Shown piece by piece: positions 1-64,000 of a stretch of 64,000 nt of DNA. Source of the stretch: Desulfuromonadales bacterium (lineage in GTDB: Bacteria > Desulfobacterota > Desulfuromonadia > Desulfuromonadales > SZUA-540). The position numbers and the translations under genes were made by a program. The stretch covers positions 32,001-96,000 of the forward strand of contig JAWSUS010000002.1 in the NCBI GenBank assembly GCA_033549025.1, given 5' to 3'. Below the pieces are notes generated by a model. It was not told the origin of the DNA and ran no database searches. It was given only the letters and a program-made list of their open reading frames with translations. Within the stretch, counting starts at the first letter, position 1. The number at the start of each line of letters is the position of its first letter.

Positions 1-483
1 GGTCGCCTCCGCCGCCACTTCGGCCCGGGCCGCGGCATAGTCGCTCTCGGCCAGGGCGACATCCGTACGCCCCAGGGCTTTGCGGCCCGCTCTTTTGCCG
101 CCCAGTTCCACCTGTTGACTGAGCATGAGGGTCGTTTCGGCCCGCTGCGTGCCGGAAAACTCGCCGCTGCCGGCGAAATCCTCCATCTCGATGGCGAGTT
201 CCGGGTTGGCCCACAACCCCGCCTGCCGCAGCTCTTGCTGCCGGACCTGAATTTCTTCCGAAAAGACCGCCAGGCGGGGATGGCTTTCCAAGGCCTTGGC
301 CACCGCCGTCGACAGGGTCAGCGCCGCGGCGACATCGGATTCAAGGCCGACGGTTTCCTGAATGGATCGTGGTGTCTGGCCGGAAGCCTGGACGGCGGCA
401 TCAGCCCCCCAGGCAATGGGGGCGATACCGATAAGGCCCAGCCCAAGCGCAGCACCGAAAGCAACCAGAGCCTTTTTGGGCAT
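1..483 (-). CDS. TolC/CzcC-family outer membrane efflux protein (5' part; runs off the window start)
   Basis: Manual translation from ATG 483 (SD GGAGG): signal peptide MPKKALVAFGAALGLGLIGIAPIAWG, then LTLSTAVAKALESHPRL, QAGLWANPEL and ETTLMLSQQVELGGKR, which are typical of CzcC-type factors. Not in the ORF track because it has no stop in the window. Confidence 0.85.
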   Translation of the reverse strand, partial: MPKKALVAFGAALGLGLIGIAPIAWGADAAVQASGQTPRSIQETVGLESDVAAALTLSTAVAKALESHPRLAVFSEEIQVRQQELRQAGLWANPELAIEMEDFAGSGEFSGTQRAETTLMLSQQVELGGKRAGRKALGRTDVALAESDYAAARAEVAAEAT

Positions 484-592
484 GGTTGAACCTCCGTATT
501 TTATTGTTGTTCTCACGATTTAAAGAAGGACGGACGAATCCCACAGGTTTCCTGGGAAACTGAGGGTACCGAGACTGAGCGGAAGGGGTGGT

Positions 593-1045
593 TTAATTCA
601 GGAGGACAACGGTACGATGAATGAGAATGGCCTGGCTGAGTCGAGGGGGTGGATGAGGCCACAGATCGTTGGTGAGTATCTGGACAAAAACGGGAGCGGC
701 AACAACGGATGCGGGCAGGGGAAGTTCGGCCGCGGTCAGATCATCCGACTGCTGCTGACGGGAGGAGGTCGCTTCAAGGGTGGCGGGAATATCCAGACAG
801 GGGCCACAATGGCTGTCCGAATCAAAATGGTTGGCCTCGTCTTCACGATGCTCGGCATGATGATCAGGGCCAGCCTGCAGCTGACGCTTTTCCGTACCGC
901 AGGCACTGGTGCCGGCATATTCCAGAGCGGCACGGCCATCCTTGCTCAGGCACCAGACATAGCCCTGCACACTGGTTTGCCCGGTCAGCAACAAGACCAG
1001 CAGGCAGACAATCGTCAGCAGATATCGGGAAGGAGACGTTTTCAT
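593..1045 (-). CDS. His/Cys-rich exported-type protein upstream of czcC (CzcI/DUF2946-like putative metal-sensing leader)
   Basis: N-terminal hydrophobic segment, His-rich tract (DHHAEH...NH...SH), CGPC motif, C-terminal WPHPPPR...RTVVLLN. Confidence 0.7.
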   Translation of the reverse strand: MKTSPSRYLLTIVCLLVLLLTGQTSVQGYVWCLSKDGRAALEYAGTSACGTEKRQLQAGPDHHAEHREDEANHFDSDSHCGPCLDIPATLEATSSRQQQSDDLTAAELPLPASVVAAPVFVQILTNDLWPHPPPRLSQAILIHRTVVLLN

Positions 1046-1170
1046 TAAATCGGATGATACCCGATGACCGGATTAAAATGCAACCGGCCAGCAAAGGATT
1101 TTATTCACCCCCTGCTTTTTTACGCTAAACTTGCAAGGCAAGTCATCATTACCGTATCGGAGGATTTGTC

Positions 1171-2088
1171 ATGAGCGATCTGATTTTTGAAGAGAGCCGC
1201 TGTAAAGAGCACCTTGAGCACCCCGGCGCCGCCATTCGTCTGCTGCTGGAGCCCAAAGACAAAGATCTCGGCGGCTTCAGCGTCCGCCGCCTGCTGCCGA
1301 CCGCCGATCTGCGCTCCGTCGGCCCCTTCATCTTTTTCGACCACCTGGGTCCGGCCGTTTTTGCTCCCGGCCAGGGCCTCGACGTGCGTCCCCACCCTCA
1401 CATCGGCCTGGCCACCATCACCACTGTCTTCGAGGGAGAGATCCTGCACCGCGACAGCCTCGGGCACGTGCAGCCCATCCGTCCCGACCAGATCAACTGG
1501 ATGACCGCCGGCAAGGGCATCGCCCATTCGGAGCGGACCCCGGCCGAGCTGCGCCGGCCGGGACACACCCTGCATCTTCTGCAGCTGTGGATTGCCCTGC
1601 CCGCAGCCGACGAAGAGACAGAGCCTTTTTTCACCCATTATGGTGAGGAAGCCCTGCCGGTGGTCGAGGACGGCAACACCCTGGTGCGGGTCCTGATCGG
1701 TGAAGCCTGCGGCGTCCGCTCGGCCGTCAAGACCCATTCATCGACCCTCTATCTGGACGTGAAGCTGGCCAAGGGAGAGCGCTTTACCCTTCCCGACGGG
1801 GTCGAAGAGCGTGCGGCCTACCTGATCGACGGGGAGGTTACCGTCGGCGGCTGCACCGTCCCCCCCCACCATCTCGCCGTGTTTGACCGCACCGCCGTCA
1901 TCGAGGTGACCGCCCACCAGGACAGTCATTTCGTGATCGTCGGCGGCGCCCCCCTGGGACGACGGACCATGTGGTGGAATCTCGTCGCCAGCCGCAAGGA
2001 GCTCATCGAAAAAGCCAAACAGGCCTGGCGGGACGGCTCCTTCCCTCAGGTGCCGGGCGAGACGGAGTTCATCCCCCTGCCCGAGTGA
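1171..2088 (+). CDS. Pirin family protein
   Basis: GPFIFFDH, PHPHIGLAT, WMTAGKGIAHSE and LQLWIALP motifs; SD GGAGG. Confidence 0.95.
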   Translation: MSDLIFEESRCKEHLEHPGAAIRLLLEPKDKDLGGFSVRRLLPTADLRSVGPFIFFDHLGPAVFAPGQGLDVRPHPHIGLATITTVFEGEILHRDSLGHVQPIRPDQINWMTAGKGIAHSERTPAELRRPGHTLHLLQLWIALPAADEETEPFFTHYGEEALPVVEDGNTLVRVLIGEACGVRSAVKTHSSTLYLDVKLAKGERFTLPDGVEERAAYLIDGEVTVGGCTVPPHHLAVFDRTAVIEVTAHQDSHFVIVGGAPLGRRTMWWNLVASRKELIEKAKQAWRDGSFPQVPGETEFIPLPE

Positions 2089-2103
2089 CGTCCCCATCTT
2101 TGT

Positions 2104-3270
2104 CTAGCCGGACAGGTCCTTCATGACCTGGTATAGATCGGCTTTCCCCTCGAAACCGATCCCGGGCAGGTCAGGCAGCACGATATGTCCTTTTTCGACC
2201 TGGACGCCATCGGGGAACCCTCCATAGGGTTGAAAGAGATCGGGGTAGGATTCGTTGCCTCCCAACCCCAAACCGGCCGCAATATTCAGAGACATCTGGT
2301 GCCCGCCGTGAGGAATGCAGCGGGATGGGGACCAGCCATAGCCTTTGAGCATCTCCAGCGTGCGCAAATACTCGACCAGACCATAGCTGAGGGCGCAGTC
2401 AAACTGCAGCCAGTCGCGGTCGGCGCGCATGCCGCCATAACGGATGAGATTGCGGGCATCCTGCATGGAGAACAGATTTTCACCGGTGGCCATGCTGCCC
2501 GGATAATGCTCGGCCAGCGCCGCCTGGATTTCATAGTCGAGAGGATCGCCGGCCTCTTCGTACCAGAAGAGATCATAGGGAGCCAGCGCCTTGGCGTATG
2601 CCACGGCGGTCTCCAGGTCAAAACGGCCGTTGGCGTCGACAGCCAGCCGCTCGCCGGATTTCAGGACGCCCAGCACGGCCTCGATACGCCGTAGATCTTC
2701 CGCCAAGGGAGCGCCGCCGATCTTCATCTTGACTACGGTGTAACCCCGCTCCGTATAACTGAGCATTTCCCGTTTCAGGGCTTCAAGATCCTTGCCGGGG
2801 TAATAGTATCCCCCCGCGGCATAGACGAATATCCTGGGGTCGGGTTCTCCGTTGCCATAGCGATCAGCGAGGAGGCGAAAAAGGGATTGGCCTTCGATTT
2901 TGGCCACGGCATCCCAAACGGCCATATCGATGGTTCCGACCGCTACCGACCGCTCCCCGTGGCCGCCCGGCTTTTCATTGGACATCATGCAATTCCAAAT
3001 CCGCTGCGGATCCAGGTTGTCCCGTTCCGGATCGAGCAGCGTCTTCGGATCGGCCTCCAGCAGCCGTGGCCGAAAGCGCTCCCTAATCAGACAGCCCTGG
3101 CCATAGCGGCCATTGGAATTGAAGCCGTAGCCGATAACGGGACGCCCATCGCGGATCACGTCCGTGACGACGGCCACCAGGCTCAGCGTCATTTTGCTGA
3201 AATCGATATAGGCATTGCGGATCGGGGAAGCAATCAGTTTCGTTTCTTCGCGGATATCGACAATCCTCAT
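2104..3270 (-). CDS. tarD: D(-)-tartrate dehydratase (enolase/mandelate racemase superfamily)
   Basis: Closely matches the recalled Bradyrhizobium TarD sequence: IRNAYIDF, GYGFNSNGRYGQG, NEKPGGHGERS, YAAGGYYYPGK, KMKIGG, VDANG, WYEE, ATGEN, IPHGGHQM. Confidence 0.9.
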   Translation of the reverse strand: MRIVDIREETKLIASPIRNAYIDFSKMTLSLVAVVTDVIRDGRPVIGYGFNSNGRYGQGCLIRERFRPRLLEADPKTLLDPERDNLDPQRIWNCMMSNEKPGGHGERSVAVGTIDMAVWDAVAKIEGQSLFRLLADRYGNGEPDPRIFVYAAGGYYYPGKDLEALKREMLSYTERGYTVVKMKIGGAPLAEDLRRIEAVLGVLKSGERLAVDANGRFDLETAVAYAKALAPYDLFWYEEAGDPLDYEIQAALAEHYPGSMATGENLFSMQDARNLIRYGGMRADRDWLQFDCALSYGLVEYLRTLEMLKGYGWSPSRCIPHGGHQMSLNIAAGLGLGGNESYPDLFQPYGGFPDGVQVEKGHIVLPDLPGIGFEGKADLYQVMKDLSG

Positions 3271-3334
3271 ACAAACCTCTCTCTTAAAATGCTTTCCATC
3301 CTGCCGTGGGCTGGCGCCAATGCGGAGCTCCCGT

Positions 3335-3853
3335 TCAGGCGCCCCCTCCAGCCCCCTGTGCCATTCTTTTCTTCATCATCGGTTTGATCCCGCCATGGCG
3401 CAGGATCTCGAGGGGATAGCCGGCAAGGGGCTGGGCCTGGAGGACGGCCCCGGACCGCCGGTTGACCACCTTGCCTGACTCGATATCGACTTCCAGGGTG
3501 TCTCCGTCTTTGACATGGCTGCTGATCTGCGGACAGACCAGCAAGGGGACGCCGAGGTTGATGGCGTTGCGGTAAAAGATGCGCCCGAAGGACTCGGCCA
3601 GAATGGCCCCCACCCCCACCGCCTTAAGCGTGATGGCGGCGTGCTCCCGACTCGACCCGCAGCCGAAGTTGGTGGCGGCCACAACCAGGTCGCCAGGCCG
3701 GAACTTCTGCACGAACTCAGGGTCGGCTCCCGCCATGGCATATCGGGCGATATCCTCTTCCCTGGTCAGCTCTACAAAGCGGCCGGGATAAATCTGGTCG
3801 GTGTCGATATTCTTGCCAAAGACGAACGCGCGCCCCGCTACCGTTGTTTTCAT
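3335..3853 (-). CDS. LeuD/DmdB-like Fe-S hydro-lyase small subunit
   Basis: GKNIDTDQIYP, NFGCGSSREHA, SFGRIFYRNAINLG; start moved to ATG 3853 (SD AAGGAGG). Confidence 0.9.
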   Translation of the reverse strand: MKTTVAGRAFVFGKNIDTDQIYPGRFVELTREEDIARYAMAGADPEFVQKFRPGDLVVAATNFGCGSSREHAAITLKAVGVGAILAESFGRIFYRNAINLGVPLLVCPQISSHVKDGDTLEVDIESGKVVNRRSGAVLQAQPLAGYPLEILRHGGIKPMMKKRMAQGAGGGA

Positions 3854-3866
3854 GCACGAGCCTCCT

Positions 3867-5120
3867 TCAGGGAAGATAGAGAGCAGGATCGACGATTTCG
3901 CCGGCAGCCGCGGCCGCGGCAACGGCTGCCGGCGAGGCCAGATAAATCTCCGCTTCGGTATGCCCCATCCTTCCCGGAAAATTACGGTTGGCCGAGGTAA
4001 TGCAGGTCTCGCCGGCCGTCAGCATCCCCTGATGGGTCCCCAGACAGGCGGCACACCCGGGCGTGACAAAGGTGGCACCCGCCTGCACCAGCGTCTGGAC
4101 ATAACCGAGCGCCATCGCTTCCAGCAGAACATCGCGGGAAGCGGGCACCACCAGAAAGCGCGTGCGGGGATGCACCTTGCGGCCGGCGAGAATACGGGCG
4201 GCCACTTCGATATCGGCCACACGCCCGCCGGTACAGGTCCCAAGATAGGCCTGATCGACTTTCTTCCCAAGGTACTGATGCAGCGCGAAAACGTTATCGA
4301 CGCTATGGGGCGCCGCGACCTGGGGAGTCAGCCCCGTAACATCGAAGTGGTGCTCGGCAGCATAGCGGTAGCCGGGGTCGCTCTCGACGATCTCCAGATG
4401 CGTGATCCCTTTTTCCAGAAAAAAATCCTTCGTTATCTCATCCGGCTGGATATAACAGGTCTTGGCCCCCATCTCGGTCGTCATGTTGCACAGCGCCATC
4501 CGTTCGGATACCGAGAGGGAGGCCAGCAGGGGTCCGGTAAACTCCACCGCCTGATAGACCCCGTAGTCGGCACCCAGCTGGCCGATGACATGCAGGATGA
4601 CATCTTTGGCGAACACGCCGGGAGACAAGGTCCCCTCCAGGTGAATCCGCATAATTTCAGGGACGCGAAACCAGAGCTCCCCCGTGAGGAGGATAATGGC
4701 CATGTCCGTGGCGCCCACCCCTGTGCCAAAGGCCCCGAAGGCGCCGTGGGTGGTCGTATGAGAATCGGTCACCACGACAATCTCGCCCGGCCGATTGAGG
4801 CCGTGGTCGGCAATCACCTGATGGCAGACCCCCTGATTGATGTCCATGAGTTTGTCGATTTGCTGCTCTTCGCAAAACTTTCTGAAGTTCCGGTGATTTT
4901 CCGCCTGAACGATCGTGGAGGCCGGGGCGTAATGATCAAAAAAAACAACGACTTTTTCCGGGGCGCGAACCTTCTTGCCCCCCATTTCCTCAAAAGACCG
5001 CACCGTCTGCAGATAGAGGTCGTTGATTCCGGCCAGGTCGACTCGACAGTTGACGATCTCGCCGGTGACGACAGCCTCTTTCCCTGCCGCACGGGCCAGT
5101 ATCTTCTCGATGGCGTGCAT
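3867..5120 (-). CDS. LeuC/DmdA-like aconitase-family hydro-lyase large subunit
   Basis: DH, GVCHQ and DSHTTTHGAFG motifs; [4Fe-4S] ligands GTCTGGR and PGCAACLG; NRNFPGRMG; start ATG 5120 (SD GAGGAG). Confidence 0.9.
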   Translation of the reverse strand: MHAIEKILARAAGKEAVVTGEIVNCRVDLAGINDLYLQTVRSFEEMGGKKVRAPEKVVVFFDHYAPASTIVQAENHRNFRKFCEEQQIDKLMDINQGVCHQVIADHGLNRPGEIVVVTDSHTTTHGAFGAFGTGVGATDMAIILLTGELWFRVPEIMRIHLEGTLSPGVFAKDVILHVIGQLGADYGVYQAVEFTGPLLASLSVSERMALCNMTTEMGAKTCYIQPDEITKDFFLEKGITHLEIVESDPGYRYAAEHHFDVTGLTPQVAAPHSVDNVFALHQYLGKKVDQAYLGTCTGGRVADIEVAARILAGRKVHPRTRFLVVPASRDVLLEAMALGYVQTLVQAGATFVTPGCAACLGTHQGMLTAGETCITSANRNFPGRMGHTEAEIYLASPAAVAAAAAAGEIVDPALYLP

Positions 5121-5155
5121 TCCGGGTTCTCCTCTTCGACAGTGGCGTGAACGCA

Positions 5156-6223
5156 TTAATCCTGCAGAGCCTGGCAGACGGCATCCGTCACTTCGACGGT
5201 AGTCGCCTGTCCTCCCAAATCGCGCGGCATGACGAGACCGGCGCTGGTTACCTTTTCAATCGCCTGCATCAGACGGTCAGCCGCCTGCTGCTCCCCCAGA
5301 TGTTCGAGCATCAGAACGGCGGTCCAGAAGGTCCCGAGGGGGTTGGCGATACCCTGTCCCATAATGTCAAAAGCGGAGCCATGGATCGGCTCGAACATGG
5401 AGGGGAAGGTCTTTTCCGGATTGAGATTGGCGGTCGGTCCGATCCCCAGACTGCCGGAGAGGGCGGCGGCCAGGTCCGAAAGGATATCGGCGTGCAGATT
5501 GGTGGCGACCATCACATCCAGGCTCTCGGGTTTGAGGACCATGCGGGTGGTGACGGCATCGACCAGCATCTTGTCGGTGGTGACATCCGGATAGTCTTTG
5601 GCGACTTCGGCAAAGATTTCATCCCACATGACCAGGCCGTGGCGCTGGGCGTTGGACTTGGTCACCAGAGTCAACAGCTTGCGTGGCCTCTTTCGGGCCA
5701 GATCAAAAGCGAACTTCATGATGCGACGGACGCCGGTGCGGGTGAACACGGCAACTTCCATTCCCACCTCTTCCGGCAAACCTCGGTGGGCCCGTCCCCC
5801 CACCCCGGAATATTCCCCCTCGCTGTTTTCACGCACAATGATCCAATCGAGTTCTTTGCCATCGCGACCCCGCAGGGGGCCGGATATACCCGGAAGAATA
5901 CGGGCCGGGCGGACATTGGCGTATTGGTCGAAACTCTGGCAGATGGCCAGACGCAGTCCCCACAGGGTAATGTGATCGGGAACGGTGGGATGTCCGACCG
6001 ACCCGAAGAATATGGCATCGAATTTCTTCAGGGTCTCCAGGCCGTCATCGGCCATCATCTTGCCATGCTCATGATAATAATCGCAGCCCCAGGGCAAGGT
6101 TTCGAAACTCATCTGGAAGGTGCCCTCCACCTGAGCCAAGGCCTGCAACACACGGATACCGGCAGGGATCACCTCTTTGCCGATGCCATCGGCTGGTATG
6201 GCCGCAATCTTGTACTCACGCAT
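5156..6223 (-). CDS. Tartrate dehydrogenase / D-malate dehydrogenase (decarboxylating), TtuC/DmlA family
   Basis: IPADGIGKEV, PDHITLWGL, DQYANVRP, RENSEGEY, TKSNAQRHG, SMFEPIHGSAFDI. Confidence 0.9.
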   Translation of the reverse strand: MREYKIAAIPADGIGKEVIPAGIRVLQALAQVEGTFQMSFETLPWGCDYYHEHGKMMADDGLETLKKFDAIFFGSVGHPTVPDHITLWGLRLAICQSFDQYANVRPARILPGISGPLRGRDGKELDWIIVRENSEGEYSGVGGRAHRGLPEEVGMEVAVFTRTGVRRIMKFAFDLARKRPRKLLTLVTKSNAQRHGLVMWDEIFAEVAKDYPDVTTDKMLVDAVTTRMVLKPESLDVMVATNLHADILSDLAAALSGSLGIGPTANLNPEKTFPSMFEPIHGSAFDIMGQGIANPLGTFWTAVLMLEHLGEQQAADRLMQAIEKVTSAGLVMPRDLGGQATTVEVTDAVCQALQD

Positions 6224-6369
6224 TTTTTTACTCCTGAAAGATGTATGAATTCTGGGGCAGGATGATTCTTTCCATCCCCCTTGCTTTCAGCTGCTGCCAG
6301 CTCCCCACCGTGGAGGCTGTTACCGCACTGCAGCAGCGTACATGGCCCTTACGATTTGGAATCGAGTCC

Positions 6370-6840
6370 TTATTCAAACCATTTGCCCGCTGGCAGGGGC
6401 ACTTTGAGCAGATGTTCGAAGACAAAAATCAGCAGAAAAGTCAGAGCCACAGCGATCACGGTGCTGAGCAGAATGTTCCGCCATGAGCCCCGATCTTCAC
6501 TGAGGAACCAGGAAATCCCGCCAAAACCGAGAATACCCGCCACGGCGAACCCCATATAACGCAGAAAGCCGCTCCAGATAAGCAGGACGATGGCCACCAC
6601 CAGCAGGTCGAACCACTGAAACGATGCGACGGCCTTTTTCTCCTCCTTCTCGTCCTTCATGGCGCGCCAGGGGGTGAAGGCCATTACAATGGTCAATACC
6701 ACCATCGCCGCCAGGCAGATCATCACGATATCCGGGAAGATACCGCCGAAAGGCGTCATGTAATCGCGCTGCACCCAGAGTACGGCAACGAAAATCAGCA
6801 TCAGGACAGAACCGAGCAGATCGCGAATCTTCGCACTCAT
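6370..6840 (-). CDS. tctB: Tripartite tricarboxylate transporter small membrane subunit (TctB family)
   Basis: 4-5 TM helices, GIFP motif, C-terminal FEHLLKVPLPAG; follows tctA. Confidence 0.85.
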   Translation of the reverse strand: MSAKIRDLLGSVLMLIFVAVLWVQRDYMTPFGGIFPDIVMICLAAMVVLTIVMAFTPWRAMKDEKEEKKAVASFQWFDLLVVAIVLLIWSGFLRYMGFAVAGILGFGGISWFLSEDRGSWRNILLSTVIAVALTFLLIFVFEHLLKVPLPAGKWFE

Positions 6841-6844
6841 AGGA

Positions 6845-8389
6845 TCAATCCTCCTCATCCACAACGTCGACAGGTTTCCCACCGGAAACTCTTCTCAGCA
6901 TCCGCTTCAGGTGACCGAAATAAGGCCACAGGAAGGAAAAAAGGCAGAGAACAATAAGGACCCACGACAGGGGATTGATGAACAGGGTCGTATAAGGCCA
7001 GGCATACCCCATGCCGGTAAGATAGGCCTGCACCAGCCCCTCTTCCATGATCGGCCCAAGGATGAGGCCAAGGACGATCGGGGCGCCGTGGAAGCCGAGG
7101 TAGCGAAGGGCAAATCCAATGAGGCCGAACAGCAGCATCAGAATAACGTCCGTATAGTTGTTCCGGATGGCATAGGAGCCGACGATAGTCAGAATCCCGA
7201 TTCCCGGCACCAGAAAGCGCGGCGGCAGGGTGGCGACAAAGCGGGTGAGAATCCGCCCGCCATAGAGCCCCACGGGAATCATGACGAGGGCGGAGAGCCC
7301 CAGGGCCAGCATGAAGGTATAGGTAATATCGGCCCGCTCGGCAAAGAGCTCTGGACCGGGCCGCAACCCCTGCAGCATCAGCACGCCATAAATGATGGCA
7401 TCCGGCGGTGCCCCCGGAATTCCCAGCGTGACCAGAGGGATGATTCCCCCACCGACGACGGCGTTGTTGGCCGTCTCCGTCGCGACCACCCCATCCACGA
7501 TTCCTGTCCCGAACTTTTCCGGCTCTTTGGAGGCCCGCCGCGCCTCATTGTAGGCGACCAGATTGGCGATGTTACCGCCGGCTCCCGGCAGAATCCCCAC
7601 CACCGTCCCGATGATGGAAGAACGGATCAGGTTGCCCGGCTTGGAAAAAACTTTTCGGGTGGTCGACCACAAGACCCCCTTTGAGCGCTTGTATTCCACC
7701 GCCTGATGGTTTTTGACCCCCTTGAGCACCATCATCAGCAATTCGGGGACGCAGAACAGGCCGATGAGCATGACTATCAGATTAAAACCACCCTGAAGGG
7801 CAGGCTCACCAAAGGTAAATCGAACGTCGCCCCCGATCGGCGCGATGCCGATGGTCGAAATCAACACCCCGAAGGCCGCCCCCGTCATCCCCTTGAGAAA
7901 AGAACCCGCCGCCAGACTTGAGATGATGGTCAATCCGAACACGCCCACCCAGAAATATTCGGCCGGCCCGAAACGCAGAGCCAGCTCGGCCAGGGGCGGA
8001 CTGAGAAAAATCAGGGCGACAACACCGACGATGCCGCCAAAGGCCGAACCAAGGGTCGCGCCGACAATCGCCTCTTCCCCGCGCCCCTGCCTGGCCATGG
8101 GATAGCCGTCAAAGGTGGTTCCTATGGAGCTGGGGGTGCCCGGCGTATTGATGAGAATGGCGCTAAAGGCCCCCCCATAAATGCATCCCATATAGATCGC
8201 ACCCAGGGTAACCAGGCCCGCCACCGCGCTCATGGTATAGGTAAAAGGCACCAGAAGGGCCACGGCCATGGTCGCGGTCAGTCCCGGCAGCGAACCGACC
8301 ACCATGCCCGCCACCGTTCCGGCCAGCACGAGGAGCAGGTTTTCAAAGGAAAGGACATGGGTCATACCCACGAGAAGATGTTCCAGCAC
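6845..8389 (-). CDS. tctA: Tripartite tricarboxylate transporter large membrane subunit (TctA)
   Basis: GSLPGL, YGGAFSAILINTPGTPSS, DGYPMARQGR, ETANNA, TLGIPG. Confidence 0.95.
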   Translation of the reverse strand: MLEHLLVGMTHVLSFENLLLVLAGTVAGMVVGSLPGLTATMAVALLVPFTYTMSAVAGLVTLGAIYMGCIYGGAFSAILINTPGTPSSIGTTFDGYPMARQGRGEEAIVGATLGSAFGGIVGVVALIFLSPPLAELALRFGPAEYFWVGVFGLTIISSLAAGSFLKGMTGAAFGVLISTIGIAPIGGDVRFTFGEPALQGGFNLIVMLIGLFCVPELLMMVLKGVKNHQAVEYKRSKGVLWSTTRKVFSKPGNLIRSSIIGTVVGILPGAGGNIANLVAYNEARRASKEPEKFGTGIVDGVVATETANNAVVGGGIIPLVTLGIPGAPPDAIIYGVLMLQGLRPGPELFAERADITYTFMLALGLSALVMIPVGLYGGRILTRFVATLPPRFLVPGIGILTIVGSYAIRNNYTDVILMLLFGLIGFALRYLGFHGAPIVLGLILGPIMEEGLVQAYLTGMGYAWPYTTLFINPLSWVLIVLCLFSFLWPYFGHLKRMLRRVSGGKPVDVVDEED

Positions 8390-8478
8390 AACCGACGCTC
8401 CTTTCAGAAAGTGGTTATGACCGGGCGGCTACCAGGGAGGCAGCCACCCGGCGAAGACCGACGAAGCAATCCAGCAAA

Positions 8479-9444
8479 CTACTTCTTCAACATGCCCAAT
8501 TCACCCAGGAGCGCTTCGTATTCAACCATCTTTTCCTTGATAAAGGCTTCTGATTCCGCAGGTCCCATCGTTTCTTTTTTGAAGCCGTTTTCGTTCATTT
8601 TCTTGATAACTTCCGGCTCTTCCATCACCTTGGCAAAGGACTCGGCGATGTACTGAATCCGGTCGTCAGGCGTTCCGGGAGGGGCCGCCACCCCACGGTA
8701 GGCGCCTTCGACGATGTCGTAGCCCAGCTCTTTAAAGGTGGGTACGTCCGGGAGAATAGCCATGCGCTCTTCCGTCATAATGGCCAGCGGCCGGAATTTG
8801 TCCTGGTACTGCACCGCCATGGTCGAATAGGTCATGAGCGAGCCGACATGGCCGCCAAGAAGAGCAGGCGTCGCCGCCCCGGAGCCGGTGAAGGGGATAT
8901 AGGTGATTTTGATGCCGGCGGCCTTGTTGAGCAGCTGAACGCCCAGTTCGTTGGCGGAACTGCTGCCGCTGCCGCCAGCCGTCACGACGTTGGGATGCTC
9001 TTTGGCATAGTCAATGAAATCCTTCAATGTCTTGAAGGGGCTGTCCTTTCTTACGACCAGGATATTGGGGGTGCTCTGGAAGAAACAGATCGGTTTCAGG
9101 TCCAGTGTTTGGTAGCCGGCATTGCCGCGGGTGAGAGGCTGGAGAACGATGTGGGGGAGATTGTTACCGGCGATGGTATAGCCGTCAGGCTTGCTCTGGA
9201 TGAGCTCCGACCAGCCTACCGAGCCGCCGCCGCCGATCTTGTAGGAAATGACCACACCGTCGGGAAAATACTTTTTCAGAGGAGCTTCCTGAATGCGCGC
9301 AGTTATGTCCGACTCGCCTCCCGGGTTAAAGCAGAGGATGTAATTGAGGGGCTTTTCAGGAAACTTTTCTGCGCGCGCATACATCGGCGACAGAGCCAGT
9401 GTCGTGACCAGGGCCAGGAAAATGCCAATCTTCAGTCCTTTCAT
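8479..9444 (-). CDS. tctC: Tripartite tricarboxylate transporter substrate-binding protein (TctC/Bug)
   Basis: Signal peptide ending ARA; FPEKP, PGGESDITAR, GGGGSVG, PDGYT, IPFTGSG, PDVPTFKELG; start ATG 9444. Confidence 0.92.
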   Translation of the reverse strand: MKGLKIGIFLALVTTLALSPMYARAEKFPEKPLNYILCFNPGGESDITARIQEAPLKKYFPDGVVISYKIGGGGSVGWSELIQSKPDGYTIAGNNLPHIVLQPLTRGNAGYQTLDLKPICFFQSTPNILVVRKDSPFKTLKDFIDYAKEHPNVVTAGGSGSSSANELGVQLLNKAAGIKITYIPFTGSGAATPALLGGHVGSLMTYSTMAVQYQDKFRPLAIMTEERMAILPDVPTFKELGYDIVEGAYRGVAAPPGTPDDRIQYIAESFAKVMEEPEVIKKMNENGFKKETMGPAESEAFIKEKMVEYEALLGELGMLKK

Positions 9445-9594
9445 CCCTTTTCTCCTTTTCGTTGCAGGCCAATAAAAAATGCGGGCAGCACATGCTTCCC
9501 AGCACAGACATCTGTGAGAAGTTCTATCCCCTATCATCTCCCGGTGGATCGGGCCCGTTCCAAACTCTCAACATCTCCTGCAGAAGACACAGAT

Positions 9595-9610
9595 AGCGAC
9601 TTCCGTGCCA
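9595..9610 (-). promoter_or_regulatory. sigma54 (-24/-12) promoter of the tctC operon
   Basis: Minus strand TGGCACGGAAGTCGCT (GG-N10-GC); adjacent to a divergent sigma54 activator gene. Confidence 0.75.
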
Positions 9611-9719
9611 AAATAAAAAGCCTTGCGATATCGGATACTTAAAAATTCAATGTTTCAAGTTGTTTGACAGTGTCGCAGAATCGCTTCATTATGTTTCAAA
9701 TTGTCGCAAGGAGGCTCCC

Positions 9720-11579
9720 GTGTCCAAAATCGCCTGCATTCTGCCCGATGGTCGCCTGCTGGAAGGCGCACGAAATGTTTACAGGGACTGTTTCAGCGAG
9801 ATCCGAATCGAGAAAGGACTTCTGCAGGAAGCGGTGGAAGTGGCCATGGCGTTAGCCAGAGAGGATTATGAGGTCTTTATAAGTCGTGGCAGGACAGCGG
9901 CCATCATTCGGGAGGCGGGACTGGAGGCGTCCGTGGTGGAAATCCCGATCACGGCGATAGACGTCATCCAGACCATTGAACGGGCCAAGTTCCAGGGGAA
10001 GCACATCGGGGTGGTGGCCTTTGCCCCCATGATTCCAGGCATCGATTATCTCGGAACCATTCTGGGCGGCGGCATTCGCTTCTATCCCCTCGAACATGAA
10101 TCCAAGGTGGAAGAACTCGTGATCAGAGCCATCGGGGACAAGGCCGATGTCATTGTGGGAGGCGCGATTACGGGCAAGGTCGCCAAGAAACACGGGCTCC
10201 CCTTCGCCCTTATCGAAAACAGCCCGGAAAGCATGCTGCAGGCGGCCCAGGAAGCCCGAAACATCGCCTTTGCCCGCAAACAGGAGAAAGCCAGGGGGAA
10301 TCTCTTCAAAGCGGTCCTCGACTACGCCTATGACGGCATTATCTCCATCAATCGCGAAGGGAAGGTCACGTCCTTCAATCCCGTCGCCGAAAGGATGCTG
10401 CACATAAGTGAAGCCAACGCTCTCGGCCGCCCCATACGCCACATCTGGCCCGAGATCGAGTTGGAAGCCGTGCTGGACAATGCCCAGGAGGATCTCGGCC
10501 AACTGGCGAAGATCAACGACCACTACCTGGTCTGCAACAAGGCCCCCATTTGCGTCAACGGGAATGTCGTGGGAGCGGTGGCCACCTTTCAGGAAGCCAG
10601 CCACATCCAGCAGATGGAAGCAAAGGTACGTCGCCGCCTCTTTGCCTCCGGGCATCGGGCCACCTTCTGCTTCGACGATATCGTCGGCACCAGCGCCATC
10701 CTGAAAAAGCACATGGCCCTGGCCCGGGATTTCGCCAAAACCGACTCTTCGATCCTGATTCAGGGCGAAACCGGCACCGGCAAGGAGGTCTTTGCCCAGA
10801 GCATCCACAACTTCAGCAGTCGCCAGCAGGGCCCTTTCGTGGCCCTCAACTGTGCCGCCCTGCCGGCGCACATTCTCGAAAGCGAACTGTTCGGCTACGT
10901 CAGCGGGGCCTTTACCGGCGCCAGCAGCAAAGGGAAGCCCGGCCTTTTTGAAATAGCACACGGAGGAACCCTTTTTCTGGATGAAATCGCCGAGATGGAA
11001 TATGCCACCCAGGGAAAGCTGCTCCGTGTCCTGCAGGAAAAAAAGGTCATGCGTCTGGGCAGCGACAAAGTCACTCCTGTCAATGTGCGCATCATCGCGG
11101 CAACCAATCAGAACCTCAAAAGCCTGGTGAATGACAACAAGTTTCGGGCCGATCTTTACTACCGCCTGAACGTCCTGCAGTTGAGGCTCTTTCCTTTACG
11201 GGAAAGAAAGGAAGACATTCTTGCCCTCAGCCAGTTTTTTCTCGACAAGCACTCCCTGGCCTCCGGCCGCAAACTGACCTTAACCCCCAGAGCACTTCAA
11301 GCGTTGACAGAATACGGTTGGGCCGGAAATGTGCGCGAACTGCAGAACATTCTGGAAAGAATCCTCGCCACCCTCAAACAGGCGAAAATCGATGCCGACA
11401 TCGTTGGGCAGCACCTGGAGGATCATCATGAGCCGGAAATCCGTGCCCAGATTCTGCAGGACGAATGGGAGGAGATCAGGCGGGCCCTGGCCGAAGCCAG
11501 GGGCAAGCATGCGGAAGCAGCCAAAATACTGGGCATCAGCCGCTCAACGCTGTGGCGGAAGCTCAAAAAGATGCCCTGA
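9720..11579 (+). CDS. PrpR-like sigma54-dependent activator (PrpR_N, PAS, AAA+, Fis-HTH)
   Basis: ISRGRTA, GETGTGKE, ESELFGY, GAFTGA, TLFLDEI, FRADLYYRL, LGISRSTLWRKL; GTG start with SD AAGGAGG. Confidence 0.92.
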   Translation: MSKIACILPDGRLLEGARNVYRDCFSEIRIEKGLLQEAVEVAMALAREDYEVFISRGRTAAIIREAGLEASVVEIPITAIDVIQTIERAKFQGKHIGVVAFAPMIPGIDYLGTILGGGIRFYPLEHESKVEELVIRAIGDKADVIVGGAITGKVAKKHGLPFALIENSPESMLQAAQEARNIAFARKQEKARGNLFKAVLDYAYDGIISINREGKVTSFNPVAERMLHISEANALGRPIRHIWPEIELEAVLDNAQEDLGQLAKINDHYLVCNKAPICVNGNVVGAVATFQEASHIQQMEAKVRRRLFASGHRATFCFDDIVGTSAILKKHMALARDFAKTDSSILIQGETGTGKEVFAQSIHNFSSRQQGPFVALNCAALPAHILESELFGYVSGAFTGASSKGKPGLFEIAHGGTLFLDEIAEMEYATQGKLLRVLQEKKVMRLGSDKVTPVNVRIIAATNQNLKSLVNDNKFRADLYYRLNVLQLRLFPLRERKEDILALSQFFLDKHSLASGRKLTLTPRALQALTEYGWAGNVRELQNILERILATLKQAKIDADIVGQHLEDHHEPEIRAQILQDEWEEIRRALAEARGKHAEAAKILGISRSTLWRKLKKMP

Positions 11580-11696
11580 CCCCGACAAGCCCTGGACCCC
11601 GTCGCAATAATTAGCGTCAGGTTGCTTGCGGACCCACCATCTATTGATAAAGTCAAGACATGGGGGAAAGGGCAGCAAAAAAGAAAGGGGCCCTAA

Positions 11697-11936
11697 ATGA
11701 AAAAGATGCTGGGAATAACTTTTCTTTCGCTCCTTCTGGCAGCCTGCGCAGGTCAGGGAGAAATGGAGAGAGCAAAAGCCCTGTATGACAAGTATGACGC
11801 CCACTGCCGAGCGCACGCCAAGGAGGTGTCCGCCGAAATGGACGTGGAAGCACGATACCATGAGTGCATGAACTACTTCATTGGAACAGATCCACTATGT
11901 CCCTACTGCAAAGTCGATCACCACATGAAGCACTAG
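11697..11936 (+). CDS. Small lipoprotein with Cys/His motifs, function unknown
   Basis: Lipobox LAAC; HC, HEC, CPYC and a C-terminal DHHMKH. Confidence 0.7.
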   Translation: MKKMLGITFLSLLLAACAGQGEMERAKALYDKYDAHCRAHAKEVSAEMDVEARYHECMNYFIGTDPLCPYCKVDHHMKH

Positions 11937-12012
11937 ATTGGTCTCTGCCCTTTCCCCAGAGCACCAACAGCAAACGACCTTACTCCGCCTGTCCACTGAA
12001 TTTGCCTTTCCT

Positions 12013-12576
12013 TTAGCCCTCCATCAGCAGAATGGCCTCGGCGACCTCCTTGAGGCTCTTGCGCTTGTCCATGGCGATCTTCTGCAACTTGCGGTAAGCC
12101 TCGGCCTCGCTCATCCCCTTGGCCATAAGTACGCCCTTGGCCTTGTCCACCTGTTTGCGCGTCTCCAAGGTTTCCTTGAGCTTATGCACCTCGTCCTTGA
12201 GGGTGGACACTTCCACAAAATGGTGAATGGCCAGATCGACGGCGGCATAGACCTGTTCAGCCCGCAGGGGTTTGAGGACATAATTCATGACCCCGGCCCG
12301 GCGGGCGCGCTCGATCGTCGCGACATCGGCGGTAGCCGTCAGCAGCACCACCGGGATCGACCGAATCTTGCCTATTCTTTCGGCAGCCGTGATGCCATCC
12401 ATAACGGGCATGGACACATCCATCACGATGAGGAGGGGATTTTTTACCCGGGCCAGGTCGAGGGCCTGACTGCCGTTTTCCGCCTCGACAATCTCATCAA
12501 AGCCGTAGTCGGCCAGAATTTCCGCCACCTGGCGACGCAGCATCGGTTCGTCATCAACGACCAGAGCACATTTCAT
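12013..12576 (-). CDS. gnfR: REC-ANTAR RNA-binding antiterminator (GnfR-like nitrogen-fixation regulator)
   Basis: Receiver domain (VVDDE, MDVSMPVMDG, LKP) plus ANTAR (RKQVDKAKGVLM...SEAEAYRKLQKIAMDKR); located in the nif region. Confidence 0.85.
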   Translation of the reverse strand: MKCALVVDDEPMLRRQVAEILADYGFDEIVEAENGSQALDLARVKNPLLIVMDVSMPVMDGITAAERIGKIRSIPVVLLTATADVATIERARRAGVMNYVLKPLRAEQVYAAVDLAIHHFVEVSTLKDEVHKLKETLETRKQVDKAKGVLMAKGMSEAEAYRKLQKIAMDKRKSLKEVAEAILLMEG

Positions 12577-12622
12577 AAGCGTGGCACCTCCTTGGGAATT
12601 GCTTTTCCGTTAATCTTTCAAC

Positions 12623-12638
12623 TGCATTAACAATGCCT
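12623..12638 (-). promoter_or_regulatory. sigma54 promoter of the ANTAR regulator gene
   Basis: Minus strand AGGCATTGTTAATGCA (GG-N10-GC). Confidence 0.65.
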
Positions 12639-12642
12639 AAAT

Positions 12643-13461
12643 CTACCCCAGACTCCCCAGGCTGGCCAGAGAAACAAGATGGCGGCTCAATTCAGCGGGG
12701 CGTTCCCCCTTGACCATAAGAGCTGTTGAGCCACAAGGACGAAAACCGGCCCGGCTGAACAGGGGCGACAGGCCACTTTCGACCAGAAGATCGGTATAGA
12801 GCGGAGCGGTAGTATTGACCGCGTCCAGAGCCAGCCGCAGGAGCCGGCCGTTTTCCTCCAGGCAACGGCTGGCCGAATACCAGGGCCCCAGAATCTGCAT
12901 ATCTTCACCCTCCTGCACATGGAGACAGGAGAGGCCGGCAGCAAAAGTCTGGCCCCGCTCCGACAGGAAGGACAGCAGAGGACTGCGGGCTTCCTCCCAG
13001 GCCAGGGCGTCAAGCTGGCACAGCGCCTCGCGGCCATCGTAGTCAAAGGGCGGGAGGCCATCCCGCCTGGGCTCCGGGTCGTGCCGCCAGCGCTCGATCG
13101 TGCCGATGGAGCGGAATCCGCGCTTCTCATAGAGGGGCCGGCCCAGCTCAGAGGCGGTCAGGATTATAGACGCTGAACCGCGCCGCTCCAGGTGTCCAAC
13201 GGCAAAGTCGAACAACCTGCCCCCGGTGCCCTTGCCTCTTTCTTCCGGGGCCAGAATGAGGTTCCCTATCCAGCCGCTGCGAGGATGAGCCACCGTGGTG
13301 ACGAAACCTCGGCAGACGCCCCCCTCAAGCAGGGCGAAGGCGCCGCCGCGCAGAGGACCGGCAAACAGGTCGATTTCGAGGCGGGGGACCTGCCAGCCTT
13401 CCTCCTTGGCCAGTGTCAGAAAAACCCGCCAATCGCTGGTGGTGGCGGAGCGGATCTCCAT
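12643..13461 (-). CDS. GNAT family N-acetyltransferase (tandem-GNAT type)
   Basis: WIGNLILAPEERGKGTG acetyl-CoA motif and LTASELGRPLYEKRGF; start ATG 13461 directly after the nifV stop. Confidence 0.85.
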   Translation of the reverse strand: MEIRSATTSDWRVFLTLAKEEGWQVPRLEIDLFAGPLRGGAFALLEGGVCRGFVTTVAHPRSGWIGNLILAPEERGKGTGGRLFDFAVGHLERRGSASIILTASELGRPLYEKRGFRSIGTIERWRHDPEPRRDGLPPFDYDGREALCQLDALAWEEARSPLLSFLSERGQTFAAGLSCLHVQEGEDMQILGPWYSASRCLEENGRLLRLALDAVNTTAPLYTDLLVESGLSPLFSRAGFRPCGSTALMVKGERPAELSRHLVSLASLGSLG

Positions 13462-13462
13462 T

Positions 13463-14611
13463 TCAGGCCACGGCCTGGCACGAGGGCCAGAGAGAAAGCA
13501 GCTCATGGTCGCTCAAGGGACGTTTGCGCTGCTGGCTCAGGCGGCGAACACTGGGCAGCAGGCTGTCCGCCTGCTGCCGCGTGGCACGGATGCCCAACTC
13601 CTGCAGGCGGTGAACGAGACCCTGACTCCCCGAATGCTTGCCGAGGACCAGGTAGCGTGACAGTCCCACCTCAGCCGGATCGAAGCCCTCATAGTTGCAG
13701 GGATTTTTAATGACGCCGTCGGCGTGGAGCCCTGATTCATGGGAGAAGACCCGCTCACCGACCACGGCCTTCCATTCCGGTACGGGACGATGGCTGGCCT
13801 GCCCGACAAACCGGCTGATCTCCACAAAACGGCGGGTGTCCATGTGCAGATCGATGCCGTTGGCGTGCTTGAGGGCCATGACCACCTCTTCCAGGGCGGC
13901 ATTGCCGGCGCGTTCGCCAAGCCCGTTCACCGTGGTGTTGACGAAGCGGGCGCCGGCCCGGATCCCGGCCAGAGCGTTGGCCGTGGCCATACCGAGATCA
14001 TTATGGGTATGGATCTCGAGATCAAGGTCGACCCGGTCCCGCAGGAACCGGATTTTCTCGTAGGTGGAGAACGGGTCGAGAAGACCCAGCGTATCGCAGA
14101 AACGGAAGCGGTCCGCCCCCATGGCGCGGCCGATCTCCATCAGTTCGACAACAAAGTCAAGGTCGGCCCGGCTGGCATCTTCGCCGCCGATGGACACATA
14201 CAGGCCATGCTCCTTGGCGAAACCCAGGGCCGTCTTCAGCTGTTCTTTCACCCAGTCGCGACTTTTGCCCAACTTGTGCCGGATGTGGATATCGGACACG
14301 GACAGGGACAGATCAACGGCCTGCACCCCGGTGGCCAATGAGGCCTCGATGTCGCTGATCAGGGCACGGTTCCAGGTGATCAGGCGGGCGCCAAGACCAA
14401 GGTCGACCAAGGCTCTCACGTCGGCCTGCTCTTCTTTCCCCATGGCGGGAATGCCGCACTCCAGCTCTCCCACGCCGATTTCATCCAGCATGCGGGCGAT
14501 GCGAATTTTCTCCTGCCGCGAGAAGACCACCCCGGCGGTCTGTTCCCCGTCGCGCAGCGTGGTGTCGTCGATGATGACCTCTCTGTGCTGGATATCCGTT
14601 TCAACCGTCAT
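13463..14611 (-). CDS. nifV: Homocitrate synthase
   Basis: DTTLRDGEQTAGV, GGEDASRAD, HTHNDLGMATAN, GLGERAGN, HESGLHADG, LGKHSG. Confidence 0.95.
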   Translation of the reverse strand: MTVETDIQHREVIIDDTTLRDGEQTAGVVFSRQEKIRIARMLDEIGVGELECGIPAMGKEEQADVRALVDLGLGARLITWNRALISDIEASLATGVQAVDLSLSVSDIHIRHKLGKSRDWVKEQLKTALGFAKEHGLYVSIGGEDASRADLDFVVELMEIGRAMGADRFRFCDTLGLLDPFSTYEKIRFLRDRVDLDLEIHTHNDLGMATANALAGIRAGARFVNTTVNGLGERAGNAALEEVVMALKHANGIDLHMDTRRFVEISRFVGQASHRPVPEWKAVVGERVFSHESGLHADGVIKNPCNYEGFDPAEVGLSRYLVLGKHSGSQGLVHRLQELGIRATRQQADSLLPSVRRLSQQRKRPLSDHELLSLWPSCQAVA

Positions 14612-14628
14612 GGCCGGCTCCTTCCCAC

Positions 14629-14696
14629 AAAAAAAGCCCCGGGAAGCCTGTGGCCCTCCCGGGGCGTCGTTGCCCGTTTCCAGCGTCCTCGCTGGA
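14629..14696 (-). promoter_or_regulatory. ANTAR twin-hairpin plus intrinsic terminator in the nifV leader
   Basis: P1 TCCAGC-GAGGAC-GCTGGA; P2 GGC-AACGAC-GCC overlapping the terminator GCCCCGGGA...TCCCGGGGC-T7. Confidence 0.85.
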
Positions 14697-14718
14697 GAGT
14701 GAGTTCACCATAGTGCTA

Positions 14719-14734
14719 AGCACAGGCTGTGCCA
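14719..14734 (-). promoter_or_regulatory. sigma54 promoter of nifV
   Basis: Minus strand TGGCACAGCCTGTGCT. Confidence 0.8.
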
Positions 14735-14917
14735 TAAACGAATCCGAGTCTAAAAGTCCCTGAGCCGGCCAGCACGGGGAAAAGGTCCCTGATGAAAAGC
14801 GTCCTCCTCGCCTTAAGTGATCAAAAAAGAGGCAGCTGAAACGCCGGGTGCCATTGAATCAATCGGGTCGACTTAAAGAATGGGGGTCATTTCAGGCCGC
14901 AGGGGACCCTTCCGAGC

Positions 14918-14933
14918 TGGCCGAAGTCTTGCA
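14918..14933 (+). promoter_or_regulatory. sigma54 promoter of nifE-nifN
   Basis: TGGCCGAAGTCTTGCA (GG-N10-GC). Confidence 0.75.
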
Positions 14934-15061
14934 GAGGTTTTTCAGCATAGCGCTGTCAAGCGCCTTGCCCGCCAAGGCTGACGTGGCAGAAAAGTTCCAT
15001 CTCAACGAGGCGACGGGACTGATTTTAATCTGAAATCGCTGCTTTCAGAAAGGATCAGACT

Positions 15062-16414
15062 GTGGCCACCAAACCGAAGATCAGAGAGCTGCTCGAAGAG
15101 AGCGCCTGTTCCCACAACAAAACCAAAAAGACCTCCTGCAATGCCCCCACCCCCGGTGCAACCACGGGTGGATGTGCTTTCGAAGGGGCCCAGATTTCCC
15201 TCTTCCCCTATGCCGATGCCGCCCATCTGGTGCATGGGCCGATCACCTGCCTGGCGGTATCCTGGGAAACCCGCGCCACCAAAACCAGCCATACCGGGCG
15301 GGATTTCACCCAGATGGGCTTCACCACCGATATTTCCAACACGGACGTCGTCTTCGGAGGCGAGGAGAAGCTGCTCGCCTCCATCGATTACATCCTGAAA
15401 CACTACTCCCCGGAAGCGATTTTCGTGTACGCCACCTGCGTCACAGCCCTCATCGGCGACGATATCGACGCTGTGTGCCGGCAGGCGGCGGAGAAATATG
15501 GCCTTCCGGTGGTGCCCGTGCACGCTCCCGGTTTCGTTGGGAGCAAGAACCTTGGCAGCCGTCTGGGGGGAGAAGCGGCGCTGATGCACCTGATCGGCAC
15601 CCTGGAGCCGGAGACCACCACCCCCTTCGACATCAACCTGATCGGCGAGTACAACGTCACCGGCGACATGTGGCAGTACTCGCACCTGCTCGACGAGCTG
15701 GGCATCCGCATCCTCTCCACCCTGAGCGGCGACGGGCGGGTCCGCGCCATCCGCAGCGCCCATCGGGCCAGGCTCAACGTGATCGTCTGCGCCAAATCCC
15801 TGATCTCTTTGACCCGCAAGATGGAAGAGAAGTACGGTATCCCCCATATTTCCCTCTCTTTCTATGGCAAGCGTGACACCAGCGCGGGGCTGCTGGCCAT
15901 CGCCGAGGCTCTCGGCGACACGGACCTGATCGAACGAACCAAACGACTTATTGTCCGCGAAGAGGCCGCCCTCGAGGAAAAACTCACTCCTTACCGCGCG
16001 TTGTTTCGCGGCAAGAAAGCGGTGCTCAACACCGGGGGAAACAAAACCTGGTCCATTGCTGCGGCCCTGCAGGATCTGGGCATCGAGGTGGTGGCCACCG
16101 CCGTGAAGAAGGCGACCGAGGCCGACCGGGAGAAGGCGCGCGAGGTCCTCGGAGAAAAGGGGGTGCTGATGATGAATCCGGGCGCGGAGCAGGCCAGGAT
16201 CATTGAGGAGAGGGGAGCACATCTGCTGCTGGCCGGAGGCCGCAGCCTTTACACCGCCATCAAGAAAGGGATCGCCTTCGCCGACGTCAACCAGGAGAAG
16301 AAAAAGAGCTATGGCGGCTACAACGGCCTGCTCAATCTGGCCGAAGATCTGAAGAACGCCTTGGGAAATCCGGTCTTCAAAAACGCCGCACGGAGGGCCC
16401 CATGGGAGAAATAA
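15062..16414 (+). CDS. nifE: Nitrogenase FeMo-cofactor scaffold subunit NifE
   Basis: GGCAFEGAQ, HGPITC, YATCVTALIGDD, PGFVGSKNLG, IGEYNV, C-terminal APW; GTG start. Confidence 0.95.
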   Translation: MATKPKIRELLEESACSHNKTKKTSCNAPTPGATTGGCAFEGAQISLFPYADAAHLVHGPITCLAVSWETRATKTSHTGRDFTQMGFTTDISNTDVVFGGEEKLLASIDYILKHYSPEAIFVYATCVTALIGDDIDAVCRQAAEKYGLPVVPVHAPGFVGSKNLGSRLGGEAALMHLIGTLEPETTTPFDINLIGEYNVTGDMWQYSHLLDELGIRILSTLSGDGRVRAIRSAHRARLNVIVCAKSLISLTRKMEEKYGIPHISLSFYGKRDTSAGLLAIAEALGDTDLIERTKRLIVREEAALEEKLTPYRALFRGKKAVLNTGGNKTWSIAAALQDLGIEVVATAVKKATEADREKAREVLGEKGVLMMNPGAEQARIIEERGAHLLLAGGRSLYTAIKKGIAFADVNQEKKKSYGGYNGLLNLAEDLKNALGNPVFKNAARRAPWEK

Positions 16415-17688
16415 GTCACCGAAACACCAAACCGCTGCAGGTCAATCCCTTCAAGCTGTCTCAGCCGATGGGAGCGACTCTCGCTTTTCTGGGAGTGGAC
16501 AGGTGCATGCCCCTGATGCACGGCGCCATGGGCTGCACCTCCTTCACCAAGGTCTACACCACCCGCCATTTCTGCGAGCCGATCGCCATCCAGACGACAG
16601 CCGTCACCGACATTACGGCGATTCTCGACGGCGGCGACACCAGCATCGTCGAATCGGTCAAGAATATCACCGCCAAGGTCAGCCCCAGCCTCATCGGCCT
16701 GCACAGCACCGGCCTCACCGAAACCAAGGGGGACGATCTGCGCGCCGTCGCCGCCCAGGTCGACTTTCCCCTGGTTTACGTCAACACCCCCGACTACGAA
16801 GGGGGGCTGGAGAGCGGTTGGGCCCTGGCCACCAGGGCGCTGATCGAACAGCTGGTCGCGCCGACCGAAGCCATCGACGACGACAAGGTGGTGCTGATCC
16901 CCCACGTCAGCCTGACCCCCATCGAGGTGGAAAAGATCAAAGACTTTATTGCCGCTTTCGGCTACGACGTCCTGGCGCTACCCGACCTGTCGACCTCCCT
17001 CGACGGCCATCTGGGAGAGAAGCAGGCGGCTCTCTCCAGCGGTGGCATCGAAGTGGAGCAGATTCGTATCCTGGGAGACGCCGGGCTCGTCGTGAGCGTC
17101 GGCGACTCCATGCGGGCCTGCGCCGAGGCGTTGCAGAAGAAAAACCCCTTCATGCGTCATCGACACTTCTCCCATCTCAGTGGACTGGAGGGAACTGATG
17201 CCCTGGCGGCCTGGCTGCTCGCCGAGACAGGCCGGGAGTGTCCACCCGAAGCTATCGTCCGCTGGCGCCGACGCCTGCAGGACGCTATGCTCGATGGCCA
17301 CTTCTCCCTCGGTCAGACCCGCGTGCTGGTTCTCGGCGAACCGGATCACCTGATCGGGCTCTGTCACTCGCTGCTTGAAGCAGGCGCCAAAGTTACCGTC
17401 GCCATCAGTACCGTCGCCTCCCCCCAGTTGGAAAAAATCCCTGCTGGCAGGGTGCTGGTCGGCGACCTGGAGGATGCCGAGAACCTGTGTGACGCCTATG
17501 ACCTGATCATCGGCAACGGCCACTGCGAGGCGCTGGCCCATCGGCTACACAAAGCCCTGGTGCTGCGAGGATTTCCCAATTGGGAGGAGGTAGGCAATCC
17601 GCTAAAACAGGATGTGCTGTATGAAGGCGGCGCCTACTTTCTGTGCGAGTGCGCCAACGCAGCGGAGAAGCTGCGGGGGCATGGGTAA
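16402..17688 (+). CDS. nifN: Nitrogenase FeMo-cofactor scaffold subunit NifN
   Basis: VNPFKLSQPMGA, HGAMGCTSF, RHFCEPI, TPDYEGGLESG, PDLSTSLDG; SD GGAGG; overlaps nifE by 13 nt. Confidence 0.93.
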   Translation: MGEISHRNTKPLQVNPFKLSQPMGATLAFLGVDRCMPLMHGAMGCTSFTKVYTTRHFCEPIAIQTTAVTDITAILDGGDTSIVESVKNITAKVSPSLIGLHSTGLTETKGDDLRAVAAQVDFPLVYVNTPDYEGGLESGWALATRALIEQLVAPTEAIDDDKVVLIPHVSLTPIEVEKIKDFIAAFGYDVLALPDLSTSLDGHLGEKQAALSSGGIEVEQIRILGDAGLVVSVGDSMRACAEALQKKNPFMRHRHFSHLSGLEGTDALAAWLLAETGRECPPEAIVRWRRRLQDAMLDGHFSLGQTRVLVLGEPDHLIGLCHSLLEAGAKVTVAISTVASPQLEKIPAGRVLVGDLEDAENLCDAYDLIIGNGHCEALAHRLHKALVLRGFPNWEEVGNPLKQDVLYEGGAYFLCECANAAEKLRGHG

Positions 17689-17734
17689 GCGGGAAAAGCG
17701 GAACACACCCATACTGTTTAGTGGCAGTCTGCCG

Positions 17735-18790
17735 TCAATAAAGCGGCCGAAAGGCCGACGCCTTCACAATCGCGTAAATTTCCGATCCCTCCTTGATTTC
17801 CAGTTCCCTGACCGCCTCGCGCACCAGTTGCGAAACGAGGGGGCGACCGCCGCAATCCAGTTCGACACCGATACGGTTGCCGCTCTCGAAAATCCGCCCA
17901 ACTCGGCACGGCAGCAGATTACGAGCGCTGCTCGCCTCGGGCCGGCCTTTGAAAAGAGTGACATCCTTGGAGGATAGCTGGAAGAGGGCCGATTCTTGGG
18001 AGGCACGCTCGGTGAGAATCAGCCGTTGTCCGCCCCAGTCGTAAGCCCAGAGATCATCCACCGGCCGGGGACGTTCCAGGGTCAGCAGGTTGATGTAGCC
18101 TGCCTGCCGGCTCCCCATCAGGCTTCGGGCCAACTCCTCCGCTGAAGACTGGGAGAGCAGCCGCCCACCGTCGAAGAGCAGGACGTCATCGGTCATCAGG
18201 CGCATTTCGTTGAGGGAATGGCTGATAAAGATCAGGGGGATGCCGAATTCGTCGAAGACCGCCTTGAGGTAGGGGATGATCTGATACTTGCTATCCGCAT
18301 CGAGTCCGGTCAGAGGCTCGTCCATGAGAATCAGGCGCGGGCAGGAGAGTACCGCCCGCCCCAGGGCGACCCGCCGCCGTTCCCCACCGGAGAGGGTGGT
18401 GACGTCGCGCTCCAGCAGGGGGCCGAGACCCAGCATCTCGCCGAGGGCTTCGGGCGCGATGCGGCGGTCCCGCCGGGGAATGCGTTTGTAGCCATAGAGA
18501 AGATTGCGGCGCACGTTCAAGTGGGGAAAGAGATGAGCGTGCTGGAAAACCACGGCGAGGCGCCGCCGCTCCGGCGGGACCATCAGCTTGCGCCTTCCGT
18601 CGTAGAGGGGTTCCCCGTCGAGGCATATCAGGCCGGCGTCGGGGCGAATCAGACCGGCCAGCATCCCCATCAAGGTCGATTTACCACTCCCCGACTTGCC
18701 ATAGACACCGATGCGCTGACCTTCCACGGCAAAGCCGGCCGAAAAGTGAAAATCCCCCAGACGTTTTTCCAGCGCGACTTCCAGTTTCAT
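17735..18790 (-). CDS. modC: Molybdate ABC transporter ATP-binding protein
   Basis: GKSGSGKST, LSGGERRRVALGRA, LMDEP, C-terminal TOBE (SARN); true start ATG 18790 overlapping the modB stop. Confidence 0.93.
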   Translation of the reverse strand: MKLEVALEKRLGDFHFSAGFAVEGQRIGVYGKSGSGKSTLMGMLAGLIRPDAGLICLDGEPLYDGRRKLMVPPERRRLAVVFQHAHLFPHLNVRRNLLYGYKRIPRRDRRIAPEALGEMLGLGPLLERDVTTLSGGERRRVALGRAVLSCPRLILMDEPLTGLDADSKYQIIPYLKAVFDEFGIPLIFISHSLNEMRLMTDDVLLFDGGRLLSQSSAEELARSLMGSRQAGYINLLTLERPRPVDDLWAYDWGGQRLILTERASQESALFQLSSKDVTLFKGRPEASSARNLLPCRVGRIFESGNRIGVELDCGGRPLVSQLVREAVRELEIKEGSEIYAIVKASAFRPLY

Positions 18791-19482
18791 GAGGACTTCT
18801 CCTTCCCGGCGCGCCGCCGGCCGACCAGGCGTTCGTTCCCCAGCAGCACAGCCAGGGAAAGGGCAATGGCGACCAGGCAGAGGGTCAAGGCCTGAGCATC
18901 CCCACCGGGAACGGCGGTGTAGTCGTAGATGGCCAGCGGGATAGTCCGGGTCGAGCCGGCGATGTTGCCGGCGATCATGATGGTAGCGCCAAATTCGCCA
19001 AGCCCGCGCGCAAACATCAGCGTCGCGCCAGCCAGCATTGAGCGCCAGGAGAGGGGAAGGATCATGGTGAAAAGCAGGTCGTGCCAGGGGGCGCCCAGGG
19101 TCCGTGCCGCCGCGAGCAGGTCCTTGTCGATGCTCTCCATGCCGATGCGCAGCGACCGCACCAGCAGGGGAAAGCCGACCACCAGGGCCGCCAGCACCGC
19201 CGCTTTCCAGGTGAAGATAACCCGGATGCCGAGGGTATTCAGCAGCCCGCCGAGCCAACTGTCCTGCCCCAGCAACAGCAGCAACAGATAGCCGACTACC
19301 ACCGGCGGCAGCACCAGCGGCAGATTGACCAGCCCTTCCAGCAGCGCCTTGCCCGGCAGGCGGGTGAAGACCAGCACGGCCGCAACGGCGAAGCCTGCCG
19401 GCAGGGCCAGCAGGGTCGCCAAGGTCGCCACCTGGGCCGAAAGCCAGATGGCCTGATAATCGTTGCCGGTCAATTCAAACAT
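18787..19482 (-). CDS. modB: Molybdate ABC transporter permease
   Basis: LPLVLPPVVVGY, AARTLGA, FARGLGEFGAT, TRTIPLAIY. Confidence 0.95.
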   Translation of the reverse strand: MFELTGNDYQAIWLSAQVATLATLLALPAGFAVAAVLVFTRLPGKALLEGLVNLPLVLPPVVVGYLLLLLLGQDSWLGGLLNTLGIRVIFTWKAAVLAALVVGFPLLVRSLRIGMESIDKDLLAAARTLGAPWHDLLFTMILPLSWRSMLAGATLMFARGLGEFGATIMIAGNIAGSTRTIPLAIYDYTAVPGGDAQALTLCLVAIALSLAVLLGNERLVGRRRAGKEKSS

Positions 19483-19496
19483 CGGATCCTCTCCGG

Positions 19497-20246
19497 TCAG
19501 GGGCCTTTCGCTGTCACCAGGAAGCCGTGCCGCGCCAGGATTTGTCGCGCTGTTTCTCCCTGGAGAAAGTTGAAGAAGGCACCGGCCGCCGCATTTTCCC
19601 GTCCGCTCAGGGTCAGTGCCATGGGGTAGCTCACCGGAGCATGCAAAACCCCGGGAATTTCATAGAGAATCTGCGCCTTTTGAGCGAGGCGGGCGTCGGT
19701 GCGATAGACCAGGGCCGCGTCGACTTCGCCGCGCTCGGCGAGGACCACCGCCTGACCGACATCCTTAACCGGCACCAGGTGCTTTCGCAGGGCCTCATAG
19801 AGACCGGCGGTCGTGAGGGCCTGCTCGGCATACTCGCCGGCCGGGCCACTTTTCGGGTTGACCAGGGCGATGCGCTCCAGCTTCAACAGATCGTCCAGTC
19901 CGGTCAGGGGGGCCGAAGCCCGCCCGATAACCACCAGCTGATTACCGGCCAGAACAGCGGCAGCCTGGTCGAGCAGCCCCTTTTCCCCCAGATAGTCGAG
20001 CCATTTCCCGTTGGCCGAAACGAAGAGGTCAACGGGGGCTCCCTGCTCGATCTGTCGGGCCAGGGTACCGGAAGCGCCGAAGTTGCTCGCAAAACGGACC
20101 GCGTCAGCTTCTAATGCGTACTCTTCAGTCAAGGCTCCCATGACCTCGCGCAGGCTCGCGGCCACCGACAGCCGCACCTCGGCGGCCATGGCGGCTGAGC
20201 CAAGCAGGAGCCATCCCAGCAACCAGACCGACGCAAGAGTTTTCAT
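19497..20246 (-). CDS. modA: Molybdate ABC transporter substrate-binding protein
   Basis: Signal peptide, VAASL, FGASGTLARQIEQGAP, DLFVSA, PAGEYA, VYRTD; start ATG 20246. Confidence 0.93.
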   Translation of the reverse strand: MKTLASVWLLGWLLLGSAAMAAEVRLSVAASLREVMGALTEEYALEADAVRFASNFGASGTLARQIEQGAPVDLFVSANGKWLDYLGEKGLLDQAAAVLAGNQLVVIGRASAPLTGLDDLLKLERIALVNPKSGPAGEYAEQALTTAGLYEALRKHLVPVKDVGQAVVLAERGEVDAALVYRTDARLAQKAQILYEIPGVLHAPVSYPMALTLSGRENAAAGAFFNFLQGETARQILARHGFLVTAKGP

Positions 20247-20256
20247 GCTACCTCCT

Positions 20257-21132
20257 TCAAACGGCCTGGGCGTGCAGGGCTTCCAGATCGATGTCCCGTC
20301 CCACCACCCCGGCGGCATCGGCGCGGCACTGTTTGCAGTGGCGAGCCTGGGAGAGGATCAGCTCGGCCTGGTTGCGGACCATCTCCATAACCGCTTCGGA
20401 AGGGGGCTCGATATCCTGGAAGAGCCCGATGGGGATCACGGGAATAATGTTCATCATAGTCGCCCCAAGCTCCCTCACCTTGACGGCCAGTTCCAGGGTT
20501 TCGTGGTCATTGACTCCCGGGATGTACACGTGGTTAATCTTGACCATCAGCCCGGCCTTCGCTGCCATCTCCACCCCTATGAGCTGCTGCCTGAGGAGGA
20601 TCTCCGCTGCTTCCTGGCCGCTGAGACGCTGACCGTCAAACCTGATCCATTCGGTGATCTTGGCGCCGGTTTCAGGGCTCAGGGCATTAATGGTGACGGT
20701 CAGACTGTGGATGTCGGCCTCAAGGAGCTGGTCCAGCATCTCGGGCAGGCGCAGACCGTTGGTTGACAGGCACAGGGTCATCTCGGGGAAGGCTTCCCGT
20801 ACCAGCGTAAACGTTTCAAAAGTCTTGGGATTGGCCAGCGGATCGCCGGGGCCGGCAATACCGACCACCTTGAGTTGAGCCCCTCCGGCTTTCTCCATGT
20901 GGGCCTTGACAAGACGTACCCTCTCGACGCCCTGGGCCGGAGTGAGCACCCTGCTGGTAACACCGGGGCGGCTTTCATTGGCGCAGTCGAACTTGCGCTC
21001 GCAGAATCCACACTTGATATTGCAGCCCGGAGCGACGGGGAGGTGAATACGGCCAGCCTTGCTGTGGTCACCGCCGAAGCAGGGGTGGTCGGACTGAACT
21101 TTGGCTTTCATCATCGGGCACTGCTTGGCCAT
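20257..21132 (-). CDS. nifB: Radical SAM FeMo-cofactor biosynthesis protein NifB (stand-alone, no NifX domain)
   Basis: HPC, RIHLPVAPGCNIKCGFC, ESRPG, AGPGDPL, STNG, CKQCRADA; start ATG 21132. Confidence 0.93.
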   Translation of the reverse strand: MAKQCPMMKAKVQSDHPCFGGDHSKAGRIHLPVAPGCNIKCGFCERKFDCANESRPGVTSRVLTPAQGVERVRLVKAHMEKAGGAQLKVVGIAGPGDPLANPKTFETFTLVREAFPEMTLCLSTNGLRLPEMLDQLLEADIHSLTVTINALSPETGAKITEWIRFDGQRLSGQEAAEILLRQQLIGVEMAAKAGLMVKINHVYIPGVNDHETLELAVKVRELGATMMNIIPVIPIGLFQDIEPPSEAVMEMVRNQAELILSQARHCKQCRADAAGVVGRDIDLEALHAQAV

Positions 21133-21157
21133 AACGGGTCTCCTTGGCTGGGGACGC

Positions 21158-21277
21158 AAAAAGAGCGCTCCCTGTTGTTGGTAAGCGCCCTTGCTGATTC
21201 CACAGCGTAATAAAACCCCGGGGTCGATGCCCCGAGGCTTCATTGCCGAGAGAGAAAAACCGGTACGTCCTTGTACC
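21158..21277 (-). promoter_or_regulatory. Three ANTAR hairpins and two terminators in the nifB-modABC leader
   Basis: GGTAC-AAGGAC-GTACC; GGC-AATGAA-GCC overlapping terminator 1 (21209-21238); AGC-AAGGGC-GCT overlapping terminator 2 (21158-21190). Confidence 0.85.
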
Positions 21278-21302
21278 TGTAAATTGATTTAATCCATAGA
21301 AT

Positions 21303-21318
21303 TGCGAATTGCATGCCA
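21303..21318 (-). promoter_or_regulatory. sigma54 promoter of nifB-modABC
   Basis: Minus strand TGGCATGCAATTCGCA. Confidence 0.8.
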
Positions 21319-21441
21319 AGCTGTGGGGGGCTAAAACAGGGGATGGAAAGTCCTATCCCGGGTTTTTCTGCCCATACCAGAGGCAACAACGACAAAAAGC
21401 GATCGCTTTTTGTGCAGCAGCACAGAGAGCTCCTTTCGAGC

Positions 21442-21813
21442 TCAGCTGGAACACCCGGATGAACGACAATGGCAATGGTTGCCGGCATGCAACGCGGAAC
21501 AGATGGCCTCCTCGATCGGTCCGGAGGCACTGACGTGACGGATACCGGCCTTTTCCAGTTCCTGGCGGGGATAATCGCCGATCTGCGCGGTGACCATCAG
21601 GGTACAGCCATCCAGCGCGGCCAGGATGCCGGCCATGCGGCTGTGACTGAAGACATGATCAGGGTCAGCGGAGCAGAACTTGACCACCGGCACCTCGGAG
21701 ATCTTGGCAGGTGAAGCACAGGATTCCCCGATTTCATAAATGTGAAATTTTTCGGCGTGACCGAAGTGTTGGTCGACTTCGGTTCCGCTTTTGGATGCTA
21801 CCGCAATACGCAT
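21442..21813 (-). CDS. NifB/NifX-family FeMo-co precursor-binding protein
   Basis: RIAVAS...VDQHFGHA..F.IY, IG..P...L; Cys/His-rich C-terminus HCHCRSSGC. Confidence 0.85.
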   Translation of the reverse strand: MRIAVASKSGTEVDQHFGHAEKFHIYEIGESCASPAKISEVPVVKFCSADPDHVFSHSRMAGILAALDGCTLMVTAQIGDYPRQELEKAGIRHVSASGPIEEAICSALHAGNHCHCRSSGCSS

Positions 21814-21894
21814 TTCAACCTCCTGAGTTCTACCGGAGTGAGGTCTTCCGGCACCTTGTCCGGAAGACCCGAGAGAACCCCCGTGCAGCGTTTC

Positions 21895-22164
21895 CTAAAC
21901 TTCCATGGTCGTAAAAGTGAAACACTTTTTGGGGCAGGTGACGCCGCAACCGGCGCAGCCGATACAGTCACCTGAGTTGACGATGGTCATGACCATACGG
22001 GTAGAATCCGTCTCTTCGTCAACAAGGTCTTCAGGACCCAGTACCTTGCGCGAGCAGGCCTTGAAGCAGCGGCCGCAGCCGATGCATTTTTCGGGGTCGA
22101 TCGTCTCGGCGAAGGTTGGCGTCCAGTCTCTGCCCCCCCGGGTTTTACCGGTCAGCAATGGCAT
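21895..22164 (-). CDS. fdxB: Ferredoxin III, nif-specific (2x[4Fe-4S])
   Basis: TRGGRDWTP, CIGCGRCFKAC, CIGCAGCGVTCPKKC. Confidence 0.9.
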   Translation of the reverse strand: MPLLTGKTRGGRDWTPTFAETIDPEKCIGCGRCFKACSRKVLGPEDLVDEETDSTRMVMTIVNSGDCIGCAGCGVTCPKKCFTFTTMEV

Positions 22165-22213
22165 GGTGAATCTCCTTTATTGGGGAATCGTGTTTTCCTG
22201 AATGGATCCGGTC

Positions 22214-22594
22214 TCAAGCTAACCCGGGACGTTCGCCCTTGAGCATAGCCTTCTGGAGCCAGGGTGGCGGGCTGCCGCGCAGAACCTCCTGCAATTTTTC
22301 CACGACCGTGGTGATGGCCTCCTGGTCTTTGCTTTTGATCGGATGAATTTTTTTGGCAACGAGCCGAGCCGCAGCGGGCCCGCCGATCTCCGCCACATAG
22401 ACCAGCGCACAGTCCGAAAGTCCTGAGCAGCGCGCTTCGATACGGTCGGCTTCATCAGCGCCTTCGGTCTTGACCTGCACCACCCCACTGAACTCAGCGG
22501 CATCAGGACCGACTTCCCAGATGGTGAACTGCTCGGCGCGACCAAAGTGTTCATTTACGAAAACCTTGTCGGTACTGGCAAATGCTACTTTCAT
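22214..22594 (-). CDS. nifX: Nitrogen fixation protein NifX
   Basis: MKVAFASTD...VNEHFG, IGGPAAARL, IHPIK, PPPWLQKAM; start ATG 22594. Confidence 0.92.
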   Translation of the reverse strand: MKVAFASTDKVFVNEHFGRAEQFTIWEVGPDAAEFSGVVQVKTEGADEADRIEARCSGLSDCALVYVAEIGGPAAARLVAKKIHPIKSKDQEAITTVVEKLQEVLRGSPPPWLQKAMLKGERPGLA

Positions 22595-22663
22595 GGTCAA
22601 TCCCTCCCGGCCCGGTCGACCGACGATGACGAATCTGCTGGTGCGAATCATGGGGGTTCTCCC

Positions 22664-22712
22664 GTAGGGGCGTGATCCACCACGCCCTGGGCGCAAGGAA
22701 TGGCGCCCCTAC
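22664..22712. repeat. GTAG-family REP inverted pair between nifK and nifX
   Basis: GTAGGGGCGTGATCCACCACGCCC...GGCGCCCCTAC; the same family recurs at 24215 and 37724. Confidence 0.8.
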
Positions 22713-22720
22713 CATTCTGG

Positions 22721-24184
22721 CTACCGCATCATCTCGAACCACTGGTCCTCGCAGGTCTCATCTTTGATCTCGAGGAACTTATTGGCGATCATGGTCAGCA
22801 TACTGATCGCGCCGTTGTAACCGATCACCGGGGTGCGGTGCAGGTTGACGCGGTCGATGATGGGGAAGCCGATACGGAACAGGGGAATCCCGGCGTCACG
22901 TGCCGCCCACTTGGCGTGGGTGTCGCCGATGATGCCGTCGACCGGATCGGTGACCAGCAGGGAACGCATGTGCCAGAGATCCTTGTTGATGTAGCAGGTA
23001 CACCCTTCGCCGAACGGTGACGAGGCGAGCAGCGCGTCCATCTCCTTCTGGAACTTTTTGGTTGCCCGTGAGCAGAGCACATGCCAGGGACGGGCGCCCA
23101 TCTCGAGCAGGAAGCTGACGATACCGATGAGATAGTCGGGATCACCAGCCACGGCGAACTTTCGGCCGTGCAGGTACTGGTGGGCGTCGGTCATGGCGTC
23201 GACCGCCAGGGCGCGCTCCTTTTTGAGCACCTCCGGAATCGGCTTGTCGAACAGCGCACTCAGTTTGAGCAACAGCTCGTCGGTCTTCTTGATGCCGAAG
23301 GGCATCGGCAGCACCGCCTTCTCGCCAGTGTACTCGGATTCGATCCATTTCATGGTATTGACCGTTGCGTACTTCTGGAAGGCGATGGTCGCCTTGCCGT
23401 TGATCGACTCCGCGGCATCCTCGAGCTTGGTGCCGCCCGGGTAGAGCTTGTACTCGCCGTCGCAACCCGAATCGAAGACGTCGGAGACGTCGGCGAGCAT
23501 GGTGTAGGGGATCCCCATCAGTTCGCAGATCCGCTTGTACTCACGCAGGTTGCCGACGTTGCCGTCAAAACCGGGGATGATGTTGAGCTTGCCGGTACAC
23601 TTGCCTTCGACGCTCTTCCCCTCGGTGAGGGTCTGCAGGATACTCAGCAGCATCGCGTCGTAACCGTGGATGTGGGTGCCATTGAAGCTCGGGGTGTTGG
23701 CGTAGGGGGTCGGCACCTCTTCCGGCAGGTGCCCCTGCAGCTTGGCGTTCTTGATAAAGGCGGTCAGATCGTCGCCGATGACCTCCGGCATGCAGGTGGT
23801 ATAGATAGGGATCATCTTCGGCTTGTAGAGGGCGTAGGCGTTCGCCAGACCTTCGAACAGGTTGTTCTGGCCGCCAAACACGGCGCCGTCCTCGGTCATG
23901 GCGTCACAGGTCGCCGCCGCCGGTTCGCGGTAGTGGCGGGAAAAAGTGCTGCGGAAATAGGAGGCACAGCCCTGGGAGCCGTGCACGAACGGCAGGGCGC
24001 CCTCGAAGCCGGTGGCCACCATCTGTGCGCCGAGTGGCTGGCAGGCGTGGGCCGGGTTGACCACCAGGGCGGTGCGGGCAAAGTTCTTCTCTTTATACTC
24101 TTCCGAATTGATCCATTCCTTGACCCGGTCGATCTCTGACTCTGGGGTCTCGGTCACGAATTTGATGGCTGTTTCTGCGCTCAT
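22721..24184 (-). CDS. nifK: Nitrogenase MoFe protein beta chain
   Basis: NPAHACQPLGA, HGSQGC, TTCMPEVIGDD, TPSF, DLWHMRSL; start ATG 24184 (SD AGGAG). Confidence 0.97.
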   Translation of the reverse strand: MSAETAIKFVTETPESEIDRVKEWINSEEYKEKNFARTALVVNPAHACQPLGAQMVATGFEGALPFVHGSQGCASYFRSTFSRHYREPAAATCDAMTEDGAVFGGQNNLFEGLANAYALYKPKMIPIYTTCMPEVIGDDLTAFIKNAKLQGHLPEEVPTPYANTPSFNGTHIHGYDAMLLSILQTLTEGKSVEGKCTGKLNIIPGFDGNVGNLREYKRICELMGIPYTMLADVSDVFDSGCDGEYKLYPGGTKLEDAAESINGKATIAFQKYATVNTMKWIESEYTGEKAVLPMPFGIKKTDELLLKLSALFDKPIPEVLKKERALAVDAMTDAHQYLHGRKFAVAGDPDYLIGIVSFLLEMGARPWHVLCSRATKKFQKEMDALLASSPFGEGCTCYINKDLWHMRSLLVTDPVDGIIGDTHAKWAARDAGIPLFRIGFPIIDRVNLHRTPVIGYNGAISMLTMIANKFLEIKDETCEDQWFEMMR

Positions 24185-24214
24185 GGCGTAAATCTCCTGT
24201 ATAACGGGGTGACT

Positions 24215-24279
24215 GTAGGGGCGCCATTCATTGCGCCCTTTTTGTTTTCGAAACCGGGCGTGATAAATCACGCCCCTAC
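24215..24279. repeat. GTAG-family REP inverted pair between nifD and nifK
   Basis: GTAGGGGCGCCATTCATTGCGCCC ... GGGCGTGATAAATCACGCCCCTAC. Confidence 0.8.
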
Positions 24280-24292
24280 ATCGCGTCACGGT

Positions 24293-25735
24293 TTAAAAAG
24301 GGCTTTTGACCAATCCCCAGGTCGGGCTGTTGATCGCCATGTCGATATCGCGGGCGAAGATCTTGAACCCTTCGTAGCCGTGATACGGGCCGGAGTAGTC
24401 CCAGCTGTGCATCTGCCGGAAGGGGATGCCCGCTTTCTGGAACACGTACTTCTCCTTGATGCCGCTGCCGACCAGGTCGGGCTTGAACTCTTCGACGAAC
24501 TTCTCCAGCTCGAACTCGGAGACGTCGTCGTAGATCAGGGTTCCCTTGGCCATCTCCGGAGCGGTGCGATCGTAGTCGTCCTGGTGGGCGAACTCGTACC
24601 CCGCGCCGGTGATCTGGATGCCGAGGTCCTCGTAAGCGCCGATGGTGTGTCGCGGGCGCAGGCCGCCGACGAACAGCATGGCGGTCTTGCCGTCGAGGCG
24701 CGGCTTGTACTCGGCGATCACCTCGTCCATCTCCTTGCGGTACTTCTTGATCACTTTTTCGACGTTCTTCTTGATCTTGTCGTCGAAGCGCTCGGCGATG
24801 GCACGCAGGCTCTCCTCGATCTTGGTGGGGCCGAAGAAGTTGTACTCGAGCCAGGGGATACCCCACTTCTCTTCCATGACCTTGCACATATAGTTCATGG
24901 AGCGGTAGCAGTGGATCAGGTTGAGCTTCACCGCGTGAGTGGCGCCGATCTTCTCGACCTCGCCATCGCCGGTCCAGACCGACTTGACGTTGAGACCGAT
25001 CTCTTCAAGGATCGGCTTGGCCGCCCAGACGTCGCCGCCGATGTTGTAGTCGCCGATCAGGGCCACGTCGTAGGGCCCGGGCTCCTCCCGGTACTGATAC
25101 TTGCCGATGATGTGGTCACGGATCGAGTCGTTGGAGATGTGGTGCCCGAGGGACTGGGAGACGCCGCGAAAACCCTCGCAGTTACAGGGGACCACCAGCT
25201 TGTCGAGTTCGATTTCCATTTTTTTGGCGACGGCGTTGATGTCGTCACCGATCAGGCCGACCGGGCACTCGGAGAGGATCGACATCCCCTTGTTGAGCGG
25301 AAAGAGTTCATCGGCCTCACGCAGCAGGGTTTCAAGTTTCTTGTCGCCGCCATAGACGATGTCACGCTCCTGGAAGTCGGAGGTGAAGTCCATCGGGAAG
25401 GAGGTGACGCCCGGGATGCCCTGCATCAGGTTGCGACGGGTCCCCCAGCTGTAGACGCCGCAGCCGATCGGGCCGTGGGAGACGTGGACCATGTCACGGA
25501 TCGGTCCCCAGACCACGCCCTTGGCACCGGCGTAGGCGCAGCCGCGCTGGCTCATAACGCCCGGAACGACCTTCTTGTTCGACTTGACCGCGCAGGGGGA
25601 GGCACTCGGCTCGTTGGCGCCGAGGTGCGGCGCTCGCTTCTTGGCGGCCTTGGCCGGCATTTCGGCCAGGGTCTCCGCGATCAGTTTTTCGGTTTTTTCT
25701 TTTGTCACGCCCTTGATGGGCTTTCTCTCAGCCAT
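24293..25735 (-). CDS. nifD: Nitrogenase MoFe protein alpha chain
   Basis: [56 protein letters not shown]. Confidence 0.98.
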
Positions 25736-25794
25736 AGGGTGTCTCCTTATTTACCTTAACGAAAAATGCTTCTAACACCTAACCTCTAGCGGCG

Positions 25795-25898
25795 GGCAAG
25801 TTGCCCTCAGATCAAGGCGCCGCCCTGGACGGCGGGGGAGGCGTAGCAGCGCTACGTCGAGCGTGCCGGCCGGGGCGGCAACGCCGAACTGGGGGCAA
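25795..25898. repeat. Long imperfect inverted-repeat (MITE-like) element between nifH and nifD
   Basis: TTGCCCTCAG ... CTGGGGGCAA ends, nested CCGCCCTGG/CCGGGGCGG arms and an inner GGCGTAGC-A-GCGCTACGTC hairpin. Confidence 0.55.
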
Positions 25899-25913
25899 AT
25901 CGGCCGTTGCCGA

Positions 25914-26894
<981 letters not shown>

Positions 26895-26981
26895 CTAAAA
26901 TGACAGAGCCCCATACGGAAAATCCGGATGGGGCGCCAGTGCCCGGCGGCTCCGTCATGGGACCGCCATAAGTTCTTGCAG

Positions 26982-27056
26982 AAAAAATAAAACGCCCGGT
27001 GGGGATATCCCGCCGGGCGCCGTTGCCTGCTTTACTCAAGACACCGCTTTGTGTCT
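26982..27056 (-). promoter_or_regulatory. ANTAR twin-hairpin plus intrinsic terminator in the nifH leader
   Basis: P1 AGACAC-AAAGCG-GTGTCT; P2 GGC-AACGGC-GCC overlapping the terminator CGCCCGG...CCGGGCG-TTTTATTTTTT. Confidence 0.88.
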
Positions 27057-27088
27057 CGAAAAAAAGTTTTTGGTTTTGTTTATCTTTC

Positions 27089-27104
27089 TGCAGAAGGCAT
27101 GCCA
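27089..27104 (-). promoter_or_regulatory. sigma54 promoter of nifHDK
   Basis: Minus strand TGGCATGCCTTCTGCA; a second candidate TGGACTATGGCTTGCA lies at 27160-27175. Confidence 0.8.
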
Positions 27105-27403
27105 GATGTGCATCGGAGTCCCTCACCTCGGGTGGCTGATCCCTTCTGAACCGCTTTATTGCAAGCCATAGTCCAACCTTCACTCCCCGCTCGCGACCGC
27201 CAATTGTCCTGCGCGGTGGCCCTCGTCGCAGGGGCTACGTGCTTAAAAAACAAGCTATCCTGCCCAAAAAAACACCCCCGCCCCCGCTGCCTTCTCCTAT
27301 AAGTCCCCGTTTTTACGTCAATGCCCGGCGGCATGAAGATTGAAATGGCTGAACCATCCGGAATCAATGACGCTCCGGCCCCTAAAAACAAGGAGGTTTT
27401 AAA

Positions 27404-28618
27404 ATGGACATGGCTGTCGAATCCCTGGTTCATAGCGGGGACATACTCTTTCTCATGCTCGGGGCGGTCATGGTCTTTGCCATGCACGCCGGATTTGCTT
27501 TTCTCGAAGTTGGCACCGTCCGGCGGAAAAGCCAGGTCAATGCCTTCGTTAAGATTCTTACCGACTGGTCGGTATCGACGGTGGTCTATTTTGCCGTCGG
27601 CTTTCCCATCGCCTATGGCATTCATTTCTTCCACCCGGCCGCGGATTTGCTTGCCGCGGATCAGGGCTACCAACTGGTACGATTCTTCTTTCTCCTCTGC
27701 TTCGCCGCCTGCATACCCGCCATCATTTCCGGCGGCATTGCCGAGCGGGCCAAGTTCTGGCCGCAGGTAGCGGCCGGAGCCGTTTTTGCCGCGGTGATCT
27801 ATCCCCTGTTCGAGTCGCTGATCTGGGGGCAGAACAGCTCTGGTCTTCAGGCTTTTTTCGAGCAGAATCTCGGAGCCCCTTTCCATGATTTTGCCGGCAG
27901 CGTGGTGGTTCATTCCATGGGAGGGTGGCTGGCCCTGCCCGCTATCATCATCCTTGGTGCCCGCAAGGGACGCTTTGTCAAAGGACAGAGCCGGGCCATT
28001 CCTATCAGCAACATTCCCTTTCTCGCTCTGGGGAGCTGGATTTTGGCCGTCGGCTGGTTCGGCTTCAACGTCATGAGCGCCCAATCCCTTACCGGCATAT
28101 CGGGGCTGGTCGCCCTGAACTCGCTGATGGCCATGGTTGGCGGCGTCCTCTTTGCCCTGGTTGCCGGCCGCAACGACCCCGGCTTCGCCCACAACGGCGC
28201 TCTGGCCGGCCTGATTGCCATCTGTGCCGGGTCGGACATTCTGCATCCGATCGCCGCCTTTGTGGTCGGTGGCATCGGCGCCCTGATCTTTGTTTACGGT
28301 TTCCAGTGGGAACAGGAAAAACTGCAGATCGATGACGTGCTCGGGGTCTGGCCGCTGCACGGCATCATCGGCACCTGGGGCGGCGTTGCCGCCGGCATTT
28401 TCGGCTACCCCTTGCTGGGCGGCCTGGGCGGCGTCAGTTTCCTGTCCCAGGTGGCGGGCAGTGCGCTGGCCATTCTCTGGGCTGTCTCCATGGGCACGTT
28501 GGTCTACGGGGCCATCAAGAAGATTTCCGGCATCCGCCTTCAGGAGGAGGAGGAGTTCCGTGGCGCCGACCTTTCGATTCACCGCATCGATGCCTATCCG
28601 GAAGAACACGTTAAATAA
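27404..28618 (+). CDS. amtB: Ammonium transporter (Amt family)
   Basis: GFAFLEVGTVR, IISGGIAER, DFAGSVVVH, WFGFN, NGALAGL, DDVLGVWPLHG; SD AAGGAGG. Confidence 0.93.
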   Translation: MDMAVESLVHSGDILFLMLGAVMVFAMHAGFAFLEVGTVRRKSQVNAFVKILTDWSVSTVVYFAVGFPIAYGIHFFHPAADLLAADQGYQLVRFFFLLCFAACIPAIISGGIAERAKFWPQVAAGAVFAAVIYPLFESLIWGQNSSGLQAFFEQNLGAPFHDFAGSVVVHSMGGWLALPAIIILGARKGRFVKGQSRAIPISNIPFLALGSWILAVGWFGFNVMSAQSLTGISGLVALNSLMAMVGGVLFALVAGRNDPGFAHNGALAGLIAICAGSDILHPIAAFVVGGIGALIFVYGFQWEQEKLQIDDVLGVWPLHGIIGTWGGVAAGIFGYPLLGGLGGVSFLSQVAGSALAILWAVSMGTLVYGAIKKISGIRLQEEEEFRGADLSIHRIDAYPEEHVK

Positions 28619-28654
28619 CGAGTTCGGGGGCAGGAGGGCTCGTCAGCTCTTCCC

Positions 28655-29086
28655 TCAGGAAATGGAATCCACCTTCAGGGCAAAGGTCAGATCGAGACCG
28701 GCCAGAGGGTGGTTGCCATCCAGCGTGATGCGGCCTTCCTGCACCTGGATCACGCGCATGGGGAGCAGGTCCCCGTTTTTCAGGGTGAGTTCCACCTGTT
28801 GCCCAGGCCTGGGTTGGGATCCGGCGGGGAGCTGATTCTCGCGCAAGGTCAGCAGATTCTCCTTGCGATGAGGACCGTAAGCCTTCTCGGCGGGGATGAG
28901 CAGGTTCTTCGCCTCGCCTGCGGCCATCCCTGCCACCGCCTCTTCCAGCGCGGCAAAGACCTCGCCGGCACCCAGCACGAAGGACAGGGGTTCACGGTCC
29001 GTGGTGCTGTCAAAAATGCGGCCGTTGTCGAGGGTGCCGATGTAGTGAATGGCCACCCGGTCGCCGCTGTGGGCTCTTTTCATCAT
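28655..29086 (-). CDS. FKBP-type peptidyl-prolyl isomerase (SlyD/FkpB-like)
   Basis: [39 protein letters not shown]. Confidence 0.92.
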
Positions 29087-29517
29087 GGCTCCTTTCGGCT
29101 GATGATCCAGAATCGATCATCGAAAAAACGTACGAGGAGAGGTCTGACCTCCTTCCACGACAACCCGCCACCTCCGCAACCAGGGCGCGGCACGATGATA
29201 CGGGTCCACCCCCTGCCATCGGCCAAGTCCCTGAGCTGCTGGCAGGAGCGCTCAATGATCTGGAGGTCGGGAACCTCGTAAGGGCTGTTCTCGACCGGAA
29301 AGCTCACCAACCCCTCCATCGGTTCGAAAACCCGGTTTCCGTTGTTACCAATAAGCAAACCCAGAGTGGCCGCAAGGCTCGGGAAGCGATCCCGGGCTTC
29401 ACGGGCGCATCCCCTCGGCATGGCGCACTCCCCTTTGGGGGTAACGAGCCCGCCGGTGGTGATGGCGATCACGCCGTTGCCGAAATAATCCCAGAGTTCC
29501 CCTTCGATCTCCTGCAT
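29083..29517 (-). CDS. Macrodomain (ADP-ribose-binding, DarG/TARG1-like fold) protein
   Basis: [45 protein letters not shown] (a P.xGCG.GGL.W glycine loop typical of this macrodomain class). Confidence 0.7.
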
Positions 29518-29522
29518 GCCGC

Positions 29523-29816
29523 CTACCCCTTGAGAATGTGACGCATGGTCTCGTAGAGGGCATCGTAGACCGCCTCGCGAGTGGAGATAAAGGCGGGGAT
29601 GTCGTTGTTGAGAATATCCTCAAGATGCTCGAGAACCAGCCCGTCATCGGACTGCAGGGCATCCATCACCGCCGTGAACATGGGGAGTACTTCGTACAGA
29701 TCATAGCGGTCAAAGGGCCGAGGATCCGGTTTGCCGTTGAACTTGGGTTGCTCCCGGGTTGCCTTTTTACGGGGATAGCGATACTTCAGGTCCGAGGGTT
29801 TGATCATAACGCCCAT
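29523..29816 (-). CDS. Hypothetical protein
   Basis: 97-aa ORF with SD AAGGAGG, packed between co-oriented genes. Confidence 0.7.
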
Positions 29817-29834
29817 GGGAAATCCTCCTTGTGG

Positions 29835-30077
29835 TCAGGATCCGCAACCGGAGCAACCGGATTTCTTGCAATGCGGGACAATTTTTGGGGTGAGCCGGTC
29901 AGGATCACCAAGGCAGGCAGCGATGCTTTCGCGCGTCACCTGCCAGACGCCGTCGATTTCCTGGCCGGAAAGCAGGTTCTGTTTGAGCATCATCAGGATA
30001 CGCACCGGGGTGGTGTTCAGTTCCCGGGCGGCTTGAGCCACGGTCAGCCGGGAAGACGGACAGGATGTTTCGGTCAT
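29835..30077 (-). CDS. Small HTH (excisionase/MerR-like) protein with Cys-rich tail
   Basis: LTVAQAARELNTT...G..IDGVWQVTRES; tail HCKKSGCSGCGS; SD AAGGAG. Confidence 0.7.
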   Translation of the reverse strand: MTETSCPSSRLTVAQAARELNTTPVRILMMLKQNLLSGQEIDGVWQVTRESIAACLGDPDRLTPKIVPHCKKSGCSGCGS

Positions 30078-30100
30078 GGGTTATCTCCTTGTCAGGTGCT

Positions 30101-30174
30101 AAAAAAAAGCCTGCACGAAACCACAAAGGTCTCTGCAGGCGCCATTGCCTGTATCTCCGTTCGCCTTGACCGGA
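30101..30174 (-). promoter_or_regulatory. ANTAR hairpin overlapping an intrinsic terminator downstream of draG
   Basis: GGC-AATGGC-GCC overlaps GCCTGCA...TGCAGGC-T8; imperfect upstream hairpin TCCG-GTCAAGGCGAA-CGGA. Confidence 0.78.
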
Positions 30175-30205
30175 CTATTTTTCGAAGGAACCAGGGGGGG
30201 GCGGA

Positions 30206-31120
30206 CTAAAATCCCCGCTGGGCCAGAGGGGAGAGCAGCGTGAGTTTTTTGGCCTTCTCTTCCACCTCCATACGGGTGGCACGATCGAGCTGTTTAAGCC
30301 ACCTGGCGGGAATCGAGGTGGGCCCGTAGAAGGCTCCGGCGATCATGCCCGCGATAGCTCCCGTGGTGTCGGCATCCCCTCCCTGGTTGACCACGCCGAT
30401 CAGGCAGTCCTCAAAGGTGGCGGTGGTGAAGAGATAGTGGAACACCGTCTGCATCGTCTCCACCACATAGCCGCTGGCGCGTCCTCGGTAGGTACTGAAA
30501 CGGAAGGTGGGGAACTCGCTGCAGAGCTGCTGGGTTTCTCCGTGCATCTCAAAGCGGTCGGCCCCGAGCAAGGCATTCTGTACCATCCGGCCGGCAGCCA
30601 GGCACGCCGCGTCAGACAGCGGGTGGTGGTGAGTCAGATGGGCCTGTTCCAGGGTGCAGCGCCGAAACAGATCCTCGTCACCCAGGGTGTAGAGCGCGAC
30701 CGGAGCCATTCTCATCACCGCCCCGTTTCCGGCGTCCCAATCATTCTGCGGTCGCTGGATGGTGCCGTTGAGCATATAATCCCGGATCCCCTTACGCACC
30801 GTGGCGCCGATGTCCACCGGCTTGCCACGCATCCAGGCAACGAATTGGTCGGCAATTCCCGTCAGGTCCCAGGTCCCCGCTTCTTCGATGGCCCGGGCGA
30901 TACACAGGGACATCTCCGTATCGTCCGTCACCTGCCCCGCCTTGAGGCCGAGCCAGCCACCGCCAATAATTTTACGGTGCACCCCGTATCGGTGGGTGAT
31001 CTCCGCCGGGGTCATGAACTCGGTGGTAGCGCCCAGGGCGTCACCAATGGCCACCCCCAGAAAAGCCCCTCTGGCCCTCTCCAGGATCGCCTCCATGGCA
31101 CGGCTGCTCTGTTCCGTCAT
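30206..31120 (-). CDS. draG: ADP-ribosyl-[dinitrogenase reductase] glycohydrolase
   Basis: GDALGATTEFM, GGGWLGL, VTDDTEMS, PVDIGAT, AGNGAVMR, THHHPLSD, GGDADTTGA. Confidence 0.95.
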   Translation of the reverse strand: MTEQSSRAMEAILERARGAFLGVAIGDALGATTEFMTPAEITHRYGVHRKIIGGGWLGLKAGQVTDDTEMSLCIARAIEEAGTWDLTGIADQFVAWMRGKPVDIGATVRKGIRDYMLNGTIQRPQNDWDAGNGAVMRMAPVALYTLGDEDLFRRCTLEQAHLTHHHPLSDAACLAAGRMVQNALLGADRFEMHGETQQLCSEFPTFRFSTYRGRASGYVVETMQTVFHYLFTTATFEDCLIGVVNQGGDADTTGAIAGMIAGAFYGPTSIPARWLKQLDRATRMEVEEKAKKLTLLSPLAQRGF

Positions 31121-31132
31121 GCGCTCCCCTGT

Positions 31133-31933
31133 TCAGCCGCCGGTAAGAATCTTGATCTCAAAGTCCCCGCCGATGACCAGGACTTCTTCTTCGCCCTTAA
31201 GCAGCGCCCTGGGAAGCAGATCACACCGGAAAAAGATTTTGGGCGTCGGCACCTCGACCTGCATGACCCGTGTACCAAACTCCCAGGCCCGCTCAAAATC
31301 GGTGGTGAAAGAGGTCAGGTTGTTCAACCGGATCAAATGCCGGTTCTTGCCCAGGGGCTTGAGAATGCGCTGCTCCGAAAAATCCTGTACGCCGCGAAAG
31401 AGGGTGCAGTGCCCCAGCCCGCCTTTTTCCCTCTCCAGCTCATATTGACTGAACTCATAGAGCAGGTCGAGCTGAAGCAACAGAGCGCTGGTGCGCGCCG
31501 AGCCCTTCATGCGCTCGGTCAGGTAACGGAAATAGGCCTCGCCATGGATATCCTCGATCGGCCCCTTGTGATACGTGGGAGGCAGACCGATGCGACTTTC
31601 CACCCAGCCTTTGAGAACGGCCCCTTCGATGGAGTTGGCGTCGAACATCCATCCCCGCAGAAAACGCAGATAGCTGTTTTTCAGGCTCTTACGTCCTCTT
31701 TCCGTCGCCTGTTGCTCCCATTGATGCAGCTGAAAGCTGACATCCATGTAGTCATGAAACTGCAGGCCGCGCTCTTCCCGGGTTTCCAGACAAGCCAACT
31801 GGTCAAAGAGCAGCCGGTGCGCCGCGCGCACTCCCTGAATCTCCAGCCGCTGCGGATGGCTGTTAAAAGCTGGGGAGGCGATCACCCAAGGAGGCAAATT
31901 GCACCGATTGATGGCTGCGGACGAAAAAGCCAC
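31133..31933 (-). CDS. draT: NAD(+)-dinitrogenase reductase ADP-ribosyltransferase
   Basis: NRCNLPPW, SYLRFLRGWMFD, EGAVLKGWVESR.GL, QLDLLYE, RLNNL.SF, LKGEEE.LVIGG; GTG start at 31933 (SD GGGAG). Confidence 0.93.
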   Translation of the reverse strand: MAFSSAAINRCNLPPWVIASPAFNSHPQRLEIQGVRAAHRLLFDQLACLETREERGLQFHDYMDVSFQLHQWEQQATERGRKSLKNSYLRFLRGWMFDANSIEGAVLKGWVESRIGLPPTYHKGPIEDIHGEAYFRYLTERMKGSARTSALLLQLDLLYEFSQYELEREKGGLGHCTLFRGVQDFSEQRILKPLGKNRHLIRLNNLTSFTTDFERAWEFGTRVMQVEVPTPKIFFRCDLLPRALLKGEEEVLVIGGDFEIKILTGG

Positions 31934-32132
31934 GGAACGCTCCCATGCGATAAAAAAACAGCCAGCAGCTGCTGATCCTTTAATCACTGTGACCCTGAAA
32001 AACCTTGGACATCGCCTTTTAAGGGCGTTTTTGGACCACGGAGGGAAACATCTTCAAGAGCTGTGCCTTTTAAAAGGGAATATCGATATTAAATCTCCTC
32101 ATGCCCTTGGAACATAACTTTTGTTCGCCTTC

Positions 32133-32188
32133 AAAAACAAGAAAAGCGGCTGACCGGATTCCTCAGGGAGAAGAACTCGGCCAGCCGC
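32133..32188 (-). terminator. Intrinsic terminator closing the ext operon
   Basis: GCGGCTGGCCG...CGGTCAGCCGC followed by TTTTCTTGTTTTT. Confidence 0.7.
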
Positions 32189-32227
32189 GCATGGCAAGTG
32201 CCAATATCAGGAGGCTTCAGCCAGCGT

Positions 32228-32320
32228 TTAACGTTTGCTGACCTTCGTTTTTGCCCTCTTCCCAGCAAAAGCCACGCTGGAGGACAACATAGCGATGATG
32301 GTTAGTATGAGCCGTTTTCT
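32228..32320 (-). pseudogene. Degenerate remnant of a small exported protein gene (extJ position)
   Basis: SD AAGGAG, then RKRLILTIIAMLSSSVAFA-GKRAKTKVSKR-stop: a signal-peptide-like sequence with no start codon and an early stop, directly after extI. Confidence 0.5.
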
Positions 32321-32358
32321 TGCTGGTGTTTCTCCTTTTGTGCCGGAGTTACCAGAGG

Positions 32359-33543
32359 TTAAAAAATGAGCTGCAGCTGTGCGGTCAGGGTGTTGATATC
32401 TTCGGTCTTCAGGTCGTTGACACCGAAGGTGCCTTCCTTGTCAAAGTCAACGACAGAATATTCCACCGTCAGCTTAAGACTCTGGCCACGGAAATAGTAG
32501 TTGACCCCGCCCGCGTAGGCGGTGATTTCCTGGTCGTAGATGTTATTCAGGCTGGCGAAGGACCACTGCTCATAGCGTCCGAAAAATTGCAGGGGAGTGT
32601 TGGGCAGCATGTAGCCGGCCTTGGTGTAACCACCGTTCTTCTGGCCATTGATGCCGGTGAGGCCGGCGGCGGTGTTGGCCTGATAGGCGTCGTCGAGGTC
32701 GTAATCGACATAGGCGGCGGACAGGGTGAAGGTGCCGACCTCTTCAATGGGGTACTCGAAGAAGCCGTCCACGGTCCAGGCGCTGTAATCGACGGATCCG
32801 CTGCCGGGAGCTTCGTACTCGACGTCAGACTCGAACTGGTAGGCTGCGCCCAGGGTAAGCACCCTCTTCTCGCCCAGGTAGGTGCCTTTGTAGCCGTAGC
32901 CGGTCTCTTTGTCGAGCAGGCTTACGTGACCTCGGGCGCTGTAGCGCAGGTTCGATTTGGGGGTGGAGTCGTTGTCGTTGCGGCCGTTCATGGCGTCAAG
33001 GCGGTACTGGAACATGCCGTCGGCCAGATTGCCCCACAGGGCCACCCCTTTGTCGCGGGTGCTGACGTAGGGAGCGCGGATGAAGTTGGAACGGTCGAGA
33101 GTCAGCGGCATTTCGCAGGCTTCGAGGTTTTCCCGGGTCAGGCTGTACTTGAATTTACCGACCCAGACGTTGACCTGCTCGTTGAGCTTGAAGCGCATGA
33201 CGGCATCGAGAATCTGAAAATCGGAATTTTCGCCATCGGTCACAGCCAGAGTGCCGATGTTGTTGTCCTCATTGAATTCGGTCTGTACATACAGCCCGAA
33301 GTTGGAACCGTAAGCGCCCATAAAGGCGAGGCGATTGCGGCGGAAGTTGAATTCGGTGGCGGCTTCGTCGTTGTCCTCGCCGGCGCCGGTGTCACGATGA
33401 GACAATTGGAACTGCCCTTTGTATTCAAACTTTAGCAATCCCTTGTCTTCGGGACCAAACTGCCAGGTCGGTCCGGCCAGGGCACTGGTAGCCAACAGCA
33501 TCCCGGCCAGGGCGCCCACGACGCCTGTTTTAATCCATTTCAT
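32359..33543 (-). CDS. extI: Outer-membrane porin, ExtI-like (OprP/OprO-related)
   Basis: Signal peptide; FGPEDKG..YKGQFQ, FRRNRLA, TRENLEACE.PLTLDRS, C-terminal QLQLIF; follows extH. Confidence 0.8.
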   Translation of the reverse strand: MKWIKTGVVGALAGMLLATSALAGPTWQFGPEDKGLLKFEYKGQFQLSHRDTGAGEDNDEAATEFNFRRNRLAFMGAYGSNFGLYVQTEFNEDNNIGTLAVTDGENSDFQILDAVMRFKLNEQVNVWVGKFKYSLTRENLEACEMPLTLDRSNFIRAPYVSTRDKGVALWGNLADGMFQYRLDAMNGRNDNDSTPKSNLRYSARGHVSLLDKETGYGYKGTYLGEKRVLTLGAAYQFESDVEYEAPGSGSVDYSAWTVDGFFEYPIEEVGTFTLSAAYVDYDLDDAYQANTAAGLTGINGQKNGGYTKAGYMLPNTPLQFFGRYEQWSFASLNNIYDQEITAYAGGVNYYFRGQSLKLTVEYSVVDFDKEGTFGVNDLKTEDINTLTAQLQLIF

Positions 33544-33610
33544 AGGTCACTCCTTATTTAGGGTCGCGGTCACCGCATTCCGGTGACCGCGTGTCTGTTA
33601 TGTTGGATGA

Positions 33611-35599
33611 TCAGCAACCACCGCCGGTCGGGACGAAGGGGGTCGGTGCACTACCACCGCCGCCACCAGTCGAACCACGATAGGCTTCATCCTCCTTGCG
33701 GATTTCATTCCCATCCCCGTTGTAATCCGGGTAAGTTTCCACCGTAGGCCAGTTCACGCCTGGGATATAGGTCTTCTTCTGGAGGTAGCTGTCGGAGTCA
33801 CTGCCGTCCGTATCTGTTCCGTTGTCGTTCAGGATCGATGTCGGTCGGAAAATGACACTCTCCGAGCGGCTTACGGTATCCCAGGTCGGGTTGCCTGAAA
33901 GGGCGCCGCCGAGTTTGATGGAAGTGCCCACATCATTCCCGTTAGCGGCATCGACGAACCATCCGGAGTTCTCGTCCCACTGGAAATAACTGTTTTTGTC
34001 CGCAAAAATGACCGCGGAGGGGATTCCCCCTGGGTAGGAGGGGAAGGTCGTGTAGGCGTCGTTCTTGATATAGGTGTCATCGGCGGGCTCATAGGCCGTC
34101 ATGACCGCCCATTCGTTCCAGGACCCATCATAGGTACGTACATCTTCAAAGCCGCAGACCTCCTGCAGGGCAAAAGCGTAGACGGATGCCAGGGCGCCTG
34201 AGTTGCAGTAGACGACAATCGGCTTGGTCCCATCAATTCCCGCCGCTGCGAAGGCATTGATCAGGGTTTCTTTGTCGGCGTATTTTGTGGATCCTGCAGT
34301 GCCTCCCGGGCCGATCGCTTCAGTAACCACGGGTACAGTGATGTTCCACTGAGGGCCGCCGTTTTTGACTAGTTTGGCCCCTTTTATCTTCCCTTCAAAG
34401 GCTGCGGGCTTGGCGCCCAGGGGAATGACCACCATTCCTTTGGTCGGGTCCGTATCATCCTTCCACTGGAAACGAATCCATGGGGACCCCGCCGCAGGAT
34501 CAAAGGGAAGGGGGTTTTCCATGCTGAAAGAAGGAATCCGTTGCACAGTCAGATTCGGATCATTGAAAAGCATCGCACTCAGGGTCAACTCCCGCATCGA
34601 AGAATCGGTGAACAGCTTTGTCACATCGCTGTAGGCATAACCCGAAACCTCGAAAATATCCGGAGCGCCGTTCCCGTTCGCATCGGTCAAATAAAAGGGG
34701 GTGGGAGGCTGTCTGGCATCGAGTACCACAACTTTTGCCGGATCGTCATCGGGAAGGGAGGTGCGGCCGCTGTCCACCATGTCAATCAATTCGCCGATAC
34801 TGATGCGCACGTCAAAGAAGCGCTTGGGCAATTCCATGACGCTGAAATCTGAAGGGGTCACATTGGCCAAGGTGACGACTCCCTTTTCCAGGGGAGCCTC
34901 GGTAGGATGGTTGGCTTTCATGTACATGGCGTAAGCACGATTGCCACCATCCAGAATGCGGATATTCTTTTTGGCAAAACCCCAGTAGCGCAGCGTCCAC
35001 CACAATCTTGAAGAACAGAATCCGGGATAGTCCTGGCGGGCCGTCGTCATGACAAGGACATCGTCTTTGGTGATGCCATAGCGCTGCAGCATCTGATCGA
35101 TGAGGGAACCTGTCCCGACTTCGTGGTCAGCGAGAAGAGGACCGTCGTTGCGGGGTGTTACCTCATAGCCTTCATGGGAGACGCTGGGCAGAGCGCCAGG
35201 TATGTGCCCCAGGACTCCGGCTGCATCGAGTTTGGCGATCATTATGTACTGAGGGGCATCGACGCCGTACTGGGCCGCCATGTTAGTCCTTATCTTGTCG
35301 GCATCCCCGGCCATCCAGCTTTCGACATCAGAATAGGGGAAAACACCCGAGGGGTTGGGTAAGCAATCTAATATCACCACCCGATTTCCTTCTTCCGTTT
35401 TATAACCATTATCAATCCAGCTTTTCAAAGTCTCTGGTTCAATAAGGGCATTTGCTGTCGCATCATCCTTATAATATTCGGCATCCGGATCATCATAACT
35501 GTCCGTGCTGCAACCCGTCAGGCCCACAGCGGCGGCCAGCAGCAGAGCCATAAGCCATGCCACCATTTTTCCGCTCTCTTTTACGCCTCCATACTTCAT
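33611..35599 (-). CDS. extH: Multi-rhodanese lipoprotein, ExtH-like
   Basis: Lipobox LTGC, GHIPGA, RLWWTLRYWGF, ILDGG, YCNSG, YDGSWNEW, C-terminal GGGC. Confidence 0.78.
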   Translation of the reverse strand: MKYGGVKESGKMVAWLMALLLAAAVGLTGCSTDSYDDPDAEYYKDDATANALIEPETLKSWIDNGYKTEEGNRVVILDCLPNPSGVFPYSDVESWMAGDADKIRTNMAAQYGVDAPQYIMIAKLDAAGVLGHIPGALPSVSHEGYEVTPRNDGPLLADHEVGTGSLIDQMLQRYGITKDDVLVMTTARQDYPGFCSSRLWWTLRYWGFAKKNIRILDGGNRAYAMYMKANHPTEAPLEKGVVTLANVTPSDFSVMELPKRFFDVRISIGELIDMVDSGRTSLPDDDPAKVVVLDARQPPTPFYLTDANGNGAPDIFEVSGYAYSDVTKLFTDSSMRELTLSAMLFNDPNLTVQRIPSFSMENPLPFDPAAGSPWIRFQWKDDTDPTKGMVVIPLGAKPAAFEGKIKGAKLVKNGGPQWNITVPVVTEAIGPGGTAGSTKYADKETLINAFAAAGIDGTKPIVVYCNSGALASVYAFALQEVCGFEDVRTYDGSWNEWAVMTAYEPADDTYIKNDAYTTFPSYPGGIPSAVIFADKNSYFQWDENSGWFVDAANGNDVGTSIKLGGALSGNPTWDTVSRSESVIFRPTSILNDNGTDTDGSDSDSYLQKKTYIPGVNWPTVETYPDYNGDGNEIRKEDEAYRGSTGGGGGSAPTPFVPTGGGC

Positions 35600-35771
35600 T
35601 TCTGCCTCCTCGATTGGTTGGGATGATTCCCCTTGTCCGAAAAGTTCGACGGCCAGGCTGATCGCAAGCGTCTACGCTAAATAACGGAGCAACCCACTAA
35701 CTTCGCCCATAAATCAATTGAACTTTAAGGGGTTTTTGGCCTAGTATGAAGCGAGTAATTTTCATGACATT

Positions 35772-35786
35772 ATGCGTCTGACGCAT
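35772..35786. promoter_or_regulatory. Putative LysR box (T-N11-A palindrome)
   Basis: ATGCGTCTGACGCAT between the divergent extH and lysR genes. Confidence 0.55.
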
Positions 35787-35802
35787 GACCCGAGGCACCC
35801 TG

Positions 35803-36720
35803 ATGGAATCGACCTACCTGAAGACCCTGCTTGAAGTCGTTCGCACCGGAAGTCTGACCAAGGCTGCCGACACCCTGTGCGTAACCCAGTCCGCCATATC
35901 CCGGCGCATCAAGTTCATGGAAGAACAATACGGCTACGAACTTATCGACCGCTCCGGCCCCGTGTTGACGCCGACCGCCGTGGGTGAGCTGGTGGTGGAT
36001 AAAGCACGCAAAATTCTGGAGATCGAGCAGGAACTCTTTTCCGGCCTGGGCCTGCTTAAAAGCAAAAAAGCCCTCGCCTTTGTCTGCACGCCCACCTTTG
36101 GAATCATTTATCTTCCTGAGATCATGAGAGATTTCATCCTCTCCAATCCGGATACGGGAGATCTGAAATTTGGTCTGGAAATGCCAGAGACTATTGTGAA
36201 GGGATTAAAGGAAGGCGCCTATGAGATGGCTGTAGTGGAGCATTGCCAGTGCTTCGACCTGGCCGACTTTGAAACTATTCCCCTGCCCGGGGACGAGATG
36301 GTCTTCGCCGTCTCCTCCAAGTTGAACCTGGCAGGACCGCAGGCATCTCTCGACGATCTCTTTGAGCACACCCTCTACTCCCGCAGCGAGGGCTGCTGTT
36401 CGCGGACGCTGCTGGAAAACAATCTGAACAACATGGGTATGGATATCGGCAGGTTTAATCGAACGGTGATTTACGATGACGTGCATATCATTGTCGATGC
36501 CCTGATTCGGGGCGAAGGGGTGGGTTTCATCTCCACCGACCTGATCCGTTCCCATGTCAAAGAAGGAAGACTTCAGGAATTACGGGTGGAGGGTTTCATC
36601 CATCAGCGCAATCGTACCTTCATCCACAGCGGCTGCCTGCCTGAATGCAATGCCGGCAGAGCGTTTGTGCGTGCCATAATGGCCCATTTCAACCTGGAAC
36701 TGCCCTGCCCTCCTCTTTGA
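35803..36720 (+). CDS. LysR family transcriptional regulator
   Basis: GSLTKAADTLCVTQSAISRRIKFME HTH; Cys-containing sensor motifs EHCQC and GCCSR. Confidence 0.92.
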   Translation: MESTYLKTLLEVVRTGSLTKAADTLCVTQSAISRRIKFMEEQYGYELIDRSGPVLTPTAVGELVVDKARKILEIEQELFSGLGLLKSKKALAFVCTPTFGIIYLPEIMRDFILSNPDTGDLKFGLEMPETIVKGLKEGAYEMAVVEHCQCFDLADFETIPLPGDEMVFAVSSKLNLAGPQASLDDLFEHTLYSRSEGCCSRTLLENNLNNMGMDIGRFNRTVIYDDVHIIVDALIRGEGVGFISTDLIRSHVKEGRLQELRVEGFIHQRNRTFIHSGCLPECNAGRAFVRAIMAHFNLELPCPPL

Positions 36721-36874
36721 AGAACATCATCCCAGACCGAAGCTCAGCAGCTGACCATAACCGGGCAGCAGTCTCACGCCCTGCTTGCGGCAGAATTCAA
36801 CGCAGATCCCGCATCCCGTACCCCCCTGACAGCTTGAGTTCATCATTTTTTTGTCCTTTGTTGATAAAAACAGG

Positions 36875-36903
36875 TTGACTCCATCCGCCTATGCGGATAC
36901 TTT
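36875..36903 (+). promoter_or_regulatory. sigma70 promoter of arsR with overlapping operator palindrome
   Basis: TTGACT-N17-TACTTT; operator CATCCGCCTATGCGGAT at 36882-36898. Confidence 0.75.
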
Positions 36904-36909
36904 CTTCCT

Positions 36910-37239
36910 ATGAAACAAACAGCCAAACAATTCAAGGCCCTCTCCGACGAAACGCGGCTGCGCATTCTTTCCCTGCTGGGTGCTGGTGAACTGTGCGTCT
37001 GCGATCTCATGGCTGTTCTCGAGCTGCCCCAGTCGACGGTTTCACGCCATCTAGCCACCCTGCGCAATGCGACCCTAGTGGAGGACCGTCGCCAGGGGGT
37101 ATGGATGTACTACCGTCTGACGGTCGATGACAGCTTTCTGCTTGGATTGTTGGAAAAACTGGCCATCACTCCGCAGGGGAAAACGGATCGAGCCGCCCTG
37201 CAGGACTTTCTGACCAAAAAAAACACGGGCTGCACCTGA
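36910..37239 (+). CDS. arsR: ArsR family As(III)-responsive repressor
   Basis: FKALSDETRLRIL, ELCVCDL, QSTVSRHL, G.WMYY. Confidence 0.95.
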   Translation: MKQTAKQFKALSDETRLRILSLLGAGELCVCDLMAVLELPQSTVSRHLATLRNATLVEDRRQGVWMYYRLTVDDSFLLGLLEKLAITPQGKTDRAALQDFLTKKNTGCT

Positions 37240-37255
37240 TTTTTTTGAGGTTAAG

Positions 37256-37272
37256 CATCCGCCTATGCGGAT
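37256..37272. promoter_or_regulatory. Second identical ArsR operator upstream of arsC
   Basis: Exact copy CATCCGCCTATGCGGAT of 36882-36898. Confidence 0.75.
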
Positions 37273-37316
37273 TTTAGGCACGCTCTATGTCCTTTACTCA
37301 CGGAAGGGAAATCCCT

Positions 37317-37727
37317 GTGAAGAAAAAAGTACTCTTTCTCTGCACCCACAATTCCTGTCGCTCCCAGATGGCCGAAGGACTGGTCAATCACGACCTCGGC
37401 GACCGCATCACCGCTTTTTCCGCCGGCACTGAAGCGACCCGGGTCAATCCGCTGGCCGCCAAGGTCATGGCGGAGATCGGCATAGATCTCTCCGGCCACT
37501 CCTCCAAGACGCTGGATCAATTCGCCACCGAATCTTTCGACTACGTCATCACCCTGTGCGGCGACGCCAACGAAAAGTGTCCCCTCTTTTTCGGCGGCGT
37601 TAAGCGAATCCACATGGGTTTCGAAGATCCTTCCCGCCTCCCCGGCAGCGAAGAGGACGTTCTCCCTGAGTATCGCCGGGTTCGGGATGAGATCCGCCAG
37701 GTCATGCAGGAATTTTTCACCACGTAG
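37317..37727 (+). CDS. arsC: Thioredoxin-dependent arsenate reductase (LMWP type)
   Basis: LCTHNSCRSQMAEG, SAGT, TLCGDANEKCP, FEDP; GTG start. Confidence 0.93.
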   Translation: MKKKVLFLCTHNSCRSQMAEGLVNHDLGDRITAFSAGTEATRVNPLAAKVMAEIGIDLSGHSSKTLDQFATESFDYVITLCGDANEKCPLFFGGVKRIHMGFEDPSRLPGSEEDVLPEYRRVRDEIRQVMQEFFTT

Positions 37728-37831
37728 GGGCGTGATTCATCACGCCGCTTGTTGCGCCCCCCTACGCATCGGCATCATCAGCCGGCACAGGGCGCAATCA
37801 AACACCTGGGCGCCATGAATGGCGCCCCTAC
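37724..37831. repeat. GTAG-family REP cluster between arsC and acr3
   Basis: GTAGGGGCGTGATTCATCACGCC ... GGGCGCCATGAATGGCGCCCCTAC; the first GTAG provides the arsC TAG stop. Confidence 0.8.
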
Positions 37832-37844
37832 AAGGGTTCATTTT

Positions 37845-38903
<1,059 letters not shown>

Positions 38904-38957
38904 TTTTCCGACCGGCAGTTTTTGCCGCCACAACCCCCTTCCCTGACGAGACACTTT

Positions 38958-40277
38958 ATGAACTGGAAACAGGAATGGAAACCCCTGGCCACCATCGTTG
39001 CCGTCTTTGCTGCCTGCTACTGGCTGCCAGTGGACTGGCTACAGGCCAGTCGCCGGGTCGAAAACGCCCTGTGGGAATCGCTGCATCTGGTCAAATGGTA
39101 CGCCCAGGAGCACGTCCTCCTCTGTCTGGTGCCGGCCTTTTTCATCGCCGGCGCCGTTGGCGTCTTTGTCAGCCAGGCGGCCGTGATGAAATACCTTGGC
39201 CCCAAAGCCAACAAGCCGCTGGCCTACGGCGTCGCCTCCGTGTCCGGCACCATCCTGGCGGTCTGCTCCTGCACCATATTGCCCCTCTTTGCCGGCATCT
39301 ACCGCATGGGCGCGGGGCTCGGTCCGGCCAGCGCCTTTCTCTATTCCGGCCCGGCCATCAACATCCTGGCCATTGTATTGACCGGGGCTGTACTCGGCCC
39401 CGAAATGGGTCTGGCTCGTGCCGTGGGTGCCGTGACCTTCGCTATTGTCATTGGCCTTCTCATGCACCTGATTTTTCGCCAGGAAGAATTGGCCAAGATC
39501 GACGCGGCCGCCGCCATGCCCGAGCCTGAAGTGGCGCGCCCTCTCTGGCAAAACGGCCTCTACTTCGCCAGCATGGTCGGCATTCTCGTCTTCGCCAACT
39601 GGGGGAAACCGGCCGACCCCGTCGGTCTGTGGCAGGCCCTTTATGCCAGCAAATGGGTCATTACTTCACTCTTTAGCCTGGCCCTGGCGGTAATCCTGGT
39701 GGCCTGGTTTCAGGTCGGGCTGGTGCGGATGCTTGTGACCGCCTTGCCCGTCGTTGTACTGGCTCTAGTCTTTCCCGAACAGCCCATATTCGCCTTTGTC
39801 GCCGGCTTCCTCGGCCTCTCGGTCCTCACGGCCAACGGCAAGGATGAAGAGGGCGAACTGCAGGAGTGGTTCTCTACCAGTTGGGACTTTGCCAAGAAAA
39901 TTTTGCCACTGCTCTTCTGGGGCGTGCTGGTGGCCGGCGCCCTGCTTGGACGCCCCGACCATGAAGGCCTCATCCCTTCCGGCTGGATCGCCAGTCTGGT
40001 GGGGGGGAATTCTCTCTGGGCGAACCTCTTTGCCTCGGTAGTCGGCGCCTTCATGTATTTCGCCACCCTGACGGAAGTTCCCATTCTGCAGGGCTTGATC
40101 GGCGCCGGCATGGGCAAGGGCCCCGCCCTCGCCCTGCTGCTGGCCGGCCCGGCCCTTTCGCTGCCGAACATGCTTGTCATCCGCAGCGTCATGGGCACGA
40201 AAAAGACGGTGGTCTTCGTCGGCCTGGTCATCATCATGGCCACCATTTCCGGTCTGCTTTACGGTGCCATCTTTTAA
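38958..40277 (+). CDS. ArsP/DUF318-family permease
   Basis: YAQEHVLLCLVPAFFIAG, LAVCSCTILPLF, FLYSGPAIN, YFATLTEVP, LLAGPALSLPN. Confidence 0.85.
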   Translation: MNWKQEWKPLATIVAVFAACYWLPVDWLQASRRVENALWESLHLVKWYAQEHVLLCLVPAFFIAGAVGVFVSQAAVMKYLGPKANKPLAYGVASVSGTILAVCSCTILPLFAGIYRMGAGLGPASAFLYSGPAINILAIVLTGAVLGPEMGLARAVGAVTFAIVIGLLMHLIFRQEELAKIDAAAAMPEPEVARPLWQNGLYFASMVGILVFANWGKPADPVGLWQALYASKWVITSLFSLALAVILVAWFQVGLVRMLVTALPVVVLALVFPEQPIFAFVAGFLGLSVLTANGKDEEGELQEWFSTSWDFAKKILPLLFWGVLVAGALLGRPDHEGLIPSGWIASLVGGNSLWANLFASVVGAFMYFATLTEVPILQGLIGAGMGKGPALALLLAGPALSLPNMLVIRSVMGTKKTVVFVGLVIIMATISGLLYGAIF

Positions 40278-40326
40278 GTCGACGGGCACCGCGCATTCTT
40301 CACCTACTCAAAAAAGGAGACAATCG

Positions 40327-40563
40327 ATGAGAAAAATCCAGATTCTCGGCACTGGCTGTGCCAAATGCAACGAACTGGCCGCCAACGCCAAAGAGGCCGC
40401 GCAGACCCTGGGCGAAGAAGTAGAATTTGAAAAGGTCACGACCATCAACGAGATCATGACCTTCGGCTGCATGACCACGCCCGGACTGGCCATCGACGGT
40501 AAGGTCGTTTCTCAGGGCAAGGTGCTCAAGCCCGAGCAGATCGTCAAACTGCTGCAAGCCTGA
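40327..40563 (+). CDS. Small redox-active disulfide protein (MTH895-like thioredoxin)
   Basis: KIQILGTGCAKC, TPGLAIDGKV; SD AAGGAG, ATG 40327. Confidence 0.9.
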   Translation: MRKIQILGTGCAKCNELAANAKEAAQTLGEEVEFEKVTTINEIMTFGCMTTPGLAIDGKVVSQGKVLKPEQIVKLLQA

Positions 40564-40599
40564 TATCTTCGCACCATCAACCTGCCGGGAGGTTTACCG

Positions 40600-41004
40600 A
40601 TGTCCATGCGCACCCTTTTTGTCGCGGCTTTCACGGTCTTTTTTGTCCTGAGTCTTACCGCTTGCAACAAGGCTGATTCCGCCGGGTCCAGACCGGATAC
40701 AGCCCCTGCCCCCGGGGTGGCGACCGGTGTGCCGCGCCTCGTTGACCTGGGCGCCGACAAATGCATTCCCTGCAAAATGATGGCGCCGATTCTGGAAAAA
40801 CTGCAAAAGGAGTATGCCGGCAAGATGGACGTGGTGTTCATCGATGTCTGGAAGAATCGGGAAGAGGCCACCCGCTACGGGGTTCAACTTATCCCCACCC
40901 AGATTTTTTACAGTCCCGACGGCAAGGAACTCCACCGGCATCAGGGCTTTATCGGCAAGGAAGACATCCTCGCCACCTGGAGTCAGCTCGGGTACGACTT
41001 CTAA
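40600..41004 (+). CDS. Thioredoxin-family lipoprotein
   Basis: Lipobox LTAC; DLGADKCIPCKMM; IPTQIF; RHQGF. Confidence 0.9.
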   Translation: MSMRTLFVAAFTVFFVLSLTACNKADSAGSRPDTAPAPGVATGVPRLVDLGADKCIPCKMMAPILEKLQKEYAGKMDVVFIDVWKNREEATRYGVQLIPTQIFYSPDGKELHRHQGFIGKEDILATWSQLGYDF

Positions 41005-41058
41005 AATCGTTCCCGTGGTCGATCTAGCAGCATCCTCTCCAGGCAAAGGACTTTACCG

Positions 41059-41760
41059 ATGGAATCCCTCTTTATCGCCCTTAATCAAGCGGTCACCGGC
41101 TCGCCGCTGCTCGCGCTTGCGGCCGCTCTGGCCTGGGGCGTCCTCAGCGTCGTTCTCTCCCCCTGCCATCTGGCCAGCATTCCCCTTATTGTCGGCTTTA
41201 TCGACGGCCAGGGAAGGATGACCACAAAGCGGGCTTTTCTCATCTCCACCCTGTTCGCCTTCGGCATTCTGCTCACTATTGCCCTGATCGGCGTCATCAC
41301 CGCCGCGGCTGGACGCATGCTCGGCGACCTGGGCCCCTGGGCCAACTGGTTCGTCGCCGGCATCTTTATCCTGGTCGGACTGCACCTGCTCGACTTTATC
41401 CCCATGCCCTGGTCGGGGCCTGGCCAGGTCGGGATGGCACGCAAAGGGATGCTGGCGGCGTTCCTCCTCGGCCTCATTTTCGGTATCGCCCTCGGGCCCT
41501 GCACCTTTGCCTACATGGCCCCGATGCTTGGGATAACTTTCAGCCTGGCCGCCGACAATCTGCTTTACGGGGCCTCGCTCCTGCTCGCCTACGGCATCGG
41601 TCACTGTGCCGTGATCGTGCTGGCCGGCACCTTCACCGAAATTATTCAGCATTACCTGGACTGGAACGAAAAATCCAAAGGGGCGGTCATCCTCAAAAAG
41701 ATTTGCGGTATTCTCGTGATAGCGGGCGGCCTGTGGCTCATCTACAGCGCCCCCTTTTAA
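41059..41760 (+). CDS. CcdA/DsbD-type transmembrane electron transporter
   Basis: LSPCHLASIP and LGPCT motifs; six TM helices. Confidence 0.9.
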   Translation: MESLFIALNQAVTGSPLLALAAALAWGVLSVVLSPCHLASIPLIVGFIDGQGRMTTKRAFLISTLFAFGILLTIALIGVITAAAGRMLGDLGPWANWFVAGIFILVGLHLLDFIPMPWSGPGQVGMARKGMLAAFLLGLIFGIALGPCTFAYMAPMLGITFSLAADNLLYGASLLLAYGIGHCAVIVLAGTFTEIIQHYLDWNEKSKGAVILKKICGILVIAGGLWLIYSAPF

Positions 41761-41775
41761 CTGGAGGGAAAAAAC

Positions 41776-42246
41776 ATGAAAACTTGGTTGCGATGCACCC
41801 TGATGATCTTTGCGGCAACGTTGCTGTTCGGCACCAAAACTTTTTCGGCCGAGCCCATCTCGTTTGAAAATTACCTTCTTAACTACACCTACGAATCCCG
41901 CAAGGATATGAAAGCGACCAGCACACAGGTTATCGATTGGGTCGAGGACGGCAAGGCCGTGCTGGTCGACATCCGCTTTAAAGAAGAACAACAGACCTGG
42001 GGGGTCAATTTCGGCCTGAAGATTCCCCTGAGCGAGCTGCCAAAACGCCTGGCCGAACTGCCCAAGGACAAGATCATTGTCGCCGCCTGCCCCCATAAGG
42101 ACCGGGCCATCATCGCCATGGTCTACCTGCGCACCCAAGGTTTCCAGGCCCGCTACCTCACGGACGGCCTGATTGGCTTGATGGAAAATCTGCGCGGAGA
42201 AGATGCATTGTATTTTCAGGAGTTGCTGAAGACGCCGGAGAAGTAG
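41776..42246 (+). CDS. Exported rhodanese-like protein
   Basis: Signal peptide; LVDIR..EE, IPL.EL..RL.ELPKDK, ACPHKDRA, YLTDG. Confidence 0.85.
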   Translation: MKTWLRCTLMIFAATLLFGTKTFSAEPISFENYLLNYTYESRKDMKATSTQVIDWVEDGKAVLVDIRFKEEQQTWGVNFGLKIPLSELPKRLAELPKDKIIVAACPHKDRAIIAMVYLRTQGFQARYLTDGLIGLMENLRGEDALYFQELLKTPEK

Positions 42247-42283
42247 AGTCAGTTAAGAACGATTCCTGCCGGCACAAAAACAA

Positions 42284-42315
42284 CAAGGGCCTACAGCGTT
42301 TGCTGTAGGCCCTTG
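42284..42315. terminator. Terminator hairpin between the ars cluster and tRNA-Asn
   Basis: CAAGGGCCTACAGC-GTTT-GCTGTAGGCCCTTG with A/T-rich flanks. Confidence 0.75.
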
Positions 42316-42323
42316 ATATTTTA

Positions 42324-42399
<76 letters not shown>

Positions 42400-42491
42400 A
42401 TGTGTGACAGGCTGGGAATATACTGGATTGCCCTGGGGCTGTCAAGTTTTTTGTGCCCTAATTTTTAGTCGAATTTGATACCCGGGATGCC

Positions 42492-43082
42492 CTAACGTCC
42501 ACCCTTTTTGAGATCCACAAGAATCAGTTTAGCCACCGCTTTGAGTGTCTCGAAAACCCCTTCACCGGTGGTGGCGCAGGCTTCAAATTCGGGCACGTTG
42601 GTCGGATTGAGAAGGCTGCGCAGCTCTTCCAGTGACGAAACGTTGGGAAGGTCCCGCTTATTGTATTGGATGACGAAAGGCAGGTTTTCGAGCTGATAGC
42701 CTTGTTCTTCCAGGTTGACCTTGAGGTTCTCGAGGCTCTCGATGTTGGCATCGAGGCGTTCTTCCTGGGAATCGGCCACAAAAACGACACCGTCAACCCC
42801 TTTGAGGATGAGCTTACGGGAGGCATCGTAGAAGACCTGACCCGGCACGGTATAGAGATGGAAGCGGGTTTTGAAGCCACGAATTTCTCCCAGCGCCAGC
42901 GGCAGAAAGTCGAAGAACAGCGTCCGCTCTGTCTCCGTCGCCAGAGAGATCATCTTTCCCTTGGATTCAGGTGCCGTCTTCTGGTAGACGAACTGAAGAT
43001 TGGTCGTCTTGCCGCAAAGGCCCGGCCCATAATAGACGATTTTGCAGTTTATTTCGCGTGAAGCGTAGTTGATAAAAGACAT
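42492..43082 (-). CDS. mglA: Small GTPase MglA
   Basis: [45 protein letters not shown]. Confidence 0.97.
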
Positions 43083-43095
43083 GCTGGCTTACCTC

Positions 43096-43593
43096 TCAGC
43101 TGAAGAGGTTATCAATGTCGTCGTCGGTGATTTCGGCAAAAGGACTCTGAAAATCTCCACTGGATTCCATCTCCTCTGCCTTCTTTTCCAGATCCTGAAA
43201 AATATCACCCAACTCATCGCTGGCCTTTTTGACGCGAAGACGGACCAACCCGAGCGAACTGCGCTGGTCGAAAATCACAACCAGGATCACCCTGCCGGCC
43301 ACAATGGAAATGTGCAGATTGTCTTTTTCCCCCTCGTGAAAGAGGATGGAAAATTCCTTCTCGCCGATGAGTTTGGCCAATCCGCCCGTCGCAGCGATAT
43401 TTCCTGCCGTCAAGGAGGCCAGGCTTGTCGTATCCAGATGTTCGGTCTCACCGACGGCGGTGATCAACTGGCCATTTTTGTCGACCAGAAAAATGACCTT
43501 GGCGTTGGCTTCCCGCAGCAGTTTCTCAATGGTCGCGTTTATTCTTTTCAATTCCTCGTCGTACATGACGAGCGATGATTGTGGGCCAAACAT
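43096..43593 (-). CDS. mglB: Roadblock/LC7 GTPase-activating protein MglB
   Basis: LVMYDEE, FLVDKNGQLI, SLTAGNIAATGGLA, SSLGLVRLR, FAEITDDDIDNLF. Confidence 0.95.
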   Translation of the reverse strand: MFGPQSSLVMYDEELKRINATIEKLLREANAKVIFLVDKNGQLITAVGETEHLDTTSLASLTAGNIAATGGLAKLIGEKEFSILFHEGEKDNLHISIVAGRVILVVIFDQRSSLGLVRLRVKKASDELGDIFQDLEKKAEEMESSGDFQSPFAEITDDDIDNLFS

Positions 43594-43715
43594 GCCAATG
43601 CTCCTTGAAAGGGTTTGTGCACCAGCGGATTTTATAGCATCTATACCCCGAACTATCAAGGTCTTTTAATGACTTAGGATCTGCACGAAGGAACTGAATA
43701 CCCTGAAATTTTCCC

Positions 43716-43750
43716 AAAAAAAACTCCCGACAGTTGCCTGCCGGGAGTTT
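43716..43750 (-). terminator. Intrinsic terminator after por
   Basis: CTCCCGGCAG-GCAA-CTGTCGGGAG followed by T8. Confidence 0.85.
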
Positions 43751-43768
43751 GAATCACCGAGTTGTCAC

Positions 43769-46700
43769 TCAGCTTTTTTTGCCACAATCGACCTGCATAT
43801 CGGCCAGCTTTTTATAGAGATCGTAGCGCGCGGCCGTTTCGGCGTTGGCCTGTTTCATCAGGCTAGCGGCCACCTCAGGCTGGGCTTTCTGCAGGAATTT
43901 CCAGCGATTCTCCCCAGAGGCGAACTCTTCGAAGGAGATACTGGGATCCTTGCTGTCCAGCTGGAGCGGGTTTTTGCCCTGGTCGGCCAGGCGGGGGTCA
44001 TAGCGGAAAAGGGGCCAGTGACCGCAGGCGACCGCTTTCTTACACTCATCCACGGCGGTGGTCATATTGATGCCGTGAGCGATACAGTGGCTGTAAGCGA
44101 TAATCAGCGACGGTCCATCATAGGCATCCGCTTCGAGCATGGCTTTGACGACCTGAGCCGGATTAGCCATGGAGACCTTGGCGACATAGATGTTGCCATA
44201 AGTCATGGCGATCATGCCGAGGTCTTTCTTCGGCATGCGCTTACCACCCGCGGCAAACTGAGCCACGGCGCCCAGAGGCGTCGATTTAGAGGCCTGACCA
44301 CCGGTGTTCGAGTAAACTTCGGTGTCGAGAACCAGTACGTTGACGTTCTCACCGGAAGCGAGGACGTGGTCGAGACCACCGTAACCGATATCGTAAGCCC
44401 AGCCGTCGCCGCCGTGGATCCAGACCGACTTCTTGACGAGGTAGTCGGCGACGGACAGCAGGTTCTTGCTGTCGGCATCGGGACACTTCTCAAGAGATTT
44501 CTTCAGCTTGGCAACGCGGGCGCGCTGGGCCTCGATCTCTTCCTGATTTGTCTGGGGCGCCTCTTTGATCTCCTTCATCAAAGGCAGGCTTTCCTTGCAC
44601 CCTTTGCAGTCACAAGAGGACAGCTTATCGACAAGTTCAAGAGCATATTCAGTAAACTTGTCGATGGTCAGGCGGAAGCCGAAACCGAACTCGGCGTTGT
44701 CTTCAAACAGTGAGTTGCTCCAGGCCGGACCCAGACCATCCTTGCGCTTGCTCCAAGGAGTGGTGGGCAGGTTACCGCCGTAGATAGAGGAGCAGCCGGT
44801 GGCATTGGCGACCACCATGCGGTCACCAAAGAGCTGGGAGCAAAGCTTGACGAAAGGCGTCTCGCCACAGCCGGCGCAGGCCCCGGAGAATTCGAACATC
44901 GGCGGCAACAGCTGGCTCCCCTTGAGGGTAGCGGGGTTGATCAGAGCCGGGTCGGTGTCGGGAAGAGCGAGGAAGAATTCGAAATTCTCGCGCTCTGTCT
45001 CACGCAGGGGTACCTGCTCAACCATGTTGATGGCCTTGTGGTTTTCGTCGGTCTTACTCTTGGCCGGGCAGTTGTGAACACAGGCGCCGCAGCCGGTGCA
45101 GTCTTCGACAGCCACCTGCAGAGTGAACTTCTTGCCTTCCATGCCCTTGCCTTTGGCGGCGCAAGACTTGAAAGTCGACGGAGCCCCTTTAAGCTCTTTC
45201 TCGTCGTAAATTTTCATACGGATCGAGGCGTGCGGGCAGACGAAGGAACAGATCCCGCACTGAATGCAGAGTTCTTCGTCCCAGGCCGGTACGGTTACCG
45301 CAATATTGCGCTTCTCGTACATGGCCGTGGCCGTAGGGAAGGTGCCGTCAGCCGGCATAGCGGAGATGGGCAGCTTGTCGCCCAAACCGTCGATGATGGG
45401 CCCCAGGGTCTTTTGCACGGTTTCGGGAGTGCCGGCCCATTTGCCGATATGCATCTCGATGGTGCTGTCAGCCTTGGCGGGGATAGCCACTTCCTCGATA
45501 TTGTTGGCGCCGGCATCAACAGCCTGGAAGTTCATGTTGACGACCTTTTCGCCAGCCTTGCCGTAACTCTTGACAATGGCGTCCTTGATCTCCTTGACGG
45601 CCAGATCGAAATCGATGATGTTGGAGATCTTGAAGAAAGCGGTCTGCATGATGACGTTGATACGGGGACCGAGGCCGATCTTGTTGCCCAGGTGAACACC
45701 GTCGATCACGAAGAACTTGAGCTGCTTGTCAATAATCTGCTGCTGCACTTGCTTGGGCAGATGGGCCCAGACCTCGTCCTTGTTGTAAGGGCTGTTGAGG
45801 AGGAAGGTCGCTCCCTTCTTGGCCCGGCCGAGCATGTCGTACTTCTCGAGGAAAGAGAAGTTGTGACAGGCGACAAAATCGGCACTGTCCACGAGATACG
45901 TGCTGCGAATCACGTCTTTGCCGAACCGCAGGTGGCTGGTGGTCATGCTGCCGGCCTTCTTGGAGTCATAGACGAAGTAGGCCTGCGCGTTGTTGTCCGT
46001 GTTGTCGCCGATGATCTTGATGGAGTTCTTGTTGGCGCCAACGGTGCCGTCGGAACCGAGACCATAGAACATGGCGGCATAGACGCTCTGAGGCACCTTG
46101 TAGTTCGGGTCGAAATCGAGGCTTTTGCCGGTGACGTCGTCCTTGATGCCGACAACGAAGTGGTTCATCGGCTTGTCGGCCTTAAGATTGTCGTAAACTG
46201 CTTTGGCCATGGCCGGGGAGAACTCGTAGGAGCCCAGGCCGTAGCGGCCGCCAACGATGGTCGGATAGCCGTCAAAGGAGAACAGGCCTTCGGACATGGC
46301 CTCGCCGATGGCGGTACGCACGTTGTGGTAGATAGGCTCACCCATGGAGCCGGGCTCCTTGGTGCGATCGAGAACGGCAATCTTTTTGACCGTCTTGGGC
46401 AGGGCCTTAACAAAGGCCTCCGTCAGGTAAGGCAGGAAGAGACGCACTTTAAGCAGGCCGACCTTCTCGCCCTGAGCATTGAGATGCTCGACCAGCTCAT
46501 GGATGGTCTCGCAGGAAGAGCCCATGGCCACGATGACGCGCTCGGCGTCAGGAGCCCCAACATAATCAAACAGATTATACTGGCGACCGGTCAGCTTGGC
46601 GAATTTGTCCATCTGGGCCTGAACGATGCCGGGCACCTTGTCATAGTAGGAATTGACTGTCTCACGACCTTGGAAGTACACGTCGGGGTTCTGGGCGGTA

Positions 46701-47350
46701 CCGCGCAGAACCGGATGATCGGGCGAAAGGCCACGGGCACGGTGAGCGCGTACCTGCTCGTCGTCGATCATCGCTTTCATGTCGTCCATGGACAAGGCTT
46801 CCACTTTCTGAATTTCATGGGAGGTGCGGAAGCCGTCGAAGAAGTGCAGGAAGGGGATGCGCGACTCGAGGGTCGAGGCCTGGGCAATCAGGGCAAAGTC
46901 CATGACTTCCTGAGGATTATTCGAGCACAGGAAGGCCCAGCCGGTAGAACGGCAGGTCATGACGTCGGAGTGATCGCCGAAAATGGACAGGGCCTGCGCG
47001 GCGATGGCGCGGGCCGATACATGGAAGACCGTCGGGGTCAATTCGCCGGCAATCTTGAACATGTTGGGGATCATCAGGAGCAGCCCCTGAGAGGCGGTAA
47101 ACGTGGTGGTCAGAGCACCGGCCTGCAGAGCGCCGTGAACCGCGCCGGCCGCACCACCTTCGGACTGCATTTCGACGACCTTGGGAATCGTACCCCAGAT
47201 GTTTTTTTCACCCACCGCACTCTTTGCGTCGGAGATCTCACCCATAACCGATGATGGCGTGATGGGATAGATGGCGATAACCTCGTTGGTGGCATGGGCT
47301 ACATGCGCCGCCGCGGTATTGCCGTCAATGTTTACCATAGTGCGCGACAT
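43769..47350 (-). CDS. por: Pyruvate:ferredoxin/flavodoxin oxidoreductase (single chain)
   Basis: YPITPSS, EMQSEGGAAG, GLGSDGTVG, two ferredoxin motifs, ACAGCGET, GGDGWAYDIG. Confidence 0.97.
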   Translation of the reverse strand: MSRTMVNIDGNTAAAHVAHATNEVIAIYPITPSSVMGEISDAKSAVGEKNIWGTIPKVVEMQSEGGAAGAVHGALQAGALTTTFTASQGLLLMIPNMFKIAGELTPTVFHVSARAIAAQALSIFGDHSDVMTCRSTGWAFLCSNNPQEVMDFALIAQASTLESRIPFLHFFDGFRTSHEIQKVEALSMDDMKAMIDDEQVRAHRARGLSPDHPVLRGTAQNPDVYFQGRETVNSYYDKVPGIVQAQMDKFAKLTGRQYNLFDYVGAPDAERVIVAMGSSCETIHELVEHLNAQGEKVGLLKVRLFLPYLTEAFVKALPKTVKKIAVLDRTKEPGSMGEPIYHNVRTAIGEAMSEGLFSFDGYPTIVGGRYGLGSYEFSPAMAKAVYDNLKADKPMNHFVVGIKDDVTGKSLDFDPNYKVPQSVYAAMFYGLGSDGTVGANKNSIKIIGDNTDNNAQAYFVYDSKKAGSMTTSHLRFGKDVIRSTYLVDSADFVACHNFSFLEKYDMLGRAKKGATFLLNSPYNKDEVWAHLPKQVQQQIIDKQLKFFVIDGVHLGNKIGLGPRINVIMQTAFFKISNIIDFDLAVKEIKDAIVKSYGKAGEKVVNMNFQAVDAGANNIEEVAIPAKADSTIEMHIGKWAGTPETVQKTLGPIIDGLGDKLPISAMPADGTFPTATAMYEKRNIAVTVPAWDEELCIQCGICSFVCPHASIRMKIYDEKELKGAPSTFKSCAAKGKGMEGKKFTLQVAVEDCTGCGACVHNCPAKSKTDENHKAINMVEQVPLRETERENFEFFLALPDTDPALINPATLKGSQLLPPMFEFSGACAGCGETPFVKLCSQLFGDRMVVANATGCSSIYGGNLPTTPWSKRKDGLGPAWSNSLFEDNAEFGFGFRLTIDKFTEYALELVDKLSSCDCKGCKESLPLMKEIKEAPQTNQEEIEAQRARVAKLKKSLEKCPDADSKNLLSVADYLVKKSVWIHGGDGWAYDIGYGGLDHVLASGENVNVLVLDTEVYSNTGGQASKSTPLGAVAQFAAGGKRMPKKDLGMIAMTYGNIYVAKVSMANPAQVVKAMLEADAYDGPSLIIAYSHCIAHGINMTTAVDECKKAVACGHWPLFRYDPRLADQGKNPLQLDSKDPSISFEEFASGENRWKFLQKAQPEVAASLMKQANAETAARYDLYKKLADMQVDCGKKS

Positions 47351-47530
47351 GAACTCCTCCTTTTGCGTGTTAATGAATCTGTACCCGATATTCCGGATGG
47401 GCTAGCCAGAAAGACCCTGGCAGCGGTGGAATACTCGGCTTTTCACAAATATTCACCCAATGGCCGCAACACGCCGTAGCGCGATGCAAAACCGTAACAG
47501 TATAGCAAAAGTTCCGACAAATTCAGGAGG

Positions 47531-48130
47531 CTAAAGGTCGCGGCGGCCCTCAACGGCCCGGTTCACTGTCGCCTCATCGATGTATTCAAGGTCGCTCCCC
47601 ATGGGGATGCCGTGAGCCAGCCGGGTCACCCTGACACCCAGAGGAGAAATCTGTCTGGCCAGGTAGAGCGCGGTTGTTTCGCCTTCCACCGAAAAATTGG
47701 TAGCGAGCAAAACCTCCTTCACCACGCCATCCTTCAGGCGAGTCAATAGCTCGTCAATTTTCAGGTCTTCCGGCCCGATCCCGTCAAGGGGCGAGAGAGC
47801 GCCATGCAGAACATGATAACGCCCCCGAAAAGACCGGCTGCGTTCGATCGCCATCAGATCCTGCGGCTGTTCAACCACACAGAGCAGGGACTCATCACGC
47901 CCGCTATCGGTGCAGATGGGACAGGGATCCTGCTCGGTCACGCCAAAACAGCAGGAGCAGAAACGGATGTTCTGTTTCAGCTCCCGGATAGCATCCGCGA
48001 GAGCCTCGGACTCGGGCCCGGACTGGCGCAAAATATGAAAAGCCAGGCGGATAGCGGTCTTCTGACCGATCCCTGGCAATTTGGCCAATTCAGCGACTAG
48101 CCGGGTGAAAGACGGGGTGGAGTTTAGCAT
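47531..48130 (-). CDS. recR: Recombination protein RecR
   Basis: LPGIGQKTA.RLA, C4 zinc finger, Toprim (VVE, YHVL.G, EGETTA). Confidence 0.96.
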   Translation of the reverse strand: MLNSTPSFTRLVAELAKLPGIGQKTAIRLAFHILRQSGPESEALADAIRELKQNIRFCSCCFGVTEQDPCPICTDSGRDESLLCVVEQPQDLMAIERSRSFRGRYHVLHGALSPLDGIGPEDLKIDELLTRLKDGVVKEVLLATNFSVEGETTALYLARQISPLGVRVTRLAHGIPMGSDLEYIDEATVNRAVEGRRDL

Positions 48131-48225
48131 GGGACTCCGCAAAAATCCAACAAATTAAAATGGTGTTTTATTTTTTTAACAAAACAAAAAATCCGTTTAC
48201 CGGGAGTTAAAGCCGGGGACTTCCC

Positions 48226-48540
48226 TTAGAACAGGCCGGGGATATTCATCCCGCCGGTAATCTTGGACATTTCCTGCTGCATCATGTCCTGACTCTTCTT
48301 GATCGCCTCATTGACGGCGGCGACCACGAGGTCCTGAAGCATCTCAACGTCCTCGGGATCGACTACGCCCTGATCAATGTTGAGGGAGATCAGCTGCTGC
48401 TTGCCATTGACCACGGCAGTGACCATGCCGCCGCCGGCCGACGCCTCGACCTCGCGCTGGGCCAACTCCTCCTGCATGCGAGCCATTTTCTGCTGCATCA
48501 GTTGAGCCTGCTTCATGATATTTCCAAGACCTTTTGACAT
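48226..48540 (-). CDS. ybaB: YbaB/EbfC nucleoid-associated protein
   Basis: MKQAQ.MQ, AGGGMV, DPEDVEMLQDLVVAAVN. Confidence 0.95.
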   Translation of the reverse strand: MSKGLGNIMKQAQLMQQKMARMQEELAQREVEASAGGGMVTAVVNGKQQLISLNIDQGVVDPEDVEMLQDLVVAAVNEAIKKSQDMMQQEMSKITGGMNIPGLF

Positions 48541-48619
48541 GCTGAATATCCTCCTTGTGATAAATCGCGGATGTAAACAAGATAACGATCAGAGACCCAT
48601 CCGGGGGCACCTTGGCCTG

Positions 48620-50284
48620 CTAGACAAAGCCCTTGTCAATGGGTTTGACTTCACTGACCTTTCCTTCAAATATTTCGATAGCCGCCTTGACCATGGGGTG
48701 CGCTAAGGCGTCATTGCGCAGACGGTTTTTGCGGTCCGATTCCTGGGCTTGACGTTCCTGGACCAAAGAGGGCGGCACCGCCTTTTCGCCAGGAACGGGG
48801 GATAGCTTTATGGTGACAGGCTGGCCAAAATAGTCACTGGCAAGAGTTGTGATCACTTCGAGCGTTTCCGGATCACGAACCTGCTCAAACATGAAAGAGG
48901 CGGCCACATAGCCGATCTCCAGAACGGGAAGTTCCAGGCGCAGCAGGCTGCCGTTTTCAAGCAGGGTCGCGATCAGGGGACGACGTGCCCGCACATGCTC
49001 GACCAGCCCCTGCCACCCCTCCGCCGCTGGTGCCTGAGGAGCCGGGGCTTCAGGCTTTTTTGGCAAATCCTCCGAAACCGGGGCGGGAGGTTCCGACCGC
49101 ACAGGCGCGGGTCGGGAAGGGGGTTCCGACCGCCCAGAGGCAAGCAGGCGCTCCAGGTCTTCGATCTTGCGCACCAACGCGGCCACACTTTTGACCTGGG
49201 GCATATGCGCGAGACGGACCAGGGCCATCTCGAGAATCAGCTTGGGATAAGCGGCCGTAGCCAGCTCCGCTTCGGTGCGAATAAGAATCGACAGAATGCG
49301 CTGCAGCTCTTCCAAGTCGGAATCGTCAGCCAGCCCCCGAAGTTCCTGCAATTCGCTGGAAGACACCTGCAACAGTTCACCAGGTTCCTCTACCACTTTG
49401 ATAAGCACCAGTGACCGGAGAATCTCTACCAGTTCCTGACAGAATTGCCGAAAAGAATGACCCAGATTATCGACCTGCCGGACCACTTCGAGAACCCGGC
49501 GACCATCGCGTCCCAGCACGCCCGAGACCGTATCCATGAGAAGACGGCGATCGACCATACCGAGAATACCGAGAACATCCTGGTCTGATACCTCCATCCC
49601 GCAAAAGGCGACAATCTGATCAAGGGCCGACAGCGAATCGCGCATACTGCCTTCACCCTGACGCGCCACCAATCCGAGGGCCTTGTCTGAAATCTGGATA
49701 CCTTCGGCATCGACAATCTCGCGCAAGCGCTCTACCACTTTCGGCTGAGAAATTTTACGAAAGTCAAAGCGCTGGCACCGCGAAAGGATGGTAATCGGTA
49801 TTTTATGTGGTTCGGTCGTAGCGAAGATAAACTTGGCATGCTCGGGCGGTTCTTCAAGGGTCTTCAACAGGGCATTGAAGGCATTGATGGAAAGCATGTG
49901 GACTTCATCGATAATGAAGATCTTGTAGCGGGAGCGAGAAGGCAGGTAGCGGATATTTTCGCGCAGGGTACGAATATCATCGACCCCCGTATTGGAGGCG
50001 CCGTCGATCTCCAGAACATCGACACCCTGCCCGCTGGTAATTTCGAGACAGGAGGGGCACTGGTTGCAGGGCGTTTCCGTCGGCCCTTCGGCACAATTCA
50101 GGGCCTTGGCCAGAATGCGAGCCGCCGACGTTTTGCCTACCCCGCGAGCACCGGTAAAGAGAAAGGCGTGATGAACGCGGCCGGATTGTATGGCGTTGGC
50201 CAGAGTGCGACTGACATGCTCCTGCCCAACCAGGTCGGAAAAGCTCTGGGGTCGCCATTTGCGAGCCAGTACCAGGTAAGACAT
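48620..50284 (-). CDS. dnaX: DNA polymerase III subunit tau/gamma
   Basis: YLVLARKWRPQ, GARGVGKT, IDEVHML, ILSRCQRF; start ATG 50284. Confidence 0.97.
   Translation of the reverse strand: MSYLVLARKWRPQSFSDLVGQEHVSRTLANAIQSGRVHHAFLFTGARGVGKTSAARILAKALNCAEGPTETPCNQCPSCLEITSGQGVDVLEIDGASNTGVDDIRTLRENIRYLPSRSRYKIFIIDEVHMLSINAFNALLKTLEEPPEHAKFIFATTEPHKIPITILSRCQRFDFRKISQPKVVERLREIVDAEGIQISDKALGLVARQGEGSMRDSLSALDQIVAFCGMEVSDQDVLGILGMVDRRLLMDTVSGVLGRDGRRVLEVVRQVDNLGHSFRQFCQELVEILRSLVLIKVVEEPGELLQVSSSELQELRGLADDSDLEELQRILSILIRTEAELATAAYPKLILEMALVRLAHMPQVKSVAALVRKIEDLERLLASGRSEPPSRPAPVRSEPPAPVSEDLPKKPEAPAPQAPAAEGWQGLVEHVRARRPLIATLLENGSLLRLELPVLEIGYVAASFMFEQVRDPETLEVITTLASDYFGQPVTIKLSPVPGEKAVPPSLVQERQAQESDRKNRLRNDALAHPMVKAAIEIFEGKVSEVKPIDKGFV
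49006..49073 (-). other. Putative -1 programmed ribosomal frameshift cassette in dnaX
   Basis: GGAGGA, 6 nt, then in-frame A AAA AAG (49055-49061); the -1 frame reads GCC TGA; a GC-rich stem-loop follows at 49006-49048. Confidence 0.75.
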
Positions 50285-50352
50285 GGGGTGTCGGATCTCC
50301 GGTAAGAGGGGAGAAAGGGGAGAGCAGGGACGCCGGTGGGATTTGCCGGCAC

Positions 50353-50462
50353 AAGTGACAGCCAGGCACCCCCGCGGCACACGGCTGAGGTCGTTGCCGC
50401 TGCTCCCTTCCGGGCCTGACGGGGTTGGCGACCGTCCGTTGCGCGGGACCCGGCTGTCACTT
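50353..50462 (-). ncRNA. ffs: SRP RNA (4.5S)
   Basis: Long hairpin AAGTGACAGCC...GGCTGTCACTT with the conserved core TCAGGCCCGGAAGGGAGCAGC; directly upstream of dnaX. Confidence 0.95.
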
Positions 50463-50520
50463 CTAACGGCAATTGGGAATGAGAGGAATCCCTCAGGAAA
50501 TTGCTTGCTTTATAAAAAAC

Positions 50521-50655
50521 TGGCGGAGAGGGAGGGATTCGCCCACTCTGTCGCCGCCGTCACGGCAGCTCCGGCGTCGGCTCCCCTGCGCTCGCTGACG
50601 CGGACATCCTGTCCGCTTTTCTGCCACTGGCAGCGCTTACTTCGCTTCGAATCCC
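50521..50655 (-). repeat. tRNA-linked repeat duplicating the tRNA-Ser 3' end
   Basis: 21-nt TGGCGGAGAGGGAGGGATTCG at 50521 is identical to 50677-50697; the structured spacer is closed by a GGGATTCG/CGAATCCC pairing. Confidence 0.75.
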
Positions 50656-50674
50656 GGGGAGCTATCAATTTTAA

Positions 50675-50764
<90 letters not shown>

Positions 50765-50918
50765 GCGGAAAAGGAAGATTACACAAATGACCCGATCCTG
50801 TAAAGTGTTTTTTCCCGGCCGGAAGGACAAAAAAACACCAAAAGCTCCCGATCCGGTTGCATTCGCTTTCGGTGATGCTACTGTCAAAGGACAGGGACTT
50901 TTTTAGGAGTGTCTTCTT

Positions 50919-51107
50919 ATGATGATTCGCGTCATCTACCAGGATGGTCGACAGGATGTCGTCAACAGTCGAGAATTGGACGACCTGATCGCCAGCGGAA
51001 AAATCCGGCAATTCCTGCGCCAATCCGGCTGGGTGATGCCCGGCTTCGATCCCATCCGGCGCATTACCCAAAACGCCTACCGCGAGGAAGCTCGGCGCTC
51101 GCCCTGA
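50919..51107 (+). CDS. Small conserved protein (GSU3473-like family)
   Basis: MIRVIYQDG..D.V....LD.LI..GKI..F.R..GWV....DPIR pattern, recalled from Geobacteraceae; SD AGGAG. Confidence 0.7.
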   Translation: MMIRVIYQDGRQDVVNSRELDDLIASGKIRQFLRQSGWVMPGFDPIRRITQNAYREEARRSP

Positions 51108-51215
51108 AAGGGGCACGGCCAGCACGACCTCATGTTTCAGAACACAAAACATCCCGCCAGGCACAGACCGGACGGGATGTTTTCATGAGGGCCGATAACC
51201 GAAAAATAGAGGCTC

Positions 51216-51410
51216 TTAGTCTTCCTTCTTGTCGTCGGATATTTTTTTCTTCTCTTCTTCCTGCTCCTCATTCCCTTCTTTGATCCCCTGCTTGAAGTTG
51301 CGCAGACCTTTTCCCAAAGCGCCACCGACCTGCGGCAGCTTTCCGGCGCCAAAAATAATGAGCACCAGCACAAGAATGATGAGCAGTTCCTGGGTTCCGA
51401 GACCGAACAT
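51216..51410 (-). CDS. tatA: Twin-arginine translocase TatA/E
   Basis: GLG.QELLIIL...[19 protein letters not shown]. Confidence 0.95.
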
Positions 51411-51502
51411 GGCTTAGAATTCTCCTCTATGGGGTATTTCTGTGAAGCATACACTCCTTGCCGATAAAGCTCAACAGCCATTTAAAAAGCCATCACGGCA
51501 TT

Positions 51503-51532
51503 AAAAAAGGGCCGGCATCGCTGCCGGCCCTT
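51503..51532 (-). terminator. Intrinsic terminator after the porin gene
   Basis: AAGGGCCGGCA-GCGA-TGCCGGCCC followed by T6. Confidence 0.75.
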
Positions 51533-51555
51533 CGGGGTGGTGCTGCAAGTTCGTA

Positions 51556-53298
51556 TTAGAACTTGACGGTCAGAGAGGCATAGCCATCCCAGGCTTTGTC
51601 CACAACGGGAAGCATCGAGAACGCCGTGCCATTGAGCACATCGTCGACCTTCTGGGGCTTGCCTACAGGAGAACCGCTACCGGTATACTCGTAGTCATAG
51701 TAGATGCCGCCGACTTTGATGAACATGTTGGGGTTGATATCAAAGATGTAGTAAGCCTCACCAGCGTGGCCGCGGGTAGCCAGTTTGCTGCCAATGATGT
51801 CATCCTGAGCCTGAGTGAAGGGGCTCCAGTATTTGGAGCCATAGTTGTACTCAAGGCCGAACTTGCCAAGAGGAGCAGGAACCTGAACACCAGCGTAAAC
51901 ACCATAGCCGTCCCGAGCAGAATCATCGACAACTTTATTCGTCGGCATCGGCATAATAGAATCACTAGTGCCATCCCCATCAGTGTCAACAGGTGCAGCC
52001 ACATAAAGATTGTCACTGCCCATGCCGCCAAACATACCGGCGTCGCCATTGGACTCAAGCCGGGTCCAGCCCAGAGAGGCAAAGTACTTGACGTCATTCA
52101 TCTCTTCGCGGGCATAGCCAAGGCCGCCAAGGAACATATCACCGATGACGGTCGAAGGCTGATAACGAACCATGAAGTTCATGTTGGGGAACTGGCTGGC
52201 ATCCTGGTTGATAGTCGGAGCGAAAAGCTCAACCATCTGAGCCGGGAAAGCGAAGGTCCCCTTGAAGCCATCAACCACGTCGAGTGCTGCAAAAGCAGTC
52301 AACTGCAGGAAGTTGGTGCCGTCATTCAGGATATCGAAGTTGATGCCGCCCAGATGGGTATCGTCAGTAGCAAAGTCATTGCGGGTGAAAAGTTCACCAT
52401 TGCCATACTGGGACTCGAAACCCTGGCCATAGCAGAAACGGATGGTCTGGCCTTCGATACCGGTCAGTTCGCTCAGGTTGTAACCAATGGTAATGCCGTC
52501 AAAGTTGAAGTGAACCAGATGGCCGGAAGGCGTGCCGCCGCGCAGCTCGTTCTCACGATACTGGCTCGGGGGACCGTAAGTCGAAGGACGACGACCGATG
52601 GAGAGGTAGAAGTTGGAACCACCGATGTGGCTCCAGTCAAAGTAGGCGCGCTCAACACGCAGCCAGTCGCCGGTGGTGTTACCGCCATTGGTGCCGTCCA
52701 TGGTGAAAGAATCCCAGGAATCGAACACTTTGACGCCGGTGGAATCGCCCCAGTTCTTGTACATGGCAAGACGGCCTGCGAAATTGACATTGTCATACAC
52801 CTTGGCTTTCATGTTCAGGCGCAGGCGAGTGGTGTACAGAACGTCGTTATCGAGATCACCCTTGGGGGGCTTAACTCCAAGATCATAGCCAAGCATGGAA
52901 AGGTAGCCAACGGGGGGGAGCTGCCCAGCCATAAAGGCGGCAGCAAGATTGGGATTTTCCCCCATAAACGACCCGAGAAGAGACGTAGGATCTGTCGGAT
53001 CACCAAAGACTCCACCCATCGCGTCTGCACCAAACTGAGCCATATCGACAGCCACACCGGGATTCCAGGCCACATCACTGTAATGCAGGGTGTCGGCCTT
53101 GGCGCGCATGTCGCCGGAAAATTCGATGCGGTCGAGAGCAGTGTGCTTCTCGGTTTTGTCGACGCGGCCGGAGAGGTAATCGACTTCGTCGGTCAGTTCT
53201 TCGATCTTCTTCTGCAGTTCCTCGATGCTGGTAGCTGCCAGAGCGGTGGCAGGCGCTACGAGCAGGGCGGCCAGCAGAATGGCCATCAGTTTACGCAT
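51556..53298 (-). CDS. DUF3373-like outer-membrane beta-barrel protein
   Basis: Signal peptide, N-terminal coiled coil, YTTRLRLNM, RLAMYKNWGDS, VERAY, GRRPST.GPP, GSKLATRG, C-terminal Phe. Confidence 0.8.
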   Translation of the reverse strand: MRKLMAILLAALLVAPATALAATSIEELQKKIEELTDEVDYLSGRVDKTEKHTALDRIEFSGDMRAKADTLHYSDVAWNPGVAVDMAQFGADAMGGVFGDPTDPTSLLGSFMGENPNLAAAFMAGQLPPVGYLSMLGYDLGVKPPKGDLDNDVLYTTRLRLNMKAKVYDNVNFAGRLAMYKNWGDSTGVKVFDSWDSFTMDGTNGGNTTGDWLRVERAYFDWSHIGGSNFYLSIGRRPSTYGPPSQYRENELRGGTPSGHLVHFNFDGITIGYNLSELTGIEGQTIRFCYGQGFESQYGNGELFTRNDFATDDTHLGGINFDILNDGTNFLQLTAFAALDVVDGFKGTFAFPAQMVELFAPTINQDASQFPNMNFMVRYQPSTVIGDMFLGGLGYAREEMNDVKYFASLGWTRLESNGDAGMFGGMGSDNLYVAAPVDTDGDGTSDSIMPMPTNKVVDDSARDGYGVYAGVQVPAPLGKFGLEYNYGSKYWSPFTQAQDDIIGSKLATRGHAGEAYYIFDINPNMFIKVGGIYYDYEYTGSGSPVGKPQKVDDVLNGTAFSMLPVVDKAWDGYASLTVKF

Positions 53299-53388
53299 TT
53301 TGTGCCTCCTTGGTTGATAGAATCAACGTGGTTTGTGGTACCGGGCAAAAACAATCCCTGCCCGCATAAACGGGCAGGGATATCTTAA

Positions 53389-53715
53389 TTAACCGCAGGT
53401 CTGGGGCTGGGGGCCGTCAGCAGCGTGGTCATAGAGGAACTGCTGGATGTCGAGCAGATCCTTTTCGCTGATGCCCTCGAATGCCTCGGGCTTGGCAGCA
53501 TGCTTGTCACGCTCGAAGAAACGGTCCCACTGGGCCATGGTCTTGCTCAGAGGGGTCAGGTTGCCGCCCTCAGCGCCTTCAGTATGGCAGGATTTGCAGT
53601 TTTTCTTGTACAGATACTTGCCTTTTTTGGGATTGCCGCCGGTTACCGCAAAGGCCGAGGTAGCCATGAAGCCGACCAGAGCCAAAACAGCCGCTGCTTT
53701 CATCACCTTTTTCAT
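53389..53715 (-). CDS. Periplasmic monoheme cytochrome c
   Basis: Signal peptide; GNPKKGKYLY, CKSCH, HAAD..QPQTCG; start ATG 53715. Confidence 0.88.
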   Translation of the reverse strand: MKKVMKAAAVLALVGFMATSAFAVTGGNPKKGKYLYKKNCKSCHTEGAEGGNLTPLSKTMAQWDRFFERDKHAAKPEAFEGISEKDLLDIQQFLYDHAADGPQPQTCG

Positions 53716-54157
53716 ACCTAATCTTCCTCCCATTGCTTCTTGTTGCGGCGCCCGCGCACCATACGCAGCCGCCAAATTGTCAAAACGGGTTCTTGTTATC
53801 ACCGGACCAGTAAAGAATCAAGCAAAAATTCCCTACATATAGATACCGGAATATAACAATCAAATAAAAGCAATATACAAATGACGCAAGATATGCGAAC
53901 CGATATATGGCGAATACACGCTTCATGCCAACCAGACCGACAACGCTTGGAGTCATGTGTTTTCAAGAACTACCCTTTCTTTTAATCTGATTTTAACCTT
54001 CTGGCATCATCGGCTTTTTACGCGATATGGCAAATCTGGCCGCGAAAACACCGGCCATAACACGGCATGCCTCCCCCGCGTTCTGAGCACCCTTGAAACA
54101 CCTCCAAAAATGTCCCTTTTTCCCGCCAGTTGCCTTTTTATTCGGCCGGCTTTCACC

Positions 54158-54186
54158 TTGACATCAACCGGCAGTGTTGCTAACGT
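54158..54186 (+). promoter_or_regulatory. sigma70 promoter upstream of serA
   Basis: TTGACA-N17-TAACGT with an extended -10 TG. Confidence 0.6.
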
Positions 54187-54252
54187 ACGCTTTTGTTTGG
54201 CTGGTTTCCTCTGTAGCCTTAGGCGTTTTTCCGAATATTCAGGTTCTGGCCT

Positions 54253-55836
54253 ATGAAAGTGCTTGTTTCCGACAATTTCTCCCCCGCAGGCCTGGAGGTC
54301 TTTAAACAAGCCGAAGGCATTGAACTCTGCTACCATCCCGGACTCTCCCCCGAAGATCTTCTTAAAGAAGTAGCCGACGCCGACGCCCTGGTCGTGCGCG
54401 GCGGCACCCAGGTAACCGAAGAGGTATTGCTGGCCGCCGCCCGACTCAAAGTGGTTGGCCGGGCCGGCATTGGTATTGAAAACATGGATCTGGCCGCTGC
54501 CAATCGCAAGGGCGTGGTGGTTATGAACACCCCCTTTGGCAGTACCACCACGACAGCTGAACACACCATCGCCATGCTGATGGCCCTCGCCCGGCAGATT
54601 CCGCTGGCGAGCCAGTCGACCAAGTCCGGCCACTGGGAAAAGGATCGTTTCACGGGCGTGGAGATCGCTGGCAAGACACTGGGCGTTATTGGTGGGGGCA
54701 AGATTGGCCGACTGGTCATTGAGACCGCCCTCTGTCTCAAGATGCGCGTGCTGCTTTACGATCCCTACCTGTCCGGCGAAATGGCGCGTCAACTGATGGC
54801 CGAGCAGGTTGACCTCGACGATCTGCTGCAGCGCTCTGACTTCATCACTCTCCACGTCCCCCTAAACAGCGAGACCGTCAATATTCTCGACGAGGAGTCC
54901 TTACAAAAAGTCAAGCCCGGCTGCCGTATTATCAACTGCGCCATCGGCGGACTCATCGATGAGGAAGCGCTGGCCAGGGGCATAGAGAGTGGACGTATCG
55001 CCGGCGCGGCTCTCGATGTTTTCAGCAAGGAGCCTCCCCAGAAGGATAACCCTCTACTTTCTCTTCCCCAGGTTATCTGCACACCTCATCTGCGGGCGGC
55101 GACAACAGATGCGCAGATCAATGTCACGGTTCAGGTGGCGCGACAGATCGTCGATTTTCTCCTGCGGGGCAACATCGTCAATGCCATCAATGTGCCGTCC
55201 ATCAGCGCCGAACTGCTGGCGGTCATGAAGCCCTACATCGACCTGGCCGGGCGGCTAGGCTCCTTTCAGGCGCAACTTTGCGCCCGCGGCCTGGAGAAGC
55301 TCACCATCGAATATGCCGGCAGCGTCACCGACTTTCCCACGGAGCCCTTGACTCTCTCCCTGCTCAAGGGCCTGCTGACCCCCATGATCGGGTCCATGGT
55401 CAACTATGTGAACGCTCCGCACCTGGCTGAAGAACGGGGAATCAAAGTGCTGGAGACCCGCAGCAAAGCCTCTGAGGGGTTCGCCAACATGATCCGCCTG
55501 ACGGTGCATTGCGCCGACGGGGTACGTTCCGTCTGCGGCGCTCTCTTCGGCGAGGAGGATTACCGCATTGTCCGCGTGGACGACTACCCGGTGGAAGCTG
55601 TCCCCGATGGGCACCTCCTCGTCCTGCACAACGATGATCGCCCTGGCGTGATTGGCTTTATTGGCTACACCCTGGCCGAGGCCGGCATCAACGTCGCCAT
55701 GATGAATCTTTCCCGTCGAAAGATCAAAGGAAGGGCCATTTCGCTGATCAATGTCGACAGTGAAATCCCCGAAGAGGTTCTGACCAACATGCGCAACAAC
55801 GCCCATATCCTTTCGGCGGTGCAGGTCAGGCTCTGA
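54253..55836 (+). CDS. serA: D-3-phosphoglycerate dehydrogenase-like protein (type I, ASB+ACT)
   Basis: GRAGIG, TAEHT, GKTLGVIGGGKIG, DFITLHVP, ALDVF.KEP, TPHL, VNYVNAP, C-terminal ACT; atypical active-site residues (see findings). Confidence 0.85.
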   Translation: MKVLVSDNFSPAGLEVFKQAEGIELCYHPGLSPEDLLKEVADADALVVRGGTQVTEEVLLAAARLKVVGRAGIGIENMDLAAANRKGVVVMNTPFGSTTTTAEHTIAMLMALARQIPLASQSTKSGHWEKDRFTGVEIAGKTLGVIGGGKIGRLVIETALCLKMRVLLYDPYLSGEMARQLMAEQVDLDDLLQRSDFITLHVPLNSETVNILDEESLQKVKPGCRIINCAIGGLIDEEALARGIESGRIAGAALDVFSKEPPQKDNPLLSLPQVICTPHLRAATTDAQINVTVQVARQIVDFLLRGNIVNAINVPSISAELLAVMKPYIDLAGRLGSFQAQLCARGLEKLTIEYAGSVTDFPTEPLTLSLLKGLLTPMIGSMVNYVNAPHLAEERGIKVLETRSKASEGFANMIRLTVHCADGVRSVCGALFGEEDYRIVRVDDYPVEAVPDGHLLVLHNDDRPGVIGFIGYTLAEAGINVAMMNLSRRKIKGRAISLINVDSEIPEEVLTNMRNNAHILSAVQVRL

Positions 55837-55910
55837 CCAGGTGCCGCTTGAATGAGACCGATCGCCCAGGCGGTCGATACGAACACAAGACTTTGTAACG
55901 GATATCAACC

Positions 55911-58515
<2,605 letters not shown>

Positions 58516-58549
58516 GATACAGGGCTGAAGATTTTTTTTGAAAAAGGGG

Positions 58550-58578
58550 TTGACTTCCCCAAAGGGTTCCAGTATAAA
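58550..58578 (+). promoter_or_regulatory. sigma70 promoter of the tRNA-Lys/tRNA-Glu operon
   Basis: TTGACT-N17-TATAAA with an upstream A/T tract. Confidence 0.8.
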
Positions 58579-58594
58579 GTCATTCCTGTTGCAC

Positions 58595-58670
58595 GAGCCG
58601 CTAGCTCAGATGGTAGAGCATCTGACTTTTAATCAGATGGTCGTTGGTTCGATCCCAACGCGGCTCACCA
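58595..58670 (+). tRNA. tRNA-Lys (TTT)
   Basis: GAGCCGC TAGCTCAGATGGTAGAGC...CTTTTAA...GGTTCGATCCC...CTCACCA. Confidence 0.97.
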
Positions 58671-58722
58671 AGTCAAACCGTACACAGCGGGGTCATTTCC
58701 CGCGGGGTACTTGAAAGTTCAA

Positions 58723-58800
58723 GTCCCTATCGTCTAGCCTGGCCCAGGACACCGCCCTTTCACGGCGGCGACGGGGGTTCGAATCCCCCTGGGGACGCCA
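58723..58800 (+). tRNA. tRNA-Glu (TTC)
   Basis: GTCCCTATCGTCTAG...CTTTCAC...GGTTCGAATCC...GACGCCA. Confidence 0.97.
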
Positions 58801-58804
58801 AAAG

Positions 58805-58847
58805 AAAACGCCCCTTCCGATGCAGAATCGGAAGGGGCGTTTTTTTG
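58805..58847 (+). terminator. Intrinsic terminator after tRNA-Glu
   Basis: AAAACGCCCCTTCCGA-TGCAGAA-TCGGAAGGGGCG followed by T7. Confidence 0.9.
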
Positions 58848-58998
58848 TATTCACGGGCAAAGCGAGCCACCGTCGCAGTTGCTCCCTGACCTTACGGAGA
58901 TTGTCAGCCGTACCTTGAAGGATACGGAGAGGCCAAGGCATATAGGTCTAGAAAACGGAACCGAAGTGCGTAATAATAACCATTTTCCGAGGAACCCC

Positions 58999-59457
58999 AT
59001 GACCGCATCCAAGAAAATTGTCGAAATATTCAGCGACGGTGCCTGTTCCGGCAACCCCGGCCCCGGCGGTTGGGGCACCCTTCTGCGCTATGAAGGGCAG
59101 GTGAAGGAGTTGTCCGGCTTTGATCCGCAGACGACCAACAACCGCATGGAGATGATGGCCGCCATCGCCGGCCTTGAAGCGCTCAAGCGCCCCTGCCAGG
59201 TTCAATTGACCACCGACTCCCAATACCTGTACAAAGGGATGACCGAGTGGATTCAGGGCTGGATTCGCAAAGGCTGGAAGAATTCCAAGAAGGAAGAGGT
59301 TCTCAACCGCGACCTCTGGGAGCGTCTGCTGGCCGCTGTGAACGGGCACCAGGTCACCTGGGCCTGGGTGCGTGGCCACGCCGGTCACCCAGAAAATGAA
59401 CGCTGCGACGAACTGGCCCGCGCCGCCATTGTCGAAGGTCTTGCCCGCCGGGGCTGA
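58999..59457 (+). CDS. rnhA: Ribonuclease HI
   Basis: [41 protein letters not shown]. Confidence 0.96.
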
Positions 59458-59615
59458 CATCCCAGCCTATTAGACAATTTCCTACTTTGTGTTATTGTTT
59501 CAACTGGTTGTCTATTCGGTCGCTTACGACCGTGTCTGCACCGATCCTGGCTGCCCCTTCAGCGGGTATCCGCCAGAATCCCGTATCCTCATAACCAGGC
59601 AACGCGGATCCTATC

Positions 59616-60062
59616 ATGCCCTCAACTTCCGCCCATACCCCCGTCTTGCCGGCGGGCGGAGAACTCGCGCCTTCTTTCGAGGCCCTGCTGTCGCTGGGGC
59701 TGTATGCCGCTATCGCGCTTTTTCTCGTCGGCATCCTGCTCCTGCTGGCCTGGACCCTGGGCCATAAAACCCGCCATCCCGTAAAACAACAGCCGTACGA
59801 ATCGGGCATCGCTCCCACGGGTAGCGCCCGTCTAGGCGAACCTGTTCCCTTTTATCTCGTCGCCATCTTCTTTATCGTTTTTGATGTGGAGATCATCTTT
59901 GTCGTCTCCTGGGCGGTGGCGTACGACCTGCTGGGTTGGGCCGGGTTCTTTCAGATCACCTTTTTTATTGCCATGCTTTTTGTCGGTCTGCTGTACCTGT
60001 GGAAAGCCGGCGGGCTCGAATGGGGCCCCAGCGCCAGGCATCGCAAAGGGGGTGGGCCGTGA
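59616..60062 (+). CDS. nuoA: NADH-quinone oxidoreductase subunit A
   Basis: [24 protein letters not shown]. Confidence 0.92.
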
Positions 60063-62443
60063 AGGAGAATATCCCGCCGGACATCATCCTCACCACCCTC
60101 GATGACGCCATCAACTGGGGGCGCAAAAACAGCCTTTGGCCCATGTTTTTCGGCCTGTCCTGCTGCTTCGTTGAAATGATGACCAGCATGACCCCGCGTT
60201 TCGACCTGGCCCGCTTCGGCGCCGAGGTGCTGCGCGGCAGCCCCCGAGAAGCCGACCTCATGGTGATCGCCGGCACCCCCTTTAAAAAGATGGGGGCGTC
60301 CATCCTCCGTCTTTACGAGCAGATGGCCAATCCCAAGTGGGTCATCGCCATGGGCAGCTGCGCCAATTCTGGCGGCATGTACGACACCTACAGCGTCATT
60401 CAGGGCGTGAACCAGATCATCCCCGTCGATGTCTATGTTCCCGGCTGCCCTCCCCGCCCCGAAGCCTTTATGCAAGGGCTCATGCTGCTGCAGGATAAAA
60501 TCGCTCGCGAAGAACGGCCGGCACGCCCCGTGCTCGGCCTCCCCGGCGGCAGCGAGGGCACCACCGTGCCTGTTCTCGTGGACGGTGTCAGCAAGAGCCG
60601 CGACACACGCGGACCCGGCTACGCCTTCAGTCCCATTCGCGGCACCTCCCAGCAACCCCCCGACTTTCGGCAAAACCGCGCGGACAGGATCTGGCGACCG
60701 CCACAACCGCAGGTGGAATTTCCCCAAACCGACGACCTTCTGCGCGCGGTGCAGGAGCGCTTCGCCGAAGCGGTAAAGCTCGATCCACTGGGGGTTGACA
60801 TGCCGACTCTGGTCGCTGCGCCTGAAAAAGCGACCGAGGTGCTGCGTTTTCTCAAAGAGGAGGCGCCGCAGCAATACCGTCGTCTGGAGGACATCACCGC
60901 CATCGACGAGTCGACGCGACGGGCCCGCCCCTCTCATGGCACCACCCTGGTCTATCACCTGCTCTCTTTCGAAGCGCAGAGCTACCTCCGCCTCAAGGTC
61001 CCTTTGCAGGGAGAGCATCCCCAAGCGGCCAGCGTTACCGACATCTGGCCGGCGGCCAACTGGTATGAGCGGGAAGCCTATGACATGTTCGGCATCTCTT
61101 TTGCGGGGCACCCCGATCTGCGGCGGATACTGATGCCCGATAGCTGGCAAGGGCACCCTTTGCGCAAAGCCCACCCTTTCCGCGCCACGGAGATGCCCCC
61201 CTACACGGCGGCCACGGCCGCCACCATGGTGCCCCGGGACGGCGGTGATTTTTTCAAGAGCCGCGCCGTAGGCGAAGATGAAGGGACGATGGTTCTCAAC
61301 GTCGGTCCTCATCACCCCGGCACCCACGGGGTGCTGCGTCTTATTTTGAAACTGCGAGGAGAAGAGATCGACGATATCGACGCGGACATCGGCTACCACC
61401 ACCGGGCGGCCGAAAAGACCGGCGAGCGTCAGCACTGGAACCAGTTCATCCCCTACACCGACCGCATCGACTACCTGTCGGGTGTCATGAACAACCTGGC
61501 CTACCTCTATCCCCTGGAGACCCTGCTCGGAGTGGAGGTGCCGGCACGCGCCCAGACGGTGCGCATCATGCTGTGTGAACTCTTTCGCATCGCCAGCCAT
61601 CTGGTCTGGCTCGGCACCTTCGGCAACGATGTCGGCGCCATGACCCCCGTTTTTTACACCTTCGAGTCACGGGAAAAGATTTTCGATATCGTCGAGATGA
61701 TCACGGGGGGCCGCATGCACCCGGCCTGGTTTCGCGTCGGCGGCCTACCCGACGACCTTCCTGACGGCTGGAAGGCCGTGGTTGACACCTTCACCCGCGA
61801 CTTTGCAGCGCGACTGGACGAGCTGGAAAAAATGTTCAGCAACGGCCCCATCTTCCGGGCCCGCACCGAAGGAGTCGGCGTTCTAACCACCGATGAGGCC
61901 CTCGACTGGGGAGTGAGCGGGCCGAACCTGCGGGCGACGGGCCTCGCCTGGGACCTGCGCCGCGCCATGCCCTACGGCGGCTACGACAGGTTCGATTTTG
62001 AGGTCGCCACCGCTCAGGGAGGGGACTGTTACGCCCGCTACCTGGTGCGATTGCAGGAGATGCGGCAGAGCCTGAACATCGTCAGGCAATGTGCTGAAAA
62101 GATGCCCGGGGGACGCTGGGTTACCGACGACTACCGCTACGTCTATCCCAAAAAGGCTGACGGGCTGCGCGATATCGAGAGCCTCATTCACCATTTCGTC
62201 AACCTCTCCCGTGGCCTGACACCACCGGCGGGGGAATGCTACCGAGCCATCGAATCGAGCAAGGGGGAGTGCGGCTACTATCTGGTCAGTGACGGCGGCA
62301 ACGTCCCTTACCGTCTGCGCATCCGCACGCCGTCCTTCGCCCACATGCAGACCTTGCCGCTACTGAGCCGGGGCTGGATGGTCGCCGATCTCTTCACCAT
62401 CCTGGCTTCCATCGATTTCGTCCTGGCCGATCTGGATCGCTGA
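60059..62443 (+). CDS. nuoBCD: NADH-quinone oxidoreductase fused subunit B/C/D
   Basis: NuoB ([26 protein letters not shown]), NuoC ([16 protein letters not shown]) and NuoD ([22 protein letters not shown]) in one frame; GTG start overlapping the nuoA stop. Confidence 0.92.
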
Positions 62444-62444
62444 T

Positions 62445-62936
62445 ATGGCACCTGAACTGCTGAGTCCACAAAAACTGGAAGAGTTTCGAGAGCGCGTCAC
62501 TCGCTCGGAGCACCCCCGCGAGCTGGTCATCGACGTATTGCGTGCCATTCAGGAGGAATACGGCTGGGTTCCGGACGAAGGCGTGGTATTGACGGCTTCC
62601 CTGTTGGGGCTGTCCCCTTTGCAGGTGGAAGAAATCGCCACCTTCTACGACAAGATATTCCGTCAGCCGGTGGGACGGCGGGTTATTCACGTGTGCGACT
62701 CCATCTGCTGCTGGAGCCGGGGGGGTGAAGGGATCGTACGGCATCTGCAGGACAGGCTCGGCATCGCCCTGGGCGAGACCACCGCTGACGGGGCCTTCAC
62801 CCTGCTGCCGACCTGCTGCCTGGGGGCCTGCGGCCAGGCCCCGGCCATGATGATCGGTTTTACCCTCTATGGACACCTGGACGCGCAGAAGATCGACGCC
62901 ATTCTGGCGGCCGAACGAACCGGGGGCACACCATGA
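62445..62936 (+). CDS. nuoE: NADH-quinone oxidoreductase subunit E
   Basis: ATFY, VCDSICC, CCLGACGQAP [2Fe-2S] motifs. Confidence 0.93.
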   Translation: MAPELLSPQKLEEFRERVTRSEHPRELVIDVLRAIQEEYGWVPDEGVVLTASLLGLSPLQVEEIATFYDKIFRQPVGRRVIHVCDSICCWSRGGEGIVRHLQDRLGIALGETTADGAFTLLPTCCLGACGQAPAMMIGFTLYGHLDAQKIDAILAAERTGGTP

Positions 62937-64000
62937 AAAAACACACCCTGCTCCTCTTCAAAAACCGGCGGCCCGGCGAATGCGTCTTTTTGGAGGAATA
63001 CCGCCGACAGGGAGGCTACACGGCGCTGGCCAAAGCTCTGAAACAGATGGACCCGGCCGCCGTGCGCGACGTCGTCAAGGCCTCCGGCTTGCGCGGCCGC
63101 GGCGGCGCCGGCTTTCCGACCGGGGTCAAATGGTCTTTTTTCCCCTCGGAGCAGCCGGGACAGAAATACCTGGTGTGCAATGGCGACGAGATGGAGCCGG
63201 GGACCTACAAGGATCGCCAGTTGCTGGAAGCCGACCCGCACCAGTTGGTGGAAGGGATGATCCTCGCCGCCTACGCCATGCAGATCCCCACGGGTTTTAT
63301 TTTTATCCGCTACGCCTACCGCCAGGCCATGCGCAATCTGGAGAGGGCCATCGCCGAAGCGGCGCAGGCCGGCCTGCTGGGCCAGAACATCCTCGGCTCC
63401 GGTTTTTCCTTCGACCTTCACGTACACGGCAGCGCCGGGCGCTATATCCTCGGCGAGGAAACGGCCCTGCTCAACGGTCTGGAAGGCAAGCGCGCCAACC
63501 CCCGTTCCAAGCCGCCCTTTCCGGCCGTGCGCGGCCTCTTCGGCAAGCCGACCACGGTGAACAACGTGGAGACGCTGGCCAACATTCCCCATATCATCCA
63601 TGGCGGGGCCGACTGGTTTGCCAGCCTCGCCTATACGGAAAAGGGGGCCGGCACCAAGCTCTACGGCCTTTCGGGACACCTGGAGCGCACCGAATGTCAC
63701 GAACTGCCCATCGGCATCACCCTGGGCGATCTCATCACCGAATACGGCGGAGGCGTCTGGAAAGGGCGCGCCTTCAAGGCCTGTCTGCCCGGCGGGGCCT
63801 CCACCCCCTTTCTGATCGCCGAACATCTGGCGGTGCCGCTGGACTACGAAGCCCTGGAGCAGGTCGGCAGCCGCCTGGGGACGGGCGGGGTCACCGTCTT
63901 CGATGACCACACCTGCATGGTCGCCGCCACCCTTAACCTCAACCGTTTCTTTGCCCGGGAAAGCTGCGGCTGGTGCACGCCCTGCAGGGACGGGTTGCCC
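62933..64000 (+). CDS. nuoF: NADH-quinone oxidoreductase subunit F (truncated by the window end)
   Basis: Manual translation from ATG 62933: SGLRGRGGAGFPTGVKW, CNGDEMEPGTYKDR, GEETALL..LEG, PT.VNNVETL, ESCGWCTPCRDG. Confidence 0.93.
   Translation, partial: MKKHTLLLFKNRRPGECVFLEEYRRQGGYTALAKALKQMDPAAVRDVVKASGLRGRGGAGFPTGVKWSFFPSEQPGQKYLVCNGDEMEPGTYKDRQLLEADPHQLVEGMILAAYAMQIPTGFIFIRYAYRQAMRNLERAIAEAAQAGLLGQNILGSGFSFDLHVHGSAGRYILGEETALLNGLEGKRANPRSKPPFPAVRGLFGKPTTVNNVETLANIPHIIHGGADWFASLAYTEKGAGTKLYGLSGHLERTECHELPIGITLGDLITEYGGGVWKGRAFKACLPGGASTPFLIAEHLAVPLDYEALEQVGSRLGTGGVTVFDDHTCMVAATLNLNRFFARESCGWCTPCRDGLP

Follow-up and report, generated by a model that had tools for sequence, protein, structure and literature searches.

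A LeuCD-like enzyme pair as a candidate meso-tartrate dehydratase in an accessory tartrate operon of a Desulfuromonadales bacterium

Why would a tartrate operon contain two genes that are labelled as leucine-synthesis enzymes? The question is raised by a 64,000-nucleotide stretch of the genome of a sediment-dwelling Desulfuromonadales bacterium (the window, that is, the whole stretch analyzed), in which an earlier note had proposed a self-contained sigma-54 operon for several stereoisomers of tartrate or for maleate/D-malate. Genes for the dehydration of L- and D-tartrate are known, and the dehydration of meso-tartrate was reportedly described as a bacterial activity in the 1950s; a literature search that had most subscription journals outside its range returned no paper linking this activity to a gene. 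Judging from sequence, the LeuCD-like pair makes a good candidate for such a meso-tartrate dehydratase, for which no gene seems to have been described.

The accessory block and its genes

The genes named by the earlier note, tctCAB, a tartrate dehydrogenase, a leuC/leuD-like pair, tarD and a divergent PrpR-like activator, were all found where it had placed them (Table 1). They lie in a 9.9-kb block between a pirin gene and an ANTAR response-regulator gene. The block is absent from two genomes of the same genus (G001 and G002), which match window positions 1-2088 and 12017-16000 at 85-98% and in which these matched flanks sit 22 bases apart. The GC content of the block is 57.7%, while its flanks have 61% and the whole genome 58.0%, and no direct repeats of at least 7 bases were found at the block ends. 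The minus-strand genes from tctC to tarD are separated by gaps of 89, 4, 146, 35, 13 and 64 bases, each gene start is preceded by a purine-rich ribosome-binding stretch, and a single transcript is predicted; a terminator scan performed no better than chance (15 found versus 10.8 +/- 2.9 in shuffles). The small lipoprotein-like ORF at the right end, which gave no match in a Pfam search and is skipped by one contig of run X1 that connects 11580 directly to 11963, is probably a passenger of the block.

Table 1. Features of the accessory block (window positions)
Feature	Position	Strand	Basis
Accessory block	2089..12012		between pirin and ANTAR response-regulator genes
tarD, enolase-superfamily D-tartrate dehydratase (predicted)	2104..3270	-	best PDB match Bll6730
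leuD-like small subunit	3335..3853	-	TIGR02087; loop DTDQIYPGRFVEL with E28
leuC-like large subunit	3867..5120	-	NF001614; best PDB matches 4nqy/4kp1
Tartrate dehydrogenase/decarboxylase, Allorhizobium (TtuC) type	5156..6223	-	TIGR02089
tctB, small membrane subunit	6370..6840	-	PF07331
tctA, large membrane subunit	6845..8389	-	PF01970, 473 bits
tctC, periplasmic binding protein	8479..9444	-	PF03401
Sigma-54 -24/-12 promoter TGGCACGGAAGTCGCT	9595..9610	-	pattern match; conservation in homologous loci
Two TGAAACA hexamer-type sites, candidate activator-binding	9651..9698		upstream of promoter; read from intergenic sequence
PrpR-like sigma-54 activator	9720..11579	+	PrpR_N, PAS, sigma-54 AAA (GAFTGA), HTH_8 domains
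Small lipoprotein-like ORF (79 aa)	11697..11936	+	translation; right end of block

The word self-contained proved too strong, as neither oxaloacetate nor glycerate is handled by any enzyme of the block, which depends on genes elsewhere; the genome encodes members of the malate dehydrogenase family, malic enzymes and a MOFRL-type glycerate kinase (contig C5). A genome search for the beta subunit of a Na+-pumping decarboxylase found none, which counts against the three-isomer reading of the operon favored below. The ttdAB genes are absent from the window.

Regulation, transport and related loci

The promoter is the sole -24/-12 match in the window. Taken alone it is weak, because 9 of 100 shuffles also yield a match and the search pattern was composed after the site had been seen. 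It is backed by conservation: a -24/-12 site occurs within 450 bases of the divergent PrpR-like gene in 23 of 24 homologous loci, compared with 4.7% of 2000 random 450-base stretches from the same loci. The TGAAAC sequence recurs in 20 of 25 upstream regions (a raw count, without background control), and these regions are AT-rich. The regulator has the PrpR_N-PAS-AAA-HTH architecture, the GAFTGA motif and the adjoining -24/-12 site of a PrpR-type sigma-54 activator, and is 69-71% identical to the activators of loci L100 and L111. It scores under the cut-offs of the PrdR equivalog and of the PrpR equivalog of propionate catabolism (355.7 versus 499.2), and no prp genes are adjacent.

The presence of TctA, TctB and TctC in one cluster identifies a tripartite tricarboxylate transporter. 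Its TctC is 77-81% identical to TctC of L100, L110 and L111, and its TctA is 83-87% identical to TctA of kin tartrate loci. The PDB matches of TctC are distant and give no hint of the ligand, which is putatively tartrate.

A search of 200 genomes from the order located TarD in six and the dehydrogenase in seven. Genomes G181, G221 and G170 have consecutive dehydrogenase-tarD-ttdA-ttdB genes, and G179 has ttdAB-tctCAB-two dehydrogenases; each of the four TtdA proteins that were scanned scores above the cut-off of the L(+)-tartrate dehydratase equivalog (510-519 bits versus 365). Locus L012 consists of PrpR/tctCAB/leuC/leuD/ttdA/ttdB and L100 of PrpR/tctCAB/dehydrogenase/leuC/tarD/ttdAB, while the more distant L036 combines leuCD with an OadA-like gene and a TarD at 74%. 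Since kin loci with the same transporter carry TarD, TtdAB and tartrate dehydrogenases, tartrate is favored over maleate. The earlier note, which did not choose between tartrate and maleate/D-malate and assigned the LeuCD pair no role, is partly supported: a single transporter and regulator shared by several stereoisomers fits these findings, and maleate is kept only as a less probable substrate of LeuCD. The gene combination, of which the earlier note knew no description in Desulfuromonadales, is not restricted to the window within this order. In G181 the genes are arranged alike, with leuD missing from the locus and with a leuC that has decayed, the serine of DSH and the two arginines of NRNFPGR being lost. 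The retention of the tartrate operon in G181 despite this decay is an observation against a meso-tartrate function.

Enzymes for D- and L-tartrate

The TarD protein matches Bll6730 (2dw7) over its full length (residues 1-386; E 2.8e-204, 681.8 bits), the next-best family giving E 3.5e-24 and 88.8 bits. Residues K181, K183, D212, E238, E264 and H321 are all identical in the alignment; we take the KxK lysines to be the base, Asp/Glu/Glu the metal ligands and His the acid, and Bll6730 itself to be a D-tartrate dehydratase. On this strong homology, TarD is predicted to dehydrate D-(2S,3S)-tartrate to oxaloacetate.

The dehydrogenase scores 569.5 bits with TIGR02089 (cut-off 470.4) and 471.2 with NF006048, under the cut-off of 501. 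It is 73.4% identical to the enzyme on the Allorhizobium tartrate plasmid pAtS4c, shares with it the motifs WGLRLxICQxFDQY and NLHADILSD, and has the same variant at C95 and R91, which align with Arg and Leu of 3flk, respectively. The P. putida-type substrate helix (LLxxRR) is not found, the window sequence being LRLAICQ. Activities of the tartrate dehydrogenase family include those on L-tartrate and D-malate. With moderate confidence, the enzyme is predicted to oxidize and decarboxylate L-(2R,3R)-tartrate towards glycerate, and probably also accepts D-malate. The P. putida-type enzyme turns over meso-tartrate as well, and LeuCD could therefore be redundant.

The LeuCD-like pair

The LeuC-like subunit has three [4Fe-4S] cysteines (C296, C356, C359), the DH, DSH and NRNFPGR motifs and the subfamily motif GINDLY, and the LeuD-like subunit has an intact GSSRE motif and a loop with E28 in the specificity position; the cysteines, DSH, NRNFxGR and GSSRE together mark a two-subunit aconitase-type hydro-lyase (LeuCD/HacAB/DmdAB). 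The large subunit passes NF001614 (527.9 bits, cut-off 385) and TIGR02086, and the small subunit passes TIGR02087 (188.8 bits, cut-off 108.95). In the small-subunit loop, which is described as governing substrate preference (PMC7308503), the position of E28 is taken by Arg in 2pkp and by Val in 3vba. An acidic residue occupies this position in 64 of 72 LeuDs from the loci surveyed below and in 120 of 120 closest homologs, compared with 5 of 100 representatives of the family that do not belong to the QI[YCF]P class. This DTDQIYPGRxx[DE]/GINDLY subfamily, whose members are annotated as isopropylmalate dehydratase, is widespread in anaerobes, namely Negativicutes, Clostridia, Desulfovibrionaceae and other deltaproteobacteria, with gut Veillonella among them. 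In the tree, the window LeuC clusters with those of L012 and L100 (FastTree local support 0.991). Support for the LeuD clade as a whole is weak (0.48), an observation against the meso-tartrate assignment.

Databases name close homologs '3-isopropylmalate/(R)-2-methylmalate dehydratase', and Tct systems are named after tricarboxylates; both would suit a second biosynthetic isopropylmalate/citramalate isomerase, or an aconitase/homoaconitase for Tct-imported tricarboxylates. We regard such a role as very improbable, given the accessory block with its catabolic-type activator, scores under the LEU2, leuD, HacA and HacB equivalog cut-offs, and the Glu that replaces the homoaconitase Arg (YLRT) or the isomerase Val. 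The pair scores 414.3 with TIGR02083 (cut-off 610.65) and 158.8 with TIGR02084 (245.85) for isopropylmalate isomerase, and 408.9 with NF040615 (550) and 158.7 with NF040604 (230) for homoaconitase; HacA_Meth is likewise among the models under cut-off. Because the same genome has a separate leuC-leuD-leuB cluster on contig C24 and the pair belongs to an acidic-loop subfamily of anaerobes, it is not assigned to leucine synthesis.

The cis specificity of the aconitase-type family is established. Geometrically, anti-elimination produces cis carboxylates solely from (2R,3S)/(2S,3R)-tartrate, L- and D-tartrate giving the trans product, and meso (2R,3S)-tartrate maps onto (2R,3S)-3-alkylmalate. Stereochemistry and neighborhood together point to meso-tartrate as the substrate of LeuCD. 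Meso-tartrate is reported not to be converted by E. coli fumarases (PMC4682846) and to inhibit M. jannaschii fumarase and E. coli TtdAB competitively (bioRxiv 10.1101/2023.06.17.545066), and would therefore be left uncovered by these enzymes. We lean slightly towards an operon for three tartrate isomers in which LeuCD is a meso-tartrate dehydratase giving oxaloacetate.

Survey of 80 LeuCD loci

Neighbors were surveyed in 80 LeuCD loci by scans of recurring clusters and 68 further neighbors. A bona fide tartrate dehydratase lies beside leuCD in only two loci, and 35 loci have no carboxylate transporter among the clusters tallied; both observations count against meso-tartrate.

A mixed operon, with TarD and the dehydrogenase for tartrate and LeuCD as a maleate (or citraconate) hydratase, is unlikely, and the following points favor it. 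Its product, D-malate (or methylmalate), would be oxidatively decarboxylated by the adjacent dehydrogenase or, in other organisms, racemized by LarA-type enzymes. The dehydrogenase gene is immediately upstream of leuC and its KEGG family takes in D-malate dehydrogenase, and the closest characterized LeuC, that of the M. jannaschii isomerase, hydrates maleate (PMC8307300), which also weighs against meso-tartrate. A LarA-like racemase (13 loci) or tartrate/D-malate dehydrogenase (5 loci) is present in 18 of the 80 and fits conversion of maleate to D-malate equally well. LarA-like neighbors score 449.8 and 497.1, near but under the malate racemase cut-off of 500, and the preference of the characterized racemase LarAH62 for malate over tartrate (~60- to 180-fold; PMC11770544) is a further observation against meso-tartrate. 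Five loci have two-subunit fumarases and L058 has a fumarate reductase flavoprotein, which would fit a route from D-malate through L-malate to fumarate.

However, no maleate-producing pathway was seen adjoining any of the 80 loci within the scanned neighbors. Both nearest relatives of the window LeuC (L012 and L100) sit in TtdAB operons, and L012 has no dehydrogenase or racemase within its 9-kb contig. An oxaloacetate-handling neighbor (OadA-like, malic enzyme or malate dehydrogenase) is present in 18 loci, and 16 of the 80 have such a neighbor and neither racemase nor dehydrogenase, that is, no D-malate consumer. Ten genomes with malic-enzyme loci (covering 10 of 11 such loci) were searched; a tartrate/D-malate dehydrogenase over the cut-off was found in none, and five lack both a strong LarA match and even a weak match to the dehydrogenase family, so that D-malate would be a dead end there. 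Most of these genomes are metagenome assemblies whose completeness is not given, and among D-2-hydroxyacid dehydrogenases the search covered the tartrate/D-malate family. Malic enzymes also use L-malate, which counts against meso-tartrate. Finally, a conserved acidic loop residue would be unneeded if C3 bore only hydrogen.

The neighbors vary: a talarate/galactarate-dehydratase-like enolase below cut-off occurs in six of the 80 loci, citrate-lyase-like subunits in five, and 2-hydroxyacid reductases in seven, while 11 loci have a fluoroacetate-dehalogenase-like alpha/beta hydrolase and four a type II haloacid dehalogenase. Together with loop Ala or Thr variants in 7 of 72 LeuDs and the decaying G181 copy, this would suit a functionally mixed subfamily whose substrate is some other polar cis-eliminating hydroxy acid, be it an aldarate, a substituted malate or an acid of the erythronate/threonate type, the window copy being a passenger. 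We find this improbable, as the window copy shows no decay and retains every catalytic motif, the intact copy most closely related to it (L012) likewise belongs to a tartrate operon, and the transporters and sensors of the loci are mostly of the C4-dicarboxylate/citrate type (DASS 18, 2HCT 9, MalK/DcuS-type 5).

Proposed pathway and implications

For the three-isomer operon, we propose that a ligand, probably tartrate, would switch on the PrpR-like activator and thereby sigma-54 transcription of tctCAB and the enzymes, and that TctCAB would import tartrate. Alongside TarD and the dehydrogenase acting on the D- and L-isomers, LeuCD, as a [4Fe-4S] hydro-lyase, would remove water from meso-(2R,3S)-tartrate in an anti-elimination, and the resulting cis enol, hydroxymaleate, would tautomerize to oxaloacetate. 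The acidic E28, in place of the hydrophobic residue of isopropylmalate isomerase, may point towards the 3-hydroxyl. Removal of meso-tartrate may also lift the inhibition of fumarase-type dehydratases. The operon would thus provide inducible, anaerobic tartrate uptake and breakdown, with products entering central metabolism via genes outside the block.

The wider proposal, that the whole DTDQIYPGRxx[DE]/GINDLY subfamily is a meso-tartrate dehydratase, that the operon is a complete tartrate pathway with one enzyme per stereoisomer and that the dehalogenase-like hydrolase of the 11 loci may be a trans-epoxysuccinate hydrolase feeding it, is tentative and falls a little short of an even chance. 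If true, it would add a third fold for tartrate dehydration to the fumarase fold (TtdAB, DtuAB) and the enolase fold (TarD), give the aconitase superfamily a new specificity, correct a large leucine-annotated gene group of anaerobes, and imply that sediments and guts contain 'unnatural' tartrate isomers often enough for dedicated pathways to be selected. The operon supplies a specific two-gene candidate for the dehydratase. Should LeuCD be a maleate hydratase instead, the locus would be a well-supported yet ordinary new catabolic arrangement.

Comparison with known systems

The ttdAB (L-tartrate) genes of E. coli and Salmonella and the dtuAB (D-tartrate) genes of Salmonella likewise serve anaerobic conversion of tartrate to oxaloacetate by stereospecific dehydratases, and S. 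Typhimurium is reported not to ferment meso-tartrate (bioRxiv 10.1101/2023.12.08.570695). These enzymes have the fumarase fold and are encoded in separate loci that each serve one isomer; in kin loci the Tct/PrpR module is accompanied by ttdAB, which the window lacks.

The TAR region (ttuABCDE) of Allorhizobium vitis/ampelinum on pAtS4c is also an accessory tartrate-use trait (bioRxiv 10.1101/2020.12.19.423612) and encodes the dehydrogenase with the same motif variants. That enzyme is the sole common component, so the window is not a TAR system: the TAR cluster is LysR-MFS-dehydrogenase-glycerate kinase-pyruvate kinase, whereas the window combines PrpR/sigma-54 with TctCAB, TarD and LeuCD and lacks a kinase. 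Bradyrhizobium Bll6730 (PDB 2DW7/2DW6/1TZZ) resembles the window TarD over its full length and at all catalytic and metal-binding positions, the latter being placed in an anaerobe-type sigma-54/Tct operon with a LeuCD-like pair.

Maleate hydratase HbzIJ and dimethylmaleate hydratase DmdAB are catabolic LeuCD-like hydro-lyases on cis-dicarboxylates. They belong to gentisate and nicotinate pathways, genes of which were not seen around the window or the 80 loci. The M. jannaschii isopropylmalate/citramalate isomerase (4KP1/4NQY, 3VBA) and homoaconitase (4KP2, 2PKP) are two-subunit aconitase-type hydro-lyases with the same cluster ligands and GSSRE motif as the window pair, which differs in its loop (FVEL versus YLVY or YLRT), in GINDLY versus VHDIT, and in its catabolic, inducible context, with housekeeping leuCD elsewhere in the genome.

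Organization and genomic context of the operon

The earlier note had described seven genes forming one transcription unit behind a -24/-12 promoter, with a divergent PrpR-like activator, and all eight genes were found as stated, the seven on the minus strand. Read from the promoter, these are tctC, tctA, tctB, tartrate dehydrogenase, leuC-like, leuD-like and tarD, separated by 4 to 146 bases. The activator comprises PrpR_N, PAS, sigma-54 ATPase and HTH domains and scores below the PrpR equivalog cut-off. The -24/-12 site is weak when taken alone, as 9 of 100 shuffled sequences also yield a match. Conservation nevertheless upholds the promoter: of 24 homologous loci whose activator is divergent, 23 carry a matching site, versus 4.7% of random stretches. 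For the seven genes behind it we infer a single transcript. Scans for sigma-70 promoters and terminators gave results at chance level, and a candidate attenuator in the 5' leader was dropped (folding z-score of 0.93).

Features of the window discussed in the text
Feature	Position	Strand	Remarks
His/Cys-rich small protein	593-1045	-	without family match
Pirin gene	1171-2088	+	convergent with tarD
tarD	2104-3270	-	D-tartrate dehydratase family
leuD-like	3335-3853	-	small subunit
leuC-like	3867-5120	-	large subunit
Candidate leader attenuator	9440-9585		dropped
-24/-12 site	9595-9610
Activator gene	9720-11579	+	PrpR-like
Lipoprotein-like ORF	11697-11936	+	79 aa, Cys/His-rich, without Pfam match
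Nitrogen fixation region	12013-31987		ANTAR regulator, homocitrate synthase, NifE/N-like, NifD/K/H-like, molybdate ABC transporter, DraG/DraT

The block's words are present at 7-32% in five sediment metatranscriptome runs from two studies. In contigs from four of the five runs the depth is low and flat, with no difference between the operon, the promoter gap and the genes on either side, which is what DNA carry-over would give; these reads are thus no evidence of transcription, and show only that near-identical DNA occurs in sediments. One of the contigs (1887-2134) spans the pirin-tarD junction. The lipoprotein-like ORF segment is missing from one contig, and run X3 has its deepest contig (depth 69) in a diverged copy of it.

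Two genomes of the same genus lack the interval 2089-12012, since their pirin gene and ANTAR regulator gene (end near 12013) are 22 bases apart. Neither end repeats nor mobile genes were seen around the block, and its GC content equals the genome mean, which would fit gain here as well as loss in the two relatives. Of 200 genomes sampled from the order, 2 have a close LeuC relative, 7 the dehydrogenase and 6 TarD. The adjoining nitrogen fixation region is ordinary, and same-genus genomes share its left part. On the other side, the His/Cys-rich protein is encoded upstream of a heavy-metal-efflux-like outer-membrane gene, identified by eye at the left edge of the window.

Tartrate enzymes in the window and in kin loci

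The TarD protein matches Bradyrhizobium Bll6730, which we take to be a D-tartrate dehydratase, over its full length (E 2.8e-204), with identical catalytic positions. The dehydrogenase passes TIGR02089 and is 73% identical to an enzyme of the Allorhizobium plasmid pAtS4c, whose gene lies within a LysR-MFS-dehydrogenase-glycerate kinase-pyruvate kinase cluster. A tartrate system is said to reside on that plasmid in the accessible part of a preprint (bioRxiv 10.1101/2020.12.19.423612). Both enzymes share a variant substrate helix, LRLxICQ, whereas the P. putida enzyme differs. Based on this match, its cluster and plasmid, and the common helix, we assign the window dehydrogenase to L-tartrate with moderate confidence. 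Solved structures provided only distant, uninformative matches for the TctC ligand.

Kin loci, in which TctA is 83-87%, TctC 77-81% and the activator 69-71% identical to the window proteins, carry tartrate enzymes in varying combinations: activator, tctCAB, dehydrogenase, leuC, tarD, ttdA and ttdB in genome G181; dehydrogenase, tarD and ttdAB in G221 and G170; ttdAB, tctCAB and two dehydrogenases in G179; and activator, tctCAB and two dehydrogenases in G096. The L(+)-tartrate dehydratase cut-offs are passed by all four TtdA proteins scanned and by the one TtdB. In G017, tarD is isolated within 20 kb, and tctAB and a dehydrogenase are located on another contig. The accessory, sigma-54-controlled tartrate operon is real. 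The earlier note had left tartrate and maleate/D-malate as alternatives; because the kin loci hold TarD, TtdAB and dehydrogenases, the operon as a whole very probably serves tartrate.

The tandem dehydrogenases of G179 and G096 are different enzymes, about 50% and 89-90% identical to that of the window; the second of the tandem is interrupted by an internal TGA in G179, and in G096 it is matched only at residues 1-314.

In G181, leuC is a decaying gene inside an otherwise intact tartrate operon: its frame (L100:8427-9689) is full-length, the DSH serine and both NRNFPGR arginines are lost, and leuD is missing at the locus. This decay implies that leuCD once belonged to such operons but is dispensable. 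P. putida-type dehydrogenases have activity on meso-tartrate, and leuCD is perhaps dispensable in G181 since a dehydrogenase of this type handles meso-tartrate there. By tblastn, no trace of leuC was detected in the 334-base gap of G221.

A distinct LeuCD subfamily

The LeuCD pair scores below the equivalog cut-offs, and the same genome has a separate leuC-leuD-leuB cluster on another contig (C24), so the pair is not the leucine enzyme. Tested for membership in the isopropylmalate isomerase and homoaconitase families, it falls outside both, but its mode resembles that of an aconitase-type hydro-lyase. A biosynthetic or aconitase role is very improbable.

The small-subunit loop determines substrate preference, according to the available text of PMC7308503. 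In the window this loop reads FVEL, its Glu (E28) taking the place of the Arg of homoaconitase and the Val of the isomerase. An acidic residue occupies this position in 64 of 72 locus proteins (7 of 79 ORFs, mostly wrong-frame ORFs of the cluster, had no loop pattern) and in 120/120 closest homologues. Outside the QI[YCF]P class it does so in just 5 of 100 family representatives, after 34 of 150 representatives in which the pattern was not found were left out. A matching signature, ND(L), is seen within a GINDLY-like motif of the large subunit. The pair represents a distinct subfamily. The acidic residue, whose placement relative to the [4Fe-4S] cluster is predicted from sequence alignment, would speak against substrates bearing a third carboxylate or an alkyl group. 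That the pair acts on some other hydroxy acid seems improbable.

A genome scan turned up 313 relatives. The best 80, at 62-75% identity and mostly from anaerobes, were examined for neighbours. The same activator recurs in 26 of these loci, DASS carriers in 18, TctA in 16, LarA-like racemases in 13, malic enzyme and alpha/beta hydrolase in 11 each, 2HCT carriers in 9, enolase-family dehydratase in 6, and tartrate dehydrogenase and two-subunit fumarases in 5 each; OadA-like genes occur too.

Several associations concern enzymes beyond the core set. The alpha/beta hydrolase adjoining leuCD in 11/80 loci (L047:7146-8069 and 10 others) has fluoroacetate dehalogenases as best matches, and a type II haloacid dehalogenase occurs at 4/80 loci; these may be trans- and cis-epoxysuccinate hydrolases making meso- and L-tartrate, respectively. 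Identity between cis-epoxysuccinate hydrolase and L-2-haloacid dehalogenase is about 30% (PMC6429283), and the accessible portions of two reviews (PMC10138715, PMC6429283) hold nothing on a trans-epoxysuccinate hydrolase. An enolase-family protein follows leuD in six loci (L022, L061, L066, L071, L076, L080), sometimes ahead of tartrate dehydrogenase; it scores 325 bits against the L-talarate/galactarate dehydratase model (cut-off 500) and could be an epimerase for tartrate or a second dehydratase. Four loci (L068, L072, L077, L083) place the subfamily within citrate-lyase-like clusters with a malic-enzyme-family gene and/or 2HCT carrier, where lyase alpha passes citF and beta is below the citE cut-off. 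Directly 3' of leuD, two Anaerospora loci (L008:9999-11084, L015:9777-10943) encode a chemoreceptor-like PrpR_N sensor-MCP signalling fusion, suggesting chemotaxis towards the activator's ligand.

Meso-tartrate as the candidate substrate

Aconitase-type enzymes act on (2R)-hydroxy acids by anti removal of water, and the carboxylates of the product are cis. By a geometric check, meso-tartrate alone among the tartrates yields a cis product, mapping onto (2R,3S)-3-alkylmalate; L- and D-tartrate yield the trans product, as for fumarase-fold enzymes. In the text available to us, meso-tartrate is not converted by E. coli fumarases (PMC4682846) and inhibits class I fumarase and TtdAB (bioRxiv 10.1101/2023.06.17.545066). 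In a LeuC tree the window protein clusters with those of L012 and L100 (support 0.991), both in ttdAB operons, and locus L036 independently combines leuCD, an OadA-like gene and TarD. The window and three further loci thus pair LeuCD with L- or D-tartrate enzymes, a pattern one would expect if it handled the remaining isomer. We lean towards a three-isomer pathway with LeuCD as the meso-tartrate dehydratase.

A maleate or citraconate hydratase is conceivable, though rather unlikely. A racemase or dehydrogenase suiting conversion of maleate to D-malate is found in 18 of the 80 loci, as many as have an oxaloacetate-handling gene, and 16 of the latter lack a D-malate consumer. Against meso-tartrate, a true tartrate dehydratase is adjacent in only 2/80 loci, and G181 kept its tartrate operon with leuC degraded and leuD gone. 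The ten genomes with malic-enzyme loci that were searched point the other way: none has a tartrate/D-malate dehydrogenase over the cut-off, a LarA match is absent in three and only weak in three, and five have neither a strong LarA match nor a dehydrogenase-family match; these absences are not proof, because most are metagenome assemblies. D-malate is meso-tartrate minus one hydroxyl. For this reason, and because the nearest characterised LeuC hydrates maleate (PMC8307300, in its accessible part), LeuCD probably accepts both maleate/D-malate and meso-tartrate. LarA-type racemases epimerise tartrate far less efficiently than they racemise malate, as the part of PMC11770544 at hand states.

In the genome that carries the window we found one gene of the malate dehydrogenase family, two malic enzymes and a MOFRL kinase, but no beta subunit of a Na+-pumping decarboxylase. 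The LarA-like gene of this genome (L091:4179-5447, contig C34) was rejected as a malate racemase, being located beside GlcD/GlcF-like oxidase genes and passing no subfamily cut-off.

Comparison with known systems

The literature searched, which comprised sources outside subscription journals, yielded neither a gene for meso-tartrate dehydration nor a link of LeuCD-like proteins to tartrate. For TarD, the dehydrogenase, the Tct transporter and the activator type of the operon, the families are already known.

Follow-up and report, generated by a model that had tools for sequence, protein, structure and literature searches.

A Glu-type macrodomain associated with DraT and DraG in Desulfuromonadia, a possible reader of nitrogenase ADP-ribosylation

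A small macrodomain protein is encoded behind draT and draG in the window, i.e., the whole 64,000-nt stretch of Desulfuromonadales DNA analyzed here. Its subfamily is confined almost entirely to genomes with DraT and DraG and is sometimes fused to DraG; therefore, it may well be an undescribed helper that reads this switch. The reading that we favor, with a confidence just short of even, is that of a non-catalytic ADP-ribose reader assisting DraG. The ligand of such a protein would be the ADP-ribose attached to NifH in the switched-off state, or that released by DraG, and its binding would tune the recovery of nitrogenase. At the window locus, transcription of draT-draG would start from a sigma54 promoter and, while nitrogen is being fixed, would be extended into the four downstream genes by GnfR antitermination.

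DraT and DraG form the textbook bacterial pair of reversible ADP-ribosylation and have, to our knowledge, been described without a reader. As in the DraT/DraG/PII/AmtB system of Rhodospirillum rubrum and Azospirillum brasilense, a draT-draG pair and the target arginine of NifH are present; an amt gene lies nearby, and glnK-amt is found elsewhere in the genome. The accessible sections of the DraT/DraG reviews (PMC7050489, PMC8120803) describe no macrodomain, DraG-macrodomain fusion, 97-aa or HTH-Cys accessory, and a literature search found no paper linking a macrodomain with DraT/DraG. Geobacter- and Desulfuromonas-type bacteria are, according to excerpts of two studies (PMC10746287, PMC5635172), prominent diazotrophs of soils and sediments. 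If the reading is true, a DraG-coupled macrodomain would be an added component of the post-translational control of nitrogenase and would represent new chemistry for the ALC1 macrodomain class; the domain might also serve as a small affinity reagent for arginine-ADP-ribose.

The draTG locus and its GnfR-type attenuator

The features of the locus are the following:

32189-32204, minus strand: predicted sigma54-like -24/-12 promoter (GG-N10-GC) upstream of draT (consensus from PMC2995071 Table S2)
31133-31933, minus strand: draT, NifH ADP-ribosyltransferase (Pfam DRAT, 358.6 bits against a cut-off of 25)
30206-31120, minus strand: draG, ADP-ribosyl-[dinitrogenase reductase] hydrolase (TIGR02662, 433.7 bits, cut-off 337)
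30101-30174, minus strand: putative internal GnfR (ANTAR)-type attenuator between draG and the HTH-Cys gene
29835-30077, minus strand: HTH-Cys protein, 80 aa (weak HTH_17 match, E 0.08)
29523-29816, minus strand: conserved helical protein, 97 aa (no family match)
29083-29517, minus strand: macrodomain protein, 144 aa, DarG/TARG1 class, Glu-type subfamily (FPVE)
28655-29086, minus strand: FKBP-type peptidyl-prolyl isomerase, FkpB/SlyD-like (FKBP_C, 69.6 bits)
27090-27105, minus strand: predicted sigma54-like promoter ahead of the GnfR site in the nifH leader
27016-27029, minus strand: GnfR site of the nifH leader, the second exact copy (positive control)
25914-26792, minus strand: nifH, encoding the DraT target (Arg104 within the CAGRGV motif)
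12013-12576, minus strand: gnfR-like gene, receiver and ANTAR domains (PF03861, the sole ANTAR match genome-wide)

The six genes from draT to the FKBP gene are real open reading frames of the minus strand at these positions, as the initial annotation had them, with successive gaps of 12, 128, 18, 5 and -4 nt. The open frame of draT runs on to 31987; the start was set at the GTG at 31933 because a ribosome site is present and this position matches where the relatives begin. In the draG product, the TDDT and DADTT motifs are both intact. Arg104 of NifH is taken here as the equivalent of Arg101 of R. rubrum.

An ANTAR hairpin and terminator had been proposed behind draG, and both were recovered: within the 128-nt gap, positions 30138-30151 match the published GnfR site CAGGCAANGGCGCC letter for letter, and the 3' arm of this site is also the 5' arm of a terminator with a T8 tail (30101-30140). 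No sigma54-like promoter was found 3' of this element at the draG/HTH-Cys locus. An imperfect hairpin lies upstream of the site (30156-30174). The computed folds are mutually exclusive: -29.1 kcal/mol for the terminator versus -25.2 kcal/mol with the site hairpin kept. The ANTAR model consists of two hairpins with A1/G4 hexaloops. Here, the second hairpin is perfect, and the first has its loop at a spacing of 15 nt, as in genome G027, with a C-A closing mismatch.

The same exact site overlapping an intrinsic terminator is known from the GnfK/GnfR system of Geobacter sulfurreducens (Ueki and Lovley 2010, PMC2995071). There, the sites are located in the promoter leaders of nifH, nifEN, nifX, glnK, amtB and related operons, whereas the internal site lies ~2 kb inside the draTG unit, past draG. 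With at most one mismatch allowed, a scan of the window found only the nifH leader besides the internal copy (shuffled windows: mean of 0.30 matches, two reached in 4 of 100), and the whole genome holds three exact matches. A loose motif scan for the attenuator gave many matches in coding regions; the stricter scan used instead found eight matches in the genome, four of them in nif-type leaders, and none in 3.6 Mb of shuffled DNA. In the same genome, the element also precedes nifH, nifV and glnK-amt. An Rfam search of 26700-32400 returned nothing at E up to 1, and a generic terminator scan missed the internal element. Metatranscriptome contigs (four runs from two studies) are short, low-depth pieces that cover intergenic DNA as well and are uninformative on read-through.

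Among the relatives, only some 13 of 73 loci have a GnfR site ahead of the macrodomain; in DraG fusions and head-to-head draG/macrodomain loci, the site is found downstream of it. The predicted GnfR gating of the macrodomain is a local and not a conserved feature; expression only when GnfR is active, as initially proposed, does not hold as a general rule.

Fold, active site and relatives of the macrodomain

Structure prediction bears out the macro fold claimed earlier. The model (pLDDT 93.7) is closest to DarG (5m3i, Z 18.6, rmsd 2.0, 135 aligned residues), with TARG1 at Z 17.1, and Foldseek places DarG or TARG1 at ranks 1-11. On this model, the 144-aa protein belongs to the DarG/TARG1 (ALC1-like) class, with which it shares the fold, the minimal size, the GxGxGGL diphosphate loop and the FP motif. 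It differs in that the catalytic Lys is a Glu, the DarG Trp a Pro, and MGxG usually MPRG; unlike DarG, it is a single domain and sits with draTG and nif genes. The neighbors listed at its loci are draG, the 97-aa, HTH-Cys and FKBP genes, and nif genes. Identification as a DarG antitoxin was rejected: Lys80 is replaced by Glu and Trp83, which stacks on thymine in DarG, mostly by Pro, the protein is a single domain of 144 aa, and the NCBIfam DarG model matches over positions 73-137 of 338 with 29.7 bits, against a cut-off of 250. DarG K80A is inactive, according to the accessible part of PMC9967889.

The profile alignment puts Glu76 on the lysine of FPTK and Pro79 on the DarG tryptophan; the motifs read TTGG for the usual TTNG and FPVE for FPTK. 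Relative to the dyad of TARG1 (Lys84 and acidic residue 125), a Glu occupies the Lys position and a Gly that of the acid, and at the positions of Gln85 and Asn27 of SCO6735, Glu76 and Gly22 are found. The initial annotation had described the domain as degenerate at the usual catalytic positions. The motifs and the loss of the catalytic Lys stand; decay does not, and a degenerate pseudo-domain was rejected, as every one of the 120 close relatives has Glu76, whereas 131 of 145 distant representatives have Lys at this position. This invariant Glu76 defines a subfamily, and the active site is not decaying. In the 120 near relatives, the DarG Trp83 position is Pro in 111 and Trp in four. Compared with genome G001, synonymous and non-synonymous codon changes number 16/13 in the macrodomain, 32/4 in draT and 28/11 in draG, pointing to a weaker constraint on the macrodomain than on either in this comparison.

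The Glu/Lys split is supported at 100/99 in a tree of 47 rows, from which five divergent representatives (Glu or other residues) had been left out beforehand; in a larger tree of 119 rows made by a quick method, four divergent rows with Glu or other residues were placed on the Lys side. Alignment A3 excludes one DraG row (L050). The nearest sequence relatives are phage-type "ADP-ribose-binding protein" or Appr-1-p processing macrodomains (FP[VT]K), with 32-42% identity among the matches listed. They have the TTNG and PRPGCG motifs in common and, unlike the Glu type, retain Lys and Trp; the Glu type forms a separate branch, in cellular diazotrophs. In Desulfuromonadia, the change from Lys to Glu might have turned a domesticated phage-type DarG-like hydrolase into a dedicated reader of Arg-ADP-ribosylated NifH, which, together with the 97-aa protein (unmatched fold) and HTH-Cys, would form an undescribed accessory layer of a writer-eraser-reader switch-off. 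We consider this whole course of events somewhat unlikely.

The G-[DE]-L start and the PRPGCGxGGL loop are both conserved, from which we infer that ADP-ribose binding is retained; hydrolysis activity is probably absent, and the acidic/aromatic patch FPVExxP[YFW]E would suit ADP-ribosyl-arginine. The main rival makes the domain a second eraser with Glu76 as the catalytic residue, for metal-free hydrolysis of Arg-ADP-ribose on NifH or for the removal of small ADP-ribose derivatives or of marks that DraT places off target. An invariant Glu76 could indeed be catalytic, and the ALC1 class is mechanistically diverse: SCO6735 of Streptomyces coelicolor, an ALC1-like enzyme of the same class likewise without the catalytic Lys, is a hydrolase. 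Arg-specific macrodomain hydrolases also exist, MavL/Larg1 showing that a macrodomain can act on Arg-ADP-ribose; as far as the available text of PMC11668277 goes, MavL-class enzymes cleave it with a nearby acid and form a separate macrodomain class. The closest folds here are DarG and TARG1, and the matches listed in the fold searches include none named as MavL-class. SCO6735 uses a Gln85 held by Asn27, and the consulted portion of PMC9411070 reports that Q85E, at the catalytic-Lys position, abolishes activity on its DNA substrate and that N27S nearly does. The macrodomain has a Glu at this very position, and the Asn positioning residue 76 is mostly lost (Gly in 67, Asn in 30 of 120). A second eraser accounts equally for the co-occurrence and fusion data; the DraG of the fusions is intact, however, and a second Arg eraser would therefore be redundant. 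We regard this rival as unlikely.

Co-occurrence with DraT and DraG, neighborhood and fusions

In the class sample, the Glu-type macrodomain occurs in 78 of 132 DraT-bearing genomes and one of 29 DraT-negative ones, in line with the initially expected linkage to draTG, in a setting where nif and draTG have nearly the same distribution and related genomes are not independent. Hence, 78 of the 79 carriers have DraT, and the lone exception has nifH and draG. The macrodomain is absent from 54 of the 132 DraT genomes (41%) and is therefore dispensable. In the phylum sample, it was found in 8/16 genomes with DraT and NifD, 0/44 with NifD only and 0/5 with DraT only. The out-of-class positives amount to one genus (G380, G403) and one Anaeromyxobacter genome (G466), each with draT, draG and nifH; G231, of the same family as G380, has NifD only and no macrodomain. 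No copy was found in 28 genomes lacking the partner set of both genes.

At most 4 kb separate the macrodomain from draT in 19 of 34 genomes of its own order and in one of 45 of other orders; for 13 of 79 copies, draT is on the same contig at a distance of more than 50 kb. Among 59 named loci, the commonest neighbor is the 97-aa gene (29 versus 20 for draG, in tandem or head-to-head); the FKBP gene is close in 15, and in 22 the available flanks contain neither nif nor dra genes. Since order and membership vary among the relatives and FKBP is close so seldom, the four-gene module of the initial annotation was rejected as a fixed or general unit.

Fusions to DraG make up 24 of 37 longer matches (436-445 aa), with the macrodomain on the C-terminus of an intact DraG, and were checked at the DNA level in G027, L092 and L094. 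They form one clade (support 100/97), thus one fusion event; a natural example is P0127, named Desulfuromonas carbonis by its source. A glutamine amidotransferase is another fusion partner or neighbor of the macrodomain.

These data bear on the view that a phage-derived macrodomain settled in an ancestral nif island, comes and goes along with that island and plays no part in the DraT/DraG switch. Lys-type relatives occur in 51 phage records (<60% identity), and some carry fusions to NADAR, YspA and DUF4326 domains, which would fit such an origin, as would the missing and solitary copies and the amidotransferase association. However, copies unlinked to draTG are still restricted to DraT/DraG genomes; in their lineages, the DraT-negative members G136 and G058 have none, and the out-of-class carriers and G231 follow the same rule. 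For an ADP-ribose fold to end up on an ADP-ribosyl hydrolase would also be a specific coincidence. A passenger of this kind appears quite improbable.

The 97-aa, HTH-Cys and FKBP proteins

The 97-aa protein tracks DraT (121 of 132 DraT genomes, three of 29 others). Its predicted model (pLDDT 94.1) has no Foldseek match at E 0.001 and a best Z of 5.3, which is not proof of a new fold, and in the Atlas only unnamed clusters were found. HTH-Cys ends in a Cys-rich tail, with four Cys in 37 of 45 homologue matches, predicted to be a metal or Fe-S site. Both proteins are further accessories linked to draTG and nif.

Through these two proteins, the macrodomain could instead signal as a sink or sensor of free ADP-ribose, without contacting NifH, the loss of Lys avoiding glycation by the sugar; Lys84 of TARG1 does form an Amadori adduct with ADP-ribose. 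The 97-aa gene lies within 1 kb of the macrodomain in 39 of 79 genomes and is fused to it once (P0060), and in G007 and G032, the HTH-Cys, 97-aa and macrodomain genes have moved as a group to a site apart from draTG. Yet the recurrent fusion partner is DraG, with 24 proteins against that single one, and the 97-aa gene often occurs where the macrodomain does not: of 161 class genomes, 124 have the former and 79 the latter. We give little credence to this sensor. The FKBP is the loosest member of the small-gene set, and the genome encodes four further full-length paralogues.

Gene order and the proposed gate between draG and HTH-Cys

The region is a piece of a nif cluster, in which nifH, amt, nifB, nifV, mod and fdxN were recognised by family scans. 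The six-gene order of the initial annotation was borne out: draT, draG and the genes of an 80-aa HTH-Cys protein, a 97-aa protein, the 144-aa macrodomain protein and an FKBP follow one another on the minus strand, with successive intergenic gaps of 12, 128, 18, 5 and -4 nt. No sigma54-like element was found on the minus strand between these two:

32204, minus strand, sigma54-like element 5' of draT
27105, minus strand, sigma54-like element 5' of nifH

Immediately upstream of draT (32359-36720) lie an ExtI porin, an ExtH-like rhodanese protein and a multiheme-cytochrome-associated LysR regulator. NifB is matched on two ORFs, a radical SAM part and a C-terminal part (20257-21813, minus strand), and a GnfR-like site lies between them, near 21193.

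The ANTAR hairpin and terminator proposed after draG are present. Ueki and Lovley (PMC2995071) demonstrated binding of GnfR to CAGGCAANGGCGCC, with relief of termination. This site is found exactly at 30138-30151 and again in the nifH leader (three exact matches genome-wide); at 30138-30151, part of it is shared with a terminator that ends in T8, the two folds being 3.9 kcal/mol apart. A strict site-plus-terminator scan gave eight matches in the genome (this gate, the nifH, nifV and glnK-amt leaders and four others, apparently chance) and none in 3.6 Mb of shuffled DNA. The only ANTAR protein of the genome is encoded inside the window. Hence, the gate is real at the sequence level, and we infer from it a GnfR-controlled attenuator. 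In two relatives, the long nifH leader contains another GnfR-like site, with a hairpin of its own (G001, L021:3462-3556; G027, L031), which suggests tandem attenuators; in the window, a variant hairpin occupies this position.

With a looser scan over 73 macrodomain loci, one a duplicate, a GnfR site was found within 3.5 kb upstream of the macrodomain gene in 15. Two are inside coding sequence; each of the 13 judged credible by eye is placed either in the draG/HTH-Cys gap or in the leader of a nifV or radical-SAM operon with the macrodomain gene last. The site is downstream of the macrodomain gene in two loci where this domain is fused to DraG (L031, L094) and in six head-to-head draG/macrodomain loci, and genomes G004 and G030 carry draTG, gate, HTH-Cys and the 97-aa gene without a macrodomain gene. 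The gate thus keeps company with the HTH-Cys/97-aa pair and with nitrogen-fixation operons more closely than with the macrodomain: the module with its putative ANTAR gate exists in the window, but is not supported as a general rule.

Fold and residue 76 of the macrodomain

The 144-aa protein gave no match in a Pfam family scan and a weak partial DarG match in NCBIfam. The macro fold passed the check by structure prediction: the model (pLDDT 93.7, 103-row alignment) resembles DarG (Z 18.6, rmsd 2.0, 135 aligned) and TARG1 (Z 17.1), which outrank other macro classes. In a profile alignment, its FPVE falls on the FPTK of DarG, as had been noted; the change does not look like decay, however, as position 76 is Glu in all 120 near matches. 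It is also Glu in 56 of 57 named loci with the motif read (among the matches listed), and Lys in 131/145 distant representatives. This Glu-type/Lys-type split is supported 100/99 in a tree of 47 rows, five divergent rows having been removed first. Among the 120 near matches, the DarG Trp position is Pro in 111, the N-terminal Asn is kept in 30 and replaced by Gly in 67, residue 80 is aromatic in 112, and Glu81 is found in 92. Phage records with Lys-type relatives number 51, and such relatives are also fused to NADAR, YspA and DUF4326.

According to the cited articles, DarG K80A is inactive (PMC9967889), and SCO6735 functions with Gln85, Q85E abolishing and N27S nearly abolishing activity (PMC9411070). 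DarG differs from the Glu-type at its catalytic Lys80 and at the Trp; SCO6735 differs at Gln85 and, mostly, at Asn27. By analogy with these mutants, the swap to Glu favours an ADP-ribose binder over a hydrolase. In the favoured, though tentative, reading, the macrodomain would bind ADP-ribose without cleaving it and assist DraG in finding or releasing its substrate. A second eraser, the main rival, is less likely: the same mutants speak for a binder, although the constant Glu76 could be catalytic on some other substrate. Speaking against a mere binder, the DarG/TARG1 (ALC1-like) class is described as mechanistically diverse (PMC7050489), and MavL-class macrodomains as cleaving Arg-ADP-ribose (PMC11668277).

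Co-occurrence with DraT and nitrogenase

Among 41 relatives, the macrodomain gene is present in 19, all with nifH, and in none of the 12 lacking nifH. Relatives with a named taxonomy are Desulfuromonadales and Geobacterales. The 161 genomes of the class Desulfuromonadia, like the other samples made up of related, non-independent genomes, include 79 with the macrodomain gene and 132 with DraT (78 both, one macrodomain only, 54 DraT only, 28 neither). The single macrodomain-only genome, G156, has nifH and draG. The 301 phylum genomes gave nine matches, eight Glu-type and one weak FPTK-type; the Glu-type is found in 8/16 genomes with DraT and NifD, 0/44 with NifD only and 0/5 with DraT only. Outside the class, its carriers are one genus and one Anaeromyxobacter genome, in which draT and nifH were matched and the draG match is split. 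The profiling agrees with a link to draTG/nifH. A mere passenger is improbable in view of this pattern, even if the macrodomain is optional, 54 of the 132 DraT genomes being without it. That it serves the DraT/DraG circuit, be it as DraG helper, second eraser or free-ADP-ribose sensor, is probable.

Five same-genus genomes (G296, G354, G404, G426, G448; family f77, genus g164; 97-100% complete) have a full-length DraT match and no NifH or NifD match, 72,000 bases being outside the search in two; with its known target missing, DraT may there be a leftover or act on some other substrate. The genomes of contigs G108:C1 and G110:C1 each have a duplicate draT, one copy of which lies 6.5-7 kb from the 97-aa/macrodomain pair.

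Fusions, partners and neighbourhoods

DraG-macrodomain fusions account for 24 of 37 longer matches and form one clade in trees. The G027 fusion is a single open frame, its DraG part 67% identical to the window DraG with motifs intact. Close linkage to draT is concentrated in the window's own order, with the macrodomain gene within 4 kb of draT in 19/34 genomes against 1/45 elsewhere; in 13/79, it is more than 50 kb from draT on the same contig. Among the matches listed, a nif or dra gene flanks 37 of 59 named loci and none was seen in the examined flanks of 22; the neighbours are the 97-aa gene (29), HTH-Cys (23), draG (20) and FKBP (15), the least tightly associated member. The four genes initially annotated are not a fixed unit, since their order varies between relatives (in G020, the macrodomain gene lies between nifK and nifX).

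The 97-aa protein, found in 124/161 class genomes, tracks DraT more closely than the macrodomain does (121/132 DraT genomes vs. 3/29 others) and may be the more central uncharacterised member. Its model is confident (pLDDT 94.1), with no family match in family scans and no clear match in a structure search. It is fused to the macrodomain in one protein (P0060), and HTH-Cys resembles HTH_17, with four tail cysteines in 37/45 matches. A free ADP-ribose sensor working through such small partners is as improbable as a passenger. In databases, the macrodomain proteins already carry the name 'ADP-ribose-binding protein'. Full-text searches, covering few subscription journals, gave no article linking a macrodomain to DraG or nitrogenase, nor do passages of PMC8120803, PMC9503650, PMC12903952 and PMC10746287 tie one to either.

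In six loci (L076, L080, L082, L084, L105, L122), draG and the macrodomain gene are head-to-head with draT elsewhere, the matched stretches lying ~40-65 bases apart, which leaves little promoter space. In Geobacterales, the macrodomain gene is fused to or adjoins a class I glutamine amidotransferase (P0146, P0147; L070, L073, L095, L117), often 5' of a circularly permuted ATP-grasp/alpha-E/transglutaminase operon.
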